Positions 1 through 64,000 of a stretch of 64,000 nucleotides of DNA are shown piece after piece. The notes below the pieces were generated by a model. The model did not search any database, was not told the DNA's origin, and saw only the letters and a program-made list of their open reading frames with translations. A program made the position numbers and the translations under genes. How positions within the stretch are numbered: the stretch's first letter is position 1; each line of letters begins with the position of its first letter. Where the stretch lies: contig VBAL01000114.1 of NCBI GenBank assembly GCA_005888595.1, forward strand, positions 573 to 64,572. The letters run 5' to 3'. The stretch is from Candidatus Segetimicrobium genomatis. Its GTDB lineage: Bacteria > Sysuimicrobiota > Sysuimicrobiia > Sysuimicrobiales > Kaftiobacteriaceae.

Positions 1-367
1 GAGAGATCTTATCGGCCAGGGCGACCAGCCTCTCCAGCTTGGCCTCTCCCAGGACGTTGTAGGTGAGGAGGATGTCGTCCAGCCCGCCTTCGGCCATGAC
101 TTCAGCCTCGCCGAGCTTCTGGCAGGTGATGCCCGCGGCGCCCGCGGCCACCTGCATGCGCGCGACGGCGGGTAGTTTGTGAGTTTTGATATGCGGCCGG
201 TTCCGCAGGCCGTGCAGGCTGAGATAGTTCTGCAACCGCGCGATGTTCTGTTCCATCACGGCGAGGTCGATCGTCACGGCTGGCGTATCAATCAGGTCCA
301 GTGACGTCCCAGCCTGCGCGGCGATTACGGGGCCCTCTTGAGCTGGCTGCGATGGTTGGACTGTCAT
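1..367 (-). CDS. PLP-dependent D-serine deaminase-like / alanine-racemase-N-domain (DSD1-type) protein, N-terminal portion; gene runs off window start
   Basis: Manual minus-strand translation from ATG 367-365: MTVQPSQPAQEGPVIAAQAGTSLDLIDTPAVTIDLAVMEQNIARLQNYLSLHGLRNRPHIKTHKLPAVARMQVAAGAAGITCQKLGEAEVMAEGGLDDILLTYNVLGEAKLERLVALADKIS. The RPHxKTHK motif is the PLP-lysine region of fold-type III D-serine dehydratase-like enzymes. ATGA overlap with the stop of the upstream TIM-barrel gene. Not in the supplied ORF track because no stop is in the window. Confidence 0.6.
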   Translation of the reverse strand, partial: MTVQPSQPAQEGPVIAAQAGTSLDLIDTPAVTIDLAVMEQNIARLQNYLSLHGLRNRPHIKTHKLPAVARMQVAAGAAGITCQKLGEAEVMAEGGLDDILLTYNVLGEAKLERLVALADKIS

Positions 368-1224
368 GGAGCCAGTCGCCGGACCAGCGATCGCAGGTGT
401 TCGGCCAGCCCGCGGGCGTGCGCGCGGAATAGATTGTATCGATACTCCGTGATCACCGAGCCCTGATAGCCGCGGAGCTCGGCGAAGGTTTCCTCGTACG
501 GGATCGCGCCCCATCCCACCGGCAGGTGCAGGTCGCCCCGACCCACAGGGAAAATATCCCGGGTGCGCTGTGTGCGATAGAGTGTGAAATTCTCCAGCCG
601 CAGGGGATCGTACCGCCCGAAGTTGTCGGTGACGTGCAGGTGGATCAGCGGCGAGCGAGCCGCCCGGACGGCCTCGAGATAGTCGAACCCGAAGTAGCGC
701 GCCGCGAGAAAGGCGTGCCCGACATCGAAGGTCAATCCGACGTTGGGCCGGTCCACCCGGCGCACGAAGTCGAGAACCGGAGCGAGGCGTTCCACCTCGA
801 TGTTCTCGATGCCGATGCGCAACCGCTGGTTCTGGGCGCGGTCCGCCAGGCGTCGCACCGAGTCCAGGAAGGCGGTTTCCACCGCCGCATCTGCGCTCTG
901 CTGCTCGAAGTGCAGCACCAGCACCTCGGCGTGGATCAACCGGCAGAACTCCACGACCGACTCCGCCATCTGCATCTGCAGGTCACGATCGCGAAGATCC
1001 CGCAGATCCAGCGCGGCCGGGCTATGCACCGAGTACCGAAACCCGTGACGTTCCAGGACCGGCACGACGTCGTTGACCAACGGGTACTGCAGGCGTCCAC
1101 AGAAGATGAGGTCGAAGCCATCCGGCGAGATCTCGACGGCGTCGTAGCCGAGGTCGTGCAGAAAGACAAGCTCATGCTGCAGATCGGATGTGGGGCTGAC
1201 GGCGATGCCGACCGGATTGGGCAT
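364..1224 (-). CDS. sugar phosphate isomerase/epimerase (xylose-isomerase-like TIM barrel)
   Basis: C-terminal 287 aa of ORF 364..1677 has the TIM-barrel family signature (DxVxLHxEQ, GIENIEV). The ORF's N-terminal 150 aa is low-complexity and overlaps the convergent SBP gene. Internal ATG at 1224-1222 (MPNPVGIAV...) gives a family-typical length. Confidence 0.75.
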   Translation of the reverse strand: MPNPVGIAVSPTSDLQHELVFLHDLGYDAVEISPDGFDLIFCGRLQYPLVNDVVPVLERHGFRYSVHSPAALDLRDLRDRDLQMQMAESVVEFCRLIHAEVLVLHFEQQSADAAVETAFLDSVRRLADRAQNQRLRIGIENIEVERLAPVLDFVRRVDRPNVGLTFDVGHAFLAARYFGFDYLEAVRAARSPLIHLHVTDNFGRYDPLRLENFTLYRTQRTRDIFPVGRGDLHLPVGWGAIPYEETFAELRGYQGSVITEYRYNLFRAHARGLAEHLRSLVRRLAP

Positions 1225-1395
1225 TTCGATGGGATATTGGCACTGCGCCGCAGGGAAACCTCTCCAAAGGGCCTCTGCGGGGGAGGGAAGGGTCAAAGAA
1301 AAGGCGAAGACCAACCCGCCGAGTGATTGCGCCCATATCGCGCAAGAAAATACAGCAGCTTCAAACTCTGTCAGGCGCACAAGGGGGAGAGGCGT

Positions 1396-2541
1396 ATGAG
1401 GAAGCGGCTTCGCATTGTTCATTGGACCACCGTGCTCATCGCGGTGGTCTTTGTGTTTGCCCTGGGATGGTACGGCATCCCGGCCCGGGGGCAGATGGCG
1501 GGCGTTACGCTGTACATCAGCGGCGACACGAACATCCAGGAGATGTTCGATAAGGACCTGCTCCCGCTGTTCGAGCGGGAAACCAGCGTGAAGACCAAGA
1601 TGGTCTTCCTGGAGCACGGTCAGGGCGCCGAGGCCATTGTGGCCAAGATCATCGCCGCCAAGCGGACCGGTCAACAAACTGACGTCGACCTGTATGAGAC
1701 TCAGCCGACATTCATTGCAGCGGGCGCATCAGAGGGCATCTGGACGAAGATCACCAAGGACAACGTAGCGAACGCATCTAAGGTCGATTACAATCGGCCC
1801 GAGGTGCTCGTCTCGAACGGGTTCGGCATTCCCTACCGCGGATCGTCCGTGGTGCTCGCCTACAACTCGAAGTACGTCAAGACTCCTCCGCGCACGTATG
1901 ATGAGATTCTGGCCTGGATCAAGCAGAACCCCGGCAAGTTCACGTATTGCGATCCGCAGACGTGCGGATCAGGCGCCGCTTTCCTGTACGTGGCGCTGTA
2001 CAAGTACGCGAAGGCTGAGGACTTTTCCGGGCTAACCTACGACCAGGCCAAGACGGCGGCGTGGGAGCCTGCGCTGCAGCTCTTGCGCTCGCTCAAACCC
2101 AACATCTATAACAACGGCTTCTACCCCAACGGGAACGTGGCCGTCCTCCAGTTGCTCGGACGGGAGAACATCTACATGGCGCCGGTGTGGTCCGATCAGG
2201 GGGTAAGTTACCTCGATCAGGGCCTCCTGCCCAAGGACATCAAGCTCGTCCAGGTGACTCCGCCGTTTACGGGCGGCGACTCGGCCATTGCCATCCCGGT
2301 GCACGCCGAGCATCAGGCGTCCGGCCTGATGTTCTTGAACTGGCTGCTCACGTCCAAGGCCCAGACGATTGTTGTGAACAAGCTGGCGGGCTATCCGGGC
2401 ATCGACTGGAAGTACATGCCCAAGGACGTGCGGGACAAGTTCGCGGGGATCGCCCAGAATTTCAGCCCGCTGCCGAACGCGAAGTACCAGGCGGACGCGA
2501 AGCGGCTCTGGCAGGAGAAGGTGGCCGGCTCCGGCCAGTGA
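1396..2541 (+). CDS. ABC transporter periplasmic substrate-binding protein (PotD/family-1-like)
   Basis: ATG at 1396 preceded by AAGGGGGAGAGG RBS. Signal/TM segment MRKRLRIVHWTTVLIAVVFVFALGW. Followed directly by two permeases and a TOBE-containing ATPase. Paralogous to the SBP at 20103. Confidence 0.8.
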   Translation: MRKRLRIVHWTTVLIAVVFVFALGWYGIPARGQMAGVTLYISGDTNIQEMFDKDLLPLFERETSVKTKMVFLEHGQGAEAIVAKIIAAKRTGQQTDVDLYETQPTFIAAGASEGIWTKITKDNVANASKVDYNRPEVLVSNGFGIPYRGSSVVLAYNSKYVKTPPRTYDEILAWIKQNPGKFTYCDPQTCGSGAAFLYVALYKYAKAEDFSGLTYDQAKTAAWEPALQLLRSLKPNIYNNGFYPNGNVAVLQLLGRENIYMAPVWSDQGVSYLDQGLLPKDIKLVQVTPPFTGGDSAIAIPVHAEHQASGLMFLNWLLTSKAQTIVVNKLAGYPGIDWKYMPKDVRDKFAGIAQNFSPLPNAKYQADAKRLWQEKVAGSGQ

Positions 2542-2561
2542 GGTCGACGACTCGGGAGGGA

Positions 2562-3389
2562 GTGACCGGTCTCGCGCTGGTCCTCCCTCCGTTTTTCCTT
2601 CTCATCTTCTTCATTTTGGTCCCCGCCGCACAGGCGGTCCTGGAGACACTGCGCGTCGAGCGCAGCGGTCAGATCGTGTATTCTCTGGCCCGCTACGTGG
2701 AGATGTTCCACACCATCTCGCTGCGCCGCAGCGTGGGGTTCACCGTCATGGTGACGCTGGCCTCGGTGGCGGTCACCTTCGTGCTGGCCTACGCGCTCGC
2801 GTTATACCTGCGCTTCAGCCGGGGATGGGTGAGTACGCTGCTGGGGGCTCTGTTTATCATCCCCCTGTTCATTCCGACGGTCATCGCCTCGTTCGCCATG
2901 GTAACGTTTCTGGAGCACCACGGCTACATTGCCACCCTGCTGCACTACGTCGGCGTGGAGGACACGCCATCGCTGGTGTTCAACGCCACCGGCATCGTGC
3001 TCACCGAGGTCTGGGCGAGTATTCCTTTCGCGACGCTTGTGCTGCTGGCCGGGCTGCAGGGCATCGATGACGCGCTCATCGACAGCGCGCGCGACGTGGG
3101 CGCCGGGGCGCTGCGGACATTCCTGGCCGTCGTCCTGCCGCTCAACGCGGTGGCGACCATCATCACCATGAGTCTGCTCTTCATCGGCATCCTGGGCAGT
3201 TTCACCATTCCATATCTGGTCGGCGGGAACGCCCCGCAGATGATGAGCGTGGTGATGACCAACTACTTCACGAACTACCTGCGGCCGGATATCTCCGTCT
3301 CCCTGGCGGCACTGAGCTTTGTGATCGCCGGGCTGGCCGGGGCCGCCTACGTCGCCGGCGTCTCGCGCCGGGAGCGGGGTGCGGTGTGA
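2562..3389 (+). CDS. ABC transporter permease (PotB-like, binding-protein-dependent inner membrane component)
   Basis: Six predicted TM helices and the EAA-like loop DSARDVGAGALRTFLAVVLP. GTG at 2562 with GGGAGGGAG RBS, 20 nt after the SBP stop. The longer ORF start at 2187 overlaps the SBP gene. Confidence 0.75.
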   Translation: MTGLALVLPPFFLLIFFILVPAAQAVLETLRVERSGQIVYSLARYVEMFHTISLRRSVGFTVMVTLASVAVTFVLAYALALYLRFSRGWVSTLLGALFIIPLFIPTVIASFAMVTFLEHHGYIATLLHYVGVEDTPSLVFNATGIVLTEVWASIPFATLVLLAGLQGIDDALIDSARDVGAGALRTFLAVVLPLNAVATIITMSLLFIGILGSFTIPYLVGGNAPQMMSVVMTNYFTNYLRPDISVSLAALSFVIAGLAGAAYVAGVSRRERGAV

Positions 3390-4169
3390 GCGCCGTTGGC
3401 GAGGCGGTGCGCGAGCGTGTCGGCGGCCTGTTCTGGTTCTGGTCGGTGGGCGCGTTCCGGCGATCGCTGCCGGTGCTCTTCCTCCTTGGGCTGGCGGCAT
3501 TTATCCTCGGACCGCTGCTGAGCCTCATCCTCTGGGCCTTTGCGGGCCGGTGGTTCTACCCGGCGTTGCTGCCCCAGGAGTTCTCCGTGAAGTGGTGGGA
3601 CGTGGTCTTTGGAAATCGCAGCGTCGTGAATTCGATCAAATACAGCCTGATGACCGCCCCGACGGTCACGCTGCTGTCCGCGCTGATCTGCCTGCCGGCC
3701 GCCTACGCCTTCGCGCGCTTCCAGTTCCCCGGCCGGCGGTTTCTGCTGCTGTCCTTTCTCAGCGCCAACTCGTTTCCCAAGATCGGGCTCTACATCAGCA
3801 TCGCCACGCTCTTCTACCGCCTCCACCTGATGACGACGTTTTGGGGTGTGGTGCTGATCCAGTTGATGGGCACGCTGTTGTTCATGATCTGGATCCCCAC
3901 CGGGACGTTCCGGGGGATCAACCGCAGTCTGGAAGAAGCGGCGCGGGACGTGGGCGCCAGTGGCGCGCGCACCTTCTTTCAGATCACCCTCCCCATTGCC
4001 ATGCCCGGGCTGCTGGTTGCCGGACTGTTTGCCTTCCTGGCGGCGTTCGATGAAGCGCAGGGGACGTTGATCGTTCTCGATTCTGCTGACGCTGCCCTCG
4101 CTGGTGCTGCTGCTCCTGGCGCAGCGGTTGCTGCGGCAGGGCTACCTCGCCGCGGGCTACACGCTCTGA
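3386..4169 (+). pseudogene. ABC transporter permease (PotC-like) disrupted by an internal deletion/frameshift near 4078-4090; reads through into the ATPase gene
   Basis: GTG 3386 (GTGA overlap with upstream stop). Frame A is a canonical permease up to FDEAQGTLIV, then ~22 residues expected from the paralogue 23298..24143 (MPYVQTLPVLLWAYLGGRSSIFTY) are missing. The canonical C-terminus ILLTLPSLVLLLLAQRLLRQGYLAAGYTL* continues in the +1 frame, stop TGA 4167-4169. In frame A the ORF fuses to the ATPase (ORF 3386..5290, 634 aa). Confidence 0.65.
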
Positions 4170-4177
4170 GGCTGCCC

Positions 4178-5290
4178 ATGGCCGGCCTGCAGCTCGTCAA
4201 CCTCACCAAGCGCTTCGGGACGACGGCGGCGGTCTATGACTTCTCGCTGGATGTCCACGACGGCGAGTTGATGTGCCTGCTGGGGCCATCGGGGTGCGGA
4301 AAGACGACGACGCTGCGGATGATCGGCGGCTTCGCCACTCCCGACGGCGGCGACATCCTGATCGAGGGGCAGAGCGTCCTGGCGTTGCCGCCGGAGCGGC
4401 GCCCCACGGCGATGGTATTTCAGCGGTTCAATCTCTGGCCGCACATGACCGTGACGGACAACATCGCCTTCGGCCTGCGGCTCCGGCGCCTACCCGCGGC
4501 CGCGATCCATCGGAAGGTGGGAGAGACCCTCCAACTGGTCGGCCTCCCGCACGCGGCGCGCAAATGGCCGCACCAGCTCTCCGGAGGGGAGCAGCAGCGC
4601 ATCGCCGTGGCGCGGGCGCTGGTCCTGGAGCCGAAGATCCTGCTCCTGGACGAACCCTTCAGCAACCTCGACGCGCGGCTGCGCGTGCGGATGCGGGAAG
4701 AACTGAAGACGCTGCAACGCCAGGTCAGTATCACGACGGTCTTTGTCACGCACGATCAGGAAGAGGCGCTGACGCTCGCCGATCGGATCGCCGTGATGAA
4801 CAAGGGCGTCATGGAGCAGGTGGACACACCCGGGGCCCTCTATCGCCGGCCGCAAGGGCTGTTCGTGGCCGACTTCATGGGCACCATGAACTTCATTCGC
4901 GCGCGGTACCATCGCGATCGGGGCGCGCTGGCCGGCGGTCAGGTGGGCATCGCCGCCCGCGGTGACTGGCACGATGGCGCAGTGGTCACCGTGGCGTTCC
5001 GTCCGGAGGATGTGATGTTCGTCGATGGCGATGCGGGCATTCCCGTTCAGGTTCGTCGCGTCGTCAACCTCGGCCATTACCTGGAGGTCACCGTCGACGG
5101 CTCCGGGGTCGGGGCGATCAAGGTCTTCACGGATGGACAGCGACCGATGTCCGAGGGGCAGAGCCTGAACGTACACTTCAGGCGCATCCTGGTCTACGCG
5201 GAGGGCTTACCTCTCGCGGAGATCGAGATGCCCCGCCTGACGCACCTGCGCACTGCTGAGGAAGTGGTCGAGGGCTCGCCCAGCGTCTAG
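4178..5290 (+). CDS. ABC transporter ATP-binding protein with C-terminal TOBE domain (PotA/MalK/FbpC-like)
   Basis: Walker [11 protein letters not shown]-loop, signature LSGGEQQRIAVARAL, Walker B ILLLDEP, H-loop VTHD. C-terminal ~130 aa is a TOBE/MOP-like beta domain. ATG at 4178 (MAGLQLVNLTKRFG). Confidence 0.85.
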   Translation: MAGLQLVNLTKRFGTTAAVYDFSLDVHDGELMCLLGPSGCGKTTTLRMIGGFATPDGGDILIEGQSVLALPPERRPTAMVFQRFNLWPHMTVTDNIAFGLRLRRLPAAAIHRKVGETLQLVGLPHAARKWPHQLSGGEQQRIAVARALVLEPKILLLDEPFSNLDARLRVRMREELKTLQRQVSITTVFVTHDQEEALTLADRIAVMNKGVMEQVDTPGALYRRPQGLFVADFMGTMNFIRARYHRDRGALAGGQVGIAARGDWHDGAVVTVAFRPEDVMFVDGDAGIPVQVRRVVNLGHYLEVTVDGSGVGAIKVFTDGQRPMSEGQSLNVHFRRILVYAEGLPLAEIEMPRLTHLRTAEEVVEGSPSV

Positions 5291-5470
5291 AACCGTAGGG
5301 ACGTCCGATCACCTGCCCGAGGTGGTTCCGCACGAATCACGCTGAGTTTCCGCTGGTCGGTCAAATGGCTCGCTGCCCAGGTCGGGACAAAATCTGGTGT
5401 GTTTGGCGGAATGCGGGTACGTCAAACTTGGAATCGGGAGCCCTGGACTAGATCTGATGGCTTTCTATGC

Positions 5471-5761
5471 ATGGGGGTCCGGTACGTGACTTATCTGTAC
5501 GCCCTGGTGGTAATCTTACTGGTCGCTCTGCCAATCATCGTCGCGTTCGGATACGCTGCCAAAAGAGGGAAGTCTGCTCGGACAACTGCGTCTTTCGTTC
5601 TGCCGTACATTGCACTGCTCGCTTTGTCGTTTTTTTTGCTTGAAAAGCTCAGAGGGTTTGATCTCCTCGTTGCAACGGTAGTCGTTGTCGCGATTGGTAC
5701 GTTGGCATTCTATGTGTACGCGGAAATAGTCGACATTGGACTCCGAGGTCGCAAGAACTAA
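5471..5761 (+). CDS. small hypothetical membrane protein (~96 aa, 3 predicted TM helices) in low-GC island
   Basis: ORF 5399..5761; internal ATG 5471 (MGVRYVTYLYALVVILLVALPIIVAFGYAA...). GC ~50% versus ~67% in flanks. Uses TTA/AAA/AGA codons that are rare elsewhere in the window. Three hydrophobic helices. No recognisable family. Confidence 0.4.
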   Translation: MGVRYVTYLYALVVILLVALPIIVAFGYAAKRGKSARTTASFVLPYIALLALSFFLLEKLRGFDLLVATVVVVAIGTLAFYVYAEIVDIGLRGRKN

Positions 5762-6116
5762 CTAGGGTTCATCGGTGCCTGGCACCGATGAAGAAAAAAT
5801 AACTCGATTGGCATCAGGAGAATGACCCGGTTGGGTCATTGACGTCAACACCTACTCGTAGGGTTCATCGGTGCCTGTCACCGTCGATCCAGCGAGTCAT
5901 CGGTGTCAGGCACCGATGAAGCAAAAGGGGCTCGATTTGGCTATCGGAGAATGACCCGGCTAGGTCATTGTTGCAGGACCAGTCTGGTTGAGCCTATCCA
6001 GCGGCGCGATAACAGCGAGTGAGACTGTTCACGGTGCCAAGGCACCGATGAAGAAAAAATGGCTCGATTGGCTATAGGAGAATGACTCGATTGGGTCATT
6101 GACGCAAACACTTACT
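5762..6116. repeat. three tandem copies of a ~95-105-bp structured repeat (copy A 5762-5857, copy B 5858-~5976 with expanded stem-loop and divergent tail to ~6026, copy C ~6027-6116)
   Basis: Each unit has hairpin 1 TTCATCGGTGCC-N-GGCACCGATGAA (12-bp perfect arms; copy B arms ~20 bp with 13-nt loop), then GAAGAAAAAAT, then GGCTCGATTGG, then hairpin 2 AATGACCCGGTTGGGTCATT, then CAACACCTACTCG. Copy C overlaps the TAA stop of the TIM-barrel gene at 6112. Confidence 0.85.
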
Positions 6117-6939
6117 TGCGCACGATGCCGCGGAGATAGGCCAGGGCCCGCGGTACAGCCGTCGTCCCGGGCTCCTCGCCCTCGTACTCGACCGACACGT
6201 ACCCTTTGTATCCCGCCCCGCGCAGCAGCGCGATCGCGGCGTCGTGATCCACGCGCGCGTCGCGTCCATCGGGTAACACCTTGGTGAACTTGGCGTGGAC
6301 ATGCCACGCCAGCCGTGCGGTCCGCTCGATGCTGGCCTGGCCGTCGAGATAGTTCCCCGAATCCAGGAGCAGGCCCAGGGCCGGGCTCCCCACGGCTTCC
6401 AGGATCGCCAGTACGTCTGCCGCCGTCTGCACGAACCCGCGATGATTATGGTTTTCCATCACCAACTGCACCCCGAGCAGTTCGGCCTCCCCGCAGGCGG
6501 CGCGCAATGCCGCGATCATCGGGTGCCACCGCGCCGCGCGATCGCCTTCGGGCCATCCCGCAAAGGTCCGCAGGAAGCGTGTCCGCAACTGTTTCGAGAT
6601 GTCCATCCAGGCTACGGTCCGCAGCAGTTCCTCCTGACGTTGCGCGTCATCGGCCACTCCGAAGTCGTTCATGAAGGCGATGTTGACGATCTCCAATTTG
6701 TGGTGATCCGCCGCCTCGCGCAGCTCGGCAAGATGTTCCGGAGTCGGCGCGCCAATGTGTTTGTCCTCCAGCTCGACGGCCTTCAAACCGAGATCCTCGG
6801 CGCACAGGCGGAACCAGTCCACCAGGGTCAGCTGGCCGGCGTCAATTTCCTTTGCATACGACTCTGAACTGCAGGCGAGATCCACGGGCTCACTCCGTGC
6901 GAACGCGAGTGGGCAGGCCACCCGCGGCGATGCTGGCAT
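6112..6939 (-). CDS. sugar phosphate isomerase/epimerase (xylose-isomerase-like TIM barrel; IolE/IolI/MocC-like)
   Basis: 275-aa ORF with family motifs (VELEDKH, VMENHN, LDSGN, VHAKF). Start either ATG 6939 (50-nt overlap with upstream gene) or GTG 6885 (4 nt after the upstream stop). Confidence 0.8.
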   Translation of the reverse strand: MPASPRVACPLAFARSEPVDLACSSESYAKEIDAGQLTLVDWFRLCAEDLGLKAVELEDKHIGAPTPEHLAELREAADHHKLEIVNIAFMNDFGVADDAQRQEELLRTVAWMDISKQLRTRFLRTFAGWPEGDRAARWHPMIAALRAACGEAELLGVQLVMENHNHRGFVQTAADVLAILEAVGSPALGLLLDSGNYLDGQASIERTARLAWHVHAKFTKVLPDGRDARVDHDAAIALLRGAGYKGYVSVEYEGEEPGTTAVPRALAYLRGIVRK

Positions 6940-7873
6940 AGGCCGCGTCCAGGACGGCGAGGCTGTGGAAGGCGTCGTCCACCGTGACCGGGGGCGGAGC
7001 GACGCCCAGGCAGGCGTCGATGAAGGCGCGATCTTCGTCCACGTAGCCCCACAAACTCACCATGTCGGGGGATGAAAACTGCTGCCAGCCGGCGCGCGGA
7101 TTCTCGCGCGTCGTGTAGCGCGCGTGGTCCATATCCTCCGAGATCAGCAGCGCGTGATCGCCATAGAGCTCGACGCGCTCCTGGGGCGGCGCCCATGTGG
7201 CGTGGCCGCAGGTGCTGAAGGCCACGGGCCGGTCTCCGGCACACCGCAGCAGCAACGCGACGTCGTCGTAGTCCGGGTAGCAACTCTGCCGTCCCAGCGC
7301 CGCGACGCTCTCGATCGGTCCGATCAGCCAGGCGATCATGTCGAACAGATGCACCGCGGTGTCGTACATGAAACCGCCCGAGATGGCGACGTTGGTATAC
7401 CAGCTCGGCGTGAGCATGTCGCCGTCGTTGATCTTCACGTGGGCGGAGAACGGCGTGAAGCCGGCGTCGACGTGCTGCCGGAGGAAACGGTAGGCCGGCG
7501 CCCAGCGCCGGTTGAATCCGATCTGGTAGACGCGGCCGGCGCGGCGCACCTGGTCACGGATCTGCCGTCCTTCCTCCAACGTGGTGGCCATGGGTTTCTC
7601 AGAGAACACATGCAGCCCGCGGGTGAGGGCCTCCAGCACCACCGCGCCGTGATAGACGTTGGGCAGCGTCACAAACACCGCGTCGATCCCCAACGCGGCC
7701 AGAGCGGCCAGATCCCGGCACGGCTGCGCGCCGACCGATGCTGCTGCGGTCGTCGCCGCCTCGGCCACGGCGTCGGCGACGCCCACGAGCTCCACCCGAT
7801 GGTCCTGCGACAGGGCCTGGAGATGCCGCCGGCCCATCGTCCCGGCTCCGATCAGGCCCGCTCTCACGCCCAT
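6890..7873 (-). CDS. Gfo/Idh/MocA family NAD(P)-dependent oxidoreductase
   Basis: ATG 7873-7871 (MGVRAGLIGAGTMGRRHLQ, Rossmann GxGxxG). EKP motif (FSEKPMA). ~10-nt overlap with Zn-ADH stop. ORF track start 8071 is an unsupported N-extension. Paralogue of 26443..27447. Confidence 0.85.
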   Translation of the reverse strand: MGVRAGLIGAGTMGRRHLQALSQDHRVELVGVADAVAEAATTAAASVGAQPCRDLAALAALGIDAVFVTLPNVYHGAVVLEALTRGLHVFSEKPMATTLEEGRQIRDQVRRAGRVYQIGFNRRWAPAYRFLRQHVDAGFTPFSAHVKINDGDMLTPSWYTNVAISGGFMYDTAVHLFDMIAWLIGPIESVAALGRQSCYPDYDDVALLLRCAGDRPVAFSTCGHATWAPPQERVELYGDHALLISEDMDHARYTTRENPRAGWQQFSSPDMVSLWGYVDEDRAFIDACLGVAPPPVTVDDAFHSLAVLDAAYASIAAGGLPTRVRTE

Positions 7874-9027
7874 GGGTCGATGACGACCTTCATCGAGTCG
7901 GGCGCGATGGACTTCCGGACGGCGGCGTCCACGTCGCCGAGGCGGTAGCGGTGCGACACGAACTCGCGTACCGGGTAGTGCTGCATGTACCGCACCAGCT
8001 GGCGCATGCTCGGTCCATACGCGGCGGCCTCTTCGCCGCCGACGCCGATGATCCGCACGCTCTTCGAGCACAAATGCCGGTGCGGGTTGATCTGCACCGG
8101 GCCCAGGTCAGAGAAGTTGCCGGCCTCGACCAGCATGCCGCCCAGGCGGAGCATTTCGATCGCTTCGGGAATGACCTGCGGCACGCCCGCGCATTCGACG
8201 ACCACATCCGCGCCGCGGCCGTGGGTCAGGTCGCGGATCGCCTGGAGGCGCTCCGCCGGCGCGGTCGTCGAGGCGTCGATGGCGGCGTCGGCGCCGAGCC
8301 GCTGCGCCATGGCGAGCCGGTACGCGGAGAGATCGACCGCCACGATCGTGCCGGCGCCGAGCATGCGGGCTTTCATCAGGAAGCACATGCCCAGTGATCC
8401 GACGCCAAGCACCACGACGGTGTCGTCGAACCGGAACGCCTCGTTGGGAACGGCGGAAAACTGTTTCGCCCGATCCAATCCCACCGCGACGGCCATGACC
8501 TCCGTCAGGACGGCCACTTCGTCCGGGAGGTCGTCGGGCACGCGCACCAGGAAGCTGCCGGGCACCACGTACAGGTATTCCGACCAGCCGCCGAAGAGGT
8601 GCGGCGGCGCGGCCGCAGTCATGTTGTTCCCGTAATCCACCATGCGTTCGCAAAAGTAGTAGGGAAAGTCGTGCCGGCAGTAATAACACTCGCCGCAGAT
8701 GACGTTGGCTCCCACGACCACCCGGTCACCCACGCGCAGCGGGACGCCCTCGAAATCGGTATACGCCCGCTCGCCCCCGATGGCGGCGACCGTCCCCACG
8801 TTCTCGTGCCCCTGAATGATCGGGAAGGGAATCTCCTTGGGCGCACCCGTCCCGGCGTATTGGGTGGTGTACCCCTGATAGGTGTGCTTGTCGGTTCCGC
8901 AGATTCCGGAGAGACGCATCCGGACCAGGGCGCACCCCGGCGCCGGATCCGGCAGCGGGTACTCGCGGATCTCATACCGCCCGGGTGCGACCAGCGTCGC
9001 CGCCCGCGCGTGTGCTGCCCCCATCAT
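7864..9027 (-). CDS. zinc-dependent alcohol/polyol dehydrogenase (MDR family, sorbitol/threonine-dehydrogenase-like)
   Basis: Catalytic Zn ligands (CGTDKH, GHE), structural Zn Cys cluster CGECYYC...C, NAD Rossmann GVGSLG. Confidence 0.85.
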   Translation of the reverse strand: MMGAAHARAATLVAPGRYEIREYPLPDPAPGCALVRMRLSGICGTDKHTYQGYTTQYAGTGAPKEIPFPIIQGHENVGTVAAIGGERAYTDFEGVPLRVGDRVVVGANVICGECYYCRHDFPYYFCERMVDYGNNMTAAAPPHLFGGWSEYLYVVPGSFLVRVPDDLPDEVAVLTEVMAVAVGLDRAKQFSAVPNEAFRFDDTVVVLGVGSLGMCFLMKARMLGAGTIVAVDLSAYRLAMAQRLGADAAIDASTTAPAERLQAIRDLTHGRGADVVVECAGVPQVIPEAIEMLRLGGMLVEAGNFSDLGPVQINPHRHLCSKSVRIIGVGGEEAAAYGPSMRQLVRYMQHYPVREFVSHRYRLGDVDAAVRKSIAPDSMKVVIDPWA

Positions 9028-9069
9028 GCGCTCCTCCCGCGTCCCGAACGTGCCGCCATTCGTCGAGCG

Positions 9070-10182
9070 CTACCCGAAGATCCAGTCCTGCAGTTCGACG
9101 CCCATCCCCGGCGCCTGCGGGAGCCGCACCATCCCGTCCGCGATGGCCAGCGGCTCCCGCAGCGTCTGCTGATACGTCGACGATGGAAACGCCGGCGGGT
9201 CATGCGGGAACTCGAAGAACGTCGTGTTCGAGATCGAGGCGGCGAGGTGGAGATTCGCCACCATCCCCAATGGATCGCCCCAGGTGTGCGGTGTGAGCAG
9301 GACTCCTGCGGCGTGGGCCATCGTGGCCAGCGCTTTCGTGCGCAGCAATCCCTCACACAGCGTCACGTCCGGCTGCAGAATATCGTAGCAACCGTCGAGC
9401 AGCAGCCGCTGCAGCTCGTCGAACCGCTGGTTGACCTCCCCGCCGGCGATGGCCACCGGCGAGGCCGCATGGAGCCGCTGGAGTTCCGCGTAGGCGTGGC
9501 GCGGCAGCGGCTCTTCCAGCCAGCCGACGCCGTAATCAGCCAGCGCCCGTGCGGTCCCCAGCGCCCGGTGATAGGTCCAGTGCGGCCCCGGAAGGGGCGC
9601 GTCGGCGGTGTCGGTCTGATTGGCGTCCACCATGATCGCCATCTGGTCGCCCACCGCCTTGCGCACGGCTGCCACCTGCGCAACGTCTTCGGCCAGGGTC
9701 TCGTTGTGAATGCGGAGCTTGATGGCGCGGAAGCCCTGGTCGCGCAGCCGCCGGGCGTCGTCGGCCCGCTGGGCCGGGGTGCGATTCTGCCCTGTGGACG
9801 CATAGACCGGCACCGCATCGCTGACGTTCCCCAGCAGCTTATACACCGGCAGCCCGGCGATCTTCCCCAGGATATCCCACAGCGCCAGTTCCACGAACCA
9901 GACCGCAGTGCCGAAATAGGGCCAGAGGTACCGCAGCGTGCCGGTGTGCTTTTCGATTCGCAGCGGATCTTCACCGGTCAGGTACGTCGCGATGCGTGCC
10001 ACGGCCTGCTCTTCGGCACCATAGAACTCGTGGCCGGCGATGCCGTAGACACCGGCGTCGGTGTCAATCCGAACGTAAGCCACCCGGATCTGCGTCTCCA
10101 CCCGTCCCGGCGCCCACGCGGGATAGAAGGGGGCCGGCAGCGGGATGTCGACCTGGCGGGTCCGGATGCGTGTGATCTGCAT
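9070..10182 (-). CDS. enolase-superfamily enzyme (mandelate racemase / muconate lactonizing enzyme family; probable sugar-acid dehydratase)
   Basis: 370 aa. MR/MLE N-terminal capping domain and barrel with metal-ligand pattern (KLRIH, VDANQ, EEP). Operon context with sugar transporters. Confidence 0.75.
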   Translation of the reverse strand: MQITRIRTRQVDIPLPAPFYPAWAPGRVETQIRVAYVRIDTDAGVYGIAGHEFYGAEEQAVARIATYLTGEDPLRIEKHTGTLRYLWPYFGTAVWFVELALWDILGKIAGLPVYKLLGNVSDAVPVYASTGQNRTPAQRADDARRLRDQGFRAIKLRIHNETLAEDVAQVAAVRKAVGDQMAIMVDANQTDTADAPLPGPHWTYHRALGTARALADYGVGWLEEPLPRHAYAELQRLHAASPVAIAGGEVNQRFDELQRLLLDGCYDILQPDVTLCEGLLRTKALATMAHAAGVLLTPHTWGDPLGMVANLHLAASISNTTFFEFPHDPPAFPSSTYQQTLREPLAIADGMVRLPQAPGMGVELQDWIFG

Positions 10183-10233
10183 GCACGTCTCCGAGAGGGA
10201 GCCGGGAGGTGGCGCCGCCTCCCGGCCGCGACC

Positions 10234-11511
10234 TCATTTCATATAGCCGATGTCCGTCAACGCGGTCACCGCCGATGCGATGGCGTCCTTGTCCGACGCA
10301 CCCTGCACGGCCTTGGCAAACATGTTGGGGATCACATAGGTCTGATACGCTTTCTCGGCCAGGGCGCTGGGCGGCGCGGGATAGGCCACCAGGTGCGCGT
10401 TCCGCATGAACCCCACCAGCAGCCGCAGGTTCGGATCCGGGGCGTAGGGCGGGTTCTGGTCGAAGTGGGGCAGCACCGGCATGTCGTAGCCGCTGCCCAG
10501 CGTCAGCGCGGTCTTCTGACTGGCCTCGGTGAACATGGATCGCAGGAACTGTTTGGCCAGATCGATGTTGGGGCTGAACTTGAACACGCCCCAGCCGTGG
10601 ATGTCGGCGTAGAAGAAGCGGCCCTTCGGTCCCGACGGCGCCAGGGTGTGCCGCACCGACGGGGCGAACGGCATCTTCTCCCGGTGGGCCCGCAGGTAGA
10701 TGCTGGGCGCGTTGATGGTGTACGACCCGCGGCCGGACAGCATGTGCTTGTTGTTGCCGGAATCGTCCCAGGACAGCACGGTGGCGTCCATCTGGGAGAA
10801 GAGCTTGCGGACGTAGCTCAGCGCGGCGCGCGTCTGGGGCGAGTCCAGCGTGAGCTTGGCCTTCGCGTCGGCCACGGAGGCGCCGAACGACCACAGCAAG
10901 GGAAAGAGAATGGAGTTGGCATCTTCACACTGGCTGATCGGCAGCCCCACCGGGTGCCCCGCCTTCTTGAGTTTCCCGGCGGCGCGCAGCAAGTCGTCCC
11001 AGGTGGCCGGCGGCTGTTCGCCCACCTGGCCGAAGTAGTCGGCGCGGTACACGCCCAGCGTCCCGTTGCCGATCCAGGGCAACGCCAGCCAGTGGCCGTC
11101 CACGTACCCGGAGTCCTTCGCCACCTGATAGAAATTCCCGAACTGCTTGGAGATGTCGGCGACCACGTCGTCCAACGGGACGAGGTAGTCCTTGTGAATC
11201 GTGGGCAGGTTGTCTTGCAAGTCGATGATGTCGTGTCCTGATCGAGCCTGCTCTTCGGCGGTGAGCTTCGCCGCGACCTCGGGCTGGTCGATAAAATCTC
11301 CGGCAAACGCGGCGCTGTGCTGCGCGGCGAAGTCATTCCCGATCTTGGCGATGGCCTTGTCGCTGTCTTCGTTGAACGCGGAATGTCCCAGCAGCCGGAG
11401 CGTGGTCGACGGTCCCGCCGCGACCCGGTGAGGCCAGCGCAGCGTCCCGGCGGCCACCGCCAGTCCGGCCCCCCCTGCGGCCTTGAGAAACCCCCTGCGG
11501 GTAATCTTCAT
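10234..11511 (-). CDS. carbohydrate ABC transporter substrate-binding protein (CUT1, family 1) with TAT signal
   Basis: ATG 11511 preceded by GGAGGGGTGGGA RBS. MKITRRGFLKAAGGAGLAVAAG twin-arginine signal. Extracellular solute-binding family-1 fold. Confidence 0.8.
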   Translation of the reverse strand: MKITRRGFLKAAGGAGLAVAAGTLRWPHRVAAGPSTTLRLLGHSAFNEDSDKAIAKIGNDFAAQHSAAFAGDFIDQPEVAAKLTAEEQARSGHDIIDLQDNLPTIHKDYLVPLDDVVADISKQFGNFYQVAKDSGYVDGHWLALPWIGNGTLGVYRADYFGQVGEQPPATWDDLLRAAGKLKKAGHPVGLPISQCEDANSILFPLLWSFGASVADAKAKLTLDSPQTRAALSYVRKLFSQMDATVLSWDDSGNNKHMLSGRGSYTINAPSIYLRAHREKMPFAPSVRHTLAPSGPKGRFFYADIHGWGVFKFSPNIDLAKQFLRSMFTEASQKTALTLGSGYDMPVLPHFDQNPPYAPDPNLRLLVGFMRNAHLVAYPAPPSALAEKAYQTYVIPNMFAKAVQGASDKDAIASAVTALTDIGYMK

Positions 11512-11585
11512 TCCCACCCCTCCATCGTCAGTCTGATGTGCGTTCCGGTCCCGCCCGCGCACGGCGCTTCGCGCCGCTCACCTCC

Positions 11586-12428
11586 TCATCCTCTGACGGC
11601 GCCGGCGGTGAGGCCGGCCACGTAGTGATCCAAGAAGAGCGAGAACAGCACGACCACGGGCAGCGAAGCCACCAGCGCGCCGCCCATCAACGATCCCCAG
11701 TAGAAGAAGTCCCCGCGGATCAGATCGACGACGACGCCGGTGGTCACGGTCTTGAGGTCGGTGGTGGAGATGAACGTCAGCGAGTAGATGAACTCGCTGT
11801 AGGCCAGCGTGAACCCGAAGAGCGCGGCGGTGATGATCCCCGGCCGCGCCAGGGGCAGCACCACGTGCCGCAATGCCCCCGCGCGGGTGCACCCGTCGAC
11901 GAGCGCGCTCTCCTCCACGTCCCGCGGGATCGTGGTGAAGTACGCGGTGAGCATCCAGGTGGCGAACGGCACCATGAACGCCGGATAGGTGACGATCAGG
12001 GACCACAGCGTGTTGGACAGGTGGAATAGGGCCATCAAACGCGCCAGCGGCAGGAAGAGCAGCGTGGTCGGCACCAGGTACACGATGAAGACGAAGGTCG
12101 TCGTGGCCTCGGCCAGCGGGAACCGCAGGCGCGCCAGGGCGTACGCCGCCAGCACGGCCAGCACCACGGAGACGACCGTTGTGGTCGCCGCGACCACGGT
12201 TGAATTGCGCAGCCACAGCGGGAAGGCCGTGTGCGTGAACAGGAAGTGGTAATGCTCCCAGGTGATGCCGGCGCGGACCAGGAAGGGATTCTGCGCCAGA
12301 TCGTAGAGTTCGACGTCTTGCTTCAGCGACGCCACAAGCATCCAGATGAACGGGAAGACGGCGAAGATCACAAACGGCGCCGCCGTGAGGTAGGCGATCG
12401 CGACCCGCCGCCGCGATGACCTCACCAT
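11586..12428 (-). CDS. carbohydrate ABC transporter permease (MalG-like)
   Basis: 6 TM helices. EAA loop DGCTRAGALRHVVLPLARPG. 7-nt overlap with upstream permease. Confidence 0.85.
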   Translation of the reverse strand: MVRSSRRRVAIAYLTAAPFVIFAVFPFIWMLVASLKQDVELYDLAQNPFLVRAGITWEHYHFLFTHTAFPLWLRNSTVVAATTTVVSVVLAVLAAYALARLRFPLAEATTTFVFIVYLVPTTLLFLPLARLMALFHLSNTLWSLIVTYPAFMVPFATWMLTAYFTTIPRDVEESALVDGCTRAGALRHVVLPLARPGIITAALFGFTLAYSEFIYSLTFISTTDLKTVTTGVVVDLIRGDFFYWGSLMGGALVASLPVVVLFSLFLDHYVAGLTAGAVRG

Positions 12429-13345
12429 TGCCAGACTCTCCGCATCAACCGCACCTGCACGTACGTCGAGATGGCCAGGATCGGAAAGAGGTAGAGTGAG
12501 ATGGCCGCCGCATTGCCCAGGTCGCCGGTCGCCAGCCCCAGCTTGAACGCCAGTGTGGCCAGGATCTGAGTGGTATTCTGCGGGCCACCCTTCGTCAGGA
12601 CGAAGACCGTGGCGAAGTCACTGCTGGTCATCACGACCGAGAACAGCAGCACGGTGGCCAGCACCGGCCGCAGCAGGGGCAGCGTAATGTGCCGGAAACG
12701 GACGATGGGTCCGGCCCCGTCCACAGTGCCCGCCTCGTACAGCTCCTGCGGAATGGTGACCAGGCCGGCCAGGAAGTTGATCCCGAAAAACGGCAGGCCC
12801 GACCACACGTTCACGAGCACCACGGCGAGGCGGGCCAGGCGCGGGGTTCCCAGCCAGGCAATGGGTTCCGCGATCGCTCCCAGGTGCATCAACACCCAGT
12901 TGATGACGCTGTAGGTGGAGTCGAACATCCAGGTCCAGGCCAGCATGGCCAGCGACGTGGGCACGACCCACGGGATCAGCACCGCGCCGCGAATCCACCG
13001 CATCCCCGGCGCCCGCTGCGCCAGCACCAGCGCCAGGACCAGCCCCAGCACCAGTTTGGCGGCAACCGCGCCGAGCGTGTACCAGATGGTGTTGGACAGC
13101 GTCAGCGTGAAGATCGCCGTGCGGAGGAGGCGGACGAAATTCTGCAGGCCCACGAAGTGCGCCGGCCCGCTGACCTGCGCGTCCGTCATGCTGAGGAAGA
13201 AGGCGTAGCCCAGCGGGTACACTGCCAGCACCAGCAGCAGCAACAGCGTGGGCAGCAGGAAACTCCACGCCGTCACGGTCTCCGGGCGGAGACGGACGCC
13301 GTACGCGGTGGTCCTCTGGTGCAGAATCTCTTCCCTGGAGCTCAT
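12422..13345 (-). CDS. carbohydrate ABC transporter permease (MalF-like)
   Basis: 6 TM helices. EAA loop EAGTVDGAGPIVRFRHITLPLLRP. Confidence 0.85.
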   Translation of the reverse strand: MSSREEILHQRTTAYGVRLRPETVTAWSFLLPTLLLLLVLAVYPLGYAFFLSMTDAQVSGPAHFVGLQNFVRLLRTAIFTLTLSNTIWYTLGAVAAKLVLGLVLALVLAQRAPGMRWIRGAVLIPWVVPTSLAMLAWTWMFDSTYSVINWVLMHLGAIAEPIAWLGTPRLARLAVVLVNVWSGLPFFGINFLAGLVTIPQELYEAGTVDGAGPIVRFRHITLPLLRPVLATVLLFSVVMTSSDFATVFVLTKGGPQNTTQILATLAFKLGLATGDLGNAAAISLYLFPILAISTYVQVRLMRRVWQW

Positions 13346-13362
13346 TCGCTCCTTCTTCGGTC

Positions 13363-14208
13363 TTATGACGCCGCGGGCGTGCGCGAGGTCGGGGCCAGCC
13401 CCAGGGCCTGAGCCTGCTCCCGGACGATGGCGACCACACGCTCAACTTCGGCACCCAGCGTCTTTCGGCCGAGGTCCGCCGAGGCCTCACGGGGGTCGGC
13501 CTCGGGGCGAACCGTGAAATCCGGCGTGGGACGGCCGTCGAACGCCTTACCGTCGACGATCCCAAACTCCTGGTAGCGGAGCGGCACACCTTTCGGCGGC
13601 AGCGCGGCGAGGTCGACGAGGTCGGGCCTGGTCGCAAGGATGATCGAGGTCTCGATCTTCTCGGCGTGGCCGGGATCGGAGAAGGGCGGGGACGCCGGCA
13701 GAAAGGCCATCGCGAACACGACGCGTACGCGTGGCGGATCGGATTCTTCCGCGGCCAGACGCTGCAGCGTGCGCTGGTGATTGACCGCACCGTGCCCGTT
13801 GACGAGCACAACGAGGCGGTACCCGTCCAACTTCAACAGCCGGATGAGCTCGCGGACGGTGACGGCGAACGTGCCTTCCTCAAAGTATAGGCTCTTCACG
13901 GGATTGTCGGGGAAGTCCATCCCGATGATGCGTTCCGTTCCTTGGAATCCCAAGACGGCCGCGCTCTGCGGTCCGCGGTCCACCGGTCGCACGGTCTCCG
14001 AGCCGATGTAGTAGGTGGGCAGGACGACGCCGCCCACCTGCTGCGCCGCATCGACGGCGACCATATGCGCATGCAGGCCGTCCATCCCCATGGGAAGATG
14101 GGGGCCGTGCCACTCGATCGGGCCGATCGGGATGAAGACCAGCGGGAGGCGCGAGCGCTCGCGCACGATCTCCGGCGGCCGCATCAGCTCGTACTGGACG
14201 GTGCGCAT
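13363..14208 (-). CDS. creatininase-family amidohydrolase (creatinine amidohydrolase / MftE-like)
   Basis: Characteristic creatininase motifs LPLVFIPIGPIEWHGPHLPMGMD and VNGHG...; 281 aa. GGGAGGGAAC RBS. Stop of upstream ATPase directly abuts the start. Confidence 0.75.
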   Translation of the reverse strand: MRTVQYELMRPPEIVRERSRLPLVFIPIGPIEWHGPHLPMGMDGLHAHMVAVDAAQQVGGVVLPTYYIGSETVRPVDRGPQSAAVLGFQGTERIIGMDFPDNPVKSLYFEEGTFAVTVRELIRLLKLDGYRLVVLVNGHGAVNHQRTLQRLAAEESDPPRVRVVFAMAFLPASPPFSDPGHAEKIETSIILATRPDLVDLAALPPKGVPLRYQEFGIVDGKAFDGRPTPDFTVRPEADPREASADLGRKTLGAEVERVVAIVREQAQALGLAPTSRTPAAS

Positions 14209-14982
14209 CTAGTTCCCTCCCGCTCGGTCTGCAGGCTCAGTGTCTCCCTTGACGATCAGCGATTCGATGACACTCGGATCGGCGGTGCCTTTCAAGAACT
14301 CTCCGACCTTCCGGCCGTGGTACAACACCACGATGACGTCGGCGACGGGGTACACATGGGACAGGTTGTGCGTGATGAAGATGGTGGAGAGCCCCCGCGC
14401 GGTGACATCGCGGATATAGTCCAGGACCTTGCGGGCCTCCTTGATGGAGAGCTGGGATGTGGGTTCGTCGAGGATCATCACCTTGGCGCCGAAGTACATC
14501 GCTCGCGCGATCGAGATGGCCTGCCGTTCCCCTCCAGACAAGAGACGGATTTCTTTTTCGGCCGTGGTCAGGCTGGTAATGCCGATCTCCCGCAGGTAGC
14601 TCTCGGCCGTCCGGTGCATCTTTGCGGTGTCGAGCACCGACACCGGGCCGACGCGCCGCGCGGGCTCGGCTCCCAGGAAAAAATTTCTGGCGATGCTCAT
14701 ACTCTCCACTAATGCCAGGTCCTGGTAGACGGTCTCAATCCCCAGCCTGCGGGCCTGAGTCGGCGAACCCAGGTGGACCCGGCGGTGTTCAAACCAGATT
14801 TCGCCGCTGTCAGGCTGATGCACGCCGGCGAGGATTTTGATGAGCGTCGACTTTCCCGCTCCGTTGTCCCCCACCAGCGCCAGCGTTTGACCACGCGGGA
14901 GGGCGATGCTGACGTGGTGGAGCGCCTGCAAACGACCGAAGCGTTTCGAAATATCGCGCGCCTCGAGCAGCGGGGTTGCCAT
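14209..14982 (-). CDS. sugar ABC transporter ATP-binding protein, single NBD (CUT2, FrcA-like)
   Basis: ATG 14982-14980 (MATPLLEARDISKRFG), ATGA overlap with permease stop. Walker A GDNGAGKST, signature LSGGERQAISIARAM, Walker B ILDEPTS. ~257 aa, no second NBD. Confidence 0.85.
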   Translation of the reverse strand: MATPLLEARDISKRFGRLQALHHVSIALPRGQTLALVGDNGAGKSTLIKILAGVHQPDSGEIWFEHRRVHLGSPTQARRLGIETVYQDLALVESMSIARNFFLGAEPARRVGPVSVLDTAKMHRTAESYLREIGITSLTTAEKEIRLLSGGERQAISIARAMYFGAKVMILDEPTSQLSIKEARKVLDYIRDVTARGLSTIFITHNLSHVYPVADVIVVLYHGRKVGEFLKGTADPSVIESLIVKGDTEPADRAGGN

Positions 14983-15935
14983 CAGCTTCTCCAGGTGAAG
15001 ATCAGCCGGTCCAGCTGTGTGTTGATGACGACGATGACGATGATCACGCACCCGACGAAGGCCGTGTACCAAAACGAGGGCGCCCCGGCGGCGACGAGTC
15101 CGACCTCGATGGAGGCGAGGGCGATGGTCCCCAAGATCATCCCCAAGACCGTTCCTATCCCTCCGAACAGAGAGACGCCGCCGACGACGGCAGACGCGAT
15201 GGCCTCAAGTTCCAACCCGCTGCGCACGGGCGAGATCGACATCATGCGGCCGAGCTGGAGCGCGCCGGCCAGGCCCGCCAGGAGGCCACAGATGGTGAAG
15301 TTGATCAACTTCACTCTATCGACCGGCACCCCGATGGCCCGCGCCGCCTCGGTCTTTCCGCCGGTTCCGTAGACCCAGTTGCCGTAGCGCGTTTTCTCCA
15401 GCATGATCCAGAAGATCACGGCGGCAACAGCCCACCAGGCCGCCGACACATGCAGTGAACTCGCCGGGCTCGGCGTGCTGTTTCCCAAGACGTTGAGCAC
15501 CGGCAAGGGAGCGATGAAGCTGATGGGCCAGCCCCCGGTGACCCACAGGGCCATCCCGTTCCAAAAGAACAGCGTCCCCAGCGTGGTGATGAATGATGGG
15601 ATCCGGGTCCGCACTGTGATGAGGCCGTTGAGTAATCCGATCAGGCCGGCCATGCCCAGCACCGTGATGACCGAGAGCGCCGCCGGCACCGCCGCCTTCA
15701 AGAGCATGCCGAGCACAATCGCCGAGAACGTAAAATTCGAGCCCACCGATAGGTCGAACTCCCCCGAGACCATCAGGACGCCTTCCCCGATGGTGATCGT
15801 GCCAATCTCTGCCGCGATGGTCAGGATTCCCCCGAACGTCGCCCAGGTGAGGAACGCGCGGTTCAGATAGGTGAACACACTGTACGTGACCGCGATGGCA
15901 ATCACGGCCCCGAGTTCCCGCCGCCGATGGAACAT
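14982..15935 (-). CDS. sugar ABC transporter permease (CUT2, RbsC/FrcC-like)
   Basis: ATG 15935-15933 (MFHRRRELGAVIAIAV). ~9 TM helices. Branched-chain/ribose permease fold. ORF track start 16022 is an N-extension. Confidence 0.8.
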   Translation of the reverse strand: MFHRRRELGAVIAIAVTYSVFTYLNRAFLTWATFGGILTIAAEIGTITIGEGVLMVSGEFDLSVGSNFTFSAIVLGMLLKAAVPAALSVITVLGMAGLIGLLNGLITVRTRIPSFITTLGTLFFWNGMALWVTGGWPISFIAPLPVLNVLGNSTPSPASSLHVSAAWWAVAAVIFWIMLEKTRYGNWVYGTGGKTEAARAIGVPVDRVKLINFTICGLLAGLAGALQLGRMMSISPVRSGLELEAIASAVVGGVSLFGGIGTVLGMILGTIALASIEVGLVAAGAPSFWYTAFVGCVIIVIVVINTQLDRLIFTWRS

Positions 15936-16051
15936 GACTCGTCCGAGCAGTGGGGTGAGAGCGGATGGGAAGGAGCCCGCCAGAGGCGAACTCCTCCCCA
16001 CCCGTGGCGAGTCAGCCTTCATCGGTGCGACGGCGCACGACAGCCCATTGC

Positions 16052-17062
16052 CTATCGGAACCCCTGCTTGGCGAGCTTCGTGATGAAATCGACGTTCTTC
16101 GCGTCGACCGTCCCCCCGGCGCCGATGTGGTCGTTGGGATCGAGGGCGTAGTTGTTGTAGAGATAGAGCAGGGCGATGGGGAGGAAGCCGAAACCAAGCT
16201 GCTGGAGGTCGATGGCCGAGACCACGCGTCCTCGCTTGATCGCATCGAGGGTGACGTCGTCGATATCGGACCCCACCACCCGGATCTTGTCGTTGGATGC
16301 CTTCATCTCGTCGAGGAGTTTGACCGCCGCGTGGGTCCCCAGCGCGCCGAGGGTGAAGATCGCTTTGGTGTTGGGATTCTTCTGCAGATAGGCGCGCATG
16401 ATCTCGACCGCCTTAGTGGTCTCCTCGCCAATGACGAGTTTGTCCACCTTGGGGTCCAGAGACGTGATCCCCTCGATGTAGCCCGAGGTCTTGATCTCCA
16501 GGACGCGGTTTCCCGGCTCATGGTTGACGACTACAACGTTCGCGCCCTTCTCCAGGAGCGGGACCAGCTTCGCGGATGCCCGCGCCGCGGCGATCCGCAC
16601 GTCGACGCCCACGAACGCGATCGGGGTGCCGTTCGCGAACGTGGCCGCGAAGTCCTTAGGCGGAGGTGTATCCGAGAAGATCGTGGGGATGCCGGCCTGG
16701 GCGGCACGCTGTAAGGGCCCTCGAATCACTGCGGGGTCGGCGCTTGTCGTGACGATCCCCGCGGCTTTTGCGCTGATGGCCGCGTTGACCATGTCCGCCT
16801 GCTTTGGCGGACTGTACCCCGAGGGTCCTTCGAAGACCGCCTTGACGCCCAAGGCCTTGCCTGCCGCCTGGACCCCGCGCTGGACGACGGCCCAGTAGGG
16901 ATCGCCGGGTCCGACGTGCGCCACCCAGTAATAGGTCCCGGATGAAGCGGACTGCGCGAAGGCCTTGGCGATGTGCCGCGTGCCGGTGGACAGCACGCTG
17001 GCCGCCACCGTGGCCCCGACCGTTGCCTTCAGAAGATCACGACGACTGAGCTTCTCGTGCAT
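16052..17062 (-). CDS. periplasmic sugar-binding protein (RbsB/MocB-like, CUT2) with TAT signal
   Basis: MHEKLSRRDLLKATVGATVAASVL twin-arginine signal. Peripla_BP_4-like alternating beta-alpha pattern. Adjacent CUT2 permease and ATPase. Confidence 0.8.
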   Translation of the reverse strand: MHEKLSRRDLLKATVGATVAASVLSTGTRHIAKAFAQSASSGTYYWVAHVGPGDPYWAVVQRGVQAAGKALGVKAVFEGPSGYSPPKQADMVNAAISAKAAGIVTTSADPAVIRGPLQRAAQAGIPTIFSDTPPPKDFAATFANGTPIAFVGVDVRIAAARASAKLVPLLEKGANVVVVNHEPGNRVLEIKTSGYIEGITSLDPKVDKLVIGEETTKAVEIMRAYLQKNPNTKAIFTLGALGTHAAVKLLDEMKASNDKIRVVGSDIDDVTLDAIKRGRVVSAIDLQQLGFGFLPIALLYLYNNYALDPNDHIGAGGTVDAKNVDFITKLAKQGFR

Positions 17063-17203
17063 GCTCGTTGCCCCCCTTCGACGGCGATGATGAAACCGTT
17101 CTGGTCTCGCGAATCCTGGAGTCTCCCACCTCCCCGCGCGGCGCCTGGCTTCGTCTATTATAAGGAAACGCCCGAGTGACCCAGGCCGGAGCCGAGCCTT
17201 TCG

Positions 17204-18370
17204 TTAGCCCGGCTTCATCGGTGTGACCAATCCCTCCACCGGGACCCGCCGTCCCTCGCGGGCGGCCCGGTCCAGCGCGTCGCAGACCACCGCACACCGG
17301 TATCCATCCTCGAAACTGGCGCCGTCCGGCTCCACGGTGCTCTGCCCGCCCACTGCCAATAAGAAGTGGTGCAGTTGGTGCACAAACGTGTGCTCCCATC
17401 CCAGGATGTGTCCCGGCGGCCACCAGGTCCCACCGTACGGGTGGTGCGCCTCCGTCACCAGGACCGTGCGGAACCCATTGGCCCCGTCGTCGCGGACAAA
17501 CAGCTCCAGCTCGTTCAACCGCTCCAGGTTGAACGCCAGCGAGCCGCCGGAGCCGTTCACTTCGAAGCTGAGGAAATTCTTGCGCCCCGGACAGAAGCTG
17601 CTGGCCTCCAGCGTACCGACCGCGCCGGTGGTGAACTCCAGGACGGCCTCGATGGCGTCCTCGACATCGACCGCACCCTCACCGCCGTCACGGCGCGGAC
17701 GGCGGTCGATAAAGATGCGGGCGGTGGCGGAGACCGCCGAGACCTCGCCGACGAGGAACCGCGCCAGGTCAAGCGCGTGGGCGGCCAGGTCGCCGATGAC
17801 CCCGCTACCCGCCCGGGCTTTGTCGTGTCGCCAGCTGTAGGGAGCGCTGGGATCGACCATCGAGTCGTCACAGTACCGGGTCCGGAAATGATAGATCCGG
17901 CCGAGCCGTCCTTCGCGGATGAGTTGCCTGGCCAGCCGGACTGCGGGAACGAACCGGTAGTTGTATCCGGTCATGTGCACGATGCGCGCCGTCGCCGCGG
18001 CGTCGCGCATCTGCGCCGCCTCCGTCGACGTCCGCGCCAGCGGCTTCTCACACAACACATGCAGCCCGCGCGCGGCGCCCGCGACAGACGCCTCGGCATG
18101 CACGTCGTTGGGACCGGCGTTGATCAGGACCTGCACCCGGCGGTCGTCAATCAGCCCCCGCCAGTCGGGGTAGGCGGCCTGCGCGCCGTAGCGCTGAGCG
18201 GCCCGCTCCACCCGATCTGCCGATCGTCCCGCGACCGCGACCAACAGCGGCCGCGCCGGGAGCGGCCAGAAGATCGTCGAGACCCGCTGGATGGCCAGGA
18301 GGTGAGCCTTGGCGACCCCTTCGTACCCGAGTACCCCGATGCCGACCTGCCGGACCGAACCGTCGGTCAC
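17204..18370 (-). CDS. Gfo/Idh/MocA family oxidoreductase (inositol-dehydrogenase-like)
   Basis: GTG 18370-18368 overlapping aminotransferase stop (GTGA). VGIGVLGYEG Rossmann start, EKP motif (LCEKPLA), C-terminal alpha/beta domain. ORF track start 18544 is an N-extension. Confidence 0.8.
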   Translation of the reverse strand: MTDGSVRQVGIGVLGYEGVAKAHLLAIQRVSTIFWPLPARPLLVAVAGRSADRVERAAQRYGAQAAYPDWRGLIDDRRVQVLINAGPNDVHAEASVAGAARGLHVLCEKPLARTSTEAAQMRDAAATARIVHMTGYNYRFVPAVRLARQLIREGRLGRIYHFRTRYCDDSMVDPSAPYSWRHDKARAGSGVIGDLAAHALDLARFLVGEVSAVSATARIFIDRRPRRDGGEGAVDVEDAIEAVLEFTTGAVGTLEASSFCPGRKNFLSFEVNGSGGSLAFNLERLNELELFVRDDGANGFRTVLVTEAHHPYGGTWWPPGHILGWEHTFVHQLHHFLLAVGGQSTVEPDGASFEDGYRCAVVCDALDRAAREGRRVPVEGLVTPMKPG

Positions 18371-19638
18371 AGCACGGCCTGGGCCACTTTGTGGATGCCG
18401 GCAATGACGTCGCTGACATCCTGGTCGGCAAACAAGGGGTGCACATCGAGATGCACGGCCCGCTGCAGGATGGCATCGGTGCGTGGGAATTGCCCCTTCA
18501 CCAGGGTGGCGCTGCCTTTGTAGTGCGGGCACTCCCAGGAGCACTTCCGTGTGGACAGCAGGCGGCGGTTGATGATCTGGTCAAAGTGGTTGTAGACATG
18601 CTGGCCGCTCCACCAGGGCACGCTCGCCGGCAGGTTCTCCGCGGCCAGGGCCCGGGCGAACCGGTCCGCCTGCGCCGCCGTCGGCACGAAGAAGATGACC
18701 GTGGCGCCCGTTTCGCCGTCCTCATCGTAGAGCGTTCGAAAGGTCAGTCCGGGGATGTCCCGTATGCCGTCCCTGATCCGGCGGGCGTTGGCGCGCATCC
18801 GTTCGATGATCCAGTCCATCTTTTTTAGTTGCGCCAAGCCGACCGCGGCGGTGAGCTCGCCCATGCGAAAGTTGATGCCGATGATGAGCGGGCTGTCCCC
18901 GGCGATCAGCAGATCGAGTTCCTCCATCCGCACCGAGCCCTGATCGTGGAACCGCACGGCGCGTTCGAACAGGACGGGGTCGCTGGAGGTGAGCATGCCT
19001 CCCTCGCCGGTGGTGATGGTCTTGTGATATTGCAAACTGAACGCGCCGAACTGGCCCCAGGTACCCAGGCGCCGCCCCCGGTACCGGCCGCCCAGGGCCT
19101 GGGCCGTGTCCTCGACGACGGACAAGTGATGCGCCCGCGCGGTCTCGAGGATAGGCGCCAGGTTTGCGGGGGCGCCGCGCATGTGCACCGGGATGACCGC
19201 GCGCGTGGAGGGGGTAATCGCCGCGGCGAGCGCCGCCGCGTCCATGTTGAGCGATTCGTCGATATCGACGAACAGCGGGACGGCCCCCAGGATCACCACC
19301 GCATTGATCGTCGCGATCCAGGTGTACGTGGGCACCGCTACCTCGTCGCCCGGCCCGATGCCCAGCGCCGCCAGTGCGGTGATCAAGGCGCCCGTCCCCG
19401 ACGTGACCGCCAGGGCGTGACGCGCGCCCATGGCCTGGGCGAAGGCCTTCTCTAATGACGCGGCGCGATGGAGCGGCCGGGGACCATAGTGCCGGAAGAG
19501 GGACTGGCTCTCGATGACCTCGAGCACCGCCGCCTTTTCCTCCTTACCGATCAGCAATCCGCCCGGCCACCCGGGCAGCAACGGGGTGGTGCGCACGGGT
19601 GTGCCGCCGTCGATTGCCAACCGATCGGTGATGGCCAT
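18367..19638 (-). CDS. DegT/DnrJ/EryC1/StrS-family PLP-dependent aminotransferase (sugar/inosose aminotransferase-like)
   Basis: ATG 19638-19636 (MAITDRLAIDGGTPVR) with GGAGGAG RBS. Family motifs AVTSGTGAL and FSLQYHKTITTGEGG (PLP-lysine in SxxK context). ORF track start 19788 is an N-extension. Confidence 0.85.
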   Translation of the reverse strand: MAITDRLAIDGGTPVRTTPLLPGWPGGLLIGKEEKAAVLEVIESQSLFRHYGPRPLHRAASLEKAFAQAMGARHALAVTSGTGALITALAALGIGPGDEVAVPTYTWIATINAVVILGAVPLFVDIDESLNMDAAALAAAITPSTRAVIPVHMRGAPANLAPILETARAHHLSVVEDTAQALGGRYRGRRLGTWGQFGAFSLQYHKTITTGEGGMLTSSDPVLFERAVRFHDQGSVRMEELDLLIAGDSPLIIGINFRMGELTAAVGLAQLKKMDWIIERMRANARRIRDGIRDIPGLTFRTLYDEDGETGATVIFFVPTAAQADRFARALAAENLPASVPWWSGQHVYNHFDQIINRRLLSTRKCSWECPHYKGSATLVKGQFPRTDAILQRAVHLDVHPLFADQDVSDVIAGIHKVAQAVL

Positions 19639-20102
19639 CTGGATGTCTCCTCCGGGGTATGTTGCGCGTTGCCTTCGCCAGCAGGATTGCGACTCCTGCC
19701 CTAATCGCCGCATGCGCCGCGCGAAGGGGTTTGCAACCGGCGCCGTCCCGTGCAGGTGGAGGACCTCCGCCGCGGGCCGTTGAACCACAGAGGACTTGAC
19801 TCTCTCCCCCCTGGGCGAATACAGGTCACGACTCTTTCGAGCGGCACTGATGAAGTGCGGCTCGGGCGCGGCATTTTGCAGGACTCGACTCTGAGAGGGC
19901 GCGGCAGCGCCAACTGTTTTCCCTTTCGCGGTGGCCGGAGCCCTTCGACTCGCTTCGCTCGCTCAGGGCGCTCGACTCGTCGGAAGGGCGGAGGCCGCGA
20001 GCGAAGTCCGCGGAGCGGACGAGTCGAGCGGGAGAGGGACAAAGGGTGAGAGGGTACATACACTCAGCCGGAGACCGGTGACTCACAAGGGAGGAATGCG
20101 TA
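19639..20102. promoter_or_regulatory. 464-bp divergent intergenic control region between the catabolic cluster (minus) and the PotD-like operon (plus); contains nested inverted repeats
   Basis: GCGCTCGACTCGTC (19968-19981) pairs with GACGAGTCGAGCG (20020-20032), 13 bp perfect. Inner pair CTTCGCTCGC/GCGAGCGAAG (10/10 bp). CGACTCG also present around 19870 and 19945. No regulator gene in either operon. Confidence 0.45.
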
Positions 20103-21347
20103 GTGGGCAGGAATCGATGGTGGATGGTCGCACCGCTGTTGTTCCTTGCGGTGATCCTGGTGGCTCCCGTGGGGGCCGTGAGTCCAGTCGGCGCGGATAA
20201 GTTCAACGTCCGGGCCCAGATCGACCTCAGCAAGCTGACGCGGGATAACTTCGCCGCGATGGTCACGCCCGCGGCGAAGTCGCAGTCCGGGCTGGTCTTC
20301 TACGACTTCGCGGATACGCTGTGCGAGTTGCTGGCGAAGGAAAGCGCGGACTTCACCCAGCAGACCGGCATCGCCGTCAAGCACGTTTGCGTGGACGGCG
20401 ACACTGCCACGCAGCAGCTCATCGCGGAGGCGCAGGCGGGCAAGCCGGCGTCGGCGGACCTCTTCTTCGGGCCCAACAACAGCATGCGCGCGTTGACCAA
20501 GGCCGGCGTCATCGCCAACCTGCCGCTGGTTGACCTGCTGCCGAACGCCACCGACGTGGAACAGGCGGCGGCGCGGGCTTCGCGCGGCTTCAAGCACGGC
20601 GGGACGGTGGTGCCGTTCCACCGCAACCAGACCGCACTGGCCTACAACAGCGCGCTGGTGACCAAGCCGCCCCAGACGTTTGAGGAATTGCTGGCCTTCG
20701 CCAGGGAGCACAGCGGCAAGGTCACCGTGACCGATCCGACCCACGGCGGCAGCGGCTCAGGTTTCCTGGAGAGCGCCTTGTTGAAGTTCTCTCCGCAGTG
20801 CAAGGATGACTACTACAACTTCGACCTGACCAAAGAGCAGGCCGCGGCCGCGGCGCAGAGGTGCATGGCGCCGGTGCTGGCCTACTGGCGATCATTGAAA
20901 CCACACGTCAAGTTCTCGAACGGCAACGAGAACTCGATCAAAGCTCTGGCCAACAACGTGGCGCTGGTGGCGACGGTCTGGGAGGATGACCTCTACACGC
21001 TGGCGACCAAGGGGCTGGTCCCGCAGTCGGCGCGCCCGGTGCTGCTGCAGACGGGGCAGGTGGGTGACGGCGACGGCCTGTTCATCGTGGCGTCCACCCA
21101 GAAGCTCGAAGCCGCGCTGCTCTACGCCAACTTCCTGATGAGCGATAAGGTGCAGATCGACAAGCTAGAGCAGACCGGGAGCCGCACGGCGAGGGTCAAT
21201 CTGCAGACCAAGGGCAAGATCCCCGAAAAACTGGCGAAGTTCCTGGTCCTGGATACCATGTACCATGAGCGCACGCGGCCCCGGATCAATGGGCAGATTA
21301 CAGATGCCGCCGGGGACCTCTTCGTCAAGGAGATCATCGCCAAGTAG
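20103..21347 (+). CDS. ABC transporter substrate-binding protein (PotD/family-1-like), paralogue of 1396..2541
   Basis: GTG 20103 after AAGGGAGGAATGCGTA. Signal/TM WWMVAPLLFLAVILVAPVGA. Same fold as the first SBP. Confidence 0.8.
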   Translation: MGRNRWWMVAPLLFLAVILVAPVGAVSPVGADKFNVRAQIDLSKLTRDNFAAMVTPAAKSQSGLVFYDFADTLCELLAKESADFTQQTGIAVKHVCVDGDTATQQLIAEAQAGKPASADLFFGPNNSMRALTKAGVIANLPLVDLLPNATDVEQAAARASRGFKHGGTVVPFHRNQTALAYNSALVTKPPQTFEELLAFAREHSGKVTVTDPTHGGSGSGFLESALLKFSPQCKDDYYNFDLTKEQAAAAAQRCMAPVLAYWRSLKPHVKFSNGNENSIKALANNVALVATVWEDDLYTLATKGLVPQSARPVLLQTGQVGDGDGLFIVASTQKLEAALLYANFLMSDKVQIDKLEQTGSRTARVNLQTKGKIPEKLAKFLVLDTMYHERTRPRINGQITDAAGDLFVKEIIAK

Positions 21348-21353
21348 AAGACC

Positions 21354-22403
21354 ATGGCGCGCCTCGAGCTGCGGGACATCACCAAACGCTTCGGGCGCGC
21401 CGTGGCCGTAGACCGGGTGTCGGTGGAGGTCACAGACGGGGAGTTCCTGACCCTGCTGGGCCCCTCCGGGTGCGGGAAGACGACCACCCTGCGGATCATC
21501 GCCGGTCTCGTCGACCCCGACGAGGGGGAGGTGCTGCTGGACGGCAAGCCCGTGCAGCACTTCCCCGCGCACCGCCGCCAGACCGCGATGGTTTTCCAGA
21601 GTTACGCGCTGTTTCCCCACATGACCGTCTCGGAGAATATCGGATTCGGCCTGCGCATGCGCGCACTTCCCGCAGACCTGATCCAGCGGCGCGTCGGAGA
21701 AGCGCTGGCCCTGGTCGAACTGGAAGGCCTGAGCGACCGGTATCCCCGCCAGCTCTCCGGCGGCCAGCAACAGCGGGTCGCCGTGGCCCGAGCAATCGTC
21801 ACGCGGCCAAAGGTGCTGCTCTTCGACGAACCATTGAGCAACCTCGACGCGAAGTTGCGGGAACGGCTGCGGCTGGAGCTTCGCGCGCTCCAGCAGCGCC
21901 TGGGCGTCACCACAGTCTATGTGACGCACGACCAGGCGGAAGCGCTCGCGCTCTCCGACCGCGTCGCCGTCATGTTCGGAGGGAAGGTCGTCGAGATCGG
22001 AACGCCGCGGCAGGTCTATCGCACGCCGCGCGTGCGTGTGACGGCGGAGTTCCTGGGGGTCACCAACTTCCTGGATGGAAAGGTCGCGGCGGTGGCAGAC
22101 GGGCACTACATCGTCCAGACGCCGCTGGGGATCGTCGAGGCAGACGCGGCGCTGGGCGTACGGGTGGGCGAAGTGGTGACGCTGTCATTTCGTCCTGAGG
22201 ACGTGCGAATCGGCCGGTACGAGGGCACGGCAATCACCGGCCGCGTCCTGCACGCCTCGTACCTGGGGTCCGTGACCGACTACGTCGTGGAGTCAGGCGG
22301 GATCACGCTGCGCGTGCACGAGGCCGGGGGCTCCGCGCGCGGCGCGGGCGAGGAGATCACGATCACGCTGCCGGCGACCGCGGCGATTGTGCGCGGGGGA
22401 TAG
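21354..22403 (+). CDS. ABC transporter ATP-binding protein with TOBE domain (PotA/MalK-like)
   Basis: Walker [25 protein letters not shown], Walker B LLFDEP, C-terminal TOBE. 63% identical in core to 4178..5290 by eye. Confidence 0.85.
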
Positions 22404-22404
22404 C

Positions 22405-23301
22405 ATGGCGCAATTCGCCGCCGCGATCCCGCAGGTGACCCCAGCGCAGGTGCGCCGCCGCCGCGAGTGGCTGGTCGACCTGGTCCTGCTGGCGCCGGGG
22501 CTGGGCTATCTGCTGGTGTTCATGTGCGTCCCGCTCGTGCAGGTGGCCCTGCGAGGCTTCGGGCTGCTGGCCATCGGCGAGCCCTCGCAGTTCACGCTGG
22601 GGTTGTACCGCGAGGTCCTGGCCAACAAGATTGATCGGGATAGCATCATCTTCAGCCTGTACTTTGCGCTCGGCACGACCGTGATCAGCCTGATCCTCTC
22701 GCTCGTCATCAGCGCGCTCCTGCAGATCAACTTCCCGGGACGCTACATCATCAGCGTGCTGTATAAGATCCCGCTGGTGGTGCCGAGCCTGGTGGCGGCG
22801 TTCCTGGTGCTGACCATCATCGATCAGGGCGGCATCATCTCGCGGGCGCTGCTGCCCTACGGCGTGGAGTGGCCCGAGCTGGTGCACGATCGCTACGGCC
22901 TGGGTATTATTCTGGTCCTGGTCTGGCACAACGTGCCGATCATGACGGTGATCCTGTCCGCCGTGATGAGCGGGATTCCGCACGACGTCACCGCCGCGGC
23001 GCGCAATCTCGGCGCCAGCCCCTGGCAGGTGTTCCGGAACATTACCGTGCCGCTGTCGCTGCCGGGGATCTCGGCCGCCTCATTGCTGGTGTTCATCGGG
23101 GTCTTCGGAGCCTTCTCGATTCCCTCGTTGCTGGGCGCCGCCTATCCCAAAGCGATCGCGGTGGTGATGAGCAACGAGGTGCTGGACCGGGCCAACTGGG
23201 GCCTGGCCTCCGCGCTGGGCACGATCGTGACGGCGCTCTCGGCGATCCTGCTCTACGTGTATTACCGGCTGATCCGGCATCAGGAGGCCGCGCTGCGATG
23301 A
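22405..23301 (+). CDS. ABC transporter permease (PotB-like)
   Basis: ATG 22405 (MAQFAAAIP). 6 TM helices. EAA-like loop AAARNLGASPWQVFRNITVP. Confidence 0.8.
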   Translation: MAQFAAAIPQVTPAQVRRRREWLVDLVLLAPGLGYLLVFMCVPLVQVALRGFGLLAIGEPSQFTLGLYREVLANKIDRDSIIFSLYFALGTTVISLILSLVISALLQINFPGRYIISVLYKIPLVVPSLVAAFLVLTIIDQGGIISRALLPYGVEWPELVHDRYGLGIILVLVWHNVPIMTVILSAVMSGIPHDVTAAARNLGASPWQVFRNITVPLSLPGISAASLLVFIGVFGAFSIPSLLGAAYPKAIAVVMSNEVLDRANWGLASALGTIVTALSAILLYVYYRLIRHQEAALR

Positions 23302-24143
23302 ACCGGACCTGGGCCCGGCAAGGGACGCCGGGGCGGTGGCTGGTCGCCGTGGGCTTCTTCAGCGTGGCGTCCCTCGTCTTGATCATCCCGCTGATCGTCG
23401 GGGTGCTGTGGTCGCTCGTCAACCCGGACGTCGGCTGGTTCCCGCCGGCGATCGTGCCGTCCAGCCTCTCGCTGGCGAACTGGCGGGCGATGCTCTCGGT
23501 GCCGGAGATCGGGCAGGCCTTCGTGATGAGCTTCCTGATCGCGCCGATCGTGACGCTGCTCTGCGCCGCGCTGGCATTGCCCACAGGCTACGCGCTGGGA
23601 CGCCGGCAGCTGCGCGCGCGGCGGACCATCGAGCTGCTCGTGCTGGCGCCGATCATCCTGCCCGGCATCGTGCTCGCGACGGGGCTGGGATCGATGTTCA
23701 TCCGCCTCGGATTGTCGCATACGGTCACGGGGGTCGTTCTGGTGCAGACCGTCGTGTTGCTGCCGTTCATGATCCGGATCGTCGCCGCGACCTTCGAGGG
23801 CGTCCCGCAGGACTTGATCGACGCCGCCCGGAACCTCGGCGCCAGCCCGTGGCCGCTAGCCCGCGACGTCCTGATCCCGCTGGTGCGGCCTGGGCTGTTT
23901 GCCGGCGGGCTGTTCACCTTCATCGGCAGCCTGGAGGAGTTTGTCTTGACCTTCATCGTCGGCATGCCGTATGTGCAGACGCTGCCCGTTCTTCTCTGGG
24001 CGTACCTGGGGGGCCGGTCGTCGATCTTCACCTACGCCGCGGTCGTCACCATGGTGCTGCTGGTGCCGACGATTGTCTTGATGTTCGTCGCCGAGCGGAC
24101 GCTCAAGCAAGAGTACCTGGCCGCGGGGTTCGGAAAAGTCTGA
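23298..24143 (+). CDS. ABC transporter permease (PotC-like), intact paralogue of the disrupted permease at 3386
   Basis: ATG 23298 (ATGA overlap). MNRTWARQGTPGRWLVAVGFF... EAA loop DAARNLGASPWPLARDVLIPLVRPG. Complete C-terminus. Confidence 0.8.
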   Translation: MNRTWARQGTPGRWLVAVGFFSVASLVLIIPLIVGVLWSLVNPDVGWFPPAIVPSSLSLANWRAMLSVPEIGQAFVMSFLIAPIVTLLCAALALPTGYALGRRQLRARRTIELLVLAPIILPGIVLATGLGSMFIRLGLSHTVTGVVLVQTVVLLPFMIRIVAATFEGVPQDLIDAARNLGASPWPLARDVLIPLVRPGLFAGGLFTFIGSLEEFVLTFIVGMPYVQTLPVLLWAYLGGRSSIFTYAAVVTMVLLVPTIVLMFVAERTLKQEYLAAGFGKV

Positions 24144-24881
24144 TGGAGCTGCTTGCCAGTCGGGCCGGCCGGCCGCTGATCTCGGCCCACCGAGGATTCG
24201 CCGCCGCGGCGCCGGAGAACACGCTGGCGGCGCTGGACCTCGCCTGGCGCGCCGGCGCCACTGTGGCTGAGATCGATGTGCAGTTGACCCGCGACGGCCG
24301 CGTCGTCCTGATGCACGACCGCTCGGTGACGCGGACGACCAACGGCTCCGGGCTCGTGCGGGACCTCACGTTTCGAGAGCTCAAAGCCCTGGATGCCGGC
24401 GCATGGTTCGGAGCGCGTGCCGGCGCTGGCAGAAGTCTTGGACTGGAGCCGCGGCCGACTGGGGTTCCTCATTGAGTTGAAGAACTACCCGCACCGGGAG
24501 ATGCCGCTGGTCGAGAAGACGATTGCCGAGATCGAGGCGCACGGCGCCCAAGACTACGTCGTGCCGGCCGGCTTCGACCACGTCACCCTGGCCGAGATTC
24601 ACCGTATCCGCCCGCATTGGCCGCTGGAAATGATCTACATCGCGCGTCTCGCCGACCCGGTCCACGCGGCGCGGGCCGCCGGGGCCGCCCTCATCTCGCT
24701 GGAGCCGGAGTTCTGCCTGGAGCCCGATGTGAAGGCGATGCATGCCGCCGGACTTTCGGTGCTCACCACCCTGCTGGACGGAGAGCACGCCCAAGAACTT
24801 CTGGGGATCGGCGTGGACGTCTTCGAGTCCGATGATGTGGCAATGGTGGCGTCGGCCCTGGGAGTCGCGCCGAGGGTCTAA
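24143..24881 (+). pseudogene. glycerophosphodiester phosphodiesterase (GDPD) family gene with a 1-nt frameshift near 24408-24415
   Basis: N-terminal part MELLASRAGRPLISAHRGFAAAAPENTLAALDLAWRAGATVAEIDVQLTRDGRVVLMHD (GDPD HR(G) motif) is in the frame of ORF 23336..24475. From ERVPALAEVLDW onward the conserved sequence continues in ORF 24393..24881. Could be a sequencing error. Confidence 0.6.
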
Positions 24882-25670
24882 CCTGCCTGCGGGCTGAGCG
24901 TCGTGCGCAGCGCCGCGACCGACTCGCGCACGTAACGGTCGAGCACCGCGCCCCAGGGGACCTGCGACGAACCGCCTGGGAGCGTGGCCTCGGGTGGAGC
25001 AATCTCCAGAACTACGGCGCCCGAGTATCCGATCTCACGCAGCGCCACGGTGATCGGGAACAGATCAAGGTGACCCCCGCGCAGCCCCCGCCTGTTTGAA
25101 TCGGCGACGTGCACGTGCCACAGCCATGAGCCCGCGGCGCGGATGGCCGCCGGGATGTCGGGCTCTTCGATGTTGGCGTGGAAGAGATCCAGGGTCATAC
25201 CCACCTGGGGTGAGCCCACGTCACGCAGGTAGGCCAGGGCCTGTGCCGTGGTTGTCACCAGGTAGGCCTCATAACGGTTGAGCGGCTCGATGGCGATCCG
25301 ACCATCGCCATTCCTGCTCCCGGGTGCTAATCGGCGCGAGGCGCGACTCGCCTGAGGGCAACATCTGTACAACCGGCGCGCCGATGGCGGCGGCGAACCG
25401 CAGGCAGCCGACCAGATAGGCGACCGCCTCTGCCCGGATGGCGGGATCGGGATGGGCCAGGTCACGCCGCGTCTGTGGGACCTTGCACGAGGCGGTCAGG
25501 GCTACGGGGGCCAGGCCGGTTCGGGCGAGGAGACGGCGCACCGCATCGGGGGTCCACATCTCCGGCTCGCCCAGGAGTTCCACGCCATCGCAGCCGGCTG
25601 CGGCGATGCGCGCCAGCGCCTCCTCCAGCGGGGCCTCGTAGATCCAGGTGCATGCGCCGAGTCGCAACAC
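24878..25670 (-). pseudogene. sugar phosphate isomerase/epimerase (TIM barrel) with a frameshift near 25300-25325
   Basis: N-terminal half (VLRLGACTWIYEAPLEEALARIAAAGCDGVELLGEPE...) is in ORF 25269..25940, with GTG 25670 eight nt after the upstream stop. C-terminal half (GRIAIEPLNRYEAY...WHVHVADSNRRGLRGGHLD...VVLEI) is in ORF 24878..25465. The two frames meet in GGGAGCAGGAATGGCGATGG. Confidence 0.6.
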
Positions 25671-25678
25671 GGCAGCGC

Positions 25679-26371
25679 TTACGATCCACGCGGACCGATC
25701 AGCACGACCGCCAGGTCCACGATGTTCATGCCCGGCCCGGCAGGACGGATCCGTTCGATGTGTAACGCCTGTGTTTCTTTCATGAGCTGCACACCGCCGA
25801 CAGGCCGGCCATCGGGCCGGACCACCGCCTCCCCCCGAATCGTCCCATACAATAACAGTTCCAGACCCAGTGGTTCGTGGACCCCGGCAAAGAGATCGTC
25901 CGCGCCCGCGTAGGAACCGGCACGGCCGCAGTAGGGGCAATCGTCGATGTACGGGTGAGCCGGGTGCTCGTCTGCGACCTCGTAGTGCACGCTCCCCGCG
26001 AACCGGTGGTAGCGTTCTGAACCCCCCGCTGCGCCGCGGAGCATCACGTGGTGTTTCCCCGTCTGGCGCAGGGCGACGTAGTAGTAGCGGATGTGCAGAT
26101 CGTGAGCGTGATGCAGGGCCGGATCAGTGCCGCCCTGCCACGGCTGCAGCCCGCCCAGCCGCGCCTGGGAGTCCGAGGCTTCCGGCGGCTTCCAGTGCCC
26201 GAAATCGTTCGTGATGCCGCACTGCTCGCGCAGCCATCCGGTCACGAACGAGACGGCCGCATCCTGGGAGGCGGCGAGACGATCGTGGACATAGAACCAG
26301 ACGTTCGGATAACTTGGCGGCTCGAACACGGACCGGGACGGCAGATCATAACGCGCGGCGGATTCGCTCAT
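25679..26371 (-). CDS. hypothetical protein (possible cupin-like beta-barrel; His-rich HHAHDLH motif)
   Basis: ORF 25679..26401; ATG 26371 (MSESAARYDLPSRSVFEPP). No confident family assignment. C-terminal region has an alternating hydrophobic pattern consistent with a beta-barrel. Confidence 0.45.
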   Translation of the reverse strand: MSESAARYDLPSRSVFEPPSYPNVWFYVHDRLAASQDAAVSFVTGWLREQCGITNDFGHWKPPEASDSQARLGGLQPWQGGTDPALHHAHDLHIRYYYVALRQTGKHHVMLRGAAGGSERYHRFAGSVHYEVADEHPAHPYIDDCPYCGRAGSYAGADDLFAGVHEPLGLELLLYGTIRGEAVVRPDGRPVGGVQLMKETQALHIERIRPAGPGMNIVDLAVVLIGPRGS

Positions 26372-26442
26372 GCCAGTGCCGTACCAACTTGATTTCCGCA
26401 TCTGCTTTTCTTAGTATCCATGGAATCGCTCGGTAGCCACGC

Positions 26443-27447
26443 CTACCTATCAAGTTGGTACGGCACCAGGCGCACCGGTGCGCCGTCGGTGGCAGCGCTT
26501 CGATAGCAGGCGGCGACGAACTCGACGGCGCGGAGGGCATCTTCCGCGGTTGGCCCCCCGGCCTGGCCACGCCCCATAGCCTCGATGAAGACGCGGACCT
26601 CCTGCGCGTAGCCCAGGCGTTCCGGCACTGGGAACGCGCTGAAATCTCTGGTCACGGCCGGCTGATCCCGCGCCGGCGTGTACGTCAGCCGTTCGAACCC
26701 CTCGGTGACGATCGCCGCGTGGTCCCCGAAGAACTCGACGCGCTCCAGCGGGGCGGTCCACGTAGCGTGCCCGCACGTCGAGAACGCGACCAGCGCGCCG
26801 CTGGTGAATCGGAGCAGCATGACCGCATCATCCTGGTCCGGATAGCAGGATGATCGGGCCAGGCAGCGGACCTCCTGGACCGGGCCGAGCAGCCAGCGTC
26901 CCAGATCCAGCAGGTGAATCGCCGTGTCGTACATGAATCCCCCCGAGATCTTGGGGTCGCTGAACCACGCCGGCGTGCGCATGTCTCCGTCGTTCATCTT
27001 CATCGTCCCCGAAAACACCCCGACCCCGCCGGTGAGCAGTTCGCGGACCCCGATGTAGACCGGCGCGAATCGCCGGTTGAATCCCAACTGGTAGAGGCAG
27101 CCGGTGCGCTCCACGGTCCGCAGGACGCGGCGCGCATCCTCGACGGTCGTGGCCATCGGCTTTTCGCAAAAGACATCCACGCCGCGTTCGAGCGCAGCGA
27201 TCGATGCAGCCGCGTGGTGAATGTTGGGGACGACAATCACCACGGCGTCGGGGCGCAGCTCCAGCAGCGTGTCGAGGTCCGGGCACGGCGTCGCGCCGAT
27301 CGCGGCGGCGGCAGATCTGGCCCGCTGCTCATCCGCGTCCGCGACTCCCACGACCGTCGTACCCGGAACAGCCGAGAAGTGGCGCACGTGCGCCGCGCCC
27401 ATCTGTCCCGCACCGTACACTCCGATCCGCACCGTCGCCTCCTCCAT
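26443..27447 (-). CDS. Gfo/Idh/MocA family oxidoreductase, paralogue of 6890..7873
   Basis: ATG 27447 (MEEATVRIGVYGAGQMGAAH). CEKPMATT motif, GFNRRFAP, FSTCGHATW shared with the 6890 gene. ORF track start 27507 is an N-extension. Confidence 0.85.
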   Translation of the reverse strand: MEEATVRIGVYGAGQMGAAHVRHFSAVPGTTVVGVADADEQRARSAAAAIGATPCPDLDTLLELRPDAVVIVVPNIHHAAASIAALERGVDVFCEKPMATTVEDARRVLRTVERTGCLYQLGFNRRFAPVYIGVRELLTGGVGVFSGTMKMNDGDMRTPAWFSDPKISGGFMYDTAIHLLDLGRWLLGPVQEVRCLARSSCYPDQDDAVMLLRFTSGALVAFSTCGHATWTAPLERVEFFGDHAAIVTEGFERLTYTPARDQPAVTRDFSAFPVPERLGYAQEVRVFIEAMGRGQAGGPTAEDALRAVEFVAACYRSAATDGAPVRLVPYQLDR

Positions 27448-27602
27448 GTGGGTGTGAATTCTTCGACGTCGGACGGGCGGCAACATTTCGTCTTCCCCAT
27501 TTCGCACACTCGGCCAGACGGAGACGGGGACAGGAGGGAGCCCCGTCGGCGCGAACTAGCAGAGTGTCCCCCTGAGAACAGGTACTGTGAGGAGGGAGAG
27601 GA

Positions 27603-29181
27603 ATGTTTATGCGCGCCGTTGTGGCGCTTGGAGCTGCTGCAGCGCTGGCGGTCCTCGTCGCCGGCGGCCCGACGACGTCTGCCGCGAACGGCTGGGCTGG
27701 CAGCGTAGCCTTTACCAACCAGGTGGCCAGTTCGCCGAGCAGCGGCGGCGGCTACCCGGTTCCGCCCGGTTCGCGGGTGCCGGTCGCAGGGACGTGCGGC
27801 GCTGGGCCGTTCAATGCCAACTATTCGGAGTCGTGGATCGCCGTCGAGCCGGGTACGGAAGACCTTGTCGGCAGCTCGAAGTTTTTCTTTGATAAGTACA
27901 GCACGTTCTACATGTTCTACCTCGGCGCCCACCAGATCTTTAACGGCGCCCCGGCCGGCAACAATCAGATCCAGGGCTACGATTGCCTCTCCGCCGTGCC
28001 GGGCACGATCACCCAGGACATGCCGCCGAGCTGGACCGATACCACCGATCCCAACGCCGACTTTGATACACAGGGCCGCGTATACCAGACGATGCTGCCG
28101 TTCCGTCACTGGGTCAGGGGCAACGGCGGCCAGGCGCTCGAGGCGACGAACAACGCCTCGGCCAAGCAGGCCGGTCATGTGGAAGATAAGCAGTGGATCG
28201 CCGTAAACCACATCCCCGGACACCCATTTCAGGATCACGTCTACGCGGCGTGGGCGGTCTTCAACGGCAGCTCAAATGGCCAGGGGATCAAAGTTCGCCT
28301 CGCGGTCTCGCGGGACCGCGGCCAGACCTTTGATAAGGCTGTGACGATTAGCCCCCCTTCGCAGGTCGGCCCGGCCGCCACCTTCGTCTACCCGTCGATC
28401 GACGCCGCCGGGACTCTCTACGTGGCGTTCGTCTCCTTCCCGCCCAATGGCTCGGCCTCGACCATCTACGTCGCCCGCTCAACCGATGACGGCATCTCCT
28501 TTACGCCGTTCGTCCCTGTGACCATCGTGAACATCATCACCACCGCGACCGGAGGTCTGCCGAACACGAGGTTCCGCGATCACCTATGAGGACTGGGACG
28601 GCACGCAGATGGACGTGAAGTTTACGCAGTCCGCCGACGGCGGTGTGACCTGGACGACGCCGGTTGTGGTCAACGACAACGTGGACGCGCCAACGACGCC
28701 CACCGATCAGTTTCAGCCGACGGTCGCCGCCGGGCCGGCAGGGGCGGTCGCGATCACCTTCTACGATCGGCGTAAGGCCTGCCCGAGCGACGCCAGTGTG
28801 TTGGCAGCGGACGTGGGGCGAACGAACTTTTGCATCGACGTGTCACTGCAGGCTTACAAGGATAACGGCATCGCCGCAGGCGCAGTCCCAGTTGGCCACA
28901 ACGCGAGGATCACGAAGTTCACCTGGGATCCGGAGCAGCCGGGACAGCACCTCGGCGGCCTGTCCCAATACCCCTGCGCCGGGGCGCGTGATCCGTGTCC
29001 GGACGGCCGCGGTTTCATCGGCGACTACTTCGGGCTGGCGATCTCAGCCGGCAATATCTATGCGCTGTTCGTCTCGACGCACTACCCGTCGAACGTGACA
29101 GCGGACGAGGGCGTGCGTGTGTATTATCAACAACAGGTACTGGCGACGGTGAAACGGGCGGACGTGGGATCAGGTTACTAG
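27603..29181 (+). CDS. secreted BNR/Asp-box repeat protein (sialidase/glycoside-hydrolase-like beta-propeller); reading frame interrupted near 28570-28580
   Basis: Signal peptide MFMRAVVALGAAAALAVLVAGG. Asp-box motifs SRDRGQTF, STDDGISF, SADGGVTW. ORF 27603..28589 ends ...TRFRDHL* while the +1 frame continues AITYEDWDGTQMDVKF... into ORF 28609..29181. Either a single gene with a 1-nt indel or a sequencing error. Confidence 0.6.
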
Positions 29182-29250
29182 ACGAGTTGGTGCGCGGAAA
29201 AGGGCGGGGCCCGAAACCGGGCCCCGCCTCACGTTTCCTGTTCCATCCGG

Positions 29251-30831
29251 TCAGCTGACCGGGCGCGGTTCCGCGTCCAGTTCCGCGGCGCACACCACCG
29301 GATGCTGCCGGTCGGTCGATTCCACGGCGTTCTGTGCCGCGAAGATAAGCTCGCCGCCGTTCACCGCGTCGTCGGGGAAGCTGGCAATGCCGACCCGAAG
29401 TTCAACAGCGGCGTCCGTGTGGACCAATTGCTTCAGCGCCTCGTCCTCCTGGAGTTGACGCTGGAGCCGGTTCACGAACTTCTTCGCGCTGGTCTGGGTG
29501 GCCATGGACAGCATCACCAGCAGCGCTCCCCCATCCGTGCGAGCCATGATGTCGGCGCGCCGGATGGTGCCGAGCACGAGTTCTGCGAATCGTTTGTGGA
29601 CAAGATCCGCCGCGGCGTCAGTTAGGATCAGGTTGAGGATCGCAAACGGCACTCCCAGCTGCGTGGCTCGCTTGATCTCGTCCGAGAGGATGTCGTCGAA
29701 CTGGTCCCGGGTAAACAGACGGGTCTCGGGCTTGGCCGTGGCAAGGCGCTGCAGGTTTTCCAGCAGTGAGGCGCGATCGAGCGCGATTCCGGCCTGACTG
29801 GCCATGTGACCCAGCACTGCCACCGAGTGTCGGGCAGGATTCCATTGGTCATCCCCGCCGGCGCACAGGATCCCCAGGAGCCGCCCCGCCAGCATGATAG
29901 GGGCGCACACGGCGCGCATCCAGGCCTCATCCTGGACTTCCACCGTCACCGGATTTGTGGTGTCGGTTGTCACTTTGCCCGTGCACGCGCGCATGAGCGG
30001 GGCCGCCTCTCGATCAGTCAGCCCCATGGCATAGGCCAGATCGAGATCACCGGCGGTGTGGTTGGTCAGGAACACGGCCCCATAGGGGGCCCGCAGCAGC
30101 TGCTGCGCGGCTTCAGTCACCTTCACGAGGACAGCGGCCGTGTCGGTGACGCCCGCCAGCCCGCGGGAGAGATCATACGCGAATTCCAGCTCGCCCAGGC
30201 GGCGCCGGAGCTGTTCGGTCGATTCGGCCAGCCGGTCATTGAGTTCCCGGTTCTTGCGTCCGTGTTCTTTCAGCAGGCGACTCTCCTGGGCCATGATGCC
30301 GAAGATCAGCGCCGTCACCAGGCTGCTGCCGGTAAACAGGCCGACCCGCAGCGTCGTCGACCCCAGAGACGGCAGCCCGCCCTCTGCCACGTTCCACATC
30401 CAGATGACGATTCCGGATACGGCCACCGCCGACAGGATCGCTTCGCGTAACTCCAGGCGGATCGCCGCGGCCAGGACCGGAAGGTAGAACAGGAAGAGGA
30501 GGCTGCTGTTGATCCCGCCCGTATACCAGACCAGCGCGGCAATCGCCAGGATGTCGATGGTCAGGAATACGTCTTGCCGCAGCACTCCGCGGAGGCGCGG
30601 CAGGACAATCAGGGCGATGAGGATGTAACATGCCAGGAGCGCGGTGAGGCCGATCAACACGAGCTGGGTTTCGGGAGGGACCACATCCCACCACAGGATC
30701 GGGAGGAGCGCAAAGAGGATGAGGAGGCGAATCAGGGAGACCTTGCGCTCGACATGACCTTCCGGCTGGCGGCTGGGCAGGTCGGCGCGAACAAAGTTGC
30801 GAATGTTTTGCAATGCTCCAGTCCTGCGCAA
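29251..30831 (-). CDS. membrane sensor protein: 5-6 TM helices + GAF domain + degenerate GGDEF domain (likely non-catalytic)
   Basis: N-terminal hydrophobic helices. Central GAF-like region. C-terminal GGDEF-fold region with the signature replaced (ARTDGGALLV instead of RxGGDEF/GGEEF). Confidence 0.65.
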   Translation of the reverse strand: MRRTGALQNIRNFVRADLPSRQPEGHVERKVSLIRLLILFALLPILWWDVVPPETQLVLIGLTALLACYILIALIVLPRLRGVLRQDVFLTIDILAIAALVWYTGGINSSLLFLFYLPVLAAAIRLELREAILSAVAVSGIVIWMWNVAEGGLPSLGSTTLRVGLFTGSSLVTALIFGIMAQESRLLKEHGRKNRELNDRLAESTEQLRRRLGELEFAYDLSRGLAGVTDTAAVLVKVTEAAQQLLRAPYGAVFLTNHTAGDLDLAYAMGLTDREAAPLMRACTGKVTTDTTNPVTVEVQDEAWMRAVCAPIMLAGRLLGILCAGGDDQWNPARHSVAVLGHMASQAGIALDRASLLENLQRLATAKPETRLFTRDQFDDILSDEIKRATQLGVPFAILNLILTDAAADLVHKRFAELVLGTIRRADIMARTDGGALLVMLSMATQTSAKKFVNRLQRQLQEDEALKQLVHTDAAVELRVGIASFPDDAVNGGELIFAAQNAVESTDRQHPVVCAAELDAEPRPVS

Positions 30832-30905
30832 CTTGGGCTCCTTCGGGGGGCACCTGCTAATGTCTTATACCTCAGCGGGGTGCGGCTGAGTCGTCGCCTT
30901 GCCGA

Positions 30906-33293
30906 TCACAGCTCCATTTCGAGGAACGTTGCGACAACCGCGGGGTCAAAATGCTTCCCGGCCTGCTCACGGATGTAGGCCAACGCCTTTTCCTTCGGCC
31001 AGGCTCTCCTGTACGGGCGGTCAGACGTCAGCGCGTCGTACACGTCGATCACGGCGAAGACGCGGGACGCCACGGGAATCTCCTCGCCTTTCAACCCCCG
31101 CGGATACCCGCTGCCGTCCCACTTCTCATGGTGGCAGTAGGGGATGTCCACAGCCAGGCGGAGATAGTGGATCGGCGACAGTAGTTCATAGGCGTACGTC
31201 GGATGTTTCTTCATGACCACCCACTCCTCATCGGTGAGCGGCCCCGGCTTCAGCAGGATGCTGTCTGGGATACCCATCTTCCCGATGTCGTGCAACAGCG
31301 CCCCGCGGCGAATGTGGACGCGGTCTTGGTCTCCTACATGCAGGGCGCGAGCCAGCCGCTCTGTGAGCTTAGTCACCCGGAGGGTGTGGCCTTCGGTTTC
31401 CTTGTCCCGCAGGTCTAGGGCTTTGGACCATCCTTCCAGCGTGGTATCGTAGGCCATCGTCAAATCGGTGTTGACACGCTGCAGGTTGTCAAACAGCGTG
31501 GAGTTGTCAATCGCAATCGCCGCCTGGCCCGCCAGCGCCTCCAGAAAGCTGAGCCAATCCTGAGTTGGATTCAGGGGGGCGCGGTGCAAGACCTCAAGCA
31601 CTCCTTTGACCTGCCCCTTGGCGATCAACGGAACGGCGAAATAGGAGACGAACTCTTCTTCGGGGAGCTTCACGGACCGCGCAAATTCCGACATCTCCGC
31701 GGCGAGGTCCGGGACGCTGATCACGCGCCGTTCCATGGCGGCCCGCCCGGCATGTCCTTCCCCCAGGCGGAGGTTCGCATGCCGCAGCGCCTTGCCGCGA
31801 AACCCGCGATTGATTTCAAAGCGGAGGGTCTGCGAATATGGATCGAACAAGAGGACGGTGGCGGCATCAGTTTTCAAGTGTGTCGTGACCTGATCGAGTA
31901 TGACATTGAGGGTGACTCGCAGATCGAGGCTGGCGGTGATGGCCATGTCGATGTTGCGAAGGGCCTGGAGTTGCTGCAGGCGTTCCCCCGCCTCTGCGAA
32001 TAGGCGGGCATTTTCCAGGGCAGCGGCTGCTTGATTGGCGAAGGCCTGGAAGAACTCGGTGCGGGCGGGTCCGAAGAAGTTGTCCTGATCGCCGTGCAGA
32101 ACGAGAACGCCGAACGGCTTGTCCCGGCTGATCAATGGAAATGCTCCTGCGCCCTTGACGCCCAGGCCGGTCAGGATGTCGCGGCGGATGAGCGACGCGT
32201 CGGACGCAATGTTGTCCACCACGACGGGGAATCCGGACCGGATTGCCCGACCGCTTGGTCCCTGGCCGGCAGGCGACTCATCCCAGCGCGGGGCGAGGTC
32301 TCTTAGATACTCATCTTTATCCGGCCAGTGGGCCAACCGTCGAATGGCCCCACCGGGTTCAGCGTGACCGATCCAGGCGAAGCGGGCGCCGAATGTCTTC
32401 ACCGCTGTCTCTACGACGTAACGCGCCAGCTGGTCCAGGTCGAGACTCTGTGATAGTTTCTGCGCGGTGGCGTAGAGCGCGCTGAGCGTTTCCAACTGAC
32501 GCTCGATCTGCTCATCGGCGTGCTTCTGCTCGGTGATGTCGCGCGAGATGTTCAACACGCCGACCAGCTGTCCGGCGCCGTTGCGGAGCGGCACCCTGGT
32601 GGTGGAATGCCACCGCACGTTATTCGCACTGTCGACCGTGCGTGACTCCGCTTTTACCATCGGCTGTTCTGTACGCAGGACGGCCCGGTCGGCCTCGGCG
32701 TACTGCGCTGCCAGCTCGTGTGGGAAGACGTCGAACGCCGTCTTGCCGACGAGCTCTTGTGATGTCGCCTTTCCGAGGAAATTTGCATACGCATCATTGA
32801 CCAACATGTACCGGCTCTCAAGATCCTTCACCGTGATGTAATCAGGCACGGTGGTGACCATGGTGTGCAGCAGATTGCGCGCCATGGCCAGTTCCTCTTT
32901 GGCCTTCCGTTCCTCATCGCGCAGATGCTTCGCTTCGAGCGCCCGGTTCACCGCCGCTCCCAGCCGGATGAGCCGATCCTTGAGCAAGTAGTCCGATGCC
33001 CCTTGCTGCATGGCGTTGACCGCGACCTCTTCTCCGATGCTGCCGGAGACGATAATGAGCGGGATATCTAACCCCCGATCCTTCAAAATTTGGAGGGCGC
33101 GGAGCCCCGTAAATTGAGGCATATGAAAATCCGCGAGGATGATGTCGGGATGAGGATTGAGCTGGCTCAAAAAGTCCCGCTCTGAATCGACTCTCTGCCA
33201 GTCGAACGTGAAGCCGGCGCGCTGGAGCTCCGCGGCCATCAGCTCGGCGTCCGCCGGACGGTCTTCCACGACAAGCACGCGGAGACGATTCAT
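30906..33293 (-). CDS. response regulator receiver-PAS-GAF-GAF-HD-GYP protein (putative c-di-GMP phosphodiesterase)
   Basis: N-terminal REC (LVVEDRPADAEL...ILADFHMP, phospho-acceptor Asp in ILAD). PAS. Two GAF. C-terminal HD-GYP (HDIGK ... HHEKWDGSGYP). Confidence 0.85.
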   Translation of the reverse strand: MNRLRVLVVEDRPADAELMAAELQRAGFTFDWQRVDSERDFLSQLNPHPDIILADFHMPQFTGLRALQILKDRGLDIPLIIVSGSIGEEVAVNAMQQGASDYLLKDRLIRLGAAVNRALEAKHLRDEERKAKEELAMARNLLHTMVTTVPDYITVKDLESRYMLVNDAYANFLGKATSQELVGKTAFDVFPHELAAQYAEADRAVLRTEQPMVKAESRTVDSANNVRWHSTTRVPLRNGAGQLVGVLNISRDITEQKHADEQIERQLETLSALYATAQKLSQSLDLDQLARYVVETAVKTFGARFAWIGHAEPGGAIRRLAHWPDKDEYLRDLAPRWDESPAGQGPSGRAIRSGFPVVVDNIASDASLIRRDILTGLGVKGAGAFPLISRDKPFGVLVLHGDQDNFFGPARTEFFQAFANQAAAALENARLFAEAGERLQQLQALRNIDMAITASLDLRVTLNVILDQVTTHLKTDAATVLLFDPYSQTLRFEINRGFRGKALRHANLRLGEGHAGRAAMERRVISVPDLAAEMSEFARSVKLPEEEFVSYFAVPLIAKGQVKGVLEVLHRAPLNPTQDWLSFLEALAGQAAIAIDNSTLFDNLQRVNTDLTMAYDTTLEGWSKALDLRDKETEGHTLRVTKLTERLARALHVGDQDRVHIRRGALLHDIGKMGIPDSILLKPGPLTDEEWVVMKKHPTYAYELLSPIHYLRLAVDIPYCHHEKWDGSGYPRGLKGEEIPVASRVFAVIDVYDALTSDRPYRRAWPKEKALAYIREQAGKHFDPAVVATFLEMEL

Positions 33294-33300
33294 TGCACTC

Positions 33301-33744
33301 TCAGAGCGCCGGAGGCTGGTTCAGCAGCGTCCAGTAGAGTCCCAGTTGCCGGACGGCTTCAGTGAACTGGGTGAAGTCAACGGGCTTGACGATGTAGCTA
33401 TTAACGCCCAGACGATAACTTTCCACGACGTCCCGCTCCTCTTTGGACGAGGTGAGCACAACCACCGGCACATTCCGGGCCTGCGCATCGCTCTTAATTT
33501 GCCGCAGCACCTCCAGCCCGTCCACTTTCGGGAGCTTCAAATCCAGCAGGATCACCCGCGGGCCTTCCCGTAGGCTGCGACCATTGTAGGCGCCCTTGCC
33601 GAAGATGAACTCCAGCGCCTCGGCTCCATCTCGGACCAGATGGATCCGATTCGTGACGTTGTTCTTCCTGAGCGCACGGAGAGTTAACTCCGCGTCACTG
33701 GGGTTATCTTCAACTAACAGAATTTCGACCGGATCCCCCGCCAT
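33301..33744 (-). CDS. single-domain response regulator (CheY-like REC)
   Basis: ATG 33744 ([20 protein letters not shown]...[12 protein letters not shown]...). ORF track start 33945 overlaps the kinase gene. Chosen start overlaps the kinase 3' end by ~35 nt. Confidence 0.75.
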
Positions 33745-36172
33745 GGGAATCGCCCCCCAACGTGAAATAGAATGTCGCGCCCTTGTCCACGGCTGCTTCT
33801 GCCCAGATGCGGCCGCCATGCCGGTGAATGATGCGCTGCACAATCGCGAGACCGACTCCCGTTCCTTCGTACTCCTCGGCGCGATGAAGCCGCTGGAAGA
33901 CTCCAAAGAGTTTCCCCATGTATTGCATGTCGAAGCCGACTCCATTGTCTTTCACGACATACACCGGCTCGCCATCGTCCGTCTGGGAGCGTACTTCGAT
34001 GCGCGCCTCTTCTCTGGTGCGCGTGAACTTGAGGGCGTTGGAGAGGAGGTTGGCAAAGACCTGCCTCAAGAGCGCTGGGTCCGCCTGGCACACCGGCAGA
34101 TCATTAATCGCGATGTGGACCGCCCGGCCCTCACGGTCGTGCTGCAGGTCCTTCACGACCTGCTCCACCAGGTCGGACGTATGCACTGGCTGCCTGTTCA
34201 CGGGCTGACGGCTGAGACGCGCGAAGGTGAGAAGATCGTCGATCAGATGACCCATCTGCTGCGCGTTTTCACGGACCAGGTGCAGATAACGCTGCGCCTC
34301 GTCCGGAAGCAGTGGCGCGAAGTCTTCGACCACCAGTCTCGAGAAACCGTCCATGGCCCGCAGCGGGGCGCGGAGATCATGCGCGACCGAGTAGCTGAAT
34401 GACTCCAGTTCATTGTTGGCGGCCTTGAGCTGGGCCGTGCGCTCAACGACCCGGCGTTCCAGGTCCTCTTTCGCGGTCTCCAATGCTTGATACAGTCGCG
34501 CATTGACAATGGTGAGCGCTGCACGCTCCGCGAGTGCTGTCGCAAATTCCAAATCCTCAGGGCCATAGCCCGGCGCTTCCGGCTGATGCCGCGAAAGGGA
34601 CAGAATGCCGATCGTTCTCCCCTGCACCCGAAGGGGAACCATCAGCAGGCTTCGGGACGCCACCCGGTCAAGAAGCGGCCAATACTCCTCCTTGGTGGCT
34701 TGGCGAAGGCTGGCGACCGACACCTGGGGGACCAGGAGGGGCTCGCCCTCCCTGAAGACCTTACTCGACATGGTATTGTCGGCAACCCGAATGGGGGAGG
34801 CCGCGAGCACCGCGCGGGCAAACGCCATGGCGTCCGGATCCTGATCATAAAGCGCCACGGGCTCGAGCCATACTCCGTCCGCGGAGACGAGGAAGATCAC
34901 ACACGTATCCCCAACGAACTCCGCGACGCGGTGTGCAACACGCGTGAGCAAGCCTTCATAGTCGCGCGTACTCTCCGCGAACGTGTGCGAAGATTCAGCC
35001 AATGCTTCTGCGCGGCGGAGATGACGCTGAATTTGCTCCGCCATCTTGTCAAATGCCCTGGCCAGATCCCCGAACTCATCAGTCCTGTGGGCCAGTCCGG
35101 TACGCGCCGTCAGGTCTCCCGTGGCGATCGTGGCGGCCTGGTGTGCCAGGTGCAGGATGGGCTGCGTGAAACGCCTCGCCAGCAGGTACGAAAGCGCGAC
35201 TCCGGCCAGCACGATGGCCACTTCAAGGAGGGCGACGATCGCACGGAAACGGGACAGGGACGCGTAGGCCTCCGCCGCGTCAAGTTTGACGACAAGGCCC
35301 CAATCTCGGTAACCCACCGGTCGATAGGCGGCCAGGACCTCGACGCCGCGATAGTCCCGGGGATGCAGGAGGCCCGACTGCCCATGGACGGCGAGTGCCA
35401 TGGCGGGCATCCGGCCAACAGGAATGTCCGTGAGTTGTGGGGCGTTGTGTGCAGGCAGAAGAAGATGGATCGTCGAGTCGCGCAGCGTTCCGACCAGGGT
35501 TTCTCCGCTTTCCCCGAGTCCCGTTTGGCCGGCGAGGAGGTCGGCCATCGGTTGGACATCGAGGACCACGATGACCACGGCGAGAAATTGTCCATCATTG
35601 CCCGCGACGGGGGCCGTCAGCAGTGACTGGTACGTTTCTCCCGTGCGGCGGGGTGCGCCCAACGTGCTCTGCCGGCGCCCCTCCACAAAATCGGGATCCA
35701 TGCCGTAATCATTGCCGACACTCGTCTCATCTGTCGCTGTGATGATTGTCCCGTGTGGGTCGGCGATGGAGATGCTGACGAAGTCTTTGGCGCTACGGCG
35801 TGCGTCGGCGAGAATCTGCGCGGACTGCCGCCGGAACTCGTCCCCGGCAATCTTTCCGGCCGCGCGATCTGTGACGAGCTGGCGCAGTCGGGTTCGGCTG
35901 GCGACCAGCCCGACCAGTTCCTGCTGCTGGTGGATGTAGTTTTGCAGGAGAGCCTGACGGTCTGTTGCCGCGAGTGAGAGCCGCTGGTCGATTTCGCCGC
36001 GCACCATACGGCGGGCAAAGCTCTCCGACGCCAGAATCAACATTCCTCCGGTGACGATGGTCACCATAGCCACAAACGCCGTCTGCTTAAGGAGAAGCGA
36101 CGAGCGGAGGGTCCAACGCATCCTAGGTTGGTTGGTGGAATGACGTGTGCGCATCTCCTGGCCTTCTCGCAC
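33710..36172 (-). CDS. sensor histidine kinase: N-terminal TM + extracytoplasmic dCache-like domain + TM + HAMP + GAF + HisKA + HATPase_c
   Basis: H-box [15 protein letters not shown]1 and G2 boxes ([25 protein letters not shown]). HAMP after second TM ([25 protein letters not shown]). Start uncertain (GTG 36172, ATG 36154 or ATG 36121). Confidence 0.8.
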
Positions 36173-36331
36173 TGCTCTAGTTAGCGTTCCCAGGCCAGCC
36201 GGATGCTAGTCTAGTCGGGCTTGATGTCTTTCCTCGCCCCCCTGCAGGAGTACACTCGCTCGTCCTCCTAAAGATCTGCGAACGGGTAGCAGGATGAACG
36301 CCGGAACCTGCCAATCACGTTATGCGAGACG

Positions 36332-37366
36332 ATGCCGCGGGCGAGCGATTTCTTCCCCCTCGGGCAGTTGCGTGTTGGACCGTCTGGTGCGATGACGGAC
36401 GTGCCGGGCGTGCGGGTCGGACATGCGTCGCTCCGCTCCGGCGCCCTCCGCACCGGCGTCACCGCCATCCTGCCGCACGGCCGTAACGTGTATCGAGAGA
36501 AAGTCACCGCGGCCTGCGCGGTGCTCAACGGGTACGGAAAATCGATCGGGCTGCTGCAGGTGGAAGAATTAGGCACCGTCGAGACCCCCATCCTGATCAC
36601 CAGTACGCTGAATGTGCCCCGCGTGGCCGATGCGCTGATCAGTTACATGCTGATGCAGGACGACACAATCGGCGTCGCCGAAACCGTCAACCCGGTGGTG
36701 CTGGAGTGCTTCGATGGGTACCTCAGCGATGCGCGGGCCCGGGCGGTCGGAGAGCGAGAAACGTCCGAGGCCATCCGGTCGGCCTCCGATGGGCGGGTGG
36801 CCGAAGGATGCGTGGGCGCGGGCATGGGGATGCGGTGTCAGGGCTTCAAGTCTGGGATCGGCACCTCTTCCCGCCTGGCAGGTGAGTCAGGGTACACGGT
36901 CGGCGTGCTGGCCGTTCCCAACTTCGGCTTTCCCGGAGACCTGGTCATCGCCGGCGTTCCGGTGGGAAAGGAACTGGCGACGGCGGGCCAGCCGTCAGAG
37001 CGGGGATCGTGTATCTTTGTCGTCGCCACCGACGCGCCGCTGGCATCCTTAGACCTCCGGCGGCTGGCGTGGCGGTGTTTTCTAGGGATGGCCCGCACCG
37101 GTGCCATCAGCGGGCACACTAGCGGAGATCTGGCCGTAGCCTTCTCGACGCATCCCCGGCAAGAGCGGCAGGAACGCGCAGTCTTGAATGGACTCTTCCG
37201 CGCCGCGGTCGAGGCGTCAGAGGAAGCCATCCTCAACGCGCTGTTTGCGGCCGAGACGACGGAAGGGCGGGACGGCCACGTGATGCCCGCATTGCCGATT
37301 CCCGAGGTCGTCATGATCCTCCGGCGCCACGGAGTCTCGCTGCGCAAAGTTGGGCAAGGGAATTAA
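36332..37366 (+). CDS. DmpA/OAT-family peptidase (L-aminopeptidase/D-esterase, S58/P1-type Ntn hydrolase)
   Basis: ITDVPGVRVGH N-terminal motif and family-wide conserved blocks. 344 aa. Confidence 0.7.
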   Translation: MPRASDFFPLGQLRVGPSGAMTDVPGVRVGHASLRSGALRTGVTAILPHGRNVYREKVTAACAVLNGYGKSIGLLQVEELGTVETPILITSTLNVPRVADALISYMLMQDDTIGVAETVNPVVLECFDGYLSDARARAVGERETSEAIRSASDGRVAEGCVGAGMGMRCQGFKSGIGTSSRLAGESGYTVGVLAVPNFGFPGDLVIAGVPVGKELATAGQPSERGSCIFVVATDAPLASLDLRRLAWRCFLGMARTGAISGHTSGDLAVAFSTHPRQERQERAVLNGLFRAAVEASEEAILNALFAAETTEGRDGHVMPALPIPEVVMILRRHGVSLRKVGQGN

Positions 37367-37375
37367 CGACAACAA

Positions 37376-38236
37376 ATGACTTGGGAGTCTTCGATGCGAA
37401 CTGGCTGTGTCATCGCGCTTACGTTCCTGGTCCTGGCGGCTTCGGTCAGAGCCGGTCCGGTGGTCGCGGTGTCCGTTTCCCCGGCCGTCATTTCCCAAGG
37501 CGGCGCCGTCGTGGTAACAGTCACCGGCGATCTGCCGGACGGTACGCCGCAGGTGCGCTTTGCCGGCCGGACGTGGCCCCTCTACCGAGAATCCAACCGC
37601 TGGCGGACGTACCTGGGCACCGACCCCAACACCGCCGCGGGGTCGCGGGCGATCGTCGTCGAGCTCGTGGATCGTGACAGCATTCACGTACTCGCGCGCC
37701 GCATCATCACGGTGCGCCGCGTCGCCTTTCCCAGGCGCACCCTGATCTTCGACCCGGAGACGCTGGCGCTCCTGACTCCAGAGAAGGTGGCGGAGGAGCA
37801 AGCCAAAGTTGCTGCGGGGTTGCGCGTGTTGGAGCCCGCGCAGTTGTGGAGCGCGGCGTTTCGAATGCCCGTGGCAGGAACGATCACGTCGCCGTATGGG
37901 GTGATCAGCATCTATCAGGGCGCATCACACGGGTGGCATCACGGCATCGACATCGCCGCACCCGAGGGCGAGATCGTGCGCGCCGCCAACAGCGGCATCG
38001 TACGATTGGCCGAGCCGCTGCCGCTGAGCGGGAATACGGTGATCGTGGACCATGGCATGGGGATCCTGACCTTCTACATGCATATGTCCGCGCTGGACGT
38101 CACGGCTGGTGAGCGCGTCCACACGGGCGACATCGTCGGCCGCGTGGGCAGCACCGGCCTGGCGACCGGGCCGCACCTGCACTGGGGCGTGCGCGTGAAC
38201 GGTGTCTACGTCGATCCGCTGCTCTGGGCGCACTGA
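37376..38236 (+). CDS. M23-family metallopeptidase (LytM-like peptidoglycan endopeptidase), secreted
   Basis: Signal peptide. HHGIDIAAPEG (HxxxD) and GPHLHWGVRVNG (HxH) zinc-binding motifs. Confidence 0.8.
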   Translation: MTWESSMRTGCVIALTFLVLAASVRAGPVVAVSVSPAVISQGGAVVVTVTGDLPDGTPQVRFAGRTWPLYRESNRWRTYLGTDPNTAAGSRAIVVELVDRDSIHVLARRIITVRRVAFPRRTLIFDPETLALLTPEKVAEEQAKVAAGLRVLEPAQLWSAAFRMPVAGTITSPYGVISIYQGASHGWHHGIDIAAPEGEIVRAANSGIVRLAEPLPLSGNTVIVDHGMGILTFYMHMSALDVTAGERVHTGDIVGRVGSTGLATGPHLHWGVRVNGVYVDPLLWAH

Positions 38237-38276
38237 CGGTGCGCATGCGCCGGCGGGCGCGGCGAGAGGTGCGGGC

Positions 38277-38624
38277 GTGAGTCTCGCGTCCGTCAAGATC
38301 GAACGGCGTGACTCGGTCTCGGTCGCATATCTGCAGGGGGAAATTGACATGGCGAACGCGCCGGAGGTCAGCCGCCAGCTGTTCGGCGCTGCGCCAAACG
38401 ATGCGGTCGGGCTGATCGTGGATCTCTCCGGCGTGACCTATATGGACAGCCGCGGCCTGCATCTCCTGTTTGACCTCGCGGAGCGTTTGCACGTCCGCGA
38501 TCAAGTGCTGCACGTTGTCGTGCCGGCGGCGGCCTTGATCCGGAATATGTTGGTGCTGACGCAGTTCGGGTCCGTCGTCCCAATGTTTGCGACCGTGGAG
38601 GAGGCTGTTGACGAAATGCTCTGA
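38277..38624 (+). CDS. STAS-domain anti-sigma-factor antagonist (SpoIIAA-like)
   Basis: GTG 38277 (VSLASVKIERRDSVSVAYLQGEIDMANAPEV...DLSGVTYMDSRGLHLL). Conserved phosphorylatable Ser in DSRG context. ORF track start 38202 overlaps the peptidase. Confidence 0.7.
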   Translation: MSLASVKIERRDSVSVAYLQGEIDMANAPEVSRQLFGAAPNDAVGLIVDLSGVTYMDSRGLHLLFDLAERLHVRDQVLHVVVPAAALIRNMLVLTQFGSVVPMFATVEEAVDEML

Positions 38625-38681
38625 GCCGGCCGCGTCAACCGGTGAGGGGGTCAGGGCTCATGCCACTCGCCGAACCGCCGT

Positions 38682-39338
38682 TTAGTCGGGGAAGAACTCC
38701 GGGCCTCTGTTCTTGAAGCGGTTGATGAAATTGACGATCGCGGCCTCATCGTACTGGTCCAGTTTCATCAGGTGGGTCCAGGCGGCCACGGCAATGCGGC
38801 TGTCGTTCTTTGGACGCAGAGTGATGATGACCTTCGAGCGGTAGCGCCGGGACAGCGCCACCAGCTTGTTGATCACCTCAGTATCGTCCGCGCTCTTGAA
38901 GCTGATCCAGATCCCGCCGTGCTCCAGGTTGTGGACAACGAGTTCGTCGGGGAGTTCCCCGTTGTAGTAGCCCCACTCTGCAGGCTGTGGGAAGTGCCAG
39001 CCCGACGTCGGCGGGTCGGAGTTGTAGGACGGATGCTGCTGTCCGGGAAAGATGTGTTCCCGGCCCTGTTCGGGGTAGTCGATGACGTTGAGCTTCGGCT
39101 GTCCGGCCACGCCGGCGGTGGTCGATGTGGAGTTCGCTCGTACGGCGCCCCACACCACCCACGCCACGACACCCAGCACCAGCACGCCGGCGGCGGCGAA
39201 GATGCTCATCCTCCGGCGGCGGGCGCGTTCCTGCCGTTCCGTCTCCTCGGCCTTGCGCTGGTGTCGCGCCAGGCGGCGGAGTTCTTTCTTCCCCAACGGT
39301 CTGTCCACGGAATCCCTCGATCGCGCTACGTCTACCAT
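38682..39338 (-). CDS. membrane-anchored hypothetical protein (DUF3105-like)
   Basis: Basic N-terminus, one TM helix (IFAAAGVLVLGVVAWVVWGAV), extracytoplasmic domain with HNLEHGG motif. Family call from memory only. Confidence 0.5.
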   Translation of the reverse strand: MVDVARSRDSVDRPLGKKELRRLARHQRKAEETERQERARRRRMSIFAAAGVLVLGVVAWVVWGAVRANSTSTTAGVAGQPKLNVIDYPEQGREHIFPGQQHPSYNSDPPTSGWHFPQPAEWGYYNGELPDELVVHNLEHGGIWISFKSADDTEVINKLVALSRRYRSKVIITLRPKNDSRIAVAAWTHLMKLDQYDEAAIVNFINRFKNRGPEFFPD

Positions 39339-39501
39339 GTCTTCCAGGTCTACTGCGTCACTTTCCTCCGAGGCTCTTTAGGTAGACTCGGGAGACATGG
39401 CAGACCTGGTAGACGCAGTCGCCAATGGGAACAGTCTGTCAGAAACTGCGGGTCGAATCAACGGCGGGGAAAAGCCGGCGCGGCCTGGAACTTGGGTTCT
39501 G

Positions 39502-41268
39502 ATGGTCATCCGTAGCGTGGTCAAGCCAAGCGCCTACTTTGACTCGGTGACGCTCATGCTCGTGCAGCGCGAAGTGCGCCAGCTTCCAGATGTTGAGGAA
39601 GCCGGCGCGGTGATGGGTACGGACGCCAACAAAGAACTGCTGCGCGACGCCGGCCTGCTGACATCTGAGGCACAGGCTGCGCGGCCCGACGATCTGATCC
39701 TTGCCGTGCGAGCCGGCAGTGGCGAGGTGGCGTTCGCCGCGCTCCGGACGGCTGAAACACTGCTCGTGCAGCGGCGTGAGACCGCGGCCACCGGCACCTA
39801 CCGGCCTAAGACTGTCGCATCGGCGGTCCGGATGCTGCCCGGCGCCAACCTGGCGCTCATCTCGGTGCCCGGCCGTTTTGCGGCGGGGGTGGCGAGAGAT
39901 GCGCTGGCCGCCGGGCTGCACGTCATGCTGTTCAGCGATAACGTGACTCTTGATGCCGAGATCGAGCTCAAGCAGACGGCGACGGCACGCGGGCTGCTGA
40001 TGATGGGACCAGACTGCGGGACCGCGATCATCGGCGGCACGGGTCTGGGATTTGCCAACCGTGTGCGCCGTGGCACGATCGGGATTGTCGGAGCGGCCGG
40101 CACGGGCATCCAGGAGGTGGCGTCGCTGGTGCACCGCGGGGGCGCGGGGATATCGCACGCGATCGGAACCGGCGGCCGCGACGTCAGCCGGGCGGTAGGG
40201 GGCCTGACTGCGCTAGTGGGTCTCACGGCGCTGGCCGCCGATCCCGGGACAGAGGTCGTCGTCCTCATCTCAAAGCCACCGGCATCCGAGGTCGCCGGAC
40301 GGCTGCTGGGTGCGGCACGGCATCTCCGCAAACCAGTCGTGATCAATTTCGTCGGGGCATCGGTGGCCAATGACGGGCCCCTGCACGGCGCGCACACGCT
40401 GGAAGAGGCGGCATCCCAGGCGGTGACCCTGGTGACCGGGGCGCCGCCCCACTGGCCTGAGTGGGAAGCGCTGCCGGCGCAGGAAGCCGGCCGGCTCGCG
40501 CCCACGCAGAAATTCATGCGCGGATTGTACAGCGGCGGCACGTTGTGCTATGAGGCCCTGATCCTGCTGCAGCGGTATGTCGGGCCGGTGTATTCGAACA
40601 CGCCGCTGGATCCAGACTATGCGCTGGAGTCGGCGACGCGCAGCCGGGCGCACACCGTGATCGATATGGGCAGCGACGAATTCACCGTGGGCCGCCTCCA
40701 TCCGATGCTAGATCCAGAACTGCGCCACCGGCGGTTGCTTCGCGAGGCGGACGATCCGGAGGTCGCGGTCATCCTGCTCGACGTGGTGCTGGGCCACGGG
40801 GCGCACCCGGACCCGGCCCGGGACCTGGCCCCGGTGATCCGGCAGGCGCGCGAGCGCGCACGGAGAGACGGCCGCTGGCTCCCGGTGGTGGTCTCCGTGT
40901 GCGGCACCGATGAAGACCCGCAGGGATACGAGGCCCAGGTGGCGGCGCTCCTCGACGCCGGCGCCACGGTGCAGGCGTCGAATGCGCGGGCGGTCCGCCT
41001 GGCTGGCCTGATTGCGGAAGCCGCAGGAAGCAAAGGCAGCCCGCGCCCGCCGCTGGCAATCCCCGTCCCGTCGCAGCCGCAGTCGCTGCCGGATGCCACG
41101 CATGTTCTCCAGTTACTCAGCGGTCCGCCGCGCGTCATCAACGTCGGCCTGGAGTTGTTTGCGGAGAGTCTGATCACCCAGGGCGCGGAAACCCTGATGG
41201 TGGACTGGCACCCGCCGGCCGGAGGCAAGCAGAAGTTCATTGACTTGCTGGACAAACTTGATGCCTGA
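39502..41268 (+). CDS. fdrA: FdrA-family protein (CoA-binding, succinyl-CoA-synthetase-alpha-like; AllF-type)
   Basis: ATG 39502 (MVIRSVVKPSAYFDSVTLML) matches the FdrA N-terminus pattern. CoA-binding Rossmann (GIVGAAGTGIQE) and ligase-CoA domain. ORF track start 39397 is an N-extension. Confidence 0.7.
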   Translation: MVIRSVVKPSAYFDSVTLMLVQREVRQLPDVEEAGAVMGTDANKELLRDAGLLTSEAQAARPDDLILAVRAGSGEVAFAALRTAETLLVQRRETAATGTYRPKTVASAVRMLPGANLALISVPGRFAAGVARDALAAGLHVMLFSDNVTLDAEIELKQTATARGLLMMGPDCGTAIIGGTGLGFANRVRRGTIGIVGAAGTGIQEVASLVHRGGAGISHAIGTGGRDVSRAVGGLTALVGLTALAADPGTEVVVLISKPPASEVAGRLLGAARHLRKPVVINFVGASVANDGPLHGAHTLEEAASQAVTLVTGAPPHWPEWEALPAQEAGRLAPTQKFMRGLYSGGTLCYEALILLQRYVGPVYSNTPLDPDYALESATRSRAHTVIDMGSDEFTVGRLHPMLDPELRHRRLLREADDPEVAVILLDVVLGHGAHPDPARDLAPVIRQARERARRDGRWLPVVVSVCGTDEDPQGYEAQVAALLDAGATVQASNARAVRLAGLIAEAAGSKGSPRPPLAIPVPSQPQSLPDATHVLQLLSGPPRVINVGLELFAESLITQGAETLMVDWHPPAGGKQKFIDLLDKLDA

Positions 41269-41269
41269 C

Positions 41270-41362
41270 GGAATTTCGGATTGCGGATTTCGAATTGCGG
41301 ATTTGAACGGCCGGGGATTTCAATCCGCAATCCACAATCCGCAATCCGAAATCGGGAGTGCG
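41270..41362. promoter_or_regulatory. large imperfect hairpin built from ATTGCGGATT-type repeats between fdrA stop and the DUF1116 gene start
   Basis: Left arm ATTTCGGATTGCGGATTTCGAATTGCGGATTT (41274-41305), loop TGAACGGCCGGGG, right arm ATTTCAATCCGCAATCCACAATCCGCAATCCGAAAT (41319-41353). Followed by GGGAGTG RBS and ATG 41365. Confidence 0.7.
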
Positions 41363-41364
41363 TG

Positions 41365-42603
41365 ATGACCATAGACGAAGCCAACCAACTCGCCGTGAAG
41401 CGCATTCTGGACAGCCAGCCCATCCTGGTCGGGATTGCGCCCGCCGCGGAGATGATCCCCGGGATGCGGCGCAATCTGATCCTCCACGCCGGACCGCCCA
41501 TCACCTGGGACCGGATGTCGGGACCTCTTCGCGGTGCAGTCATCGGCGGGCTGATCTTCGAGGGGCTGGCCACGGATGAATCGGGCGCCGTGCGGCTGGT
41601 GGAGCAGAAGCACGTGCAGTTCGCGCCATGCCACCACCATGGCGCCGTCGGGCCGATGGCCGGCGTCACAACCGCGTCGATGCCCGTGTATGTGATCGAG
41701 AACCGGGCGTTTGGCACCCGCGCCTATTCCAACCTCAACGAAGGCTACGGAAAAGTGCTGCGCTACGGGGCATATGGCGAAGAGGTGCTGGCCCGGCTGC
41801 GCTGGCTCCGCGACGTCTACGCGCCCATCATGGGCAAAGCGCTGGAACGGTCAGGCGGGCTGGACATGAAGAGCCTCATCGCTCAACAGATCCAGATGGG
41901 TGACGAGGGACACAATCGCAACAAAGCCGGAACGGCGCTGTTCGCCCGCCTGCTGGCTCCGCACCTGGCGCGCACGGGGACGCGCACGGATGACCTGGCC
42001 GCCGTGCTGACTTATCTCGCGGAGAATGATCTGGCGGTGCTCAACCCTGTGATGGCCGCCTGCAAAGCGTCCATGGATGCCGCGCACGGGATCGCTGGGA
42101 GCACCGTGGTGACGTGCATGGCGCGCAACGGGACCGAGTTCGGCATCCGCGTCAGCGGCCTGCCGGACGCCTGGTTTACGGCGCCGGCAGAGATTCCGGT
42201 CGGGCTGTTCTTCCCCGGTTTCACCCAGGACGACGCCAACCCGGATATCGGCGACAGCACGATCACCGAAACGGCCGGCATCGGCGCATTCGCGATGGCC
42301 GCCGCGCCGGCGATCGTGAAGTTTGTGGGCGGAACCCCGTCGATGGCGGTGGAGTCCACGCTGGAAATGTACGAGATCACCGTCGCGGAAAACCCCGCCT
42401 TTGGCATCCCGCAGCTGGATTTTCGCGGTACACCCACCGGGATCGATATCCGCAAGGTCGTGCGTACCGGGATCACCCCCCGCGTCAATACCGGCATCGC
42501 CCACCGCAAGGCGGGAGTCGGGCAGATCGGGGCCGGGTTGGTGCGGCCGCCGATGGCGTGCTTCGAGCGGGCGGTGGAGGCGTTTGCCGCCACACTCGCG
42601 TGA
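41365..42603 (+). CDS. DUF1116-domain protein (YlbE/AllG-like partner of FdrA)
   Basis: ATG 41365 (MTIDEANQLAVKRILDSQPILVGIAPAAEMIPGM). 412 aa. Co-located downstream of fdrA as in fdrA-ylbE clusters. Family call by recollection of DUF1116 architecture. Confidence 0.6.
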   Translation: MTIDEANQLAVKRILDSQPILVGIAPAAEMIPGMRRNLILHAGPPITWDRMSGPLRGAVIGGLIFEGLATDESGAVRLVEQKHVQFAPCHHHGAVGPMAGVTTASMPVYVIENRAFGTRAYSNLNEGYGKVLRYGAYGEEVLARLRWLRDVYAPIMGKALERSGGLDMKSLIAQQIQMGDEGHNRNKAGTALFARLLAPHLARTGTRTDDLAAVLTYLAENDLAVLNPVMAACKASMDAAHGIAGSTVVTCMARNGTEFGIRVSGLPDAWFTAPAEIPVGLFFPGFTQDDANPDIGDSTITETAGIGAFAMAAAPAIVKFVGGTPSMAVESTLEMYEITVAENPAFGIPQLDFRGTPTGIDIRKVVRTGITPRVNTGIAHRKAGVGQIGAGLVRPPMACFERAVEAFAATLA

Positions 42604-42703
42604 GCCGGCCTTACTCCAAGGCCGTGGACAGGAGCGCGCTCGCGGGCGTCGTACCGTTGTAGGGACCCCGTTCTGACGTCCACCACCGAGGGAGGGACTG
42701 TCT

Positions 42704-44335
42704 ATGCACGGATCGCATGCGCCGGGCCGCCGGCCGGAGCTCCGCATCGTGGCGGTGCTTGTGACCGGTCTGCTATTCTGGTTGCTGTCGGCTCCGCTGG
42801 GAGCCCAGCAGCCCCGAACCGGCGGTACACTGACCTTTATCGTCTCGGCGGAGCCGCCATCGTTTGACGCCCACCGCGAAGTGACCTTCGCGCTGATCCA
42901 TCCGGCTCGTCCACACTACAACCTGCTCGTAAAGTTTGATCCGCTGAATTATCCGAAGGTCGTCCCCGATCTCGCGGAGAGCTGGACGATCTCGCCCGAC
43001 GGGACGACATACACGTTCAAGATTCGCCGCGGCGTGCGCTTCCATGACGGCAGCGTGCTCACCTCGCGCGACATCAAGGCCTCCTACGACAAGATCATCT
43101 TCCCCAAGGGCGATGTGATCAGCGTCAGGCAGGGGGCCTACACGATGGTGGCGTCGGTCGAGGCCGCCGATCCGACCACGGTGGTGTTCCGGCTCAAGTG
43201 GAAGGCGCCGTCGTTCCTGCAGGACGTGGCGTCGCCGTGGAACTGGATCTACAAAGCGGACATTATCGAGAAAGATCCCCACTGGTACGAGCGCAACATC
43301 ATGGGCACGGGTCCTTTCAAGTTCGTGGAGTATGTCCGCGGCTCACACTGGGTGGGCGCGCGGAATGAGGATTATTGGGTGAGAGGCCGGCCCTACCTGG
43401 ACGGCTATCGCGCGGTGTTCATCGGCAATGCGGCGGCACAGGTAAACGCCATCAAGAGCGGTCAGGCCCTGGTGGAGTTTCGCGGGTTCTCCCCGCCGCA
43501 GCGCGATGACGTCGTCCGCACGCTGGGCAGCGGGGCCACGGTACAGGAGAGCGGCTGGTTGTGCAACAACACCGTCGTCTTCAATTCCAGACACAGGCCC
43601 TTCGATGATGCACGCTTCCGCAAGGCCCTCTCGCTGGCGATCGACCGCTGGGGCGGGAGCACCGCCCTCTCCCAGATCGCGTTCGTTGGGCCGGTGGGCG
43701 GCCTGTTGCGACCCGAGGGCCCGTTCGCGACTCCCCAGGCCGAGCTGGAGAAACTCGCCGGCTACGGCCGCGATATCGCCGCCGCACGCGCCGAGGCCAA
43801 GAAGTTACTGGCGGAAGCCGGAGTCCCCGAAGGATTCGAGTTCAACCTGCTCAATCGCAACGTGGAGATGCCGTACCGGTACGTGGCCGTCTTCCTGATC
43901 GATCAGTGGCGGCAGATCGGTCTGAAGGTGAACCACGTGGTGAAGGAGACCGGCCCGTACCTCGCCGATGAGCGCGCGGGAAACTTCGACGCGGCCGTGG
44001 ACTTCAACTGTGACTTCTACGACGATCCGGACCTGCAGCTGGTGAAATTCCTCTCCGTGGAGCTGCCTAACGGGAGCGTCAATGGTCTCAACTACGGAGG
44101 GTACATCGATCGAACCCTGGACCGTCTGTACGATGAGCAGAGCCGGACCGAAGACGCTGCCCGCCGGATCACGGTAGTGCGACAGTTCGAGAAACGGCTG
44201 CTGGACGAGAAGGTGTGGCAAATCTACGTACTCTGGTGGAAGCGCATCATTCCGCATTCCACCAAACTGCACGGATATAAGGTCGGTCCCTCGCACTACC
44301 TTGAAGACCTGCAGGACGTGTGGATCTCCGAGTGA
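42704..44335 (+). CDS. ABC transporter substrate-binding protein, family 5 (peptide/nickel/oligosaccharide DppA/OppA-like)
   Basis: 543 aa. Signal/TM. SBP_bac_5 fold hallmarks. Followed by DppB/DppC-like permeases. Confidence 0.8.
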   Translation: MHGSHAPGRRPELRIVAVLVTGLLFWLLSAPLGAQQPRTGGTLTFIVSAEPPSFDAHREVTFALIHPARPHYNLLVKFDPLNYPKVVPDLAESWTISPDGTTYTFKIRRGVRFHDGSVLTSRDIKASYDKIIFPKGDVISVRQGAYTMVASVEAADPTTVVFRLKWKAPSFLQDVASPWNWIYKADIIEKDPHWYERNIMGTGPFKFVEYVRGSHWVGARNEDYWVRGRPYLDGYRAVFIGNAAAQVNAIKSGQALVEFRGFSPPQRDDVVRTLGSGATVQESGWLCNNTVVFNSRHRPFDDARFRKALSLAIDRWGGSTALSQIAFVGPVGGLLRPEGPFATPQAELEKLAGYGRDIAAARAEAKKLLAEAGVPEGFEFNLLNRNVEMPYRYVAVFLIDQWRQIGLKVNHVVKETGPYLADERAGNFDAAVDFNCDFYDDPDLQLVKFLSVELPNGSVNGLNYGGYIDRTLDRLYDEQSRTEDAARRITVVRQFEKRLLDEKVWQIYVLWWKRIIPHSTKLHGYKVGPSHYLEDLQDVWISE

Positions 44336-44410
44336 CTATCACGATGGTAATCCGGCGCCGGGGGTGGGGGCGATCCCCTCCCGGCGCGGTGGGTCCCGGG
44401 GACGGCTGAC

Positions 44411-45364
44411 GTGGCCCGCTACCTGACACGCCGGCTCCTGCTCATGATTCCCACGCTGCTGGTCGTGGCGGTGATCATCTTTGTCCTGGTGCGCGTGATC
44501 CCCGGGGACATCGTCGAGCTCCGGCTCGTCAGCGGCGGCAGCTTCGTGACCGCAAGTGTGATCGAGGCAGAGCGGGCCCGCCTCGGGCTGAACAAACCCA
44601 TCTGGCGGCAGTTTGTCGACTGGATGGGCGGCCTCCCGCGATTCGATCTGGGCACGTCCATGTGGACGGCGGCGCCGATCGCCAAGGAGATTGCCCTCCG
44701 CTTCCAACTCAGCCTGCAGCTGGCGATCATGTCCACCCTCATCGCGGTGACGCTGGCCCTCCCCTTGGGGATCGCGGCAGCGGTGCGCCGGGGCACCTGG
44801 GTGGACCACCTGGTGCAGATCCTCAGCGTGGCGGGGCTGGCCACCCCCTCGTTCTGGCTCGGTATCTTACTGCTGCTGTTCCTCCTCTCGAATTTCCACT
44901 GGCTGCCTCCGCTGACATTCACGCCGCTGTGGGTGGACCCGAAGGCAAACCTCTTGCAACTCATCTGGCCGGCCCTGGCGGTCGGCTACCGCTATTCGGC
45001 CGTGACCACGAGGATGACGCGCTCAGCGATGCTGGAGGTGCTGCAGGAGGACTATGTCCGCACAGCTTGGGCGAAGGGATTGGCCCAGCGGGTGATCGTC
45101 ATCCGGCATGCCCTGCGGAACGCCATGTTGCCGGTGGTGACGGTGATCGGCCTGGAGTTCGCCTTCCTCATCGGTGGACTGGTGGTGACCGAGCAGGTGT
45201 TTAACCTGAACGGCATTGGGAAGCTGTTCGTGGATGCCATCGCCCGCCGCGACTACACCATGATCCAGGGGTTGCTGCTGCTCGTGGCCACCGTCTATAT
45301 CGTGGTCAACTTCCTCATCGAGTTGTTGTACGTCTGGCTCGACCCGCGGGTCAGTTATGGCTAG
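44411..45364 (+). CDS. ABC transporter permease (DppB-like)
   Basis: N-terminal MARYLTRRLLLMIPTLLVVAVIIFVL typical DppB start. 6 TM helices. EAA loop. Confidence 0.85.
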   Translation: MARYLTRRLLLMIPTLLVVAVIIFVLVRVIPGDIVELRLVSGGSFVTASVIEAERARLGLNKPIWRQFVDWMGGLPRFDLGTSMWTAAPIAKEIALRFQLSLQLAIMSTLIAVTLALPLGIAAAVRRGTWVDHLVQILSVAGLATPSFWLGILLLLFLLSNFHWLPPLTFTPLWVDPKANLLQLIWPALAVGYRYSAVTTRMTRSAMLEVLQEDYVRTAWAKGLAQRVIVIRHALRNAMLPVVTVIGLEFAFLIGGLVVTEQVFNLNGIGKLFVDAIARRDYTMIQGLLLLVATVYIVVNFLIELLYVWLDPRVSYG

Positions 45365-46259
45365 CGGCGTGCGCGCCGTGGCGCAGGCGCGCGGTCCCGC
45401 CGTGGCGGCGGGTCGCCGGGTCCAGCGTCGGTGGCTGGCGAGGTTTGCGCGCCGGTATCCGTTGGGGGCCATGGCTGGCATCGCCATTCTGGGTCTGACG
45501 GTGTTCGCGGGGCTGGCCAACCATCTGGCGCCCTACGATCCGCTGGCGAACGATTTCGGCACCATGTTTGCCGCCCCCGGCGCCCGTCATTGGTTCGGCA
45601 CCGATGCATTCGGCCGCGATGTCCTCAGCCGCATCCTCTATGGCGCGCGCACCGCGCTGCTGGTCGGGTTTGCGGCGTCGCTGGTGGGCGCGACGATTGG
45701 GGGGACCGTGGGGGTCGCGGCCGCCTATTTCGGTGGAACCACTGACCTGATCATCCAGCGTCTGGCGGACATCATGATTTCGTTTCCCATCATCATCCTG
45801 GCGCTGGCGATCGTGGCCATCCTTGGCTCTGGGACGTTCAATCTCGTTGCCGCGATCGCGGTGTCCTTTGTGCCCCGCATTGAACTCGTCGTGCGGGCGA
45901 GCGCATTATCGGTCCGCGAAACCACGTATGTGGAGGCGGCCCGGGCCATCGGCGCCCGGCACTGGCGGATCGTGTTCCGGCACATGGTCCCCAACGTCAC
46001 CGCGCCCTATCTTGTCATGCTCACGGCGTTCCTGGGGCAGGCCATCCTGCTGGAGGCCTCGTTGAGCTTTCTGGGGCTGGGGGTGAACGAGCCAACGCCG
46101 GCGTGGGGGCTGATGCTCTCCGGCGCGGCGGTAGAGTTCGTCCAGCGTGCGCCGTGGATGGCCATCTTCCCCGGACTGGCGATCACGTTCACGGTCCTGG
46201 CGTTCAACGTGCTCGGCGACTCCCTGCGGGACGCCCTGGATCCCCGCCTGAGAATCTAA
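45357..46259 (+). CDS. ABC transporter permease (DppC-like)
   Basis: HWFGTDAFGRDVLSRILYGAR DppC N-terminal signature. 6 TM helices. 8-nt overlap with dppB-like gene. Confidence 0.85.
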   Translation: MASGVRAVAQARGPAVAAGRRVQRRWLARFARRYPLGAMAGIAILGLTVFAGLANHLAPYDPLANDFGTMFAAPGARHWFGTDAFGRDVLSRILYGARTALLVGFAASLVGATIGGTVGVAAAYFGGTTDLIIQRLADIMISFPIIILALAIVAILGSGTFNLVAAIAVSFVPRIELVVRASALSVRETTYVEAARAIGARHWRIVFRHMVPNVTAPYLVMLTAFLGQAILLEASLSFLGLGVNEPTPAWGLMLSGAAVEFVQRAPWMAIFPGLAITFTVLAFNVLGDSLRDALDPRLRI

Positions 46260-46370
46260 GACTCTGAACTTCGGGCCAGTTAGCTCAATTGAGTCAATGT
46301 CTGCTCGGGGCCTGTCCCCTTCAACCCTACGATCCACGAGGCATTTGCGCGGTGGCATAGCTCATCTGAG

Positions 46371-47094
46371 TCATTTTTCATTTGGGGACAGTCCCCACTT
46401 CGACTTGGCGAGAATTCCGGACAGGCCGGTAAGATCGGGGAGCTCGTACGCGGGCGCAAACCGAGGATCGAACACCGCGCCTCCCGATCGATTCACCCAG
46501 ACTGTCCGGATGTGGAACGCTGTGGCCCCGGCGGCGTCGGTCGCGGAGCCGGCGATGTGCAGGAGATCGTCTCGATCCACCCCCAGGGCCTGCAGGGCCT
46601 TGGCGTAGACCGATGGATGGGGTTTGAACTTCCCCCCCTCGGTAGAGATGATGCGATCGAACGCCACGGGCAGCCGTCCGAGCAGCGCCTCCAGCATATC
46701 GGCGTCCCCATTGGACAATGTCCCAAGGATCACGGGAAGGCGTCGGATCTGCGTGAGCACTCCCAGGGTTTCCGGCCAGGGCGGCAGCGTTTCCCACGCG
46801 TCGATGAGGTAAAAGATCTCGTCTCTAGATAGCGGCGGCCGAAGCGCGGCGAGGACGTGCCGGGCGGAGGCTTCCAGCGCAGTCCGGTTTCTCGCCGGTT
46901 CGCGATCGAGGGAGTTGGCGATCAGCAGGTACTCCATGTGGCGCTGCCGCCACGCCCGCGCCAGCGCCGCGGGGTCGCCGCCCGTGCCCCGGGTTTGCAT
47001 CAGCGCGCCCAGCGCTTGTTGCAGACCGGAGACAGTGTCATACAGGGCCGAATAGACGTCGAACGTGATCGCTCGCAGCGCCACGGTTACATCT
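46371..47094 (-). CDS. HAD-superfamily hydrolase, haloacid dehalogenase type II-like
   Basis: GTG 47094 after GGAG. Motif I ITFDVYSALYD (DxY/D nucleophile). HAD core motifs. ORF track start 47291 is an N-extension. Confidence 0.7.
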
Positions 47095-47308
47095 CCGTGT
47101 CCTTCGTGTCTTCCCTTGGTCCTTCGTCCCCTGGTCCCTGGTCCCCGTCGTGTGTCCGTGAGGGCAGGGTTCATCCCCAGGGTGTCGTACACAGACGCTG
47201 TCGCGCAGTCGCGCTGTCGGGCAGTCAGGCGGTCGCGGACACCGGCCATTCCGCGACTGCTCGACCGCGCCGCTGCGCGACCGCGACGCATTTCAGAGGT
47301 GATGACCT

Positions 47309-48145
47309 GTGGCGATGAAGTCGTTCGATCTCAGCCGGTGCCGCGCCCTGGACCTGTCGCAGAACTTCAGTATGGATTCGCCGCCGTTTGCGTACTATGA
47401 GGGACCAAAGATCACCTGGGTGAAGAAGATGGCCTTCGAGGGCGTGAACGCCCAACACATCTCCACGACGAATCACATCGCCACGCACCTGGACTCGCCG
47501 CTTCACTTCTTCGATCCCGGTCCCGACGTCGCCGGCATCCCCCTGGAGCAGCTGCTGGGGCCGGCCTGCGTGGTGGACCTCCAGCAATTTGGCATCGGCG
47601 ATTATGACATCTACGGCGCGGACCATTTCCAGGCCTGGGAGAAGAAGTACAACATTGCGATCGAGCGAGGCGACATCCTGGTCATCCACACGGGGTACCA
47701 CGCTTACTACAACGAAGACTGGTCTCCGCACACCAAGGCGCGACACCCCGATGCGCGGGCAGACCTGCCGCGGGCATTTCTCCGGCATCCAGGCCCACGG
47801 GCGGAGTTCTGCAAATGGATCCTCGACCGTGGGATCCGCTGGCTGGCGATCGACGCGATCAGCACGGACCACCCCTTCAATACGAAGGTCCGCGACGCCC
47901 GGCGCGATCTCATCCCGGAGGTGGAGAAGAAGATCGGCATGCCGATGGACAAAGCCTTCCCCTGGCCGCAAGAGTATCAGGCCACCCACACATTGCTGTT
48001 CCCCAAGGGTGTGTACCACATCGAGAACGTCGGAGGGCATGTCGACCTGATCCTCAATCAGCGGGTGTGGGTCGGCGCCTTTCCATTCCGGTTCAAGGGC
48101 GGTGAAGCGGCGTTCTGCCGCTTCGTGGCGTTCGTCGAAGCGTGA
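47309..48145 (+). CDS. putative cyclase-family protein (kynurenine-formamidase-like metal-dependent hydrolase)
   Basis: HxxxHxD-type motif region HIATHLDSPLHF and family-typical length (278 aa). Confidence 0.65.
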   Translation: MAMKSFDLSRCRALDLSQNFSMDSPPFAYYEGPKITWVKKMAFEGVNAQHISTTNHIATHLDSPLHFFDPGPDVAGIPLEQLLGPACVVDLQQFGIGDYDIYGADHFQAWEKKYNIAIERGDILVIHTGYHAYYNEDWSPHTKARHPDARADLPRAFLRHPGPRAEFCKWILDRGIRWLAIDAISTDHPFNTKVRDARRDLIPEVEKKIGMPMDKAFPWPQEYQATHTLLFPKGVYHIENVGGHVDLILNQRVWVGAFPFRFKGGEAAFCRFVAFVEA

Positions 48146-49326
48146 TGCAGCCGCTGGAGGATCTACTGGTCATCGACCTGACCCGGGCGCTGGCCGGACC
48201 CTTCTGTACTGTCATGCTGTCTGACCTCGGCGCGCGCGTGATCAAAGTGGAAACGCCTGACGGTGGGGACGACACCCGCGGGTGGGGTCCGCCTTTCGTG
48301 GGGACCGAGAGCGCCTACTTTCTCAGCGTGAACCGTAATAAGGAGAGCCTCGCGCTCAACCTGAAAGATGCCCGCGGCGCGGCGATCCTACGGCGGCTGC
48401 TGGCTCGCGCCGACGTGCTGGTGGAGAACTTCCGGCCTGGAACCATGGACCGGTTCGATCTGGGCTACCAGGCGCTGCGCCCGGAGTTCCCCCGGCTGGT
48501 CTACGTGTCCATCTCCGGCTTCGGGCAAGATGGTCCGTTTCGCGAGCGGACGGCATACGATCTGATCCTGCAGGGGATGGGCGGGTTGATGGGGATTACC
48601 GGCGAAGAAGGCGGTTCGCCCGTGAAGGTGGGTGTGGCCATCGCCGACATCTGTGCCGGGATGTATGCGGCCTTCGGTATTCTGGCGGCGTTGCGCGTCC
48701 GGGAGCGCACGGGCCGCGGGCAGCTCGTGGACGCGGCGCTGCTGGACGGGCAGGTTTCCTGGCTGACCTACAATGCGGGATTCTATTTTGCCACCGGTGA
48801 CGACCCCGGCCGGCTGGGGAGCGCCCATCCCACGATCGTGCCCTACCAGGCGTTTCGCACAAAAGACGGCTATCTCAACGTGGCCGTCGGCAGTGAGGCG
48901 ATCTGGCGGCGCTTCTGTGAGATCATCGATCCGGTACTGGCAGACGATGCCCGGTATGCGACCAATCGGGATCGGGTGGCTCACCGCAAAGTACTCATCA
49001 GCCACCTGCAACGCATCTTCGAGACCCGACCTACAGCGGCCTGGGTAGAAGTCCTGGACGGCGCCGGCGTGCCCAACGGGCCGATCCTCTCTCTCGCCGA
49101 GGTCTTTGCGCATCCCCAGGTGCGTCACCGGCAGATGGTGGCGGAGATGGATCATCCCACCGCCGGCCGCATCAAGCAGACCGGCGTCCCCGTCAAACTC
49201 TCTGACACGCCCGGCCGTCTGCGTACCCCGCCGCCGACACTCGGACAACATACCAATACGATCCTTCGCGAGTTAGGAATATCCGACCGCGAGATTGAAA
49301 CGCTCCGGCGGGAGAAAGTGATCTAG
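48142..49326 (+). CDS. CoA-transferase family III (CaiB/BaiF-like)
   Basis: LEDLLVIDLTRALAGPFCTVMLSDLGARVIKVE N-terminal signature and catalytic Asp region. 394 aa. Confidence 0.85.
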   Translation: MMQPLEDLLVIDLTRALAGPFCTVMLSDLGARVIKVETPDGGDDTRGWGPPFVGTESAYFLSVNRNKESLALNLKDARGAAILRRLLARADVLVENFRPGTMDRFDLGYQALRPEFPRLVYVSISGFGQDGPFRERTAYDLILQGMGGLMGITGEEGGSPVKVGVAIADICAGMYAAFGILAALRVRERTGRGQLVDAALLDGQVSWLTYNAGFYFATGDDPGRLGSAHPTIVPYQAFRTKDGYLNVAVGSEAIWRRFCEIIDPVLADDARYATNRDRVAHRKVLISHLQRIFETRPTAAWVEVLDGAGVPNGPILSLAEVFAHPQVRHRQMVAEMDHPTAGRIKQTGVPVKLSDTPGRLRTPPPTLGQHTNTILRELGISDREIETLRREKVI

Positions 49327-49462
49327 GCAGAGTCTACCCAGTCTCCACAGTCTTCACAGTCTCCCCAGTCCGCCACCCCCTGGTTCATCTAGACATGTTG
49401 ATGTCTTAGACCGAGTAGACTGTGTAGACTGGGTAGACAGGGTAGACTGGGCGTCATAGGCG
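49327..49462. promoter_or_regulatory. large imperfect hairpin built from CAGTCTC / TAGACTG heptad repeats between CoA-transferase stop and accDA start
   Basis: Left arm AGTCTACCCAGTCTCCACAGTCTTCACAGTCTCCCCAGTCC (49331-49371). Loop contains nested palindrome CTAGACATGTTGATGTCTTAG. Right arm GAGTAGACTGTGTAGACTGGGTAGACAGGGTAGACTGGG (49413-49450). ATG 49463 follows. Confidence 0.7.
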
Positions 49463-51238
49463 ATGACCACGACGAAGTGCCCAAGTTGCGGAACTGAGCA
49501 CGCTGCCGATACATTGGCGAAGGTGCTGTACGTCTGCCCCCGCTGCGGGACGTACCTGCATATGCCGGCCCGCGAGCGCATCATGATGCTGGCCGATCCG
49601 CGCGCGTTCAAAGAACTGGACCGCGGCCTGGTCTCCGTCGACCCATTGCGCTTTACGGATCAGCGCTCATACCGTGAGCGGCTGGCCGAGGCACGGCGGC
49701 GGACCGGGTTGCGCGAGGCCGTGGTGATCGGTGAGGCGCGCCTCGAGGGCAGACCCGTCGTCCTGGTCGTGTTCGACTTCGACTTCATGGGCGGGACGAT
49801 GGGTTCGGTGGTAGGAGAGAAAGTCGCCGACGCGTTCGAACACGCCACGCGCCGCCGTTGGCCGGTGGTCAGCGTGGTAGCCAGCGGGGGCGCCAGGATG
49901 CAGGAAGGGATGCTCTCCCTGATGCAGATGGCCAAGACCGCGGCCACGCGGGCCGGGCACGACCGGGCCGGACTGGCCCACATTGCGGTTCTTACCGATC
50001 CCACCTTCGGCGGTGTCGCGGCGAGCTTTGCCTCCCTGGCCGACGTTCTCATCGCTGAACCCGGTGCGGAAATCGGGTTCGTAGGGCCGCGGGTAATCGA
50101 CCTGACCCTCAACGAGCCGCAGCCCGCCGATTCCCACCGCGCCGAGGCCCTCTTCCGTGCCGGCATGGTCGATCTCGTCGTCGGGAGGCCGGAGCTTCGC
50201 GCCACGGTAGCCTTTCTGGTCGGCCACCTCAGCCGCCCCAGCGCCCGGCGCGCGCGTACGTTACCCGGACGTGCCGGCGCCGGTGTGATCCGCAGCGTCC
50301 CGGAGCAATCGCCTCCGCCGCCGTGGCACACGGTGCAGCTGGCGCGCCATGCCGGCCGCCCGACGTCCCTGGAATACATCACGCGGCTATTCGCACGGTT
50401 CGTTGAGCTGCACGGCGACCGGCAGCTCGGCGACGACGCCGCGATCGTATGCGGGCTCGGCGAACTGAAGGGGCAGACGGTCGTCGTCGTCGCGCAGGAA
50501 CGAGGCCGGACCGACGAGGAGCAGGCGCAGCGCCGGCGCGGCAGGCCGTTTCCCGAAGGATACCGCAAAGCCCTGCGCCTGATGCAACTGGCGGCGAAGT
50601 TCGGGCTGCCGGTGGTGACGCTGATCGACACGCCGGGGGCCTATCCCGGCTACCAGGCGGAACAGCGCGGCATTGCCCAGGCCCTCGCGCACAATCTCCA
50701 GGCCATGGCGTCCCTCCCGACGCCGATTGTCAGCGTGGTGATCGGCGAAGGGGGCAGCGGGGGGGCGCTGGCGCTGGGCGTCGCAGATCGCGTCCTCATG
50801 CTGCAGAACGCGATCTATTCCGTCATCTCCCCGGAGGGCGCGGCGGCCATCCTCTTCCGGGACGCGGCCAGGGCCCAGCAGGTGGCCGAGGCGCTGAAGA
50901 TTACCGCCGACGATCTCCTCCGTCTGGGGGTGATCGACGGGATTGTTCCCGAGCCCGAAGGCGGCGCGCATACCGATGCCGACCTGGCCGCGCGACGGCT
51001 TGGCGGCGCGCTGCAGGCGACGCTGCGCGACCTCACCCGGATGAGCGTCGATACCCTCTTGCGCCGGCGCTACCAGAAGTACCGGCACATCGGCAAGGTC
51101 GGCGTCTACTGGCGTCAAGTTGTGCGCCGCGAGATGCAGGAGCTCTTGGATGCCCTTGAGCAACGCCTGCTGCGGCGCGAGCATGGGGCCGGGCCGGATG
51201 AAGATGTCCGCCGGCGGAAAGATCCCGCGGCCCAGTAG
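49463..51238 (+). CDS. accDA: acetyl-/acyl-CoA carboxylase carboxyltransferase, fused beta (AccD) and alpha (AccA) subunits
   Basis: N-terminal Zn-ribbon CPSCG...CPRCG and AccD crotonase-fold region (residues 1-~290). C-terminal AccA region (~300-591) with GGSGGALALGV oxyanion-hole motif. Confidence 0.8.
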   Translation: MTTTKCPSCGTEHAADTLAKVLYVCPRCGTYLHMPARERIMMLADPRAFKELDRGLVSVDPLRFTDQRSYRERLAEARRRTGLREAVVIGEARLEGRPVVLVVFDFDFMGGTMGSVVGEKVADAFEHATRRRWPVVSVVASGGARMQEGMLSLMQMAKTAATRAGHDRAGLAHIAVLTDPTFGGVAASFASLADVLIAEPGAEIGFVGPRVIDLTLNEPQPADSHRAEALFRAGMVDLVVGRPELRATVAFLVGHLSRPSARRARTLPGRAGAGVIRSVPEQSPPPPWHTVQLARHAGRPTSLEYITRLFARFVELHGDRQLGDDAAIVCGLGELKGQTVVVVAQERGRTDEEQAQRRRGRPFPEGYRKALRLMQLAAKFGLPVVTLIDTPGAYPGYQAEQRGIAQALAHNLQAMASLPTPIVSVVIGEGGSGGALALGVADRVLMLQNAIYSVISPEGAAAILFRDAARAQQVAEALKITADDLLRLGVIDGIVPEPEGGAHTDADLAARRLGGALQATLRDLTRMSVDTLLRRRYQKYRHIGKVGVYWRQVVRREMQELLDALEQRLLRREHGAGPDEDVRRRKDPAAQ

Positions 51239-51267
51239 GGGAGGTGGAATCCTCCGGCTAGTTCTGC

Positions 51268-52143
51268 TCAACCCTTCGCATACGGCCTGCCGAGCGCCTC
51301 GGGTTTCGCGAGGCCCCACCGGGTCCGGAACCATGGGGTGGAGATGATGCACAGGATCGGGATCGTGATGGCAAACGGCACCGTCCTCCACACATACCGG
51401 GATAGGACCCCCGGGAGGATGAGTTCCGGGCTGAGCGACAGCTGCCACATGATCCCGAACAGCGAGGCGCCCGCCAGCAAGATCCAGGGATTCCACATGG
51501 AGAAGAACACGAGGGCCAGGCTCACGAACCCCCAGCCCATGAGAAAGTTGTAGTTCCACACAGGGTTATAGGAAAGCGTATACGTGGCCCCCGAGAGGCC
51601 CGCCAGCATACCACCCAACGCGACGCACAGGAAGCGGATGGACGTGACAGGGATGCCGGAGGCCTCCGCGGCTGCTGGATTCTCCCCCGCGGACCGGATC
51701 GCCAGGCCCAGGCCCGTTCTGAAGAGCAGCAGCCAGGTGATCGCCACCAGGGCGACTCCGAGAGGGAAAAACGGCGAGAGGCCCCAGAGGCTCGGGATGC
51801 GTCCCAGCCCCAGTGGTCCCGTATATGGACTGCCGAGGTAAGTGGTGAGCCCGAAGCTGAGGATCCACAAACCCATCCCGCTCACCACCTGATCACCTCG
51901 CAGGGTGATCGAGAAAAATCCGTGGCCGAGGCCGAGGAGTCCTCCGAGGGTCAGACCCGCGAGAAACCCCAGCGCGTGACTGCCCGTGGTCTGAGCCGTG
52001 ATGAAGGCTGCGGTGCCTCCGAACAGCATGAGGCCTTCGAGTCCGACGTTGAGGACGCCCGAGCGTTGGTCGATCAGTTCGCCCAGCGCCGCAAAGAGGA
52101 AGATGGTTGACGCTTCCAGGCTTCGCGCGACGAGCTCCCACAT
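51268..52143 (-). CDS. ABC transporter permease (BMP/nucleoside-sugar uptake family, YufQ-like)
   Basis: ~8 TM helices. Gly-rich loops typical of BPD_transp_2. Confidence 0.75.
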   Translation of the reverse strand: MWELVARSLEASTIFLFAALGELIDQRSGVLNVGLEGLMLFGGTAAFITAQTTGSHALGFLAGLTLGGLLGLGHGFFSITLRGDQVVSGMGLWILSFGLTTYLGSPYTGPLGLGRIPSLWGLSPFFPLGVALVAITWLLLFRTGLGLAIRSAGENPAAAEASGIPVTSIRFLCVALGGMLAGLSGATYTLSYNPVWNYNFLMGWGFVSLALVFFSMWNPWILLAGASLFGIMWQLSLSPELILPGVLSRYVWRTVPFAITIPILCIISTPWFRTRWGLAKPEALGRPYAKG

Positions 52144-52148
52144 CGCCT

Positions 52149-53294
52149 TTACCCCCGAGGAAGTTCGGTCGGAACGGGTTGCAGGGCCTCAGACGGGATC
52201 CGCCGCCAGCCGAAACGGAAGTGGTAGAGCACGTGGGAGGCAACGAACGTCATCATGAGCAGGCCAAGGAGGGCGTAGTCGACTCCGAATGGCAGGCGCA
52301 GTTCTCCTTGGGCGAACCGAGCGCCCACGGAGAGCCCGGCAAAGAGCACGACGATCGGGACTGCTCCGAGAGACGACCCGCGCGCGATCAGAGCGGCGAT
52401 GATGCCGTAGAAACCGAGATCCCCGTAATAGCCGTAGTTCCCTGGGATTTTGTAGACACCCGGGACAGCGGCGAAATAATGGTACCCGGCCAGAGCGGCG
52501 AAGGCGCCGCCCAGGAGGAAGACCAGCAGCGACAAGGCCACGGGGATGATGCCGCCGTAGCGGGCTGCGGCTGGGTTCTCACCGAAGGCCCGGATCCGAT
52601 ATCCGAGCGCCGTCTTCGCGAAGAGAAGGTCGAGGAGCACCGCCACGCACAGCGCGAGCACAGCCGTGACGGGCACACCCAGTAGGAGGGGTGCGTGCAA
52701 CGATGATGGAAGCCCGAAGCTCTCCCCCTCGCCCGTGGCGCTCATGAACGGGCCCCCCTCCTTGATCATGTACGCGACCAGCCAGAAGAGGATCGAGTTC
52801 AGCATCATCGTGACGAGGATCTCGTTTACCTGGAGCTTGGCGCGTAGGAGGCCGGCGAAGCCGCCGGTTGCTGCGCCTGCTGCGGCCGCGGCCGCAATCA
52901 TGAGAACGATAAGCAGCCCGGGCGGCAGGGCCAGCGTCTGGGGGTTATGCGTGCGGAGGACGAAGGGGACCGCGAACGCCGCCAGCCCCCCGGCATAGAC
53001 TTGGCCCGGGAGGCCAATGTTCCAGAGGCCGGCGCGGAAGGGCACGAGGAAGGCGTACGTGCAGAACAGGAGATAGATGGAGCGGTGGACGGTGGCGAGG
53101 ACGCCGTGGGGATTGAAGAAGGCGTACGAGAACACGGCCCGATAGGCATCGATGAGCCGGGTGTCGCTGGAGAGGAAGAGAAAGCTGGAGAGCGCGAGGG
53201 CCAACAGGATGGCGACGACCGCCGTCAGGGCAGTAAAGATCGCAGGGCGTGCTGGCCTTGGCTCCAGCGTGAGTTCATAACGTCCCAGCCTCAC
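52149..53294 (-). CDS. ABC transporter permease (BMP family, YufP-like)
   Basis: GTG 53294 overlapping ATPase stop (GTGA). BPD_transp_2-type multi-TM protein. ORF track start 53411 is an Arg/Gly-rich N-extension inside the ATPase gene. Confidence 0.7.
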   Translation of the reverse strand: MRLGRYELTLEPRPARPAIFTALTAVVAILLALALSSFLFLSSDTRLIDAYRAVFSYAFFNPHGVLATVHRSIYLLFCTYAFLVPFRAGLWNIGLPGQVYAGGLAAFAVPFVLRTHNPQTLALPPGLLIVLMIAAAAAAGAATGGFAGLLRAKLQVNEILVTMMLNSILFWLVAYMIKEGGPFMSATGEGESFGLPSSLHAPLLLGVPVTAVLALCVAVLLDLLFAKTALGYRIRAFGENPAAARYGGIIPVALSLLVFLLGGAFAALAGYHYFAAVPGVYKIPGNYGYYGDLGFYGIIAALIARGSSLGAVPIVVLFAGLSVGARFAQGELRLPFGVDYALLGLLMMTFVASHVLYHFRFGWRRIPSEALQPVPTELPRG

Positions 53295-54841
53295 CGGACG
53301 CCGGCCTCCTTCATGCCCACCCCCGCCATCATGGCGCCGACGGTCTCGGCGCCCGCCTCTGCGCGGGGGATGATCGCGCCGAATCGACCTTCGTAGATGG
53401 GTGCCACCCAATCGCTCAGGGACAGGATCTCGTCCAGGTCCTCGGAGATGAGGAGGACCGCAGCCCCCTCTGCCGTGGCTTCCACAAGTGTGGCGCGGAC
53501 GAACGCGGCGGCCTCCACGTCCAGGCCCTGAGTGGGGAGGTGTGCGATGAGGAGCCGGGGGTTTCGAGACAGTACCCGGCCCAGGATGAGCTTTTGCAGG
53601 TTGCCTCCGGACAGGTGCTGCGCCCGGGCGTACTGGCTGGGAGCCTTCACGTTGTAGGTGGTGACAATGCGCTGGGTGAGTTGCTCCAGGCCCGCGTTGT
53701 CGAGCAGGCCGCGCCGGATGAACGCGGGGTCAAAATGGTAGTTCAGTGCGGTGTTCTCCACGAGGGAGAAGGTGGCGATGGACGCGACCTCGATGCGTTC
53801 CGCAGGGATATAGCCAACCCCCATTCGCCATCGCTGTAAGGGCGACAGTCGGGTCACGTCGCGGCCATCGAGCCGGACCCTCCCCGATGCCGCGGGGCGG
53901 AGGCCGGCCAGGACCTGGGCGAGTTCCTCCTGGCCATTCCCAGTGACCCCCGCCACGCCCAGGACTTCGCCCTCGCGGAGGGAGAAGGAGACGCCGCGTA
54001 GAGCGAGCAGGCCCTTGTCGTTGAAGGCGGAGAGCTGCTCCACCTGCAACAGAGGGCGCCCCATTTCGGCGGATCGGTTCATCGTGCGGAAGGCGATGTC
54101 ACGGCCGATCATGTGCTGGACCAGAGATTCCTCCGCTGCGTCCGCGGTGCGGAGCCGCGCCACGACTCTCCCTGACCGCAGGACTGTCACCCTATGACTT
54201 ACGGCCATGACGATGGGGAGCTTGTGGGTGACGAGGAGAACGGTGACGCCGTGGTCGCGGACCAGGGTCTGCAAGCCTGCCAGCAGCGTCTTCACTTCCG
54301 GCGGCGTGAGCGCGGCTGTGGGCTCGTCCAGGATCAGGATCTCTGCGCCGCGGTAGAGAGCCTTGAGGATCTCTACCCACTGCCGCTCGCCTTCGGACAG
54401 CTGCCATACCCGGGCGCCGAGGGGGACCGTGAAACCATACCGGTTGCCCAGCGCCTCTACCTCCAGGCGGGTACTGCGAAGGTTCAGAAAGCCTCGCGTG
54501 CGGGGGTGTCCGAGCGCGATGTTCTCCAGCACCGTGTGGGCGGACACGAGTCTCCGGGTTTGGTGGACCATGCCGATCCCCCGAGCGAGGGCGTCGTGGG
54601 GGGAACGGAAGCGGATGCGTTGCTCCCGAAGGTACAGGGCGCCCTCGTCAGGCTGCAACAGACCGAACAGGATGTTCATCAAGGTGGTTTTGCCGGCCCC
54701 GTTCTGTCCCAGGACCGCATGGATCTCGCCTGCCTGAATCTCGAGGTCCACGTGGTCGAGGGCCAGCACGCCGGGGAAACGCTTCGTGATGCCCCGGGCC
54801 GCGAGGATGGGTTCCGTGGGAGCTAGGTCAGGCGGAGACAC
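53291..54841 (-). CDS. ABC transporter ATP-binding protein with two fused NBDs (BMP/sugar-nucleoside uptake family)
   Basis: NBD1 Walker A GQNGAGKTT, LSEGERQWVEILKAL, ILDEPTA. NBD2 GVTGNGQ, LSGGNLQKLILGRVL, HLPTQGLD. 516 aa. Confidence 0.85.
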   Translation of the reverse strand: MSPPDLAPTEPILAARGITKRFPGVLALDHVDLEIQAGEIHAVLGQNGAGKTTLMNILFGLLQPDEGALYLREQRIRFRSPHDALARGIGMVHQTRRLVSAHTVLENIALGHPRTRGFLNLRSTRLEVEALGNRYGFTVPLGARVWQLSEGERQWVEILKALYRGAEILILDEPTAALTPPEVKTLLAGLQTLVRDHGVTVLLVTHKLPIVMAVSHRVTVLRSGRVVARLRTADAAEESLVQHMIGRDIAFRTMNRSAEMGRPLLQVEQLSAFNDKGLLALRGVSFSLREGEVLGVAGVTGNGQEELAQVLAGLRPAASGRVRLDGRDVTRLSPLQRWRMGVGYIPAERIEVASIATFSLVENTALNYHFDPAFIRRGLLDNAGLEQLTQRIVTTYNVKAPSQYARAQHLSGGNLQKLILGRVLSRNPRLLIAHLPTQGLDVEAAAFVRATLVEATAEGAAVLLISEDLDEILSLSDWVAPIYEGRFGAIIPRAEAGAETVGAMMAGVGMKEAGVR

Positions 54842-54907
54842 CTCAAATCCTTTGGGAAGGAAAAGGCGGTCGCAGGACCCGGCCGAGGGCCGCTGCCGGC
54901 GCCCGCC

Positions 54908-56170
54908 TCACTTGAGGATGGTCATTCCGTCGAGGTCGAAATTGAACTGCCCAAGCAGCCATGTGTCGGACGGCATCTGCTGGGCCGCTTTCACCACCGT
55001 CCCCTTGGAGGGTATCGGCGTGTCTTTGAGCGCCAGCCCGGTTCCGTTGCTGATGAAGGCGTGCTCGAAGAACGGATCCCACTGGCCTTTCGTCATCTGC
55101 TCTCGGCGTTGGGCCACGAGCTTCAGGATCGAGGCGGGGATGAGAGGCCGCGCCTTGGGGCTGATCGCGTCCACCCCCACCTTCTTATTGTTCATGATGT
55201 CCACGGTGGGTTCCACCGTGCCGTCCGCCAGGGTCATGGTGTCGTGCATGCCCAGATAGAGGAGGGTGCGCGGGTTCTGGTTGCTGGCCATCCAGTCCTT
55301 GACCATGCGGTCGTAGAGGATCTCCCAGCGCGTGTCGAAGGAGACGGCCACCGTGTCGGTGCTCGACCATCCGTAGAAGCCGACCACGTCCATATCCTTG
55401 CCGACGAACCAGATCTTCCGCTCCTGCGACACGTCCAGCGGCGAGCCGGAGTCGGTTTGCTGGGTGAGCACGTCCACCTTGTACTGACTCACCAGGGTCG
55501 TGGCGAGCTCTCGCTCTTCCGTGGGTTTGTACCAGTCACCCACGTACTTCACGTACACGGTGACAGGCTTGCCGAGAACTTTGGCCGCGTCTTGGACACC
55601 GAGGAAGAAGCCGGCCGTGCGGCGCAGGACCTGGACATTGGGAAAGGCGGAGACGATGCCGATGTTCCCGGTGCGGGTTAGAGCACCCGCGATGAGGCCC
55701 TCGAGGTAGAGAGCCTGGTACTGCCGAGGGAAGAATCGGATGAAGTTCCTCTTGGTCGTGACGTCGCTGGCGACCACAGAGCCGAAGTAGACGTTCGGAT
55801 ACTTGTCCGCGATGTCTTTCAAGGGAAGTCCCATGAACTCGGCGTTCCCGACGACGATGTTGGCGCCCTGCCGGATGAGTTCTTCGGCATACGGGATCGT
55901 AACGTCCGGTCCGACTTCCTCTCGGTAGACGTATTTCACGTTCGGATACTTCTGGGCAATGCGCTGGGCGGCGCGGTGATGGGCGCCGGACCAGGTGGTC
56001 CCCTTTATCACGCTGAAGTGCAGGATCGCGAGCGTTGCGTTCCTGGCAGCGGCGAAGGCAGACGGGCCTGTCCCGCCTCCGGAACCCGCAAGGAGCACGA
56101 CGAGCAAAAGCGATGGGATGACGATCCGGAGTGACGCGAACCTCGTGCGCCAGCGACGTGCCCGGTCCAT
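54908..56170 (-). CDS. BMP-family (basic membrane protein / PnrA-Med-like) ABC transporter substrate-binding lipoprotein
   Basis: ATG 56170 (MDRARRWRTRFASLRIVIPSLLLVVLLAGSGGG, signal/lipobox-like). Bmp-family fold. Confidence 0.75.
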   Translation of the reverse strand: MDRARRWRTRFASLRIVIPSLLLVVLLAGSGGGTGPSAFAAARNATLAILHFSVIKGTTWSGAHHRAAQRIAQKYPNVKYVYREEVGPDVTIPYAEELIRQGANIVVGNAEFMGLPLKDIADKYPNVYFGSVVASDVTTKRNFIRFFPRQYQALYLEGLIAGALTRTGNIGIVSAFPNVQVLRRTAGFFLGVQDAAKVLGKPVTVYVKYVGDWYKPTEERELATTLVSQYKVDVLTQQTDSGSPLDVSQERKIWFVGKDMDVVGFYGWSSTDTVAVSFDTRWEILYDRMVKDWMASNQNPRTLLYLGMHDTMTLADGTVEPTVDIMNNKKVGVDAISPKARPLIPASILKLVAQRREQMTKGQWDPFFEHAFISNGTGLALKDTPIPSKGTVVKAAQQMPSDTWLLGQFNFDLDGMTILK

Positions 56171-56377
56171 GTCGGCCTCCCCCTCGTCCCTTCTAAAGAG
56201 AGTGTGTAGGTGGGTGTCCTTGCTGGATGTTTTTCGAAGCATCCGCCGATGCGCGACCGTTCTACAATCCGCGCGGTTTTCCCTCTCGGCATGTCAGACT
56301 GGTCTTCCAGGAACGCGCTGATACAAAAGGCCGGGCGCGTGCGCCCGGCCCTCGGCTTGCTCGAATGGGTTCTCGAT

Positions 56378-57508
56378 CTACCGGATGATCCCGGACGGTC
56401 GGATCGTGCCCTTCTGGACTTGCTCGATGGTCCCACGCTCTGAGATCAGATAGAGCATGTTGACCCCTGAGGCGACGTGGTACTGGTCAGCGACCTGCTG
56501 ACTGCCGATCAGGAGTGGAACGTATACCTGCCAGGTCGTGATGAGGGTACGCATGGCGACACGATCGGGCCGCATCAAGATCACCAGACCGGCTACCCGG
56601 CCCCCGGACTTCCGTACCCGCCCGTCCAGGTCGCGAATCAACTGTCGCGTTTCATCGTTGAGCGTCCAGACAAACAGGACGACGGTCTTATGCCCGCGAC
56701 CGATCTCAAGCCGGTGAATGACCCCCAGCCGGTCTTTCAACGTCACTGTCGGCGCTTTCGTCCCAGCCGCCAGCGGAGGCCTGGCGGGAGTCGGTCGCGG
56801 ACGAGATGGCACCGCCGGCTTGGGCTGGGGAACGTGGGACGGCTGCGGTGTCAGCGGTGCTGATGCCTGTGGCTCCGATGCCTGTGGCGCCCGTGATGCT
56901 GATGGCGATTCAACCTTGCCGGTGAGCAGCGAGACGACAAGCGACACCGGTCCATCGGTGACCTCAATGGTCTGATAGACCGATGGGTAGCCCTCACGGC
57001 TGACCAGGACGCGGTAGGTTCCCGGTTTCAGGTCGACGGTGAGGGGCGTTGTGCCGACCTGCCGGTCATCCACCTGCACCTGTGCACCAGCCGGCACGGA
57101 GCGGACGAGCAGAAACGAACTGTCTTCCTGACTCGGCTGCGACGCCGGCGCCGGCCCCGCAGGCGTTCCGCCGAGCATCCGCCCCACCGAATGAGCGTAC
57201 AGGGAGCCCAGCACCGGGACCCGTGCGCTGACCGCCGGCACGCCGCCAAGTCCGGTCAGCAGCACCAGCGCGCCAACCACGGCTGCCACGCGCTTGAGCA
57301 GTGCGGGTTTGAGCAGCTTGTGGAATCTACTGTGCCGCGGCAGAGTCGCCGGGCGAATTTCGGTTGTCGCAAACAGTACGCCGCTCTTCGACAGGTCCGT
57401 GCCGCAGGACTCGCACATCAGGGCTCCGGCCGCGAGCTTCGCCCCGCAGATCGGACAGCTTTGGTCGCCCTTTGGGCTCGCCGTTCGAATGTCGCGCATT
57501 TGTATCAA
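56378..57508 (-). CDS. membrane protein with N-terminal zinc ribbon, one TM helix, PEGA domain and Pro-rich linker (possible anti-sigma / envelope-stress partner)
   Basis: CPICG...CESCG zinc ribbon. TM VAAVVGALVLLTGLGGV. PEGA-like LVRSVPAGAQVQVDDRQVGTTPLTVDLKPGTYRVLVSREGY. Divergent from the ECF sigma factor gene. Confidence 0.55.
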   Translation of the reverse strand: MIQMRDIRTASPKGDQSCPICGAKLAAGALMCESCGTDLSKSGVLFATTEIRPATLPRHSRFHKLLKPALLKRVAAVVGALVLLTGLGGVPAVSARVPVLGSLYAHSVGRMLGGTPAGPAPASQPSQEDSSFLLVRSVPAGAQVQVDDRQVGTTPLTVDLKPGTYRVLVSREGYPSVYQTIEVTDGPVSLVVSLLTGKVESPSASRAPQASEPQASAPLTPQPSHVPQPKPAVPSRPRPTPARPPLAAGTKAPTVTLKDRLGVIHRLEIGRGHKTVVLFVWTLNDETRQLIRDLDGRVRKSGGRVAGLVILMRPDRVAMRTLITTWQVYVPLLIGSQQVADQYHVASGVNMLYLISERGTIEQVQKGTIRPSGIIR

Positions 57509-57671
57509 CCGTCTTCCACTTTACATTCCCGAAAAACTCCGCCTTTGGACCTGTCCAGGCGGCAGACTATGTTAAGGAAGCACATCCGCAGCCGTCCGCC
57601 GGTGGGAACTTTTCCCGGCCGCCGGCGTCTAAGCAGACGAAGCCGGGGCAGTGCGCCGGTGAGGGGATCGT

Positions 57672-58241
57672 GTGACGGAGGGGACCGCTCGCGTGAGCGA
57701 AGAGGCGGACCTAATAGCGAGTAGCGTTGCAGGCGACCTGGACGCGTACGACCGCCTGGTAGGACGCTACCAGGATCGAGTCTACCAGGTGGCCTACCGG
57801 ATCACGGGCAACCATGAGGATGCCTGGGATGCCGCGCAGGAAACGTTCTTGCACGCGTTCCGGTCGCTTCCGCGTTTCCGCGGGGCGTCGGCGTTTTCCA
57901 CCTGGGTGCACCGTATCGCCACAAACGCTGCGTTGGACATGATCCGTCGCCGTCCTCCGCAGCCGCCGGTCTCGCTGGAAGGCGTGACGGTGAGCACCGG
58001 CGATGACCCCGCAGAGGCCGCCACACGGTCGGAGCTTCAGCGGCGGATCCATCGCGCAATCATCTCACTGCCGGCCGAACAGCGCGTGGTGGTTGTCCTG
58101 CGTGATGTGCAAGGACTACCCTACGACGAGATCGCTGCCGCGCTGCGGATCCCTCCGGGTACGGTGCGGTCACGCCTCAGCCGCGGCCGCGAGGCGTTGC
58201 GCCAGCAGCTGGCCGATCTTGCCCCCGCGGCAGGGTCCTAG
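57672..58241 (+). CDS. ECF (extracytoplasmic function) RNA polymerase sigma-70 factor
   Basis: Sigma-70 region 2 (DRVYQVAYRITGNHEDAWDAAQETFLHAF) and region 4 (VVVLRDVQGLPYDEIAAALRIPPGTVRSRLSRGR). GTG 57672 after GAGGGGATCG. Confidence 0.85.
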   Translation: MTEGTARVSEEADLIASSVAGDLDAYDRLVGRYQDRVYQVAYRITGNHEDAWDAAQETFLHAFRSLPRFRGASAFSTWVHRIATNAALDMIRRRPPQPPVSLEGVTVSTGDDPAEAATRSELQRRIHRAIISLPAEQRVVVVLRDVQGLPYDEIAAALRIPPGTVRSRLSRGREALRQQLADLAPAAGS

Positions 58242-58266
58242 CGGTGTGCACGAGGAGGAGCGATAA

Positions 58267-59466
58267 ATGACGATGGGCCATGTGACAGAGTTGCTCTCAG
58301 CCTACCTGGACGAGCGGGTGGGCGCGGACGAGCGCGCCAGGATTGTCACGCATCTGGACGCCTGTGAGTCGTGCCGGGCGCATCTGGAGTCGCTGCGCAG
58401 GACCGTGGCACTGCTGCACACCGCAGAGCCGGTACGGGCGCCGGAAGGCTTCCGCGCTCAGGTGCGTGCCAGGATCGAAGCGCAGCCGCGCCGCGTCCCG
58501 CGCACCCTTCACCTGCCCCGGTGGATCGGGTCGTGGCGGACCGCAGGGGCGGCCGTGGCGGTGGTCCTGATTGGGCTATTTACGGCAAACCTCCTGCGGG
58601 AGCAGTTCCCGGGCGTGGCGCTGCGGCGCGATCGGGTACCCCAAGGATCAGTTCCTGCACCGCTGCCCCCATCCGCGTCTGTGGATCGGGCCGCGCGCGC
58701 GCCGGAGTTGAGCGCCCCCCAGGCTGGCGGATATCCAGTCCCAGGACAGGTTGGTGCGCCTCCAATCCCGGCACCATATAGCCCCGGTGAGCCAGCCCTG
58801 CGGCGCGTGATCCGTACCGCCAGCGTGATGCTGGAGGTAGGCGACCTGGACGAGACGGCGTCGAGGCTGACCCGCATCGCCGAGGTGGCGGGGGGGTTTA
58901 TCGCCGATTCCTCCTACGCGCAGGCGGGCTCGACACCGGAAGGGACGTTTGTCCTGCGCGTGCCGGCCCCGCGCTTCGCCGACGCGCTGTCACAGGTGGA
59001 AAGCCTTGGCCATGTGCAGCAGCGCCGTGTCAGCGGTCAGGACGTGACGGAAGAGTACGTCGACCTGCGCTCTCGCATCCGCAACCTGGAACGCTACGAG
59101 CAGAGACTGCTGGCGCTCGTGGATCGCGCTGCGAAAGTGTCAGACCTGCTGGAGATCGAGCAGGAGCTCGCGCGGGTCCGAGGCGAGATTGAGATGCTCA
59201 CGGGACGCGCGCGATATCTGGACCGGCAGGTAGATCTGGCGATGATTCAGGTGAGTGCACGCGAGCAGACCAGGCAGTCCGGAGGGTTCTGGGATTTGTC
59301 GGGGACGCTGACAAAAATCCAGACTGCCTTCGTGGAGACGATCCGTCAACTCCTGCGGGCGGCCGAAGCCGTGGTCGTCGCACTCAGCGCCCTGGTGCCC
59401 GTCCTCGCGCTGGCCGGCATCGTCTGGCTGGTGGTGCGCCGGGTCCGGCTGGCGCGGGGGGTCTGA
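58267..59466 (+). CDS. anti-sigma factor: N-terminal zinc-finger anti-sigma domain + TM helix + C-terminal DUF4349-like domain
   Basis: HLDACESCRAHL zinc-finger motif. TM AGAAVAVVLIGLF. C-terminal coiled-coil-rich domain with terminal TM. 26 nt downstream of the sigma gene. Confidence 0.75.
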   Translation: MTMGHVTELLSAYLDERVGADERARIVTHLDACESCRAHLESLRRTVALLHTAEPVRAPEGFRAQVRARIEAQPRRVPRTLHLPRWIGSWRTAGAAVAVVLIGLFTANLLREQFPGVALRRDRVPQGSVPAPLPPSASVDRAARAPELSAPQAGGYPVPGQVGAPPIPAPYSPGEPALRRVIRTASVMLEVGDLDETASRLTRIAEVAGGFIADSSYAQAGSTPEGTFVLRVPAPRFADALSQVESLGHVQQRRVSGQDVTEEYVDLRSRIRNLERYEQRLLALVDRAAKVSDLLEIEQELARVRGEIEMLTGRARYLDRQVDLAMIQVSAREQTRQSGGFWDLSGTLTKIQTAFVETIRQLLRAAEAVVVALSALVPVLALAGIVWLVVRRVRLARGV

Positions 59467-59471
59467 CCCGT

Positions 59472-60389
59472 TCAGTCAAGGGCGGAGGGCAGCACCACTC
59501 GTCTGGCCGCGAACAGGTCAGAGACCTGGATCAGGACTACCGCAGCAACGATCGCCAGTCCGCCCGTGATCTGGACGGCCCCCAGCACCTCGTGGAGCAT
59601 CAGCATCGCCGCCGTACTGCCGACCACCGGTTCCAGCGTCGCGGTCAGGCTGGCCAGGCTCGAGGTGATGTGACGCAGGCCGTACAGAAACAGCCCAAAC
59701 GGCAGAATAGTGGCGAAGACGACGATGAAGCCGAACAGCGCCCACTCGACTGGTGCGTGGGCCGGTAGATACGCCTTCCACGGCGGCACGATCAGACTCC
59801 AGGCAGCCGCGCCCGATCCCAGCGCGTACAGCAGCATCGTCCACGAGCCAACCTGCTGGATCCGCCCTCGCCCCAGGATCGCGTACACCCCGAACGCCAC
59901 GGCCGACAAACATCCGCTGAGCAGTCCCAGCGGGTGGATACGGATGCCCTCCCCGCCGGTGACGAGGAAGTAGCTGCCGGTCACCGCGAGCAGGATCGCG
60001 CCGCCCCGCAGCGGCGTGATCGCCTCGCCTTTCGCGGCCCACGCGTACAGCGCGACAAAGACCGGCGCCGTGTACTGCAAGAATAGGGCGGTGGAGACGC
60101 CGGTCAGGCTGATGGTCAGATAGTAGGTGAACTGGGCGGATGTCATCGCCAGTCCGAGCAATACGAGCCGCCCCAACAGGTCCCGCGGTACCCGCAGCGG
60201 ATGTCCCCGCAGTGTCAGGATGACCAGCAGTGTCAGAAAGGACGCAGTCAGCCGGATTTCGACGAGCGTCCACGGTTCGATGCGGCGGTTGAACAGGACC
60301 TTCGCGACAACCCCCGAGACACCCCAGAGGGTCGCCGCGGCCATCACTGCCGCGTAACCGCGCAACCGCGAGTGTAGGGTGGCAGTCAA
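59472..60389 (-). CDS. DMT-superfamily transporter (EamA-like, 10 TM)
   Basis: Two EamA-type 5-TM repeats. TTG 60389 start after GAGGGGAG RBS. Confidence 0.75.
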   Translation of the reverse strand: MTATLHSRLRGYAAVMAAATLWGVSGVVAKVLFNRRIEPWTLVEIRLTASFLTLLVILTLRGHPLRVPRDLLGRLVLLGLAMTSAQFTYYLTISLTGVSTALFLQYTAPVFVALYAWAAKGEAITPLRGGAILLAVTGSYFLVTGGEGIRIHPLGLLSGCLSAVAFGVYAILGRGRIQQVGSWTMLLYALGSGAAAWSLIVPPWKAYLPAHAPVEWALFGFIVVFATILPFGLFLYGLRHITSSLASLTATLEPVVGSTAAMLMLHEVLGAVQITGGLAIVAAVVLIQVSDLFAARRVVLPSALD

Positions 60390-60411
60390 ATGAGCTCCCC
60401 TCGAACGGGTA

Positions 60412-60488
60412 GAACGCAGAATGCAGAAGGCAGAACGCAGAGGGACCCTAGCTGTCTGCGTTCTGCGTTCTGCGCTCTGCGTTCTGCG
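60412..60488. terminator. imperfect hairpin built from GCAGAAC hexa/heptamer repeats overlapping the stop codon of the gene at 60448 (candidate terminator/attenuator ahead of the DMT gene)
   Basis: Left arm GAACGCAGAATGCAGAAGGCAGAACGCAGAG (60412-60442), loop GGACCCTAGCTGT containing the TAG stop (60448-60450 on minus), right arm CTGCGTTCTGCGTTCTGCGCTCTGCGTTCTGCGG (60456-60488). No T-tract. Confidence 0.5.
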
Positions 60489-61326
60489 GAAGCAGAGCGT
60501 CTAGCGTCAGCAGAAATCCTGCGAGCATGTCAGAGCCGGAGGTCTCGCCAAATGCCATGACTCCGCGCGCGGCGATAGCGATACGTTCGGCCTCATGCGA
60601 CGCTAGTGCGGCAACAAGCCGGTGCCAGGATTCGCTGGCCTCTCCGCGCGCTGCGGCCTCGAGGTAGGCCATGCTGATGCGGGTCGTCCGATCGCGCACG
60701 GCAGAGATGATGGCCTGACGCATCACGCGTGAGTCATCAGCATGCAGGGCAAAGGCAAGCAGGCCTCCCACGAGGACATCATCGCCTGAGGGAGTCAACC
60801 CCGGGCCCATGCCGGCCAGTGCGCCCGCGGCACGGCTTACCAGAATCGCGTCACGACGCTGCAGTCCACGAGCCAGTTCCACGATCGCCGCCTCCGCCCG
60901 TCTCTCCAACGCCGTCGTCGACGCATTCGGACGACTCACGGCTCGGGCAAGTCCACCTTCCGGGGCCTCCATATCGAGCAGGCGCTGCAGTGTTGGTAAA
61001 TGACGGCGGAGTGTGGGGAACTGTTCTTCCGGCCATGCTCGCAGCGTGGCGTCCCAGACGGCTGCATCATGCAGTCCGATCTCAATGCCGCTGGAGGCCG
61101 CGACGGCGCCTGGGGCGACTCGATCCTGCCAGGCGTCCATCTCGACGACGAGATTCAGCGGGCCGTTCAACAATGCGGGCGCGACGAGGGCGACGATCTG
61201 TCCATCCAGGTTGAGGTAGCAACTCCGATCATATGTCGCGAGGACGTTGCCCCGGTGAGGCTCAATGAAGAACCCGGCAAGCCGTCGACTGACAGACAGG
61301 ACCCGCAGCAACGCCCTCGCTCTCAT
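60448..61326 (-). CDS. hypothetical protein translationally coupled (ATGA) to the upstream Xdh/Cox small-subunit gene; possible maturation/accessory factor
   Basis: ATG 61326 (MRARALLRVLSVSRRLAGFFIEPHRG) overlaps the coxS-like stop. 292 aa. No confident family. ORF track start 61593 is an N-extension into coxS. Confidence 0.5.
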   Translation of the reverse strand: MRARALLRVLSVSRRLAGFFIEPHRGNVLATYDRSCYLNLDGQIVALVAPALLNGPLNLVVEMDAWQDRVAPGAVAASSGIEIGLHDAAVWDATLRAWPEEQFPTLRRHLPTLQRLLDMEAPEGGLARAVSRPNASTTALERRAEAAIVELARGLQRRDAILVSRAAGALAGMGPGLTPSGDDVLVGGLLAFALHADDSRVMRQAIISAVRDRTTRISMAYLEAAARGEASESWHRLVAALASHEAERIAIAARGVMAFGETSGSDMLAGFLLTLDALLPQNAERRTQNADS

Positions 61327-61994
61327 GTTCGCGTTTCCGCGCTCCGCCCCGAGCCGGCGTGGGGGTTTCCGTGCTTGCGCGCCCCGCCGCCCCGAGCCCG
61401 CGGAACGGGCGTGGGGGTTGCCGTCCCCACTCGCTGCGCCGCGTCGGAAACCGCTTCGACAATACCCTGGTAGCCGGTGCACCGGCAAAGATGACCCGCC
61501 AGCGCTACCCGGATTTCGTCGGCGCTCGGGCTGGGACACTCGCGCAAGAATGCGAGGGTCGTCATCAGAAATCCCGGGGTGCAGAAGCCGCATTGCAACC
61601 CATGGTGATCCCGGAACGCTTCCTGAATCGGATGCAGCCGGTCCGGCGTGCCCAGCGCCTCCACGGTCATGATCTCCTCACCGGCAGCCTGCACGGCGAA
61701 CATCAGACAGCTCCTGACCGGCGCGCCGTCGAGCAGAATGGTGCAAGCCCCGCAGACCCCGTGCTCGCACCCGACGTGCGTGCCGGTGAGCCCCAGGTGC
61801 TCTCGGATGAAGTCCACCAGGGTCATCCGGACCTCTACCTCAGCGGTCTGGGCGACCCCATTCACCTGCACGGTGATCTCTTTGCGCGTCACAAGCGGCG
61901 GGGCCGCCGCCTCCGTGCGCACGGGATTTCCCCGGCGCGCCGTCACAACCCGCGCCTTCGTTGTTCGCCTGACCACGCCCGTGCGCTTCTTCAT
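61323..61994 (-). CDS. (2Fe-2S)-binding small subunit of a xanthine-dehydrogenase/CO-dehydrogenase-family molybdoenzyme (CoxS/XdhC-like)
   Basis: Plant-type ferredoxin Cys cluster GCEHGVCGACT and second cluster QCGFCTPGF...CRCTGY. Start uncertain (ATG 61994 gives ~35-aa N-extension relative to typical CoxS). Confidence 0.8.
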   Translation of the reverse strand: MKKRTGVVRRTTKARVVTARRGNPVRTEAAAPPLVTRKEITVQVNGVAQTAEVEVRMTLVDFIREHLGLTGTHVGCEHGVCGACTILLDGAPVRSCLMFAVQAAGEEIMTVEALGTPDRLHPIQEAFRDHHGLQCGFCTPGFLMTTLAFLRECPSPSADEIRVALAGHLCRCTGYQGIVEAVSDAAQRVGTATPTPVPRARGGGARKHGNPHAGSGRSAETRT

Positions 61995-62097
61995 GTGCTG
62001 TCATTGCGAGGCCCGAAGGGCCGAAGCAATCTCCATTGACGGAGATCGCCACGCGCCTTCGGCGCTCGCGATGACAATGTGAGAGACTGCTCCGATT
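61995..62097. promoter_or_regulatory. nested inverted repeat between coxM-like stop and coxS-like start
   Basis: GTCATTGCGAGGCCCGAAGG (62000-62019) pairs with CCTTCGGCGCTCGCGATGACA (62056-62076). Inner perfect palindrome ATCTCCATTGACGGAGAT (62029-62046). Confidence 0.6.
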
Positions 62098-62979
62098 TCA
62101 TCGCATTCTCATCTGTTTCATCCTGGCCCGTTCCGCCGCTGCCTGTATCGCGCGCCGTGCCAGGACCCCGGCCACTTCTTTCCGGTACTCCGCGGACGCA
62201 TGGATGTCGCCGGTCGGGTCAATGGTGTGCGTCACGAGTTTTCCCAGTTCAGCCAGGACCCCGTCGGTGACCATCTTGCCGGTGACCACCGCTTCGGCGT
62301 CAGGAATGCGGACCGGGACCGGCCCCACGCCGGTAAAGGCCAACCGCGCCCGTTGGCAGACGTTTCCGGCCATGGTCACCACCGCCCCCACGCCGACCAG
62401 GGCGTAGTCGCCGTGCCGGCGTGCCACTTCCAGGAACGCAGCGCCTTGTTGTTCGTGCGCCGGGAACCGCACTTCGAGCAGCAACTCGTCCGGTTCCAGG
62501 GCCGTTGTGAGGTACGAGACGAAGAACCCGTGCGCCGCCACGCGACGCGTCCCCCCAGGGCCGCGGACGACGACGCTGCCCTCCAGCGCGGCCAGCACCG
62601 CCGGCAACTCCGCAGACGGATCAGCGTGCGCGATGTTGCCGCCTACCGTCCCGCGCGTGCGAATCTGGAGATGCCCCACCAGCGGCAGTGCGTCGGCCAG
62701 CAGCGGAAGCCTTCGCGTCACGACCGGCGAGCGCTCTGCCGTGCGCTGCCTCGTCATCGCGCCGATGGCGATCTCGCCGTTCTCTTCGCGGATGTAGTCG
62801 AGTGTTTTCACGCGGTTGAGGTCGATGATCACCGACGGGCGCGCCAGCCGCATATTCAGCAACGGGACCAGACTCTGCCCGCCGGCGAGCAGCTTCCCCT
62901 CGGCCCCGTGGGCGTGCAGCAGTGCCACGGTTTCCTCCACGGACTCCGGCGCCGCGTATTGAAAAGGGGCCGGTTTCAT
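62098..62979 (-). CDS. FAD-binding medium subunit of xanthine-dehydrogenase/CO-dehydrogenase-family enzyme (CoxM/XdhB-like)
   Basis: FAD_binding_5 N-terminus (FQYAAPESVEETVALL...LLAGGQSLVPLLNMRLARP) and CO_deh_flav_C region. 293 aa. Confidence 0.85.
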   Translation of the reverse strand: MKPAPFQYAAPESVEETVALLHAHGAEGKLLAGGQSLVPLLNMRLARPSVIIDLNRVKTLDYIREENGEIAIGAMTRQRTAERSPVVTRRLPLLADALPLVGHLQIRTRGTVGGNIAHADPSAELPAVLAALEGSVVVRGPGGTRRVAAHGFFVSYLTTALEPDELLLEVRFPAHEQQGAAFLEVARRHGDYALVGVGAVVTMAGNVCQRARLAFTGVGPVPVRIPDAEAVVTGKMVTDGVLAELGKLVTHTIDPTGDIHASAEYRKEVAGVLARRAIQAAAERARMKQMRMR

Positions 62980-62986
62980 GTTTCGC

Positions 62987-64000
62987 CTACTCCTCTCCCT
63001 TGGGGAGAGGGTCAGGGTGAGGGGACGGTCTCTTCGCTCTGGCTTCTCGAATCATTTCCAACAGCCGGTTCGGGCTGAGCGGCATCTCGGTGATGCGGAT
63101 GCCCAACTCCGACAGCGCATCATCGAGCGCCTGCGCCATGAGCGCCGGAACCGGGATCACCCCCGCCTCGCCGGCTCCCTTTACGCCCAGCGGGTTGAGC
63201 GGCGATGGAGTCTCGAGATGGTCCACCTCGATCTCCGGAACTTCCATCGCAGTGGGCAGCAGGTAGTCCATGAATGTTTGCGTCAGGAGTTGTCCGCTCT
63301 CGTCGTAGACCAGTTTCTCGTAGAAGGCCCCACCCAACCCCTGCGCTACGCCCCCGCGGATCTGGCCGTCGAGGATCATCGGGTTGATGACCCGGCCGCA
63401 GTCGTGGACCACGACATACTTCAGAATCTTGAGCATGCCGGTCTCGATGTCGACCTCGACGATCGCGGCGTGCACTCCGTTGGGAAACGTCCCGCGGGGC
63501 GGGGCGAAGTAGCGGCTGGCCTCCAGCCCGGGCTGCTCCCACTCCTGGGGGAGCGTACCGCGCAGCGGGTTGGCCGCGACGGCGACCTCAGCCAGGGTCA
63601 TCGATTTCCCCGGCGCGCCGCGGACATACACGCGGCCGTGCTCCAGCACCAGATCGTCGGGGCGCGCTTCCAGTTTGGTGGCCGCCACCAGCAGCGTTTT
63701 CTCCCGCACGGCCTGCGCGGCGAGGTGCACGGCGCTGCCCGCCACGACCGCCGCCCGGCTGGCAAAGGTGCCGGTCCCCCAGCCAAACGCGCCGCTGTCA
63801 CCGGTGATGACGATGACGTCTTCGACCCGGACGGTCAGGGCGTCCGCGATGATCTGCGCAAACGAGGTGAAGTGTCCTTGCCCCTGCGTGCCGACGCTGG
63901 TCGCGGCGTAGACCTTCCCCGACGGCTCCACGGTCACCCGGCATCCCTCGTACGGGCCGATGCCGGACCCTTCCACATAGCAGGCCACTCCCAGCCCGAC
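62987..64000 (-). CDS. molybdopterin-binding large subunit of xanthine-dehydrogenase/CO-dehydrogenase-family enzyme (CoxL/XdhA-like), C-terminal ~335 aa; gene continues beyond window end
   Basis: Ald_Xan_dh_C2 region motifs (HDCGRVINP, GQIRGGVAQGLG, PLGVKGAGEAG). Frame open to the window edge. Confidence 0.8.
   Translation of the reverse strand, partial: VGLGVACYVEGSGIGPYEGCRVTVEPSGKVYAATSVGTQGQGHFTSFAQIIADALTVRVEDVIVITGDSGAFGWGTGTFASRAAVVAGSAVHLAAQAVREKTLLVAATKLEARPDDLVLEHGRVYVRGAPGKSMTLAEVAVAANPLRGTLPQEWEQPGLEASRYFAPPRGTFPNGVHAAIVEVDIETGMLKILKYVVVHDCGRVINPMILDGQIRGGVAQGLGGAFYEKLVYDESGQLLTQTFMDYLLPTAMEVPEIEVDHLETPSPLNPLGVKGAGEAGVIPVPALMAQALDDALSELGIRITEMPLSPNRLLEMIREARAKRPSPHPDPLPKGEE

What the first reader, a model, noticed from the sequence alone, without database searches (positions are those of the whole stretch)
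3386..5290. Internal deletion fuses a PotC-like permease in-frame to the downstream ATPase (634-aa chimeric ORF)
Relative to the intact paralogue (23298-24143), ~22 residues spanning a TM segment are missing after FDEAQGTLIV. The canonical permease C-terminus (ILLTLPSLVLLLLAQRLL...GYTL*) is readable only in the +1 frame, and the permease stop is bypassed so the ORF runs into the NBD. Either the first transporter operon is decaying (pseudogene) while the paralogous operon at 20-24 kb remains intact, or an assembly/sequencing deletion is present.
Basis: seen in the sequence. Interest (0 to 1): 0.55.

Follow-up and report, generated by a model that had tools for sequence, protein, structure and literature searches.

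The report
Assembly gap fakes a permease–ATPase fusion
The 634-residue "fusion" of a transporter membrane subunit to its ATPase exists only because 80 bases are missing from this one metagenome-assembled scaffold, most likely through an assembly error, so the organism almost certainly has two ordinary separate genes.

Summary
ORF 3386-5290 (634 aa) joins a PotC-like ABC permease to the downstream ATPase, and the normal permease C-terminus and its stop (TGA 4167-4169) are readable only in the +1 frame.

The cause is an exact 80-nt gap at 4073/4074.

Every relative examined has a separate 287-aa permease and 370-aa ATPase. This includes two independent soil-metagenome contigs (L112, L113). Both match the window base for base for 290 nt upstream and 235-261 nt downstream of the junction, and both carry the 80 nt.

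The window has four more blunt gaps of the same kind, with 0-1 nt microhomology:
- 17 nt after 24410
- 50 nt after 25297
- 72 nt after 28103
- 53 nt after 28579

These break three further genes that are intact in near-identical contigs. dN/dS in the operon is 0.02-0.07, so there is no sign of decay.

The source is an IDBA-UD-assembled MAG (Bacillati bacterium ANGP1). Its fused ORF is deposited as protein TMJ00486.1.

Probabilities:
- local assembly or scaffolding artefact, about 0.85
- a real, very recent strain-specific deletion giving a pseudogene, about 0.12
- a functional fusion, about 0.02

Low interest. It is useful mainly as a database-quality warning.

The parts
1396..2541 (+). Solute-binding protein of the operon (381 aa)
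   Evidence: Pfam SBP_bac_8/SBP_bac_1. The exact protein occurs on 9 other contigs.
2538..3389 (+). First permease (PotB-like, 283 aa), intact
   Evidence: Pfam BPD_transp_1, profile 4-180/184. Same gene call in L083/L109.
3386..5290 (+). The 634-aa fused ORF as deposited (NCBI TMJ00486.1)
   Evidence: 100% identical to P0243.
3386..4073 (+). Second permease (PotC-like), residues 1-230, in its proper frame
   Evidence: One residue different from the intact 287-aa proteins P0241/P0247/P0253. Alignments stop at ...TLIV.
4073..4075 (.). Junction where 80 nt are missing (1-nt ambiguity, T at 4074)
   Evidence: DNA alignments with L001, L002, L003, L005, L006, L083, L088, L112 and L113.
4074..4169 (+). 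Permease C-terminal remnant (last hydrophobic segment plus tail, FSILLTLPSLV...GYTL, stop TGA 4167-4169). It sits in the +1 frame relative to 3386. In the fused ORF it is read as the Ala-rich linker LDSADAALAGAAAPGAAVAAAGLPRRGLHALRLP.
   Evidence: All substitutions versus L083 are synonymous in the original frame (3 syn, 0 nonsyn) and non-synonymous in the fused frame (0 syn, 4 nonsyn).
4168..4171 (+). GAGG ribosome-binding-like site 6 nt upstream of the ATPase ATG
   Evidence: Read directly from the sequence. Its function is inferred.
4178..5290 (+). ABC ATPase (370 aa) with its own start; ABC_tran plus TOBE_2
   Evidence: Pfam. 98% identical to the stand-alone 370-aa P0121. dN/dS 0.065 versus L083.
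24410..24411 (.). Second blunt gap: 17 nt missing inside the GDPD gene (24143-24881, +)
   Evidence: Compared with L089, L090, L092 and L093. The Pfam GDPD match is cut at 74/244 in the window and covers 1-242/244 in L089.
25297..25298 (.). Third blunt gap: 50 nt missing inside the AP_endonuc_2 gene (24878-25670, -)
   Evidence: Compared with L089 and L090. The Pfam domain is split at profile position 99 between two overlapping ORFs and is intact in L089.
28103..28104 (.). Fourth blunt gap: 72 nt (in frame) missing from the BNR-like gene that starts at 27603 (+)
   Evidence: Compared with L089, whose flanks are 99.2-99.8% identical.
28579..28580 (.). Fifth blunt gap: 53 nt missing from the same BNR-like gene. 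The ORF ends at 28589.
   Evidence: Compared with L089, whose flanks are 99.8-100% identical. L089's ORF is continuous.

Best explanation
The fused ORF is most likely a local assembly or scaffolding error in a metagenome-assembled scaffold, not a feature of the organism. In the real genome the locus would be an ordinary four-gene type I ABC importer operon: binding protein, two permeases, and an ATPase with a TOBE domain. The second permease would be 287 aa and end at TGA 4167-4169. The ATPase would be 370 aa and start at ATG 4178.

During assembly or automated curation, 80 nt were lost at 4073/4074. The source pipeline was IDBA-UD scaffolds followed by scripted repair of scaffolding errors. 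Because 80 = 3n+2, the gene caller reads through the shifted C-terminal codons, misses the permease stop and runs into the in-frame ATPase.

Shown here:
- the exact gap
- its absence from every other assembly, including two with the window's own haplotype
- the recurrence of the same kind of gap elsewhere in the scaffold

Inferred, not shown: the route of loss. Two contigs may have been joined with a mis-estimated gap, or an unresolved stretch may have been dropped.
For: 1. L112 and L113 come from two different JGI metagenomes. They are 100% identical to the window for 290 nt upstream and 235-261 nt downstream of the junction, and they contain the 80 nt, giving an intact 287-aa permease.
2. 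All other relatives have separate 287-aa and 370-aa genes: L001-L003, L005, L006, L083, L088, L109-L111 and proteins P0001-P0042.
3. The window has four more gaps relative to 98-100% identical contigs: 17, 50, 72 and 53 nt at 24410, 25297, 28103 and 28579. All five gaps have 0-1 nt microhomology. Four of the five shift the frame. Together they break GDPD, AP_endonuc_2 and a BNR-like gene, all intact in the comparators.
4. In the coding regions compared with near-identical (98-100%) contigs, every length difference of 17 nt or more is the window lacking sequence. The missing pieces are nowhere else in the window.
5. At 24410 the window changes from a non-L089 haplotype (8 SNPs in the preceding ~170 nt) to an L089-identical one for the next ~490 nt. 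This is what a join of two contigs would give.
6. Strong purifying selection: dN/dS is 0.024 for the permease and 0.065 for the ATPase. The C-terminal remnant has 3 synonymous and 0 non-synonymous changes in the original frame.
7. The 634-aa product is on record from one contig only (TMJ00486.1). Among the 120 best matches to it, the only other fusion is an unrelated singleton, P0255.
8. Source pipeline. Samples were assembled with IDBA-UD and 'scaffolding errors ... corrected as previously described' (PMC6784897). [quoted passage not shown] 9. ENA metagenome scaffolds carrying the same genes (L095, L107) hold N-gaps of 70-172 nt. Their sample names (CRIT18-1_SAMN089028xx) suggest, but do not show, that they come from the same project. 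The MAG contigs examined hold none.
Against: - No reads were available, so absence of read support is not shown.
- The deposited bins had already been through an error-detection step that should flag junctions without stringently mapped reads. That argues that some reads may support the junction.
- No gaps of this kind were found in 8134-12626 or 35279-57094, so the errors, if errors, are clustered.
- Contigs nearest to the window's strain over longer stretches (L086, L084, L094) end 150-380 nt before the gap sites. A real strain-specific deletion creating branches in assembly graphs would also produce this.
- The 72-nt and 53-nt gaps rest on one comparator only (L089).
Confidence: 0.85

Rival explanations
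1. A real, very recent 80-nt deletion in one strain of the population. It truncates the second permease after its fifth membrane segment and creates a pseudogene. The transporter would be dead unless another permease substitutes. The ATPase could still be made from its own GAGG-ATG start at 4168-4180.
For: The sequence as deposited carries the deletion. The bin had passed a read-based error check. The soil population is a mosaic of many closely related strains with real indel polymorphism, for example intergenic 72-106-nt differences at 41275-41346 and 19924-20029 that are shared by several assemblies. Paralogous transporters exist in the window.
Against: The identical haplotype is intact in two other assemblies. 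No other assembly shows the junction (a search of limited power; see the full report). A real origin would need five independent blunt deletions in about 16 kb, inactivating 4 of roughly 16 genes, in a lineage 99-100% identical to intact relatives and under strong purifying selection. None of the five has the short direct repeats typical of slippage deletions.
Confidence: 0.12
2. A functional new architecture: a type I importer whose second membrane subunit is covalently fused to the ATPase. The frameshifted Ala-rich stretch would act as a replacement sixth membrane helix, followed by a positively charged cytoplasmic linker.
For: The fusion is in frame and the ATPase part is complete. The linker AALAGAAAPGAAVAAAGL is mildly hydrophobic and is followed by RR.
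Against: The hydropathy of the linker peaks at 1.43. The five retained membrane-segment peaks reach 1.8-2.6 and the native sixth segment reaches 2.5. Without a sixth helix the ATPase would be left on the wrong side of the membrane; this rests on the topology of homologous solved structures, recalled rather than computed here. The periplasmic loop that is lost is conserved in all orthologues. There are no conserved fused homologues. Substitutions in the linker region follow the old frame. The BPD_transp_1 score falls below the Pfam cut-off.
Confidence: 0.02
3. The comparators carry insertions and the window shows the ancestral state.
For: None beyond the formal symmetry of an indel.
Against: The extra segments restore the reading frame and full Pfam domain coverage: BPD_transp_1 5-179/184, GDPD 1-242/244 and AP_endonuc_2 1-237/249. 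The 80-nt segment is also present in distant relatives at 76-87% nucleotide identity.
Confidence: 0.01

Closest known systems
Local assembly / scaffolding errors in short-read metagenome assemblies (IDBA-UD scaffolds; Chen et al. 2020, PMC7111523; Anantharaman et al. 2016, PMC5079060)
   Same: A short region at a contig join is wrong. It is private to one assembly. It produces an incorrect protein-coding gene that has entered public databases. Several such sites occur in one scaffold. The source study used this assembler and a scripted repair step.
   Different: The published descriptions stress unsupported sequence, spurious Ns or wrong repeat numbers. Here the symptom is clean loss of 17-80 nt with no Ns left. 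The exact step that removed the bases is not identified.
PotABCD spermidine/putrescine importer of E. coli (PotC, PDB 8y5f chain C)
   Same: The same kind of machine: a periplasmic binding protein, two BPD_transp_1 permeases, and one ATPase with a C-terminal regulatory or TOBE-like domain. PotC is the best NCBIfam match of the intact permease, and PotC is among the best PDB matches (E = 9.5e-18).
   Different: The score of 97 bits is far below the PotC equivalog cut-off of 326. SugB (8ja7_B) and MalG match equally well. The gene order differs from the order I recall for potABCD: here it is binding protein, permease, permease, ATPase. The substrate is unknown.
Naturally fused membrane-domain/ATPase ABC half-transporters (for example the MsbA/Sav1866 type)
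   Same: The order is membrane domain first and ATPase second, in one polypeptide.
   Different: From my own knowledge: those are exporter folds with a complete six-helix membrane domain ending in the cytoplasm. Here the fold is a type I importer permease that has lost its last helix, and no conserved fused relatives exist.
Frameshift pseudogenes in decaying genomes
   Same: An out-of-frame internal deletion in a gene that has a paralogue.
   Different: There is no elevated dN/dS and no second lesion in the operon. The lesion is not shared with any relative, and the identical haplotype is intact elsewhere.

Membership tests
Type I ABC importer permease (Pfam BPD_transp_1, PF00528) | Whole-protein score above the Pfam gathering cut-off, with the profile covered to its C-terminal end | tested here: not met
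   The fused ORF scores 24.8 bits against a cut-off of 26.4 and covers profile 6-132/184. The intact form of the same gene (L083) scores 33.1 bits and covers 5-179/184. The gene belongs to the family; the deposited ORF is a truncated copy.
Type I ABC importer permease (Pfam BPD_transp_1, PF00528) | Cytoplasmic EAA loop (EAA...G...I.LP) that docks the ATPase | tested here: met
   EEAARDVGASGARTFFQITLPIAMPG at residues 183-208 of the ORF, read from the translation. The motif definition is from established knowledge.
Type I ABC importer permease (Pfam BPD_transp_1, PF00528) | A final (sixth) membrane helix that returns the chain to the cytoplasm | tested here: not met
   Kyte-Doolittle peak of 2.5 at residues 260-268 in the intact protein. 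The fused ORF has no peak above 1.43 after residue 215. The helix is still encoded at 4074-4166 in the +1 frame.
PotC (spermidine/putrescine permease, NCBIfam NF007047 equivalog) | Score above the equivalog cut-off | tested here: not met
   97.2 bits against a cut-off of 326 for the intact orthologue. 'PotC-like' describes resemblance only.
ABC transporter ATPase (PF00005) with TOBE_2 | ABC_tran domain with Walker A, signature and Walker B motifs, plus a C-terminal TOBE domain | tested here: met
   ABC_tran 116 bits and TOBE_2 23.4 bits. [17 protein letters not shown] and ILLLDEP are present in the translation.
Natural permease-ATPase fusion family | Fused homologues conserved across genomes | tested here: not met
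   Of the 120 best matches to the 634-aa query, 119 are 354-399 aa and match only the ATPase half. The single fusion, P0255 (508 aa, 53% identity), is a singleton from one contig. The 634-aa protein itself is on record from one contig.
Pseudogene through gene decay | Relaxed selection or multiple lesions in the gene or operon, or a lesion shared by related genomes | tested here: not met
   dN/dS 0.024 and 0.065. There is a single lesion, and it is absent from all 11 loci that span the site.
Assembly artefact | Lesion private to one assembly and absent from independent assemblies of the same haplotype | tested here: met
   L112 and L113 are identical on both flanks and carry the 80 nt.
Assembly artefact | The same type of lesion recurs in the same scaffold | tested here: met
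   Five blunt gaps of 17-80 nt, each with 0-1 nt microhomology.
Assembly artefact | No reads support the junction | not testable with these tools
   Raw reads (PRJNA449266) cannot be accessed here.

The most novel reading that the evidence does not exclude
The 80-nt deletion is real in one soil strain. The resulting single polypeptide would be a working importer subunit in which a frameshift-born Ala-rich segment replaces the sixth membrane helix and tethers the ATPase to its permease. That would be a one-step birth of a fused half-transporter from a type I importer.
Probability: 0.02. Interest if true: 0.5.

Novelty: not a real feature. Interest (0 to 1): 0.1.

Why it matters
Biologically it is ordinary: the operon is a standard binding-protein-dependent ABC importer.

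It matters as a data-quality case.
- The chimeric 634-aa ORF is in NCBI and UniRef as a genuine 'ATP-binding cassette domain-containing protein' (TMJ00486.1 / UniRef100_A0A537KXK9).
- In the 90%-identity protein clustering it pulls 287-aa permeases and 370-aa ATPases into one cluster.
- At least four genes in this 64-kb window are broken in the same way.
- Pseudogene counts, gene-fusion calls and metabolic reconstructions for this candidate-phylum MAG, and probably for its sister bins, should therefore not be taken at face value.

Tried and rejected
- **Exact look-ups of the window's own products.** The fused ORF, the stand-alone ATPase and P0243 all returned 'not on record'. The source contig could not be fetched. 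It was identified only through cluster membership.
- **Junction 30-mer and a window-specific 44-mer in metagenome contigs.** Both gave 0 hits. The second negative is uninformative: L112 and L113 contain that 44-mer and were still not found, so that collection does not hold all JGI contigs. The negative for the junction is weak for the same reason.
- **Is 4074 a strain-switch (chimera) point?** Divergence from L083/L003 begins around 3700, not at the junction, and L083 is itself a mosaic. There is no clear switch at this site, but there is one at 24410.
- **Could the missing pieces have been moved elsewhere in the window?** Only chance 11-16-mers were found.
- **Other overlapping same-strand ORF pairs as further frame breaks** (11586/12422, 14209/14982, 33301/33710, 51268/52149/53291, 37367/38199). 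All are normal neighbouring genes with complete domains.
- **A 14-nt difference in scaffold L102 at 51176-51189.** It lies in a more divergent strain, is flanked by a CGG repeat and is near a gene end. It could be real, so it was not used as evidence.
- **Look-ups for 37376-38236 and 13363-14208** found nothing.
- **Rfam on the repeat region 5250-6150.** Only sub-threshold hairpin hits to animal miRNA families.
Full report
**What is in the sequence**

The window holds a four-gene ABC importer operon on the + strand:
- a binding protein (1396-2541)
- a first permease (2538-3389)
- a 634-aa ORF (3386-5290)

The ORF starts as a second permease and ends as an ATPase. Pfam finds the permease domain only up to profile position 132 of 184, below the family cut-off. 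A complete ABC_tran domain and a TOBE_2 domain follow.

Reading the +1 frame from 4074 gives FSILLTLPSLVLLLLAQRLLRQGYLAAGYTL and a stop at 4167-4169. Nine bases further on, the ATPase ATG (4178) follows a GAGG.

**What exactly is missing**

Orthologous permeases are 287 aa and are followed by a separate 370-aa ATPase. DNA alignments with nine loci show that the window lacks exactly 80 nt between ...GTTGATCG and (T)TCTCGATT....

The lost peptide is GSPNYITMPVMMYTLVLNYPQPVGAV. In alignments to solved relatives (SugB 8ja7_B, PotC 8y5f_C, MalG 2r6g_G) it falls between the fifth and sixth hydrophobic segments.

The sixth segment is still encoded, but it is read out of frame as an Ala-rich linker. 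The linker's hydropathy peaks at 1.43, against 2.5 for the native segment.

**Where the window comes from**

The fused protein is 100% identical to NCBI TMJ00486.1 (P0243). It sits on a 66,354-nt contig of a MAG named Bacillati bacterium ANGP1 / Candidatus Segetimicrobium genomatis. Related MAG contigs carry sample names of the Angelo grassland study.

I did not see the window's own record title. The link to that study rests on the shared organism name and on contig titles of sister bins. That study assembled each sample with IDBA-UD and corrected scaffolding errors by script (PMC6784897).

The correction procedure detects regions without stringently mapped reads, reassembles them, and otherwise replaces them with Ns or breaks the scaffold. 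[quoted passage not shown] **Is the fusion a conserved architecture?**

No. A search with the whole 634-aa protein returns 119 proteins of 354-399 aa that match only the ATPase half. It returns one unrelated singleton fusion, P0255 (508 aa, 53% identity). The deposited fusion is on record from one contig only, and it has drawn permeases and ATPases into one 90% cluster.

**Artefact or real deletion?**

Four lines of evidence point to an artefact.

1. *The same haplotype is intact elsewhere.* Two contigs from different JGI metagenomes are base-for-base identical to the window for 290 nt before and 235-261 nt after the junction, and they contain the 80 nt. They are L112 (Ga0066703_10210651) and L113 (Ga0209806_1109525). 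Three 287-aa proteins differ from the window's permease at a single residue outside the gap.

2. *The gap is one of five.* Compared with 98-100% identical contigs, the window also lacks:
   - 17 nt after 24410, where the GDPD gene is cut at Pfam position 74/244
   - 50 nt after 25297, where AP_endonuc_2 is split at position 99 into two overlapping ORFs
   - 72 nt after 28103 and 53 nt after 28579, both in a BNR-like gene

. All five have 0-1 nt of microhomology. Four of the five shift the frame. In the coding regions compared with near-identical (98-100%) contigs, every length difference of 17 nt or more is the window lacking sequence. The missing pieces are nowhere else in the window. At 24410 the haplotype relationship to L089 changes exactly at the junction.

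3. *The operon shows no decay.* dN/dS versus L083 is 0.024 for the permease part and 0.065 for the ATPase. The three substitutions in the C-terminal remnant are all synonymous in the old frame. Five independent gene-breaking deletions in about 16 kb of a lineage that is 99-100% identical to intact relatives and under such constraint is not a credible biological history.

4. *Gaps are routine in related raw scaffolds.* ENA metagenome scaffolds carrying the same genes (L095, L107) contain N-gaps of 70-172 nt, while the MAG contigs examined contain none. Their sample names (CRIT18-1_SAMN089028xx) suggest the same project, but I did not verify this. Gaps of this size are therefore routinely present before curation.

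How the bases were lost is my inference. Either two contigs were joined with a wrong gap estimate, or an unresolved stretch was dropped.

**What speaks for a real deletion**

- I could not see reads.
- The bins had already passed a read-based check.
- The gaps are clustered (4.07 kb and 24.4-28.6 kb). None was found in 8134-12626 or 35279-57094.
- Contigs closest to the window's strain tend to end a few hundred bases before the gap sites.
- The population does have genuine indel polymorphism in intergenic regions.

I therefore leave about 0.12 for a real, very recent strain variant. In that case the permease would be a pseudogene lacking its last helix. The ATPase could still be translated from its own start, and the importer would be inactive.

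A functional fusion gets about 0.02. The linker is not convincingly membrane-spanning, a conserved loop is lost, and nothing has evolved in the new frame.

**Comparison with known systems**

The operon works like a PotABCD/MalFGK2-type type I importer. It is not a PotC equivalog (97 bits against a cut-off of 326), and its substrate is unknown. The feature flagged is best filed under known local assembly errors of short-read metagenome scaffolds, not under gene fusions or pseudogenes.

**Verdict**

- Observation: confirmed.
- Interpretation: partly supported. The 'assembly deletion' alternative is the likely one; the 'decaying operon' alternative is not supported.
- Novelty: not a real feature.
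- Interest: low. The value lies in flagging TMJ00486.1 and at least three other broken genes in this scaffold as probable artefacts.

Noticed in passing
window 5291-6118: A low-GC (49-55% against ~65%) segment of about 825 nt lies between the ATPase stop and the convergent AP_endonuc_2 gene. It is absent from L001, L002, L003 and L083. L109 matches the window again from 5897 on, so it shares at least the repeat part, 5897-6118. The segment holds a 120-aa ORF (5399-5761) with hydrophobic stretches and no Pfam match. It also holds three copies of a ~130-nt unit, each with two hairpins (CATCGGTGCC..GGCACCGATG and GAATGACCCGG..GGGTCATT). There is no Rfam family and no copies elsewhere in the window. 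It looks like a variable intergenic repeat or a small mobile insertion.
   Followed up: partly
window 24410, 25297, 28103, 28579: Four further blunt gaps (17, 50, 72 and 53 nt) relative to near-identical contigs break the GDPD, AP_endonuc_2 and BNR-like genes. The ORFs 24143-24475 / 24393-24881, 24878-25465 / 25269-25940 and 27603-28589 / 28531-29181 are fragments of single genes.
   Followed up: yes
window 49328-49449: This lies in the intergenic region upstream of the carboxyltransferase gene (49463-51238). Five 9-nt tandem repeats (CAGTCTNCN) face five inverted copies (GTAGACTGN) across a 38-nt spacer, 83% complementary over 40 nt. Just downstream (49425-49525) the population shows two sharply different haplotypes. 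It is possibly a regulator-binding array.
   Followed up: no
window 19924-20029 and 41275-41346: Intergenic indel polymorphisms shared by several independent assemblies. A ~106-nt stretch with an imperfect 24-nt inverted repeat upstream of the second operon's binding-protein gene is present in the window and L091 and absent in L089 and L092. A 72-nt stretch between the AllF-like and AllG-like genes is present in the window, L095, L096 and L099 and absent in L097, L098 and L101. These look like genuine strain variation, unlike the coding gaps.
   Followed up: partly
protein cluster of P0121: The 90%-identity cluster represented by the 370-aa ATPase P0121 also contains many 287-aa permeases (for example P0245, found on 118 contigs). 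The chimeric 634-aa ORF bridges the two families.
   Followed up: yes
P0255 (ENA contig of 23,920 nt): Another singleton permease-ATPase fusion: 508 aa, BPD_transp_1 5-169/184 followed by ABC_tran, with no TOBE domain. It is 53% identical to the window's ORF. It is possibly another read-through or assembly product.
   Followed up: no
L001 1068-6920 versus window 324-368: The related MAG contig VBAI01000034 carries about 5.8 kb between sequences that are adjacent in the window. The extra stretch holds an Opp-like peptide transporter and two M19 peptidases. This is a gene-content difference between close relatives.
   Followed up: no

Follow-up and report, generated by a model that had tools for sequence, protein, structure and literature searches.

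A small membrane protein gene in a strain-variable, repeat-bearing island of Candidatus Segetimicrobium genomatis most likely encodes an orphan immunity protein of an Rhs-type toxin family

Between two converging sugar-metabolism genes of Candidatus Segetimicrobium genomatis lies a short stretch of low G+C content with a gene for a small membrane protein and a set of structured repeats, which raises the question of what this protein does and how the stretch came to be there. An earlier note, made from the letters of the DNA alone, had described a horizontally acquired low-GC island at positions 5291-6120 and offered three readings of it, namely a toxin/holin-like module with RNA regulators, a regulator of the flanking transporters, or a remnant of a mobile element. 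The window analysed here is a 64-kb stretch of DNA, and the island is its lowest-GC 830-nt segment (53% against 65% for the window; mean of such segments 0.652, sd 0.026). In 200-nt windows the G+C content ranged from 0.485 to 0.565 over positions 5300-6100 and from 0.62 to 0.74 in the flanks; it was 0.530 for 5291-6120 as a whole, 0.50 for the gene and 0.53 for the repeat region. The foreign codon usage described before was also found, with a GC3 of 0.55 in the island gene compared with 0.79-0.87 in four neighbouring genes, and with TTA, AAA and AGA codons occurring. No tRNA was detected in the 64-kb window, and no integrase, transposase or recombinase domain in the flanking genes and 20 other sampled open reading frames of the window, so that within this scope the boundaries do lack such markers.

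Comparison with close relatives (MAGs titled 'Bacillati bacterium ANGP1') revealed a precise insertion at converging stop codons. In these relatives the stop codons of both converging genes overlap (GTCTAGCGCAC), and the empty sites of the two closest genomes, both with overlapping stops, read GTCTAGCGCACGAG (L029) and GTCTAACGCACCAG (L041). Relative to the empty sites, the window has an extra 828 bp at positions 5291-6118 (±1 nt, from a 1-nt ambiguity), which coincides with the GC minimum. The left edge given earlier therefore stands and the right edge moves from 6120 to 6118; both boundaries were within 2 nt, and the acquisition by insertion is confirmed, as is the presence/absence polymorphism that had been suggested as a test. 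At the left junction GTCTAG is followed by AACCGTAGGG, and at the right junction ACACTTACTTG is followed by CGCACGA. No target duplication was found at the filled site, and the core sequence common to both junctions is at most 1 nt; junctions without a longer common core are unlike the products of classical tyrosine recombinases. On the left, the stop codon (5288-5290) of an ABC transporter open reading frame (3386-5290, plus strand) forms the junction. On the right, an AP_endonuc_2 gene of the xylose-isomerase-like TIM barrel family (6112-6939, minus strand) converges on the island, and its last Lys codon and TAA stop are supplied by positions 6112-6117, the end of the third repeat unit, by which the C-terminus was altered from LVR to IVRK. 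As a separate observation, an 80-nt deletion near position 4073 fuses the permease and ATPase reading frames of the ABC transporter.

Across strains, three alternative contents occupy this one site, and the right junction is identical in all of them: the island of the window, a single repeat unit (L056), and an array of two units, two other genes and one unit (L048/L052). The end of unit 3 and its junction recur in L048/L052 and L056. Among strains the island is 97.8-100% identical, whereas the ABC-side flank of the same strains is only 91-96% identical, which points to recent spread.

The small open reading frame is a real, conserved gene. An ATG at position 5471 would give the 96-residue protein of the earlier description, but the homologues begin at the equivalent of the GTG at 5486, the start of a 91-aa protein (5486-5761, plus strand, stop codon 5759-5761). 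A hydropathy scan gave three hydrophobic peaks in the 91-aa protein, in agreement with the three membrane segments reported previously, and the C-terminus is basic. The dN/dS of the gene is 0.12-0.34. A T8 homopolymer within it (5629-5636, plus strand) is T9 in strain L057, where the frame is shifted, and the database protein P0009 is this frameshifted product. The family is very small, with 11 cluster representatives among 1.84 billion proteins, and has no homologue in the PDB. The gene family is found in at least six unrelated genomic contexts, which speaks against a regulator of the flanking transporters.

The identity of the protein is indicated by its distant homologues. Four family members that are 30-55% identical to the window protein, P0011 (L061), P0010 (L063), P0016 (L065/L066) and P0019 (L071), are encoded on the same strand directly after an Rhs-type gene, with gaps of 29 nt (L061), 21 nt (L065/L066) and 12 nt (L071) and a 4-nt overlap (L063); the toxin-immunity gene order thus holds in the homologues. 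The RHS repeat-associated core (TIGR03696, Rhs_assc_core; cut-off 32.5 bits) was recognised in L065 (88.9 bits) and L061 (66.3 bits). In both, the core ends at DPxGT and the C-terminal domain follows directly, and the DPxGT core-end motif is visible in the translation of L071. The C-terminal domains of the upstream genes are homologous across the four loci, hydrophobic and approximately 160 aa long (about 150-165). Those of L061 and L063 share 45% identity (E = 2e-30), and those of L065 and L061 about 34% identity over 78 aa (E about 5e-5). Toxin ends (29-48% identity) and immunity proteins (30-52% identity) diverge roughly in parallel, a weak trend based on only four to five pairs. Putative decayed remnants of the 3' end of the toxin domain precede orphan copies of the small gene in other loci: when 3,936 six-frame peptides were searched with a profile of the toxin C-terminal end, and tblastn was also run, L050 (E = 1.5e-11), L006 (E = 0.015) and L016 (E = 0.72) occupied ranks 1-3. 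The window copy has neither an adjoining toxin gene nor a statistically detectable toxin remnant upstream, and the family members in L062, L064 and L067-69 adjoin neither toxin nor remnant.

From the position of the gene directly after Rhs toxin domains and from the putative remnants before other copies, we conclude that the window protein most likely serves, as an orphan, in immunity to an Rhs-type membrane toxin rather than as a toxin or holin. The native partner of the family would be a polymorphic toxin of the Rhs (YD-repeat) type whose hydrophobic C-terminal domain, rich in Ala, Gly and Val, presumably inserts into or depolarises membranes; since the toxin is absent from the window, the gene found here would be an orphan. 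No homologue of the toxin domain was detected in a large protein database (word-indexed search) or in the PDB, and its membrane activity is for this reason predicted from its composition alone. As a 91-aa inner-membrane protein, the window copy may protect the cell against toxin delivered by neighbours, a function that we infer, and the immunity protein probably binds the toxin within the membrane and blocks its insertion or oligomerisation. A similar arrangement is known from Pseudomonas aeruginosa, in which the Rhs pore-forming toxin Tse5 is paired with Tsi5, an integral membrane immunity protein for which two transmembrane regions are predicted (PMC9637101). The loci homologous to ours share with this pair the Rhs core, the hydrophobic C-terminal domain and the gene for a small integral-membrane protein that comes next. 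They differ in that the toxin domain and the immunity family have no sequence similarity to Tse5 or any PDB chain, and in that the immunity protein has three predicted hydrophobic segments instead of two. Orphan Rhs modules are the topic of an earlier paper (PMC3967940), and the orphan copies of this family with putative 3' toxin remnants resemble those of rhs loci. In contrast to Rhs, WapA and CDI pairs, the window copy lies far from any rhs gene and has no recognisable toxin remnant, and the host lineage is uncultured.

The gene is preceded by a leader (5291-5485, plus strand) with a G+C content of 0.58. The leader shares only short motifs with the repeat units (GTAGGG; AAATGGCTCG), and BLAST and nhmmer gave no match between them. 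It is absent from the top 25 matches of the toxin C-terminal-end profile, and its nucleotide similarity to the upstream regions of L016, L006 and L050 was low (z = 0.1-1.0). A reading of positions 5296-5430 as a degenerate 'unit 0' with a decayed toxin remnant was unsupported by profile and shuffle tests; the leader might still derive from a decayed toxin gene or from a unit, but no such origin could be demonstrated.

As the earlier note had described, three tandem units come after the gene. All are on the plus strand, and they span 5762-5858, 5859-6028 and 6029-6118. Their predicted folding is strong, with z = -8.6 as RNA and -6.8 as DNA for the repeat region compared with shuffled sequence. 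Tandem Repeats Finder reported no repeats, since the units differ by indels, and unit motifs occur nowhere else in the 64-kb window (0 expected by chance). Unit 1 opens with site A (5768-5792), a palindrome (TTCATCGGTGCC-T-GGCACCGATGAA) that starts 6 nt after the stop codon of the gene; its short body (5793-5858) contains hairpin B (5821-5840, AATGACCCGGTTGGGTCATT) and the tail GACGTCAACACCTACTCG. It is closed by an RE-type site (5864-5890, plus strand, TTCATCGGTGCCTGTCACCGTCGATCC), a motif found at the end of all long-form units. This lies 6 nt before the next A site, and the two together read as a putative cassette junction without cargo. In unit 2 (5897-6020), site A (5897-5920) and hairpin B (5950-5969) are accompanied by a body of the long form that breaks off at position 126 of the 188 in the profile; the unit matched the long-form profile with E = 7e-18 (nhmmer). 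Unit 3 (6028-6118) is of the short form: site A occupies 6028-6052, hairpin B lies at 6081-6100 and the tail ends in ACACTTACTTG. A mini-ORF (MTRLGH) over hairpin B, with GGAGA upstream, seemed to be conserved, as the changes among the three window copies are synonymous. It was rejected because only 1 nt separates it from the Shine-Dalgarno sequence, and because in copies of the long form it is frameshifted and reads on without a stop. Rfam searches of the island (permissive) and of the whole window (gathering threshold) returned only chance miRNA-like matches to the palindromes.

In 21 unit copies that were compared, a long form of about 185 nt and a short form of about 95-125 nt occur, with the order site A, hairpin B, site RE. 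The units, which are palindromic and specific to the lineage, are rare: the hairpin B pattern had 14 matches in 241 million metagenome records and was absent from 185,579 reference genomes and from IMG/VR, and about 150 kb of sequence from 16 related GTDB genome loci (L028-L043) contained no units. Three IMG/VR matches to an 18-mer of RE were judged to be chance. At a few hotspots, shuffled cargo lies between the units, including HigBA, VapBC, ParE/Phd, DUF3800 and small membrane proteins. Array units are co-oriented and lie upstream of cargo on the same strand (four units in L046/L050 and three in the window, all plus; three in L045, all minus). The units lie at module boundaries: L054 and L044 have the unit body and right flank in common and differ in left flank and site A, the left flank is common to L046_10690 and L051_605 and the right flank differs, and truncated genes abut the units, namely Phd, ParE, what is left of a serine recombinase, and pieces of an MFS transporter gene. 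The unit body goes with the cargo on its downstream side, not with that upstream.

Taken together, we consider it somewhat probable that the island is a small immunity cassette, acquired horizontally, with the units as cassette-joining sites, for which remnant of a mobile element, as proposed earlier, is a fair description. From the arrays we infer that the units are DNA sites at which cassettes are joined or exchanged, and the acting enzyme would be a recombinase or an HUH-type enzyme encoded elsewhere in the genome; no recombinase or transposase was found in the flanking genes and 20 sampled open reading frames of the window or next to the arrays, except for one decayed serine-recombinase N-terminus. 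Homologous recombination between units could also shuffle modules without a dedicated enzyme. Tentatively, and with less than even confidence, we propose that the A-B-RE units serve a hitherto undescribed, non-attC gene-cassette system as its recombination sites; the recombinase would not be an integron integrase and would be encoded away from the arrays. Such a system may bring together immunity genes, toxin-antitoxin pairs and 3' fragments of genes at a small number of chromosomal hotspots in an uncultured soil phylum.

Other explanations account for part of these observations. The units may be MITE- or REP-like elements that travel in single-stranded form, mobilised by an HUH (Y1) transposase (IS200/IS605 or RAYT) encoded elsewhere, with the small gene a passenger caught among the copies. 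The missing target duplication, the likeness of the end hairpins A and RE on one strand, and the empty alleles, which fit the predicted seamless site, agree with this, as do the head-to-tail tandem clusters between convergent genes, arranged as in BIMEs, and the GTAGGG before two of the window sites, which recalls the GTAG that Escherichia coli REPs carry. We nevertheless regard it as rather unlikely: no Y1 transposase or TnpA was found, the hairpins are terminal and not subterminal, about nine distinct left flanks show no conserved target tetranucleotide 5' of the copies, and the copy number is very low (0 elsewhere in the 64 kb, 0 in L028-L043, and 14 metagenome contigs).

Improbable, in our judgement, is an action of the units as RNA, in which 5'-UTR or 3'-end structures would stabilise, terminate or regulate the cargo transcripts, and the units would mark module boundaries only because ordinary recombination uses them as portable homology. 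The constant co-orientation with downstream cargo, the strong predicted folding and the G-T intermediates in the stems fit this idea, and site A begins 6 nt after a stop codon in the window and in L048 and about 22 nt after one in L006. However, no terminator-like site with a U-tract was found on either strand of 5150-6250, where site A is followed by GAAGAAAAAA, no Rfam family corresponds to the units, and covariation in the hairpins did not exceed that of a shuffled control (87.7% against 86.7% paired). Truncated genes that abut units, and precise insertion without flanking homology, would be left unexplained. These results, together with a sigma-70 promoter scan in which no more than two promoter-like sites appeared, weak ones and both within the gene, also tell against the RNA regulators that had been suggested. 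The leading idea of the earlier note, a type I toxin or lysis protein with the repeats as RNA antidote, seems very improbable. The protein is indeed small and hydrophobic with a basic C-terminus, and toxin-antitoxin modules are common beside family members, but the position of its homologues after Rhs toxins in four divergent loci is that of an immunity gene, and in its length of 91 aa and its three hydrophobic segments the protein does not resemble type I toxins. The weak matches to PHROG holins (E 0.03-0.5) are insignificant, no endolysin or phage context was seen in the flanking genes and sampled open reading frames, and an antisense promoter or terminator was not found.

The arrays resemble known cassette systems in part. 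Integrons and CALINs, the latter being clusters of attC sites without an integrase (Cury et al. 2016, PMC4889954), likewise have co-oriented structured repeats (here about 100-185 nt) between small genes, many of them without an assigned function, and toxin-antitoxin modules. Here, too, at least two co-oriented sites separate cassettes, a resemblance only, and the content varies among strains. The unit ends can pair in a stem of about 20 bp like attC R and L boxes. However, no pair of the attC end motifs (RYYYAAC...GTTRRRY) was present on either strand of the island or in four arrays from related loci. The unit also exceeds a typical attC site in length, has two separate palindromes and an internal hairpin, and its body moves with the downstream cargo. 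IntI was not found in the flanking genes and 20 sampled open reading frames of the window. The rAID-1 (recombinase-associated acquired interbacterial defence) clusters of Bacteroidales are arrays of orphan immunity genes whose G+C content is skewed and whose intergenic sequences are repetitive and integron-like (Ross et al., bioRxiv 10.1101/471110). In contrast to these, our arrays are short (1-5 units), have no XerD-family recombinase at the 5' end in the window or the examined parts of L045, L046 and L050, contain toxin-antitoxin modules and other cargo mixed in, and belong to another phylum with another repeat sequence. With REP/BIME elements and IS200/IS605-derived MITEs, the units share tandem extragenic palindromes between convergent genes, one-strand end hairpins and no target duplication, but they differ from these elements in their very low copy number, narrow distribution and association with cargo, and in that no RAYT or TnpA was identified.

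The assignment proposed here provides a testable function, immunity to a new hydrophobic Rhs toxin domain, for a protein family that is without annotation anywhere. It suggests that genes for interbacterial defence may be passed around in very small cassettes within an uncultured soil lineage, where the repeats mark hotspots that vary between strains and accumulate immunity and toxin-antitoxin genes. This arrangement parallels integrons and the rAID-1 arrays of Bacteroidales, with different sites. If these sites have a recombinase of their own, they would represent one more independent way in which defence genes can be captured and shuffled.

Between a converging ABC-transporter ORF (3386-5290, + strand) and AP_endonuc_2 gene (6112-6939, - strand), GC content falls to 0.485-0.565 from about 5300 to 6100, against 0.62-0.74 outside (200-nt windows), and across the 64 kb no 830-nt stretch is lower than 5291-6120 (GC 0.530; the mean is 0.652, sd 0.026). 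The GC drop described in the earlier note was therefore real, and its boundaries were right to within 2 nt. The sole credible ORF of this island lies on the + strand (stop codon 5759-5761) and encodes 96 aa if ATG 5471 is the start and 91 aa if translation begins at GTG 5486, the position whose equivalent serves as start in the homologues. Its GC3 of 0.55, versus 0.79-0.87 in four neighbouring genes, bears out the foreign codon usage proposed for it, and a hydropathy scan revealed three hydrophobic segments, in keeping with the suggested three-helix membrane protein. In the 64-kb window, tRNA genes are absent and nothing matches Rfam at the gathering score. Domain searches of the genes beside the island and of 20 other sampled ORFs found no recombinase, in agreement with the reported lack of tRNA, integrase and transposase.

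Relatives were found by searching with the neighbouring AP_endonuc_2 protein, which led to MAGs recorded as 'Bacillati bacterium ANGP1'. Two of these, L029 (isolate NP_8) and L041 (isolate NP_1), whose AP_endonuc_2 proteins are 91% and 88% identical to that of the window, have no island, and the stop codons of the two converging genes overlap; the presence/absence comparison proposed in the earlier note thus gave empty sites in both and a filled one in the window. The empty site of L029 reads ...CCCAGCGTCTAGCGCACGAGACC... and the filled site ...CCCAGCGTCTAG|AACCGTAGGG...ACACTTACTTG|CGCACGATGCC..., which places the insert at 5291-6118 (828 bp, with a 1-nt ambiguity, G). By this alignment, the island is a precise insertion between two converging genes. 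Target duplication is absent, and the last Lys codon and TAA stop of the converging gene come from the insert, changing ...LVR* to ...IVRK*.

Other contents occupy the same site. In L056, the ABC stop is followed by 31 nt, one unit of the repeat described below and a right junction identical to that of the window, while L048 and L052 contain two units, a 128-aa and a 72-aa ORF, one unit and the same right junction. This other cargo (L048 3655-4321 = L052 4480-5154, - strand) gave no family match for either protein; the 72-aa protein has two hydrophobic segments, its gene stops 6 nt ahead of a site A, and it may be another immunity-like gene. The window falls together with NP_8, which is empty, and L052 and L056 fall together with NP_1, likewise empty, so both sublineages have filled and empty alleles. 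Recent spread of the island, via homologous or site-specific recombination, is suggested because several metagenome strains match the window at 97.8-100% identity within the island but at only 91-96% in the ABC-side flank. The ABC permease gene itself has an 80-nt internal deletion relative to L029 (window 4060-4090; GATCGT|...|TCTCGATTCTG), which shifts the frame beyond the native stop and fuses permease and ATPase into one 634-aa ORF whose permease domain is only partly matched by Pfam; this transporter may be a pseudogene. Elsewhere in the window, a 195-aa ORF (24878-25465, - strand) aligns only to profile positions 99-237 of 249, the C-terminal half of the AP_endonuc_2 TIM barrel, and might be a shortened paralogue of the gene adjoining the island.

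The three repeats reported 3' of the ORF were confirmed as related units on the + strand (5762-5858, 5859-6028 and 6029-6118), and the rest of the window is free of their motifs (0 expected by chance). The repeat region folds far better than shuffled sequences (z = -8.6 as RNA, -6.8 as DNA). Comparison of 21 unit copies gave the following order: site A at the unit start, a 25-bp palindrome (TCRYCGGTGCC-N-GGCACCGATGAA); a linker that includes AATGGCT...GGCYATT; hairpin B (AATGACCC-N4-GGGTCATT); a body in short form (tail to ...ACTTACTYG) or long form (about 100 nt extra); and site RE at the unit end (TCGTCGGTGCCTGTCACCGTCGMTC). Beyond A and RE, the compared copies diverge fully. Of the three window units, the first is a complete short element (A 5768-5792 to RE 5864-5890), with the next site A 6 nt past its RE, an arrangement that reads as a cargo-less junction. 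The second has the long form but is truncated, and the third, of short form, is cut off just ahead of the expected RE, exactly where host DNA resumes.

This unit family is rare. The hairpin B pattern was found in 0 of 185,579 reference genomes, in 0 IMG/VR contigs and in 14 metagenome contigs, all belonging to a single group of JGI soil samples, and a profile search detected no further copies in the window or in the related-genome loci. One further hotspot, flanked by genes for heme O synthase and an MFS transporter, supplied most of the long-form copies; there, co-oriented units lie between HigB/HigA-like, VapBC, ParE/Phd, DUF3800 and unknown small genes, together with another copy of the immunity gene. 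Loci L054 and L044 have the unit body and right flank in common and differ in left flank and site A; in L046_10690 and L051_605 it is the left flank that is common and the right that differs. Units also adjoin truncated Phd, ParE, serine-recombinase and MFS remnants. In these comparisons, units sit at breakpoints between modules. L045 contains four fragments from the 3' end of the adjacent MFS transporter gene (3-278, about 2300-2443, 3516-3827 and about 4450-4586), with differing truncation points; two of the four directly abut a site A, and units are therefore tied to duplication or capture of host-gene 3' ends. The same hotspot in L046 encodes a 780-aa protein (5442-7784, - strand) with weak nucleoside 2-deoxyribosyltransferase-like and AAA_16 matches, which suggests a defence-type NTPase among the cassettes.

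How such units might work can be viewed in three ways. A role as DNA recombination sites is favoured by their co-orientation and location at module boundaries, the precise island insertion, the core-type look of both A and RE (8-9-bp inverted arms, 7-bp spacer), and the two island ends, which resemble the internal unit 1/unit 2 junction after circular permutation. However, the island junctions have no core sequence in common, which argues against a classical tyrosine recombinase, and integron sites are disfavoured because RYYYAAC/GTTRRRY boxes are absent and the unit moves along with downstream cargo. Movement by an HUH or MITE mechanism would fit the absence of target duplication and the end hairpins on the same strand, but copy number is very low, a conserved target is absent and no transposase was found.

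The units might instead act as RNA, as their sharing of the cargo's orientation and the position of site A just past stop codons would allow; against this, no terminator was found and covariation was not above sequence conservation (paired 87.7% vs 86.7% in shuffles). None of these models fully explains the duplication or capture of host-gene 3' ends in L045. The packaging of the island is similar to integron and CALIN arrays, as defined in PMC4889954, and to the rAID-1 clusters of Bacteroidales, in which orphan immunity genes occur together with skewed GC and intergenic repeats of an integron-like kind (bioRxiv 10.1101/471110), but it is set apart from both because the defining tests of each failed. 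Among the interpretations in the earlier note, a mobile-element remnant is the sole one left standing.

The protein of the island belongs to a small family. Its nine close homologues are all metagenomic, an exhaustive profile search among 1.84 billion proteins returned only 11 cluster representatives for the whole family, and no relatives were found in Pfam, NCBIfam, PHROG or PDB (PHROG holin matches, E 0.03-0.5, were not significant). Pairwise dN/dS values of 0.12-0.34 indicate purifying selection. The gene contains a T8 homopolymer (5629-5636) that is T9 in L057 (about 517-525), where the resulting frameshift yields database protein P0009; phase variation, decay of the gene or an assembly error could each explain it.

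In our reading, the decisive evidence on its role is gene order in distant members (30-55% identity). P0011 (L061), P0010 (L063), P0016 (L065/L066) and P0019 (L071) start between a 4-nt overlap and 29 nt past the end of a larger gene, the arrangement of a polymorphic toxin followed by its immunity gene that is canonical in Rhs, WapA and CDI systems. The C-terminal domain that the upstream proteins have in common is hydrophobic, rich in Ala, Gly and Val and about 155-170 aa long, with 45% identity between L061 and L063 (E = 2e-30) and a more distant version in L065 (about 34% over 78 aa, E about 5e-5). In L061 and L065, this toxin domain comes after an RHS repeat-associated core (TIGR03696; 66 and 89 bits, cut-off 32.5 bits) ending in ...DPxGT, a motif also present in L071. 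L063 contains a second orphan toxin C-terminal fragment 3' of the toxin-immunity pair (1080-1257; tblastn E = 3e-6), of a kind typical of orphan arrays in rhs loci.

Of 3,936 six-frame peptides scored with a profile built from the four intact toxins only, those upstream of the L050, L006 and L016 copies ranked 1, 2 and 3 (E = 1.5e-11, 0.015 and 0.72). These copies would thus be orphans after decayed toxin-domain 3' ends. In L006 (9054-9640), the 3' end of a tRNA-Lys(TTT) gene recurs behind that gene in at least three partial copies, all of them bearing a terminator-like hairpin; the orphan toxin remnant and immunity gene copy follow, and after these a GIY-YIG protein and a SocA_Panacea-domain protein. 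The locus has the look of a tRNA gene that was integrated into repeatedly. In L050 (6940-7064), a serine recombinase N-terminus (VALYSRVSTTDKDQDPETQLLP...) is ended abruptly by an RE motif that runs in frame into the toxin remnant (VVFSPVPVTVAPAFGATRIAQLAR; the intact L071 toxin has ILSAVPAFGAVRIAQIV); RE may derive from toxin coding sequence or target it. Neither the toxin profile nor nucleotide similarity shuffle tests demonstrated a remnant in the 195 nt upstream of the window's own gene, and three further family members have no toxin context.

Fairly probably, this is a family of immunity proteins, of which the window has an orphan copy that remains under selection. The composition of the toxin and the membrane location of its partner suggest that the toxin attacks membranes, as in the membrane-acting Rhs pair Tse5/Tsi5 (PMC9637101). 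The toxin or holin module once proposed is thereby turned round: most likely, the protein is the antidote. As such it adds a new member to a known class, the membrane immunity proteins for Rhs toxins, here as an orphan.

What the first reader, a model, noticed from the sequence alone, without database searches (positions are those of the whole stretch)
5762..6116. Triplicated ~100-bp repeat, each copy with two perfect hairpins
Units share TAGGGTTCATCGGTGCC-loop-GGCACCGATGAAGAAAAAAT...GCTCGATTGG...GGAGAATGACCCGGTTGGGTCATTG...CAACACCTACTCG. Hairpin 1 has 12-bp perfect arms; in copy B it is expanded to ~20-bp arms. Hairpin 2 is AATGACCC-GGTT-GGGTCATT. Conservation of both stems with compensatory layout suggests function at the RNA level or as repeated protein-binding palindromes. 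Three tandem copies is unlike CRISPR, REP/BIME or MITEs. The last copy overlaps the stop codon of the downstream TIM-barrel gene, so it could also terminate or stabilise that convergent transcript.
Basis: seen in the sequence. Interest (0 to 1): 0.7.

Follow-up and report, generated by a model that had tools for sequence, protein, structure and literature searches.

The report
Repeat modules bounding mobile gene cassettes
The three hairpin-bearing repeats are real, but they are copies of a dispersed palindromic DNA module that marks the joints of small mobile gene cassettes inserted between two convergent genes of an uncultivated soil bacterium, and there is no evidence for a conserved RNA structure.

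Summary
Three related units lie at 5766-5858, 5897-6026 and 6028-6118, each with a 12-bp-arm palindrome (S1) and an 8-bp hairpin. No further copy occurs in the 64-kb window, and nothing matches in Rfam, plasmids or phages.

They are not a local triplication. The whole stretch 5291-6118 (828 bp, 51% GC in a 65% GC genome) is an insertion. A 90%-identical relative has the ABC-ATPase and TIM-barrel genes converging with overlapping stop codons and no spacer. Two other alleles carry different small ORFs at the same point, with the same units and the same right junction.

The unit recurs as an 85-205-nt module with sharp ends in other variable hot spots of related soil metagenome contigs. There it always forms same-orientation arrays between unrelated cargo: toxin-antitoxin genes, small membrane proteins and defence-like genes.

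The stems show no covariation. One arm is invariant and the other decays. There is no terminator signature and no attC architecture.

Best reading (about 0.45): DNA-level recombination (att-like) junction sites left by accretion or exchange of cassettes that carry no recombinase of their own. The enzyme is unknown.

The parts
5291..6118 (.). Whole inserted segment (828 bp, about 51% GC in a 65% GC genome) between the stop codon of the ABC-transporter ATPase gene (TAG, 5288-5290) and the original end of the TIM-barrel gene.
   Evidence: The empty-site allele L042 reads GTCTAG|CGCACGAG with overlapping stops. The window reads GTCTAG|aaccgtaggg...acttacttg|CGCACGA. It is the only low-GC island in the 64 kb. 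More distant relatives L068 and L069 are also empty.
5291..5361 (+). Left-end segment of the insertion. It contains TAGGGA (5296-5301) and a small hairpin (CACCT..AGGTG). Positions 5317-5345 resemble the sequence that follows the ctaA-ctaB stop codon in L026.
   Evidence: The homologous ORF92 cassette of L026 and L016 starts at CAAATAGCT, which corresponds to window 5362.
5471..5761 (+). Cargo gene: small membrane protein of 96 aa (alternative GTG start at 5486 gives 91 aa). Function unknown.
   Evidence: An identical protein P0121 is on record, with 59-75% identical homologues of 92-109 aa. Homologues sit in three unrelated contexts: this site, the ctaAB hot spot, and a tRNA-Lys island. No Pfam, PADLOC or PHROG match.
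5766..5858 (+). Unit A: S1 palindrome 5768-5792, hairpin 2 at 5821-5840, tail 5841-5858.
5859..5890 (+). TAGGG plus the S2 site (TTCATCGGTGCC-TG-TCACCGTCGATCC, 5864-5890). This is the same right-end site that closes the 205-nt form of the module elsewhere. With unit A it forms one complete S1...S2 module.
5891..5896 (+). AGCGAG: the 6 nt between S2 and the next S1. This is the position where cargo sits in other arrays, so it can be read as an 'empty cassette'.
   Evidence: inference.
5897..6026 (+). Unit B: S1 at 5897-5920, hairpin 2 at 5950-5969 (one C.A mismatch), 57-nt tail homologous to the first half of the long-form spacer.
   Evidence: The B+C pair is conserved in L043 and L053.
6028..6118 (+). 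Unit C: S1 at 6028-6052, hairpin 2 at 6081-6100, tail 6101-6118. It forms the right junction and supplies AAG-TAA (Lys plus stop) to the TIM-barrel gene.
   Evidence: The same junction ..acttacttg|(c/t)gcacga is found in L041/L053 and L043.
6112..6885 (-). Flanking TIM-barrel (sugar phosphate isomerase/epimerase, PF01261) gene. Its last codon and its stop codon are insertion-derived.

Best explanation
The three units are DNA-level junction (att-like) sites of a small, recombinase-less mobile insertion. They are not an RNA element.

The basic module is [S1 palindrome: two 9-12-bp inverted arms around a short spacer] - [about 60 nt of conserved sequence including hairpin 2] - [variable spacer] - [S2, a diverged copy of S1].

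In a lineage of uncultivated soil bacteria (probably Armatimonadota) such modules sit in direct orientation between unrelated cargo segments. They occur at a few hot spots that lie exactly at gene ends.

The window holds two such segments in tandem:
- 5291-5858: left end, a 96-aa membrane-protein gene, and unit A.
- 5859-6118: S2, unit B and unit C, with no ORF.

I infer that a site-specific recombinase acting in trans binds the S palindromes and joins, excises or exchanges the segments. The geometry fits a tyrosine-recombinase core site, but no enzyme was identified. Successive integrations (accretion) and exchanges would then leave arrays of repeated sites.

Shown: the insertion, the empty site, alternative cargo at the same site, module boundaries, uniform orientation, lack of covariation, and duplication of a gene end at a second hot spot.

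Inferred: that S1/S2 are recombinase-binding sites, and that recombination rather than transposition or homologous exchange moves the cargo.
For: 1. There are four alleles of one site:
   - empty (L042; also L068/L069 at 78% identity);
   - the window allele (ORF96 + A + B + C);
   - L043 (SnoaL-like ORF + B + C);
   - L053/L049/L041 (GC-rich palindrome + B + C' + two ORFs + one unit).
   All filled alleles share the right junction.
2. The module has sharp ends and is 85-95% identical in unrelated contexts. In L026 it truncates a phd antitoxin gene. In L045 it truncates copies of an MFS gene that is intact in L051.
3. Every array is unidirectional: 3/3 units in the window, L045, L046, L052 and L053, and 2/2 in L043.
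4. At the ctaA-ctaB hot spot a 2.85-kb insertion is absent from L044 and L046. It ends with unit - TATC - an S-like palindrome - a displaced copy of the last 31 nt of ctaAB (25/31 identical; score 19 against a shuffle maximum of 14). This is the classic signature of integration into a gene's 3' end.
5. The cargo is typical of integrative islands: parE/phd, a weak HigB-like match (below the Pfam cut-off) next to an HTH-Peptidase_M78 protein, DUF3800, an NTPase with weak defence-family matches, and small membrane proteins.
6. The stems show no covariation, and sequence conservation extends to unpaired parts.
7. The window allele is stable in at least 18 contigs from many samples but is mosaic in B and C. 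This indicates exchange between units.
8. Known precedents exist: CIME accretion (PMC5704250) and modular excision of PAISt at palindromic att copies at a gene 3' end (PMC4057263).
Against: - No integrase, resolvase or transposase was seen on any held contig next to a unit. This rests on Pfam and on the precomputed Pfam lists. The rest of the window was not scanned against Pfam; no recombinase was evident on reading its translated ORFs.
- At the window's own site there is no detectable duplication of either flanking gene end.
- The conserved boundaries lie at the outer edges of S1 and S2, not in their centres. That fits a transposon-like element equally well.
- The spacers of S1 (CCAGG) and S2 (CCTGT) differ, so S1 x S2 exchange by a tyrosine recombinase would be disfavoured.
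- The segments are very small (0.26-2.9 kb) compared with known CIMEs.
- No circular junction or excision product was observed.
Confidence: 0.45

Rival explanations
1. The S1...S2 module is a self-propagating non-autonomous transposable element, a MITE- or PATE-like repeat of about 125-205 bp. A transposase encoded elsewhere mobilises it. It inserts preferentially into already variable, AT-richer island DNA. Cargo differences between alleles then arise by ordinary homologous recombination between these portable repeats.
For: The long form has sharp outer boundaries in unrelated contexts. Its two ends are imperfect inverted repeats: the left 27 nt against the reverse complement of the right 27 nt match at about 21/27. 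It carries no ORF and has several hairpins. It interrupts genes (phd, MFS). Variants of units B and C are mosaic, which suggests gene conversion.
Against: No target-site duplications flank any of 8 long copies. The interrupted genes do not resume on the other side of the element. All units in every array point the same way, which is unexpected for independent insertions. Copy number is low: one locus in 64 kb and none in 36 kb of 78%-identical relatives. No autonomous partner with these ends was found.
Confidence: 0.22
2. The units act in RNA as 3'-UTR stem-loops. They would be U-tract-less terminators or exonuclease barriers, as REP/BIME elements are. They would insulate and stabilise the transcripts of the cargo ORF and of the convergent TIM-barrel operon. 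They travel with cassettes because they are useful to them.
For: In five cases a plus-strand ORF ends 5-44 nt before S1: window unit A, L043, the terminal unit of L053, L046 unit 2 and L052 unit 1. The units lie between convergent genes. S1 is a strong GC-rich 12-bp stem. From general knowledge, high-GC bacteria often use hairpins without a U-tract.
Against: No terminator-like site on either strand. No covariation. The stem arm nearest the ORF is the one that decays. Many units follow no ORF, or face the 5' ends of minus-strand genes. The strongest conservation lies in unpaired sequence between the hairpins. Three units in a row are not needed for this role.
Confidence: 0.15
3. The palindromes are operators for a dimeric DNA-binding regulator, for example an antitoxin or island-encoded repressor. 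Alternatively they are centromere-like binding arrays, repeated to give cooperative binding.
For: S1 is a perfect 12+12-bp palindrome and hairpin 2 an 8+8-bp palindrome. Both are conserved as sequence rather than as structure. Toxin-antitoxin genes are frequent neighbours.
Against: No consistent neighbouring regulator gene. The intact phd-parE promoter region in L027 does not contain S1. The units lie downstream of genes as often as upstream. Nothing in this model explains the sharp module boundaries, the empty-site polymorphism or the gene truncations.
Confidence: 0.08
4. There is no dedicated function. Long perfect palindromes are fragile sites, and the arrays are scars of repeated illegitimate or slipped-strand rearrangements and local duplications in a hypervariable region.
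For: Deletion and truncation end points coincide with the base of S1. The structures are mosaic with partial sites (S2, solitary arms).
Against: The module is 85-95% conserved over up to 205 nt, with identical boundaries in many contexts and samples. The same right junction is reused with different cargo. Random scars would not be this regular.
Confidence: 0.1

Closest known systems
Accretion arrays of integrative elements and their decayed derivatives. Examples are CIMEs (cis-mobilizable elements, e.g. ICESt1-related elements of Streptococcus thermophilus) and PAISt modules of Streptomyces.
   Same: Insertion at the end of a conserved gene, with an empty-site allele. Repeated att-type sites in direct orientation divide the island into modules. 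The modules lack their own recombinase. A displaced copy of the gene 3' end is seen at the ctaAB hot spot. The att core is palindromic: PAISt uses TTCATGAA at the 3' end of bacA (PMC5704250, PMC4057263).
   Different: Segments here are 0.26-2.9 kb, against tens to hundreds of kb. The repeated site is a 125-205-nt two-palindrome module rather than a short core inside a duplicated gene end. No gene-end duplication is seen at the window's site. No integrase was identified anywhere.
Integron cassette arrays and CALINs (clusters of attC sites lacking an integrase).
   Same: Same-orientation arrays of 85-205-nt imperfectly palindromic sites separate one- to three-gene cassettes. Cargo is small unknown proteins and toxin-antitoxin pairs. 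ORF-less 'cassettes' occur. An ORF stop codon often lies a few nt before the site.
   Different: No attC architecture. There are no RYYYAAC/GTTRRRY boxes with paired L boxes 40-150 nt apart. There are two independent local palindromes instead of one long bulged hairpin. No IntI gene is present. The arrays lie between convergent housekeeping genes.
REP/BIME elements of enterobacteria, and neisserial intergenic mosaic elements (NIMEs). This comparison is recalled from general knowledge.
   Same: Extragenic palindromic units clustered in mosaics. They are often found between convergent genes and overlap gene ends. Both DNA-level and RNA-level roles have been proposed for them.
   Different: REPs are 20-40 nt, occur in hundreds of copies, alternate in orientation within BIMEs and carry no cargo. 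Here copy number is low, orientation is uniform and variable genes lie between units.
MITEs / palindrome-associated transposable elements.
   Same: Short, non-coding, hairpin-rich element with inverted-repeat ends, found in several contexts and able to interrupt genes.
   Different: No target-site duplication. There are no simple filled-versus-empty pairs for the element alone. The array organisation is unidirectional. No autonomous relative was found.

Membership tests
Integron attC site / CALIN | Inverted core boxes R'' (RYYYAAC) and R' (GTTRRRY) 40-150 nt apart, with complementary L''/L' boxes, so that one strand folds into a single bulged hairpin. | tested here: not met
   A scripted scan of window 5700-6130, L043 8590-8840 and L046 10350-10950 on both strands found no AAC...GTT pair with at least 6/7 complementary boxes. 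L046 8000-8400 gave a single pair (seen from both strands) whose L boxes matched only 2/8. IntegronFinder's own covariance model could not be run.
Integron attC site / CALIN | Arrays of sites in one orientation separating short cassettes. | tested here: met
   nhmmer maps and ORF maps.
Integron attC site / CALIN | An intI-type tyrosine recombinase next to the array (absent by definition in CALINs). | tested here: inconclusive
   No PF00589-type hit among the ORFs tested or in the precomputed Pfam lists of the contigs. Contigs are short, and arrays run off their ends.
REP / BIME | A 20-40-nt imperfect palindrome present in very many extragenic copies, with alternating orientation inside clusters. 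| tested here: not met
   One locus in 64 kb and none in 36 kb of 78%-identical relatives. Orientation is uniform. The unit is 85-205 nt with two different palindromes.
REP / BIME | Association with a RAYT (REP-associated tyrosine transposase) in the genome. | not testable with these tools
   The host genome is not available. The one genome-contig scan returned only chance matches.
MITE | Terminal inverted repeats. | tested here: met
   The ends of the 205-nt form are imperfect inverted repeats, because S1 and S2 are related palindromes.
MITE | Target-site duplication flanking each copy, and simple filled/empty sites. | tested here: not met
   The flanks of 8 long copies share no direct repeat. 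The phd gene interrupted in L026 does not continue beyond the element.
Intrinsic (factor-independent) terminator | GC-rich hairpin followed by a T-run on the transcribed strand. | tested here: not met
   0 sites in 5200-6300 on either strand. In A and C, S1 is followed by an A-run on the plus strand, so on the minus strand the T-run precedes the stem.
Structured RNA family (Rfam or new) | Match to a curated covariance model, or compensatory base changes across homologues. | tested here: not met
   No hit at gathering thresholds. Only sub-threshold miRNA-type noise at E up to 10. Covariation score 0.101 against 0.098 in shuffles, with 2 pairs showing double changes against 1.3 expected.
Accretion array of site-specifically integrated elements (CIME-like) | Insertion at a defined point at a gene end, with an otherwise identical empty allele. 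| tested here: met
   L042 against the window, L043 and L053. L044/L046 against L045 at ctaAB.
Accretion array of site-specifically integrated elements (CIME-like) | Direct repeats of the att core, including a duplicated end of the target gene, at both ends of the element. | tested here: inconclusive
   Met at the ctaAB hot spot (a 31-nt displaced copy) and suggested by repeated MFS 3' fragments. Not met at the window's ABC|TIM site.
Accretion array of site-specifically integrated elements (CIME-like) | A cognate integrase, in cis or in trans, that recombines the repeated sites. | not testable with these tools
   No candidate was found on the held contigs. It needs complete genomes and experiments.

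The most novel reading that the evidence does not exclude
The S1-hairpin2-S2 modules are the recombination sites of a previously undescribed gene-cassette system that is not an integron. The system would operate in Armatimonadota-like soil bacteria. Cassettes of 0.3-3 kb, carrying toxin-antitoxin, defence-like and small membrane-protein genes, would be captured, stacked and swapped at a few gene-end hot spots. The recombinase would be encoded elsewhere in the genome, with the roughly 125-205-nt two-palindrome module playing the part that attC plays in integrons.
Probability: 0.2. Interest if true: 0.8.

Novelty: new variant of a known kind. Interest (0 to 1): 0.5.

Why it matters
If the units are recombination sites, this locus shows gene-cassette capture at gene ends in a poorly known soil phylum, with a site type unrelated to integron attC. 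It would add a second kind of cassette platform. It would also give a sequence handle (GGCACCGATGAAG...GAATGAC-N7-GGTCATTG) for mining its cargo and finding its enzyme.

Even on the conservative reading the result is useful. It explains a low-GC island, a one-codon extension of a housekeeping gene, and repeated assembly breaks in many soil metagenomes. It also removes a false candidate for a structured RNA.

Tried and rejected
- **Rfam.** Searched at gathering and at permissive thresholds; nothing credible.
- **Plasmids and phages.** blastn of the 355-bp region found no match.
- **Genome collection.** An exact 20-mer scan of 185,579 species genomes gave only chance hits in unrelated phyla, none with hairpin 2.
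- **Viral contigs.** Two scans gave chance hits in coding sequence.
- **CRISPR or a true tandem repeat.** TRF finds no array and the spacing is irregular.
- **Type III toxin-antitoxin repeat array.** Considered and dropped. The units are about 100-130 nt, no endoribonuclease toxin gene follows them, and the same units lie between unrelated genes.
- **Coding potential of the units.** Short ORFs on either strand are not conserved in frame between unit types (inspection sequences).
- **Remnant of a convergent gene.** The idea was that the unit beyond S1 is a remnant of the convergent 106-aa gene seen in L016. Only the palindrome aligns.
- **XerCD/dif-like site.** S1 lacks the ATAA-N6-TTATG core. 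This rests on memory of dif consensus sequences and was not formally tested.
- **Copies of the ABC or TIM gene ends inside the insertion.** Nothing above shuffled controls.
- **Recombinase search.** Pfam on 30 ORFs around the arrays found none.

Full report
**1. The observation**

Window 5762-6116 contains three related units.
- Unit A: a perfect palindrome S1 (TTCATCGGTGCC-T-GGCACCGATGAA, 5768-5792), a second hairpin (AATGACCC-GGTT-GGGTCATT, 5821-5840) and the tail GACGTCAACACCTACTCG (5841-5858).
- Unit B: S1 at 5897-5920, hairpin 2 at 5950-5969 and a 57-nt tail.
- Unit C: S1 at 6028-6052, hairpin 2 at 6081-6100 and the tail GACGCAAACACTTACTTG (6101-6118).

A and C are 86% identical, and B is about 73% identical to either. 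The 25-nt hairpin-2 motif occurs three times where shuffles give none. The region folds far better than shuffles on both strands (z = -7.0 and -6.3). blastn and a profile search find no further copy in the 64-kb window.

**2. The surroundings: the repeats sit in an insertion**

The stretch 5400-6100 is the only low-GC island of the window, at 50-53% against 65% overall. It holds a real gene at 5471-5761, a 96-aa membrane protein. An identical protein is on record, and 59-75% identical homologues exist.

A contig from a relative whose TIM-barrel protein is 90% identical (L042) has the ABC-ATPase gene and the TIM-barrel gene converging with overlapping stop codons...AGCGTCTAGCGCACGAG.... The window reads ...AGCGTCTAG|aaccgtaggg...acttacttg|CGCACGAT.... 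So 5291-6118 (828 bp, give or take 1) is inserted DNA.

The insertion turns the TIM gene's ...CGC TAG into ...CGC AAG TAA, adding one lysine. This agrees with the C-termini of the orthologues. More distant relatives (78% identity, L068/L069) are also empty and carry no units in 36 kb.

**3. Other alleles of the same site**

- L043 carries TAG|aacgataagagg..., a SnoaL-like 121-aa ORF, a B-like unit and a C-like unit, ending ..agttacttg|CGCACGAG.
- L053 (with L049 and L041) carries a GC-rich long inverted repeat, a B-like unit, a C-like unit, a 128-aa ORF, a different 95-aa membrane ORF and one more unit, ending ..acttacttg|TGCACGAG.

The site therefore has at least four states with different cargo but the same units and the same right junction. 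The B+C pair is conserved as a pair. The window's three copies are thus not a recent local triplication.

The window's allele is itself present, with three units, in at least 18 contigs from many samples. Variation in B and C is mosaic, and many contigs end inside the units.

**4. The unit is a dispersed module**

One scan of JGI metagenome contigs with CACCGATG-N27-33-GAATGAC-N7-GGTCAT returned 14 loci. With a profile search these give about 19 distinct units.

In eight unrelated contexts the conserved block is a roughly 205-nt module with sharp ends, 85-95% identical between copies. Its order is:
GTTCRYCGGTGCC-A-GGCACCGATGAAG ... AATGACCCGACCGGGTCATT ... about 100 nt ... TTTTCGTCGGTGCC-TG-TCACCGTCGCTC.

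Its right end (S2) is a diverged copy of S1. Window 5864-5890 is such an S2.

All units in a locus point the same way: three each in the window, L045, L046, L052 and L053, and two in L043. Between units lie unrelated genes in either orientation:
- parE/phd;
- a weak HigB-like match (E = 4e-4, below the Pfam cut-off) followed by an HTH-Peptidase_M78 protein;
- DUF3800;
- a 780-aa NTPase with only weak defence-family matches;
- HEAT-repeat proteins;
- small membrane proteins.

The homologue of the window's small ORF occurs in three contexts: here; downstream of a unit in the ctaAB array (L026); and in a tRNA-Lys island, where only an S1-like palindrome follows it.

**5. Signs of site-specific integration at a second hot spot**

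L026, L044, L045, L046 and L055 are alleles of a locus next to a fused ctaA-ctaB gene. In L044 and L046 the ctaAB stop and the stop of a convergent gene are 9 nt apart. L045 has 2.85 kb inserted there.

At the right end of that insertion the order is: short unit (S1, hairpin 2, TGACGAGAACTTACTCG), TATC, an S-like palindrome (TTCGCCAGTGCC-A-GGTACCGAAGAA), and then a displaced copy of the last 31 nt of ctaAB. The copy is 25/31 identical, with score 19 against a shuffle maximum of 14.

In the same arrays, several 5'-truncated copies of an MFS gene each end at the left edge of a unit. The uninterrupted gene is seen in L051. In L026 a phd gene is cut at the same edge, and its missing part does not follow the element.

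Duplicated target-gene ends beside repeated sites are the hallmark of integrative elements that accrete in tandem. Decayed members of such tandems (CIMEs) keep their att sites but lose their integrase (PMC5704250). PAISt of Streptomyces excises in modules at palindromic att copies at a gene 3' end (PMC4057263). At the window's own site no such duplication is detectable.

**6. What the units are not**

- Not a known RNA: no Rfam hit.
- Not supported as a structured RNA. On 19 units the three helices are 90% paired, but the covariation score equals the shuffled value (0.101 against 0.098; 154/500). Only 2 pairs show double changes, against 1.3 expected.
- The right arm of S1 and the unpaired sequence between the hairpins are nearly invariant. 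The left arm carries uncompensated changes.
- Not intrinsic terminators.
- Not integron attC sites: no R''/R' plus L''/L' architecture.
- Not a plasmid or phage sequence.
- Not protein-coding in any conserved frame.
- Not REP/BIME-like in copy number or orientation.
- Not classical MITEs: no target duplications, and arrays are unidirectional.

**7. Most likely mechanism**

S1 has the geometry of a recombinase core site: two 9-12-bp inverted arms around a short spacer. Hairpin 2 and the conserved 60 nt could hold accessory sites.

The evidence fits units as att-like junction sites of small recombinase-less segments that are integrated, stacked and exchanged at gene-end hot spots by an enzyme acting in trans. 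That evidence is:
- modules in direct orientation between exchangeable cargo;
- reuse of one junction with different cargo;
- empty alleles;
- truncated and duplicated target-gene pieces;
- mosaic unit variants.

On this reading the window holds two segments in tandem: 5291-5858 with the membrane-protein gene, and 5859-6118 without an ORF.

The insertion, the alleles, the boundaries, the orientation and the absence of covariation are shown. Recombinase binding and the mode of movement are inferred. No recombinase was found on any contig, and no excision product was seen. I put this at about 0.45.

The rivals are:
- a MITE-like element plus homologous exchange (0.22);
- RNA 3'-end stem-loops in the manner of REP elements (0.15);
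- palindrome-driven rearrangement scars (0.10);
- operator or centromere-like binding sites (0.08).

**8. Host, novelty and score**

Named homologues of the window's fused AccD-AccA are Armatimonadota MAGs at 65-77% identity. The source is therefore probably an uncultivated soil member of, or neighbour to, that phylum.

The kind of thing is known: repeated junction sites of accreted mobile segments. The site type, the very small segment size and the absence of any recognisable recombinase are not matched by the families I could test. I therefore rate it a new variant of a known kind.

The most novel reading not excluded is a non-integron cassette system (probability about 0.2). Interest is 0.5. 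The original RNA idea falls, but the locus gives a concrete handle on cassette exchange in a little-studied lineage.

Noticed in passing
L021 4113-4690 (same structure in L016 9054-9640 and L020): A tRNA-Lys(TTT) gene is followed by three partial copies of its 3' end, a sign of tandem accretion at a tRNA att site. The 92-aa homologue of the window's small ORF starts directly after the last remnant. The island also holds GIY-YIG and SocA_Panacea genes.
   Followed up: partly
window 3386-5290: The ABC permease and ATPase read as one 634-aa ORF here. Relatives (L042, L068) have separate, overlapping permease and ATPase genes. This may be a real fusion or just an upstream in-frame extension of the ORF listing.
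   Followed up: no
window 49463-51238: A fused AccD-AccA carboxyltransferase. Its named homologues (65-77% identity) are Armatimonadota MAGs, the only clue to the host's phylum.
   Followed up: partly
L053 about 5400-5660 (minus strand as fetched): The left part of that allele's insertion is a roughly 200-nt GC-rich long inverted repeat (ctggggctggtggagg...cctccaccagtcccagcccc), unrelated to the units. Its nature is unknown.
   Followed up: no
L045 (reverse complement 1656-1793, 2422-2748, 3756-3951, 5966-6263); L051 7830-8362: Three to four truncated copies of the 3' part of one MFS transporter gene lie inside a single array, each ending at a unit. The uninterrupted gene is in L051.
   Followed up: partly
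L026 2263-2771 and 3417-3633; L027 669-1213: Two diverged copies of a parE-phd toxin-antitoxin operon flank the unit and the small ORF. The upstream phd copy has lost its 5' end exactly at the left edge of the unit.
   Followed up: partly
L014, L015, L058, L061, L064, L066 (contig ends): Many metagenome contigs carrying the window's allele stop inside units A-C. Assemblers break there, as expected of a multi-copy repeat in the community.
   Followed up: no
L045 reverse complement about 1295-1310, and window 6110-6118: The motif CTTACTTG that ends the window insertion also occurs 10 nt after the ctaAB stop codon, at the left edge of the L045 insertion. A related CTTACTCG ends the short unit at that insertion's right edge. 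It may be a short core repeat or a coincidence.
   Followed up: no
window 5950-5969 against L015/L057/L060: Hairpin 2 of unit B has a C.A mismatch in the window (CCGGCTAGG). In a second haplotype of the same allele it is fully paired (CCGGCTGGG), and that haplotype also differs at several other B positions. This suggests patchwise exchange between units.
   Followed up: partly
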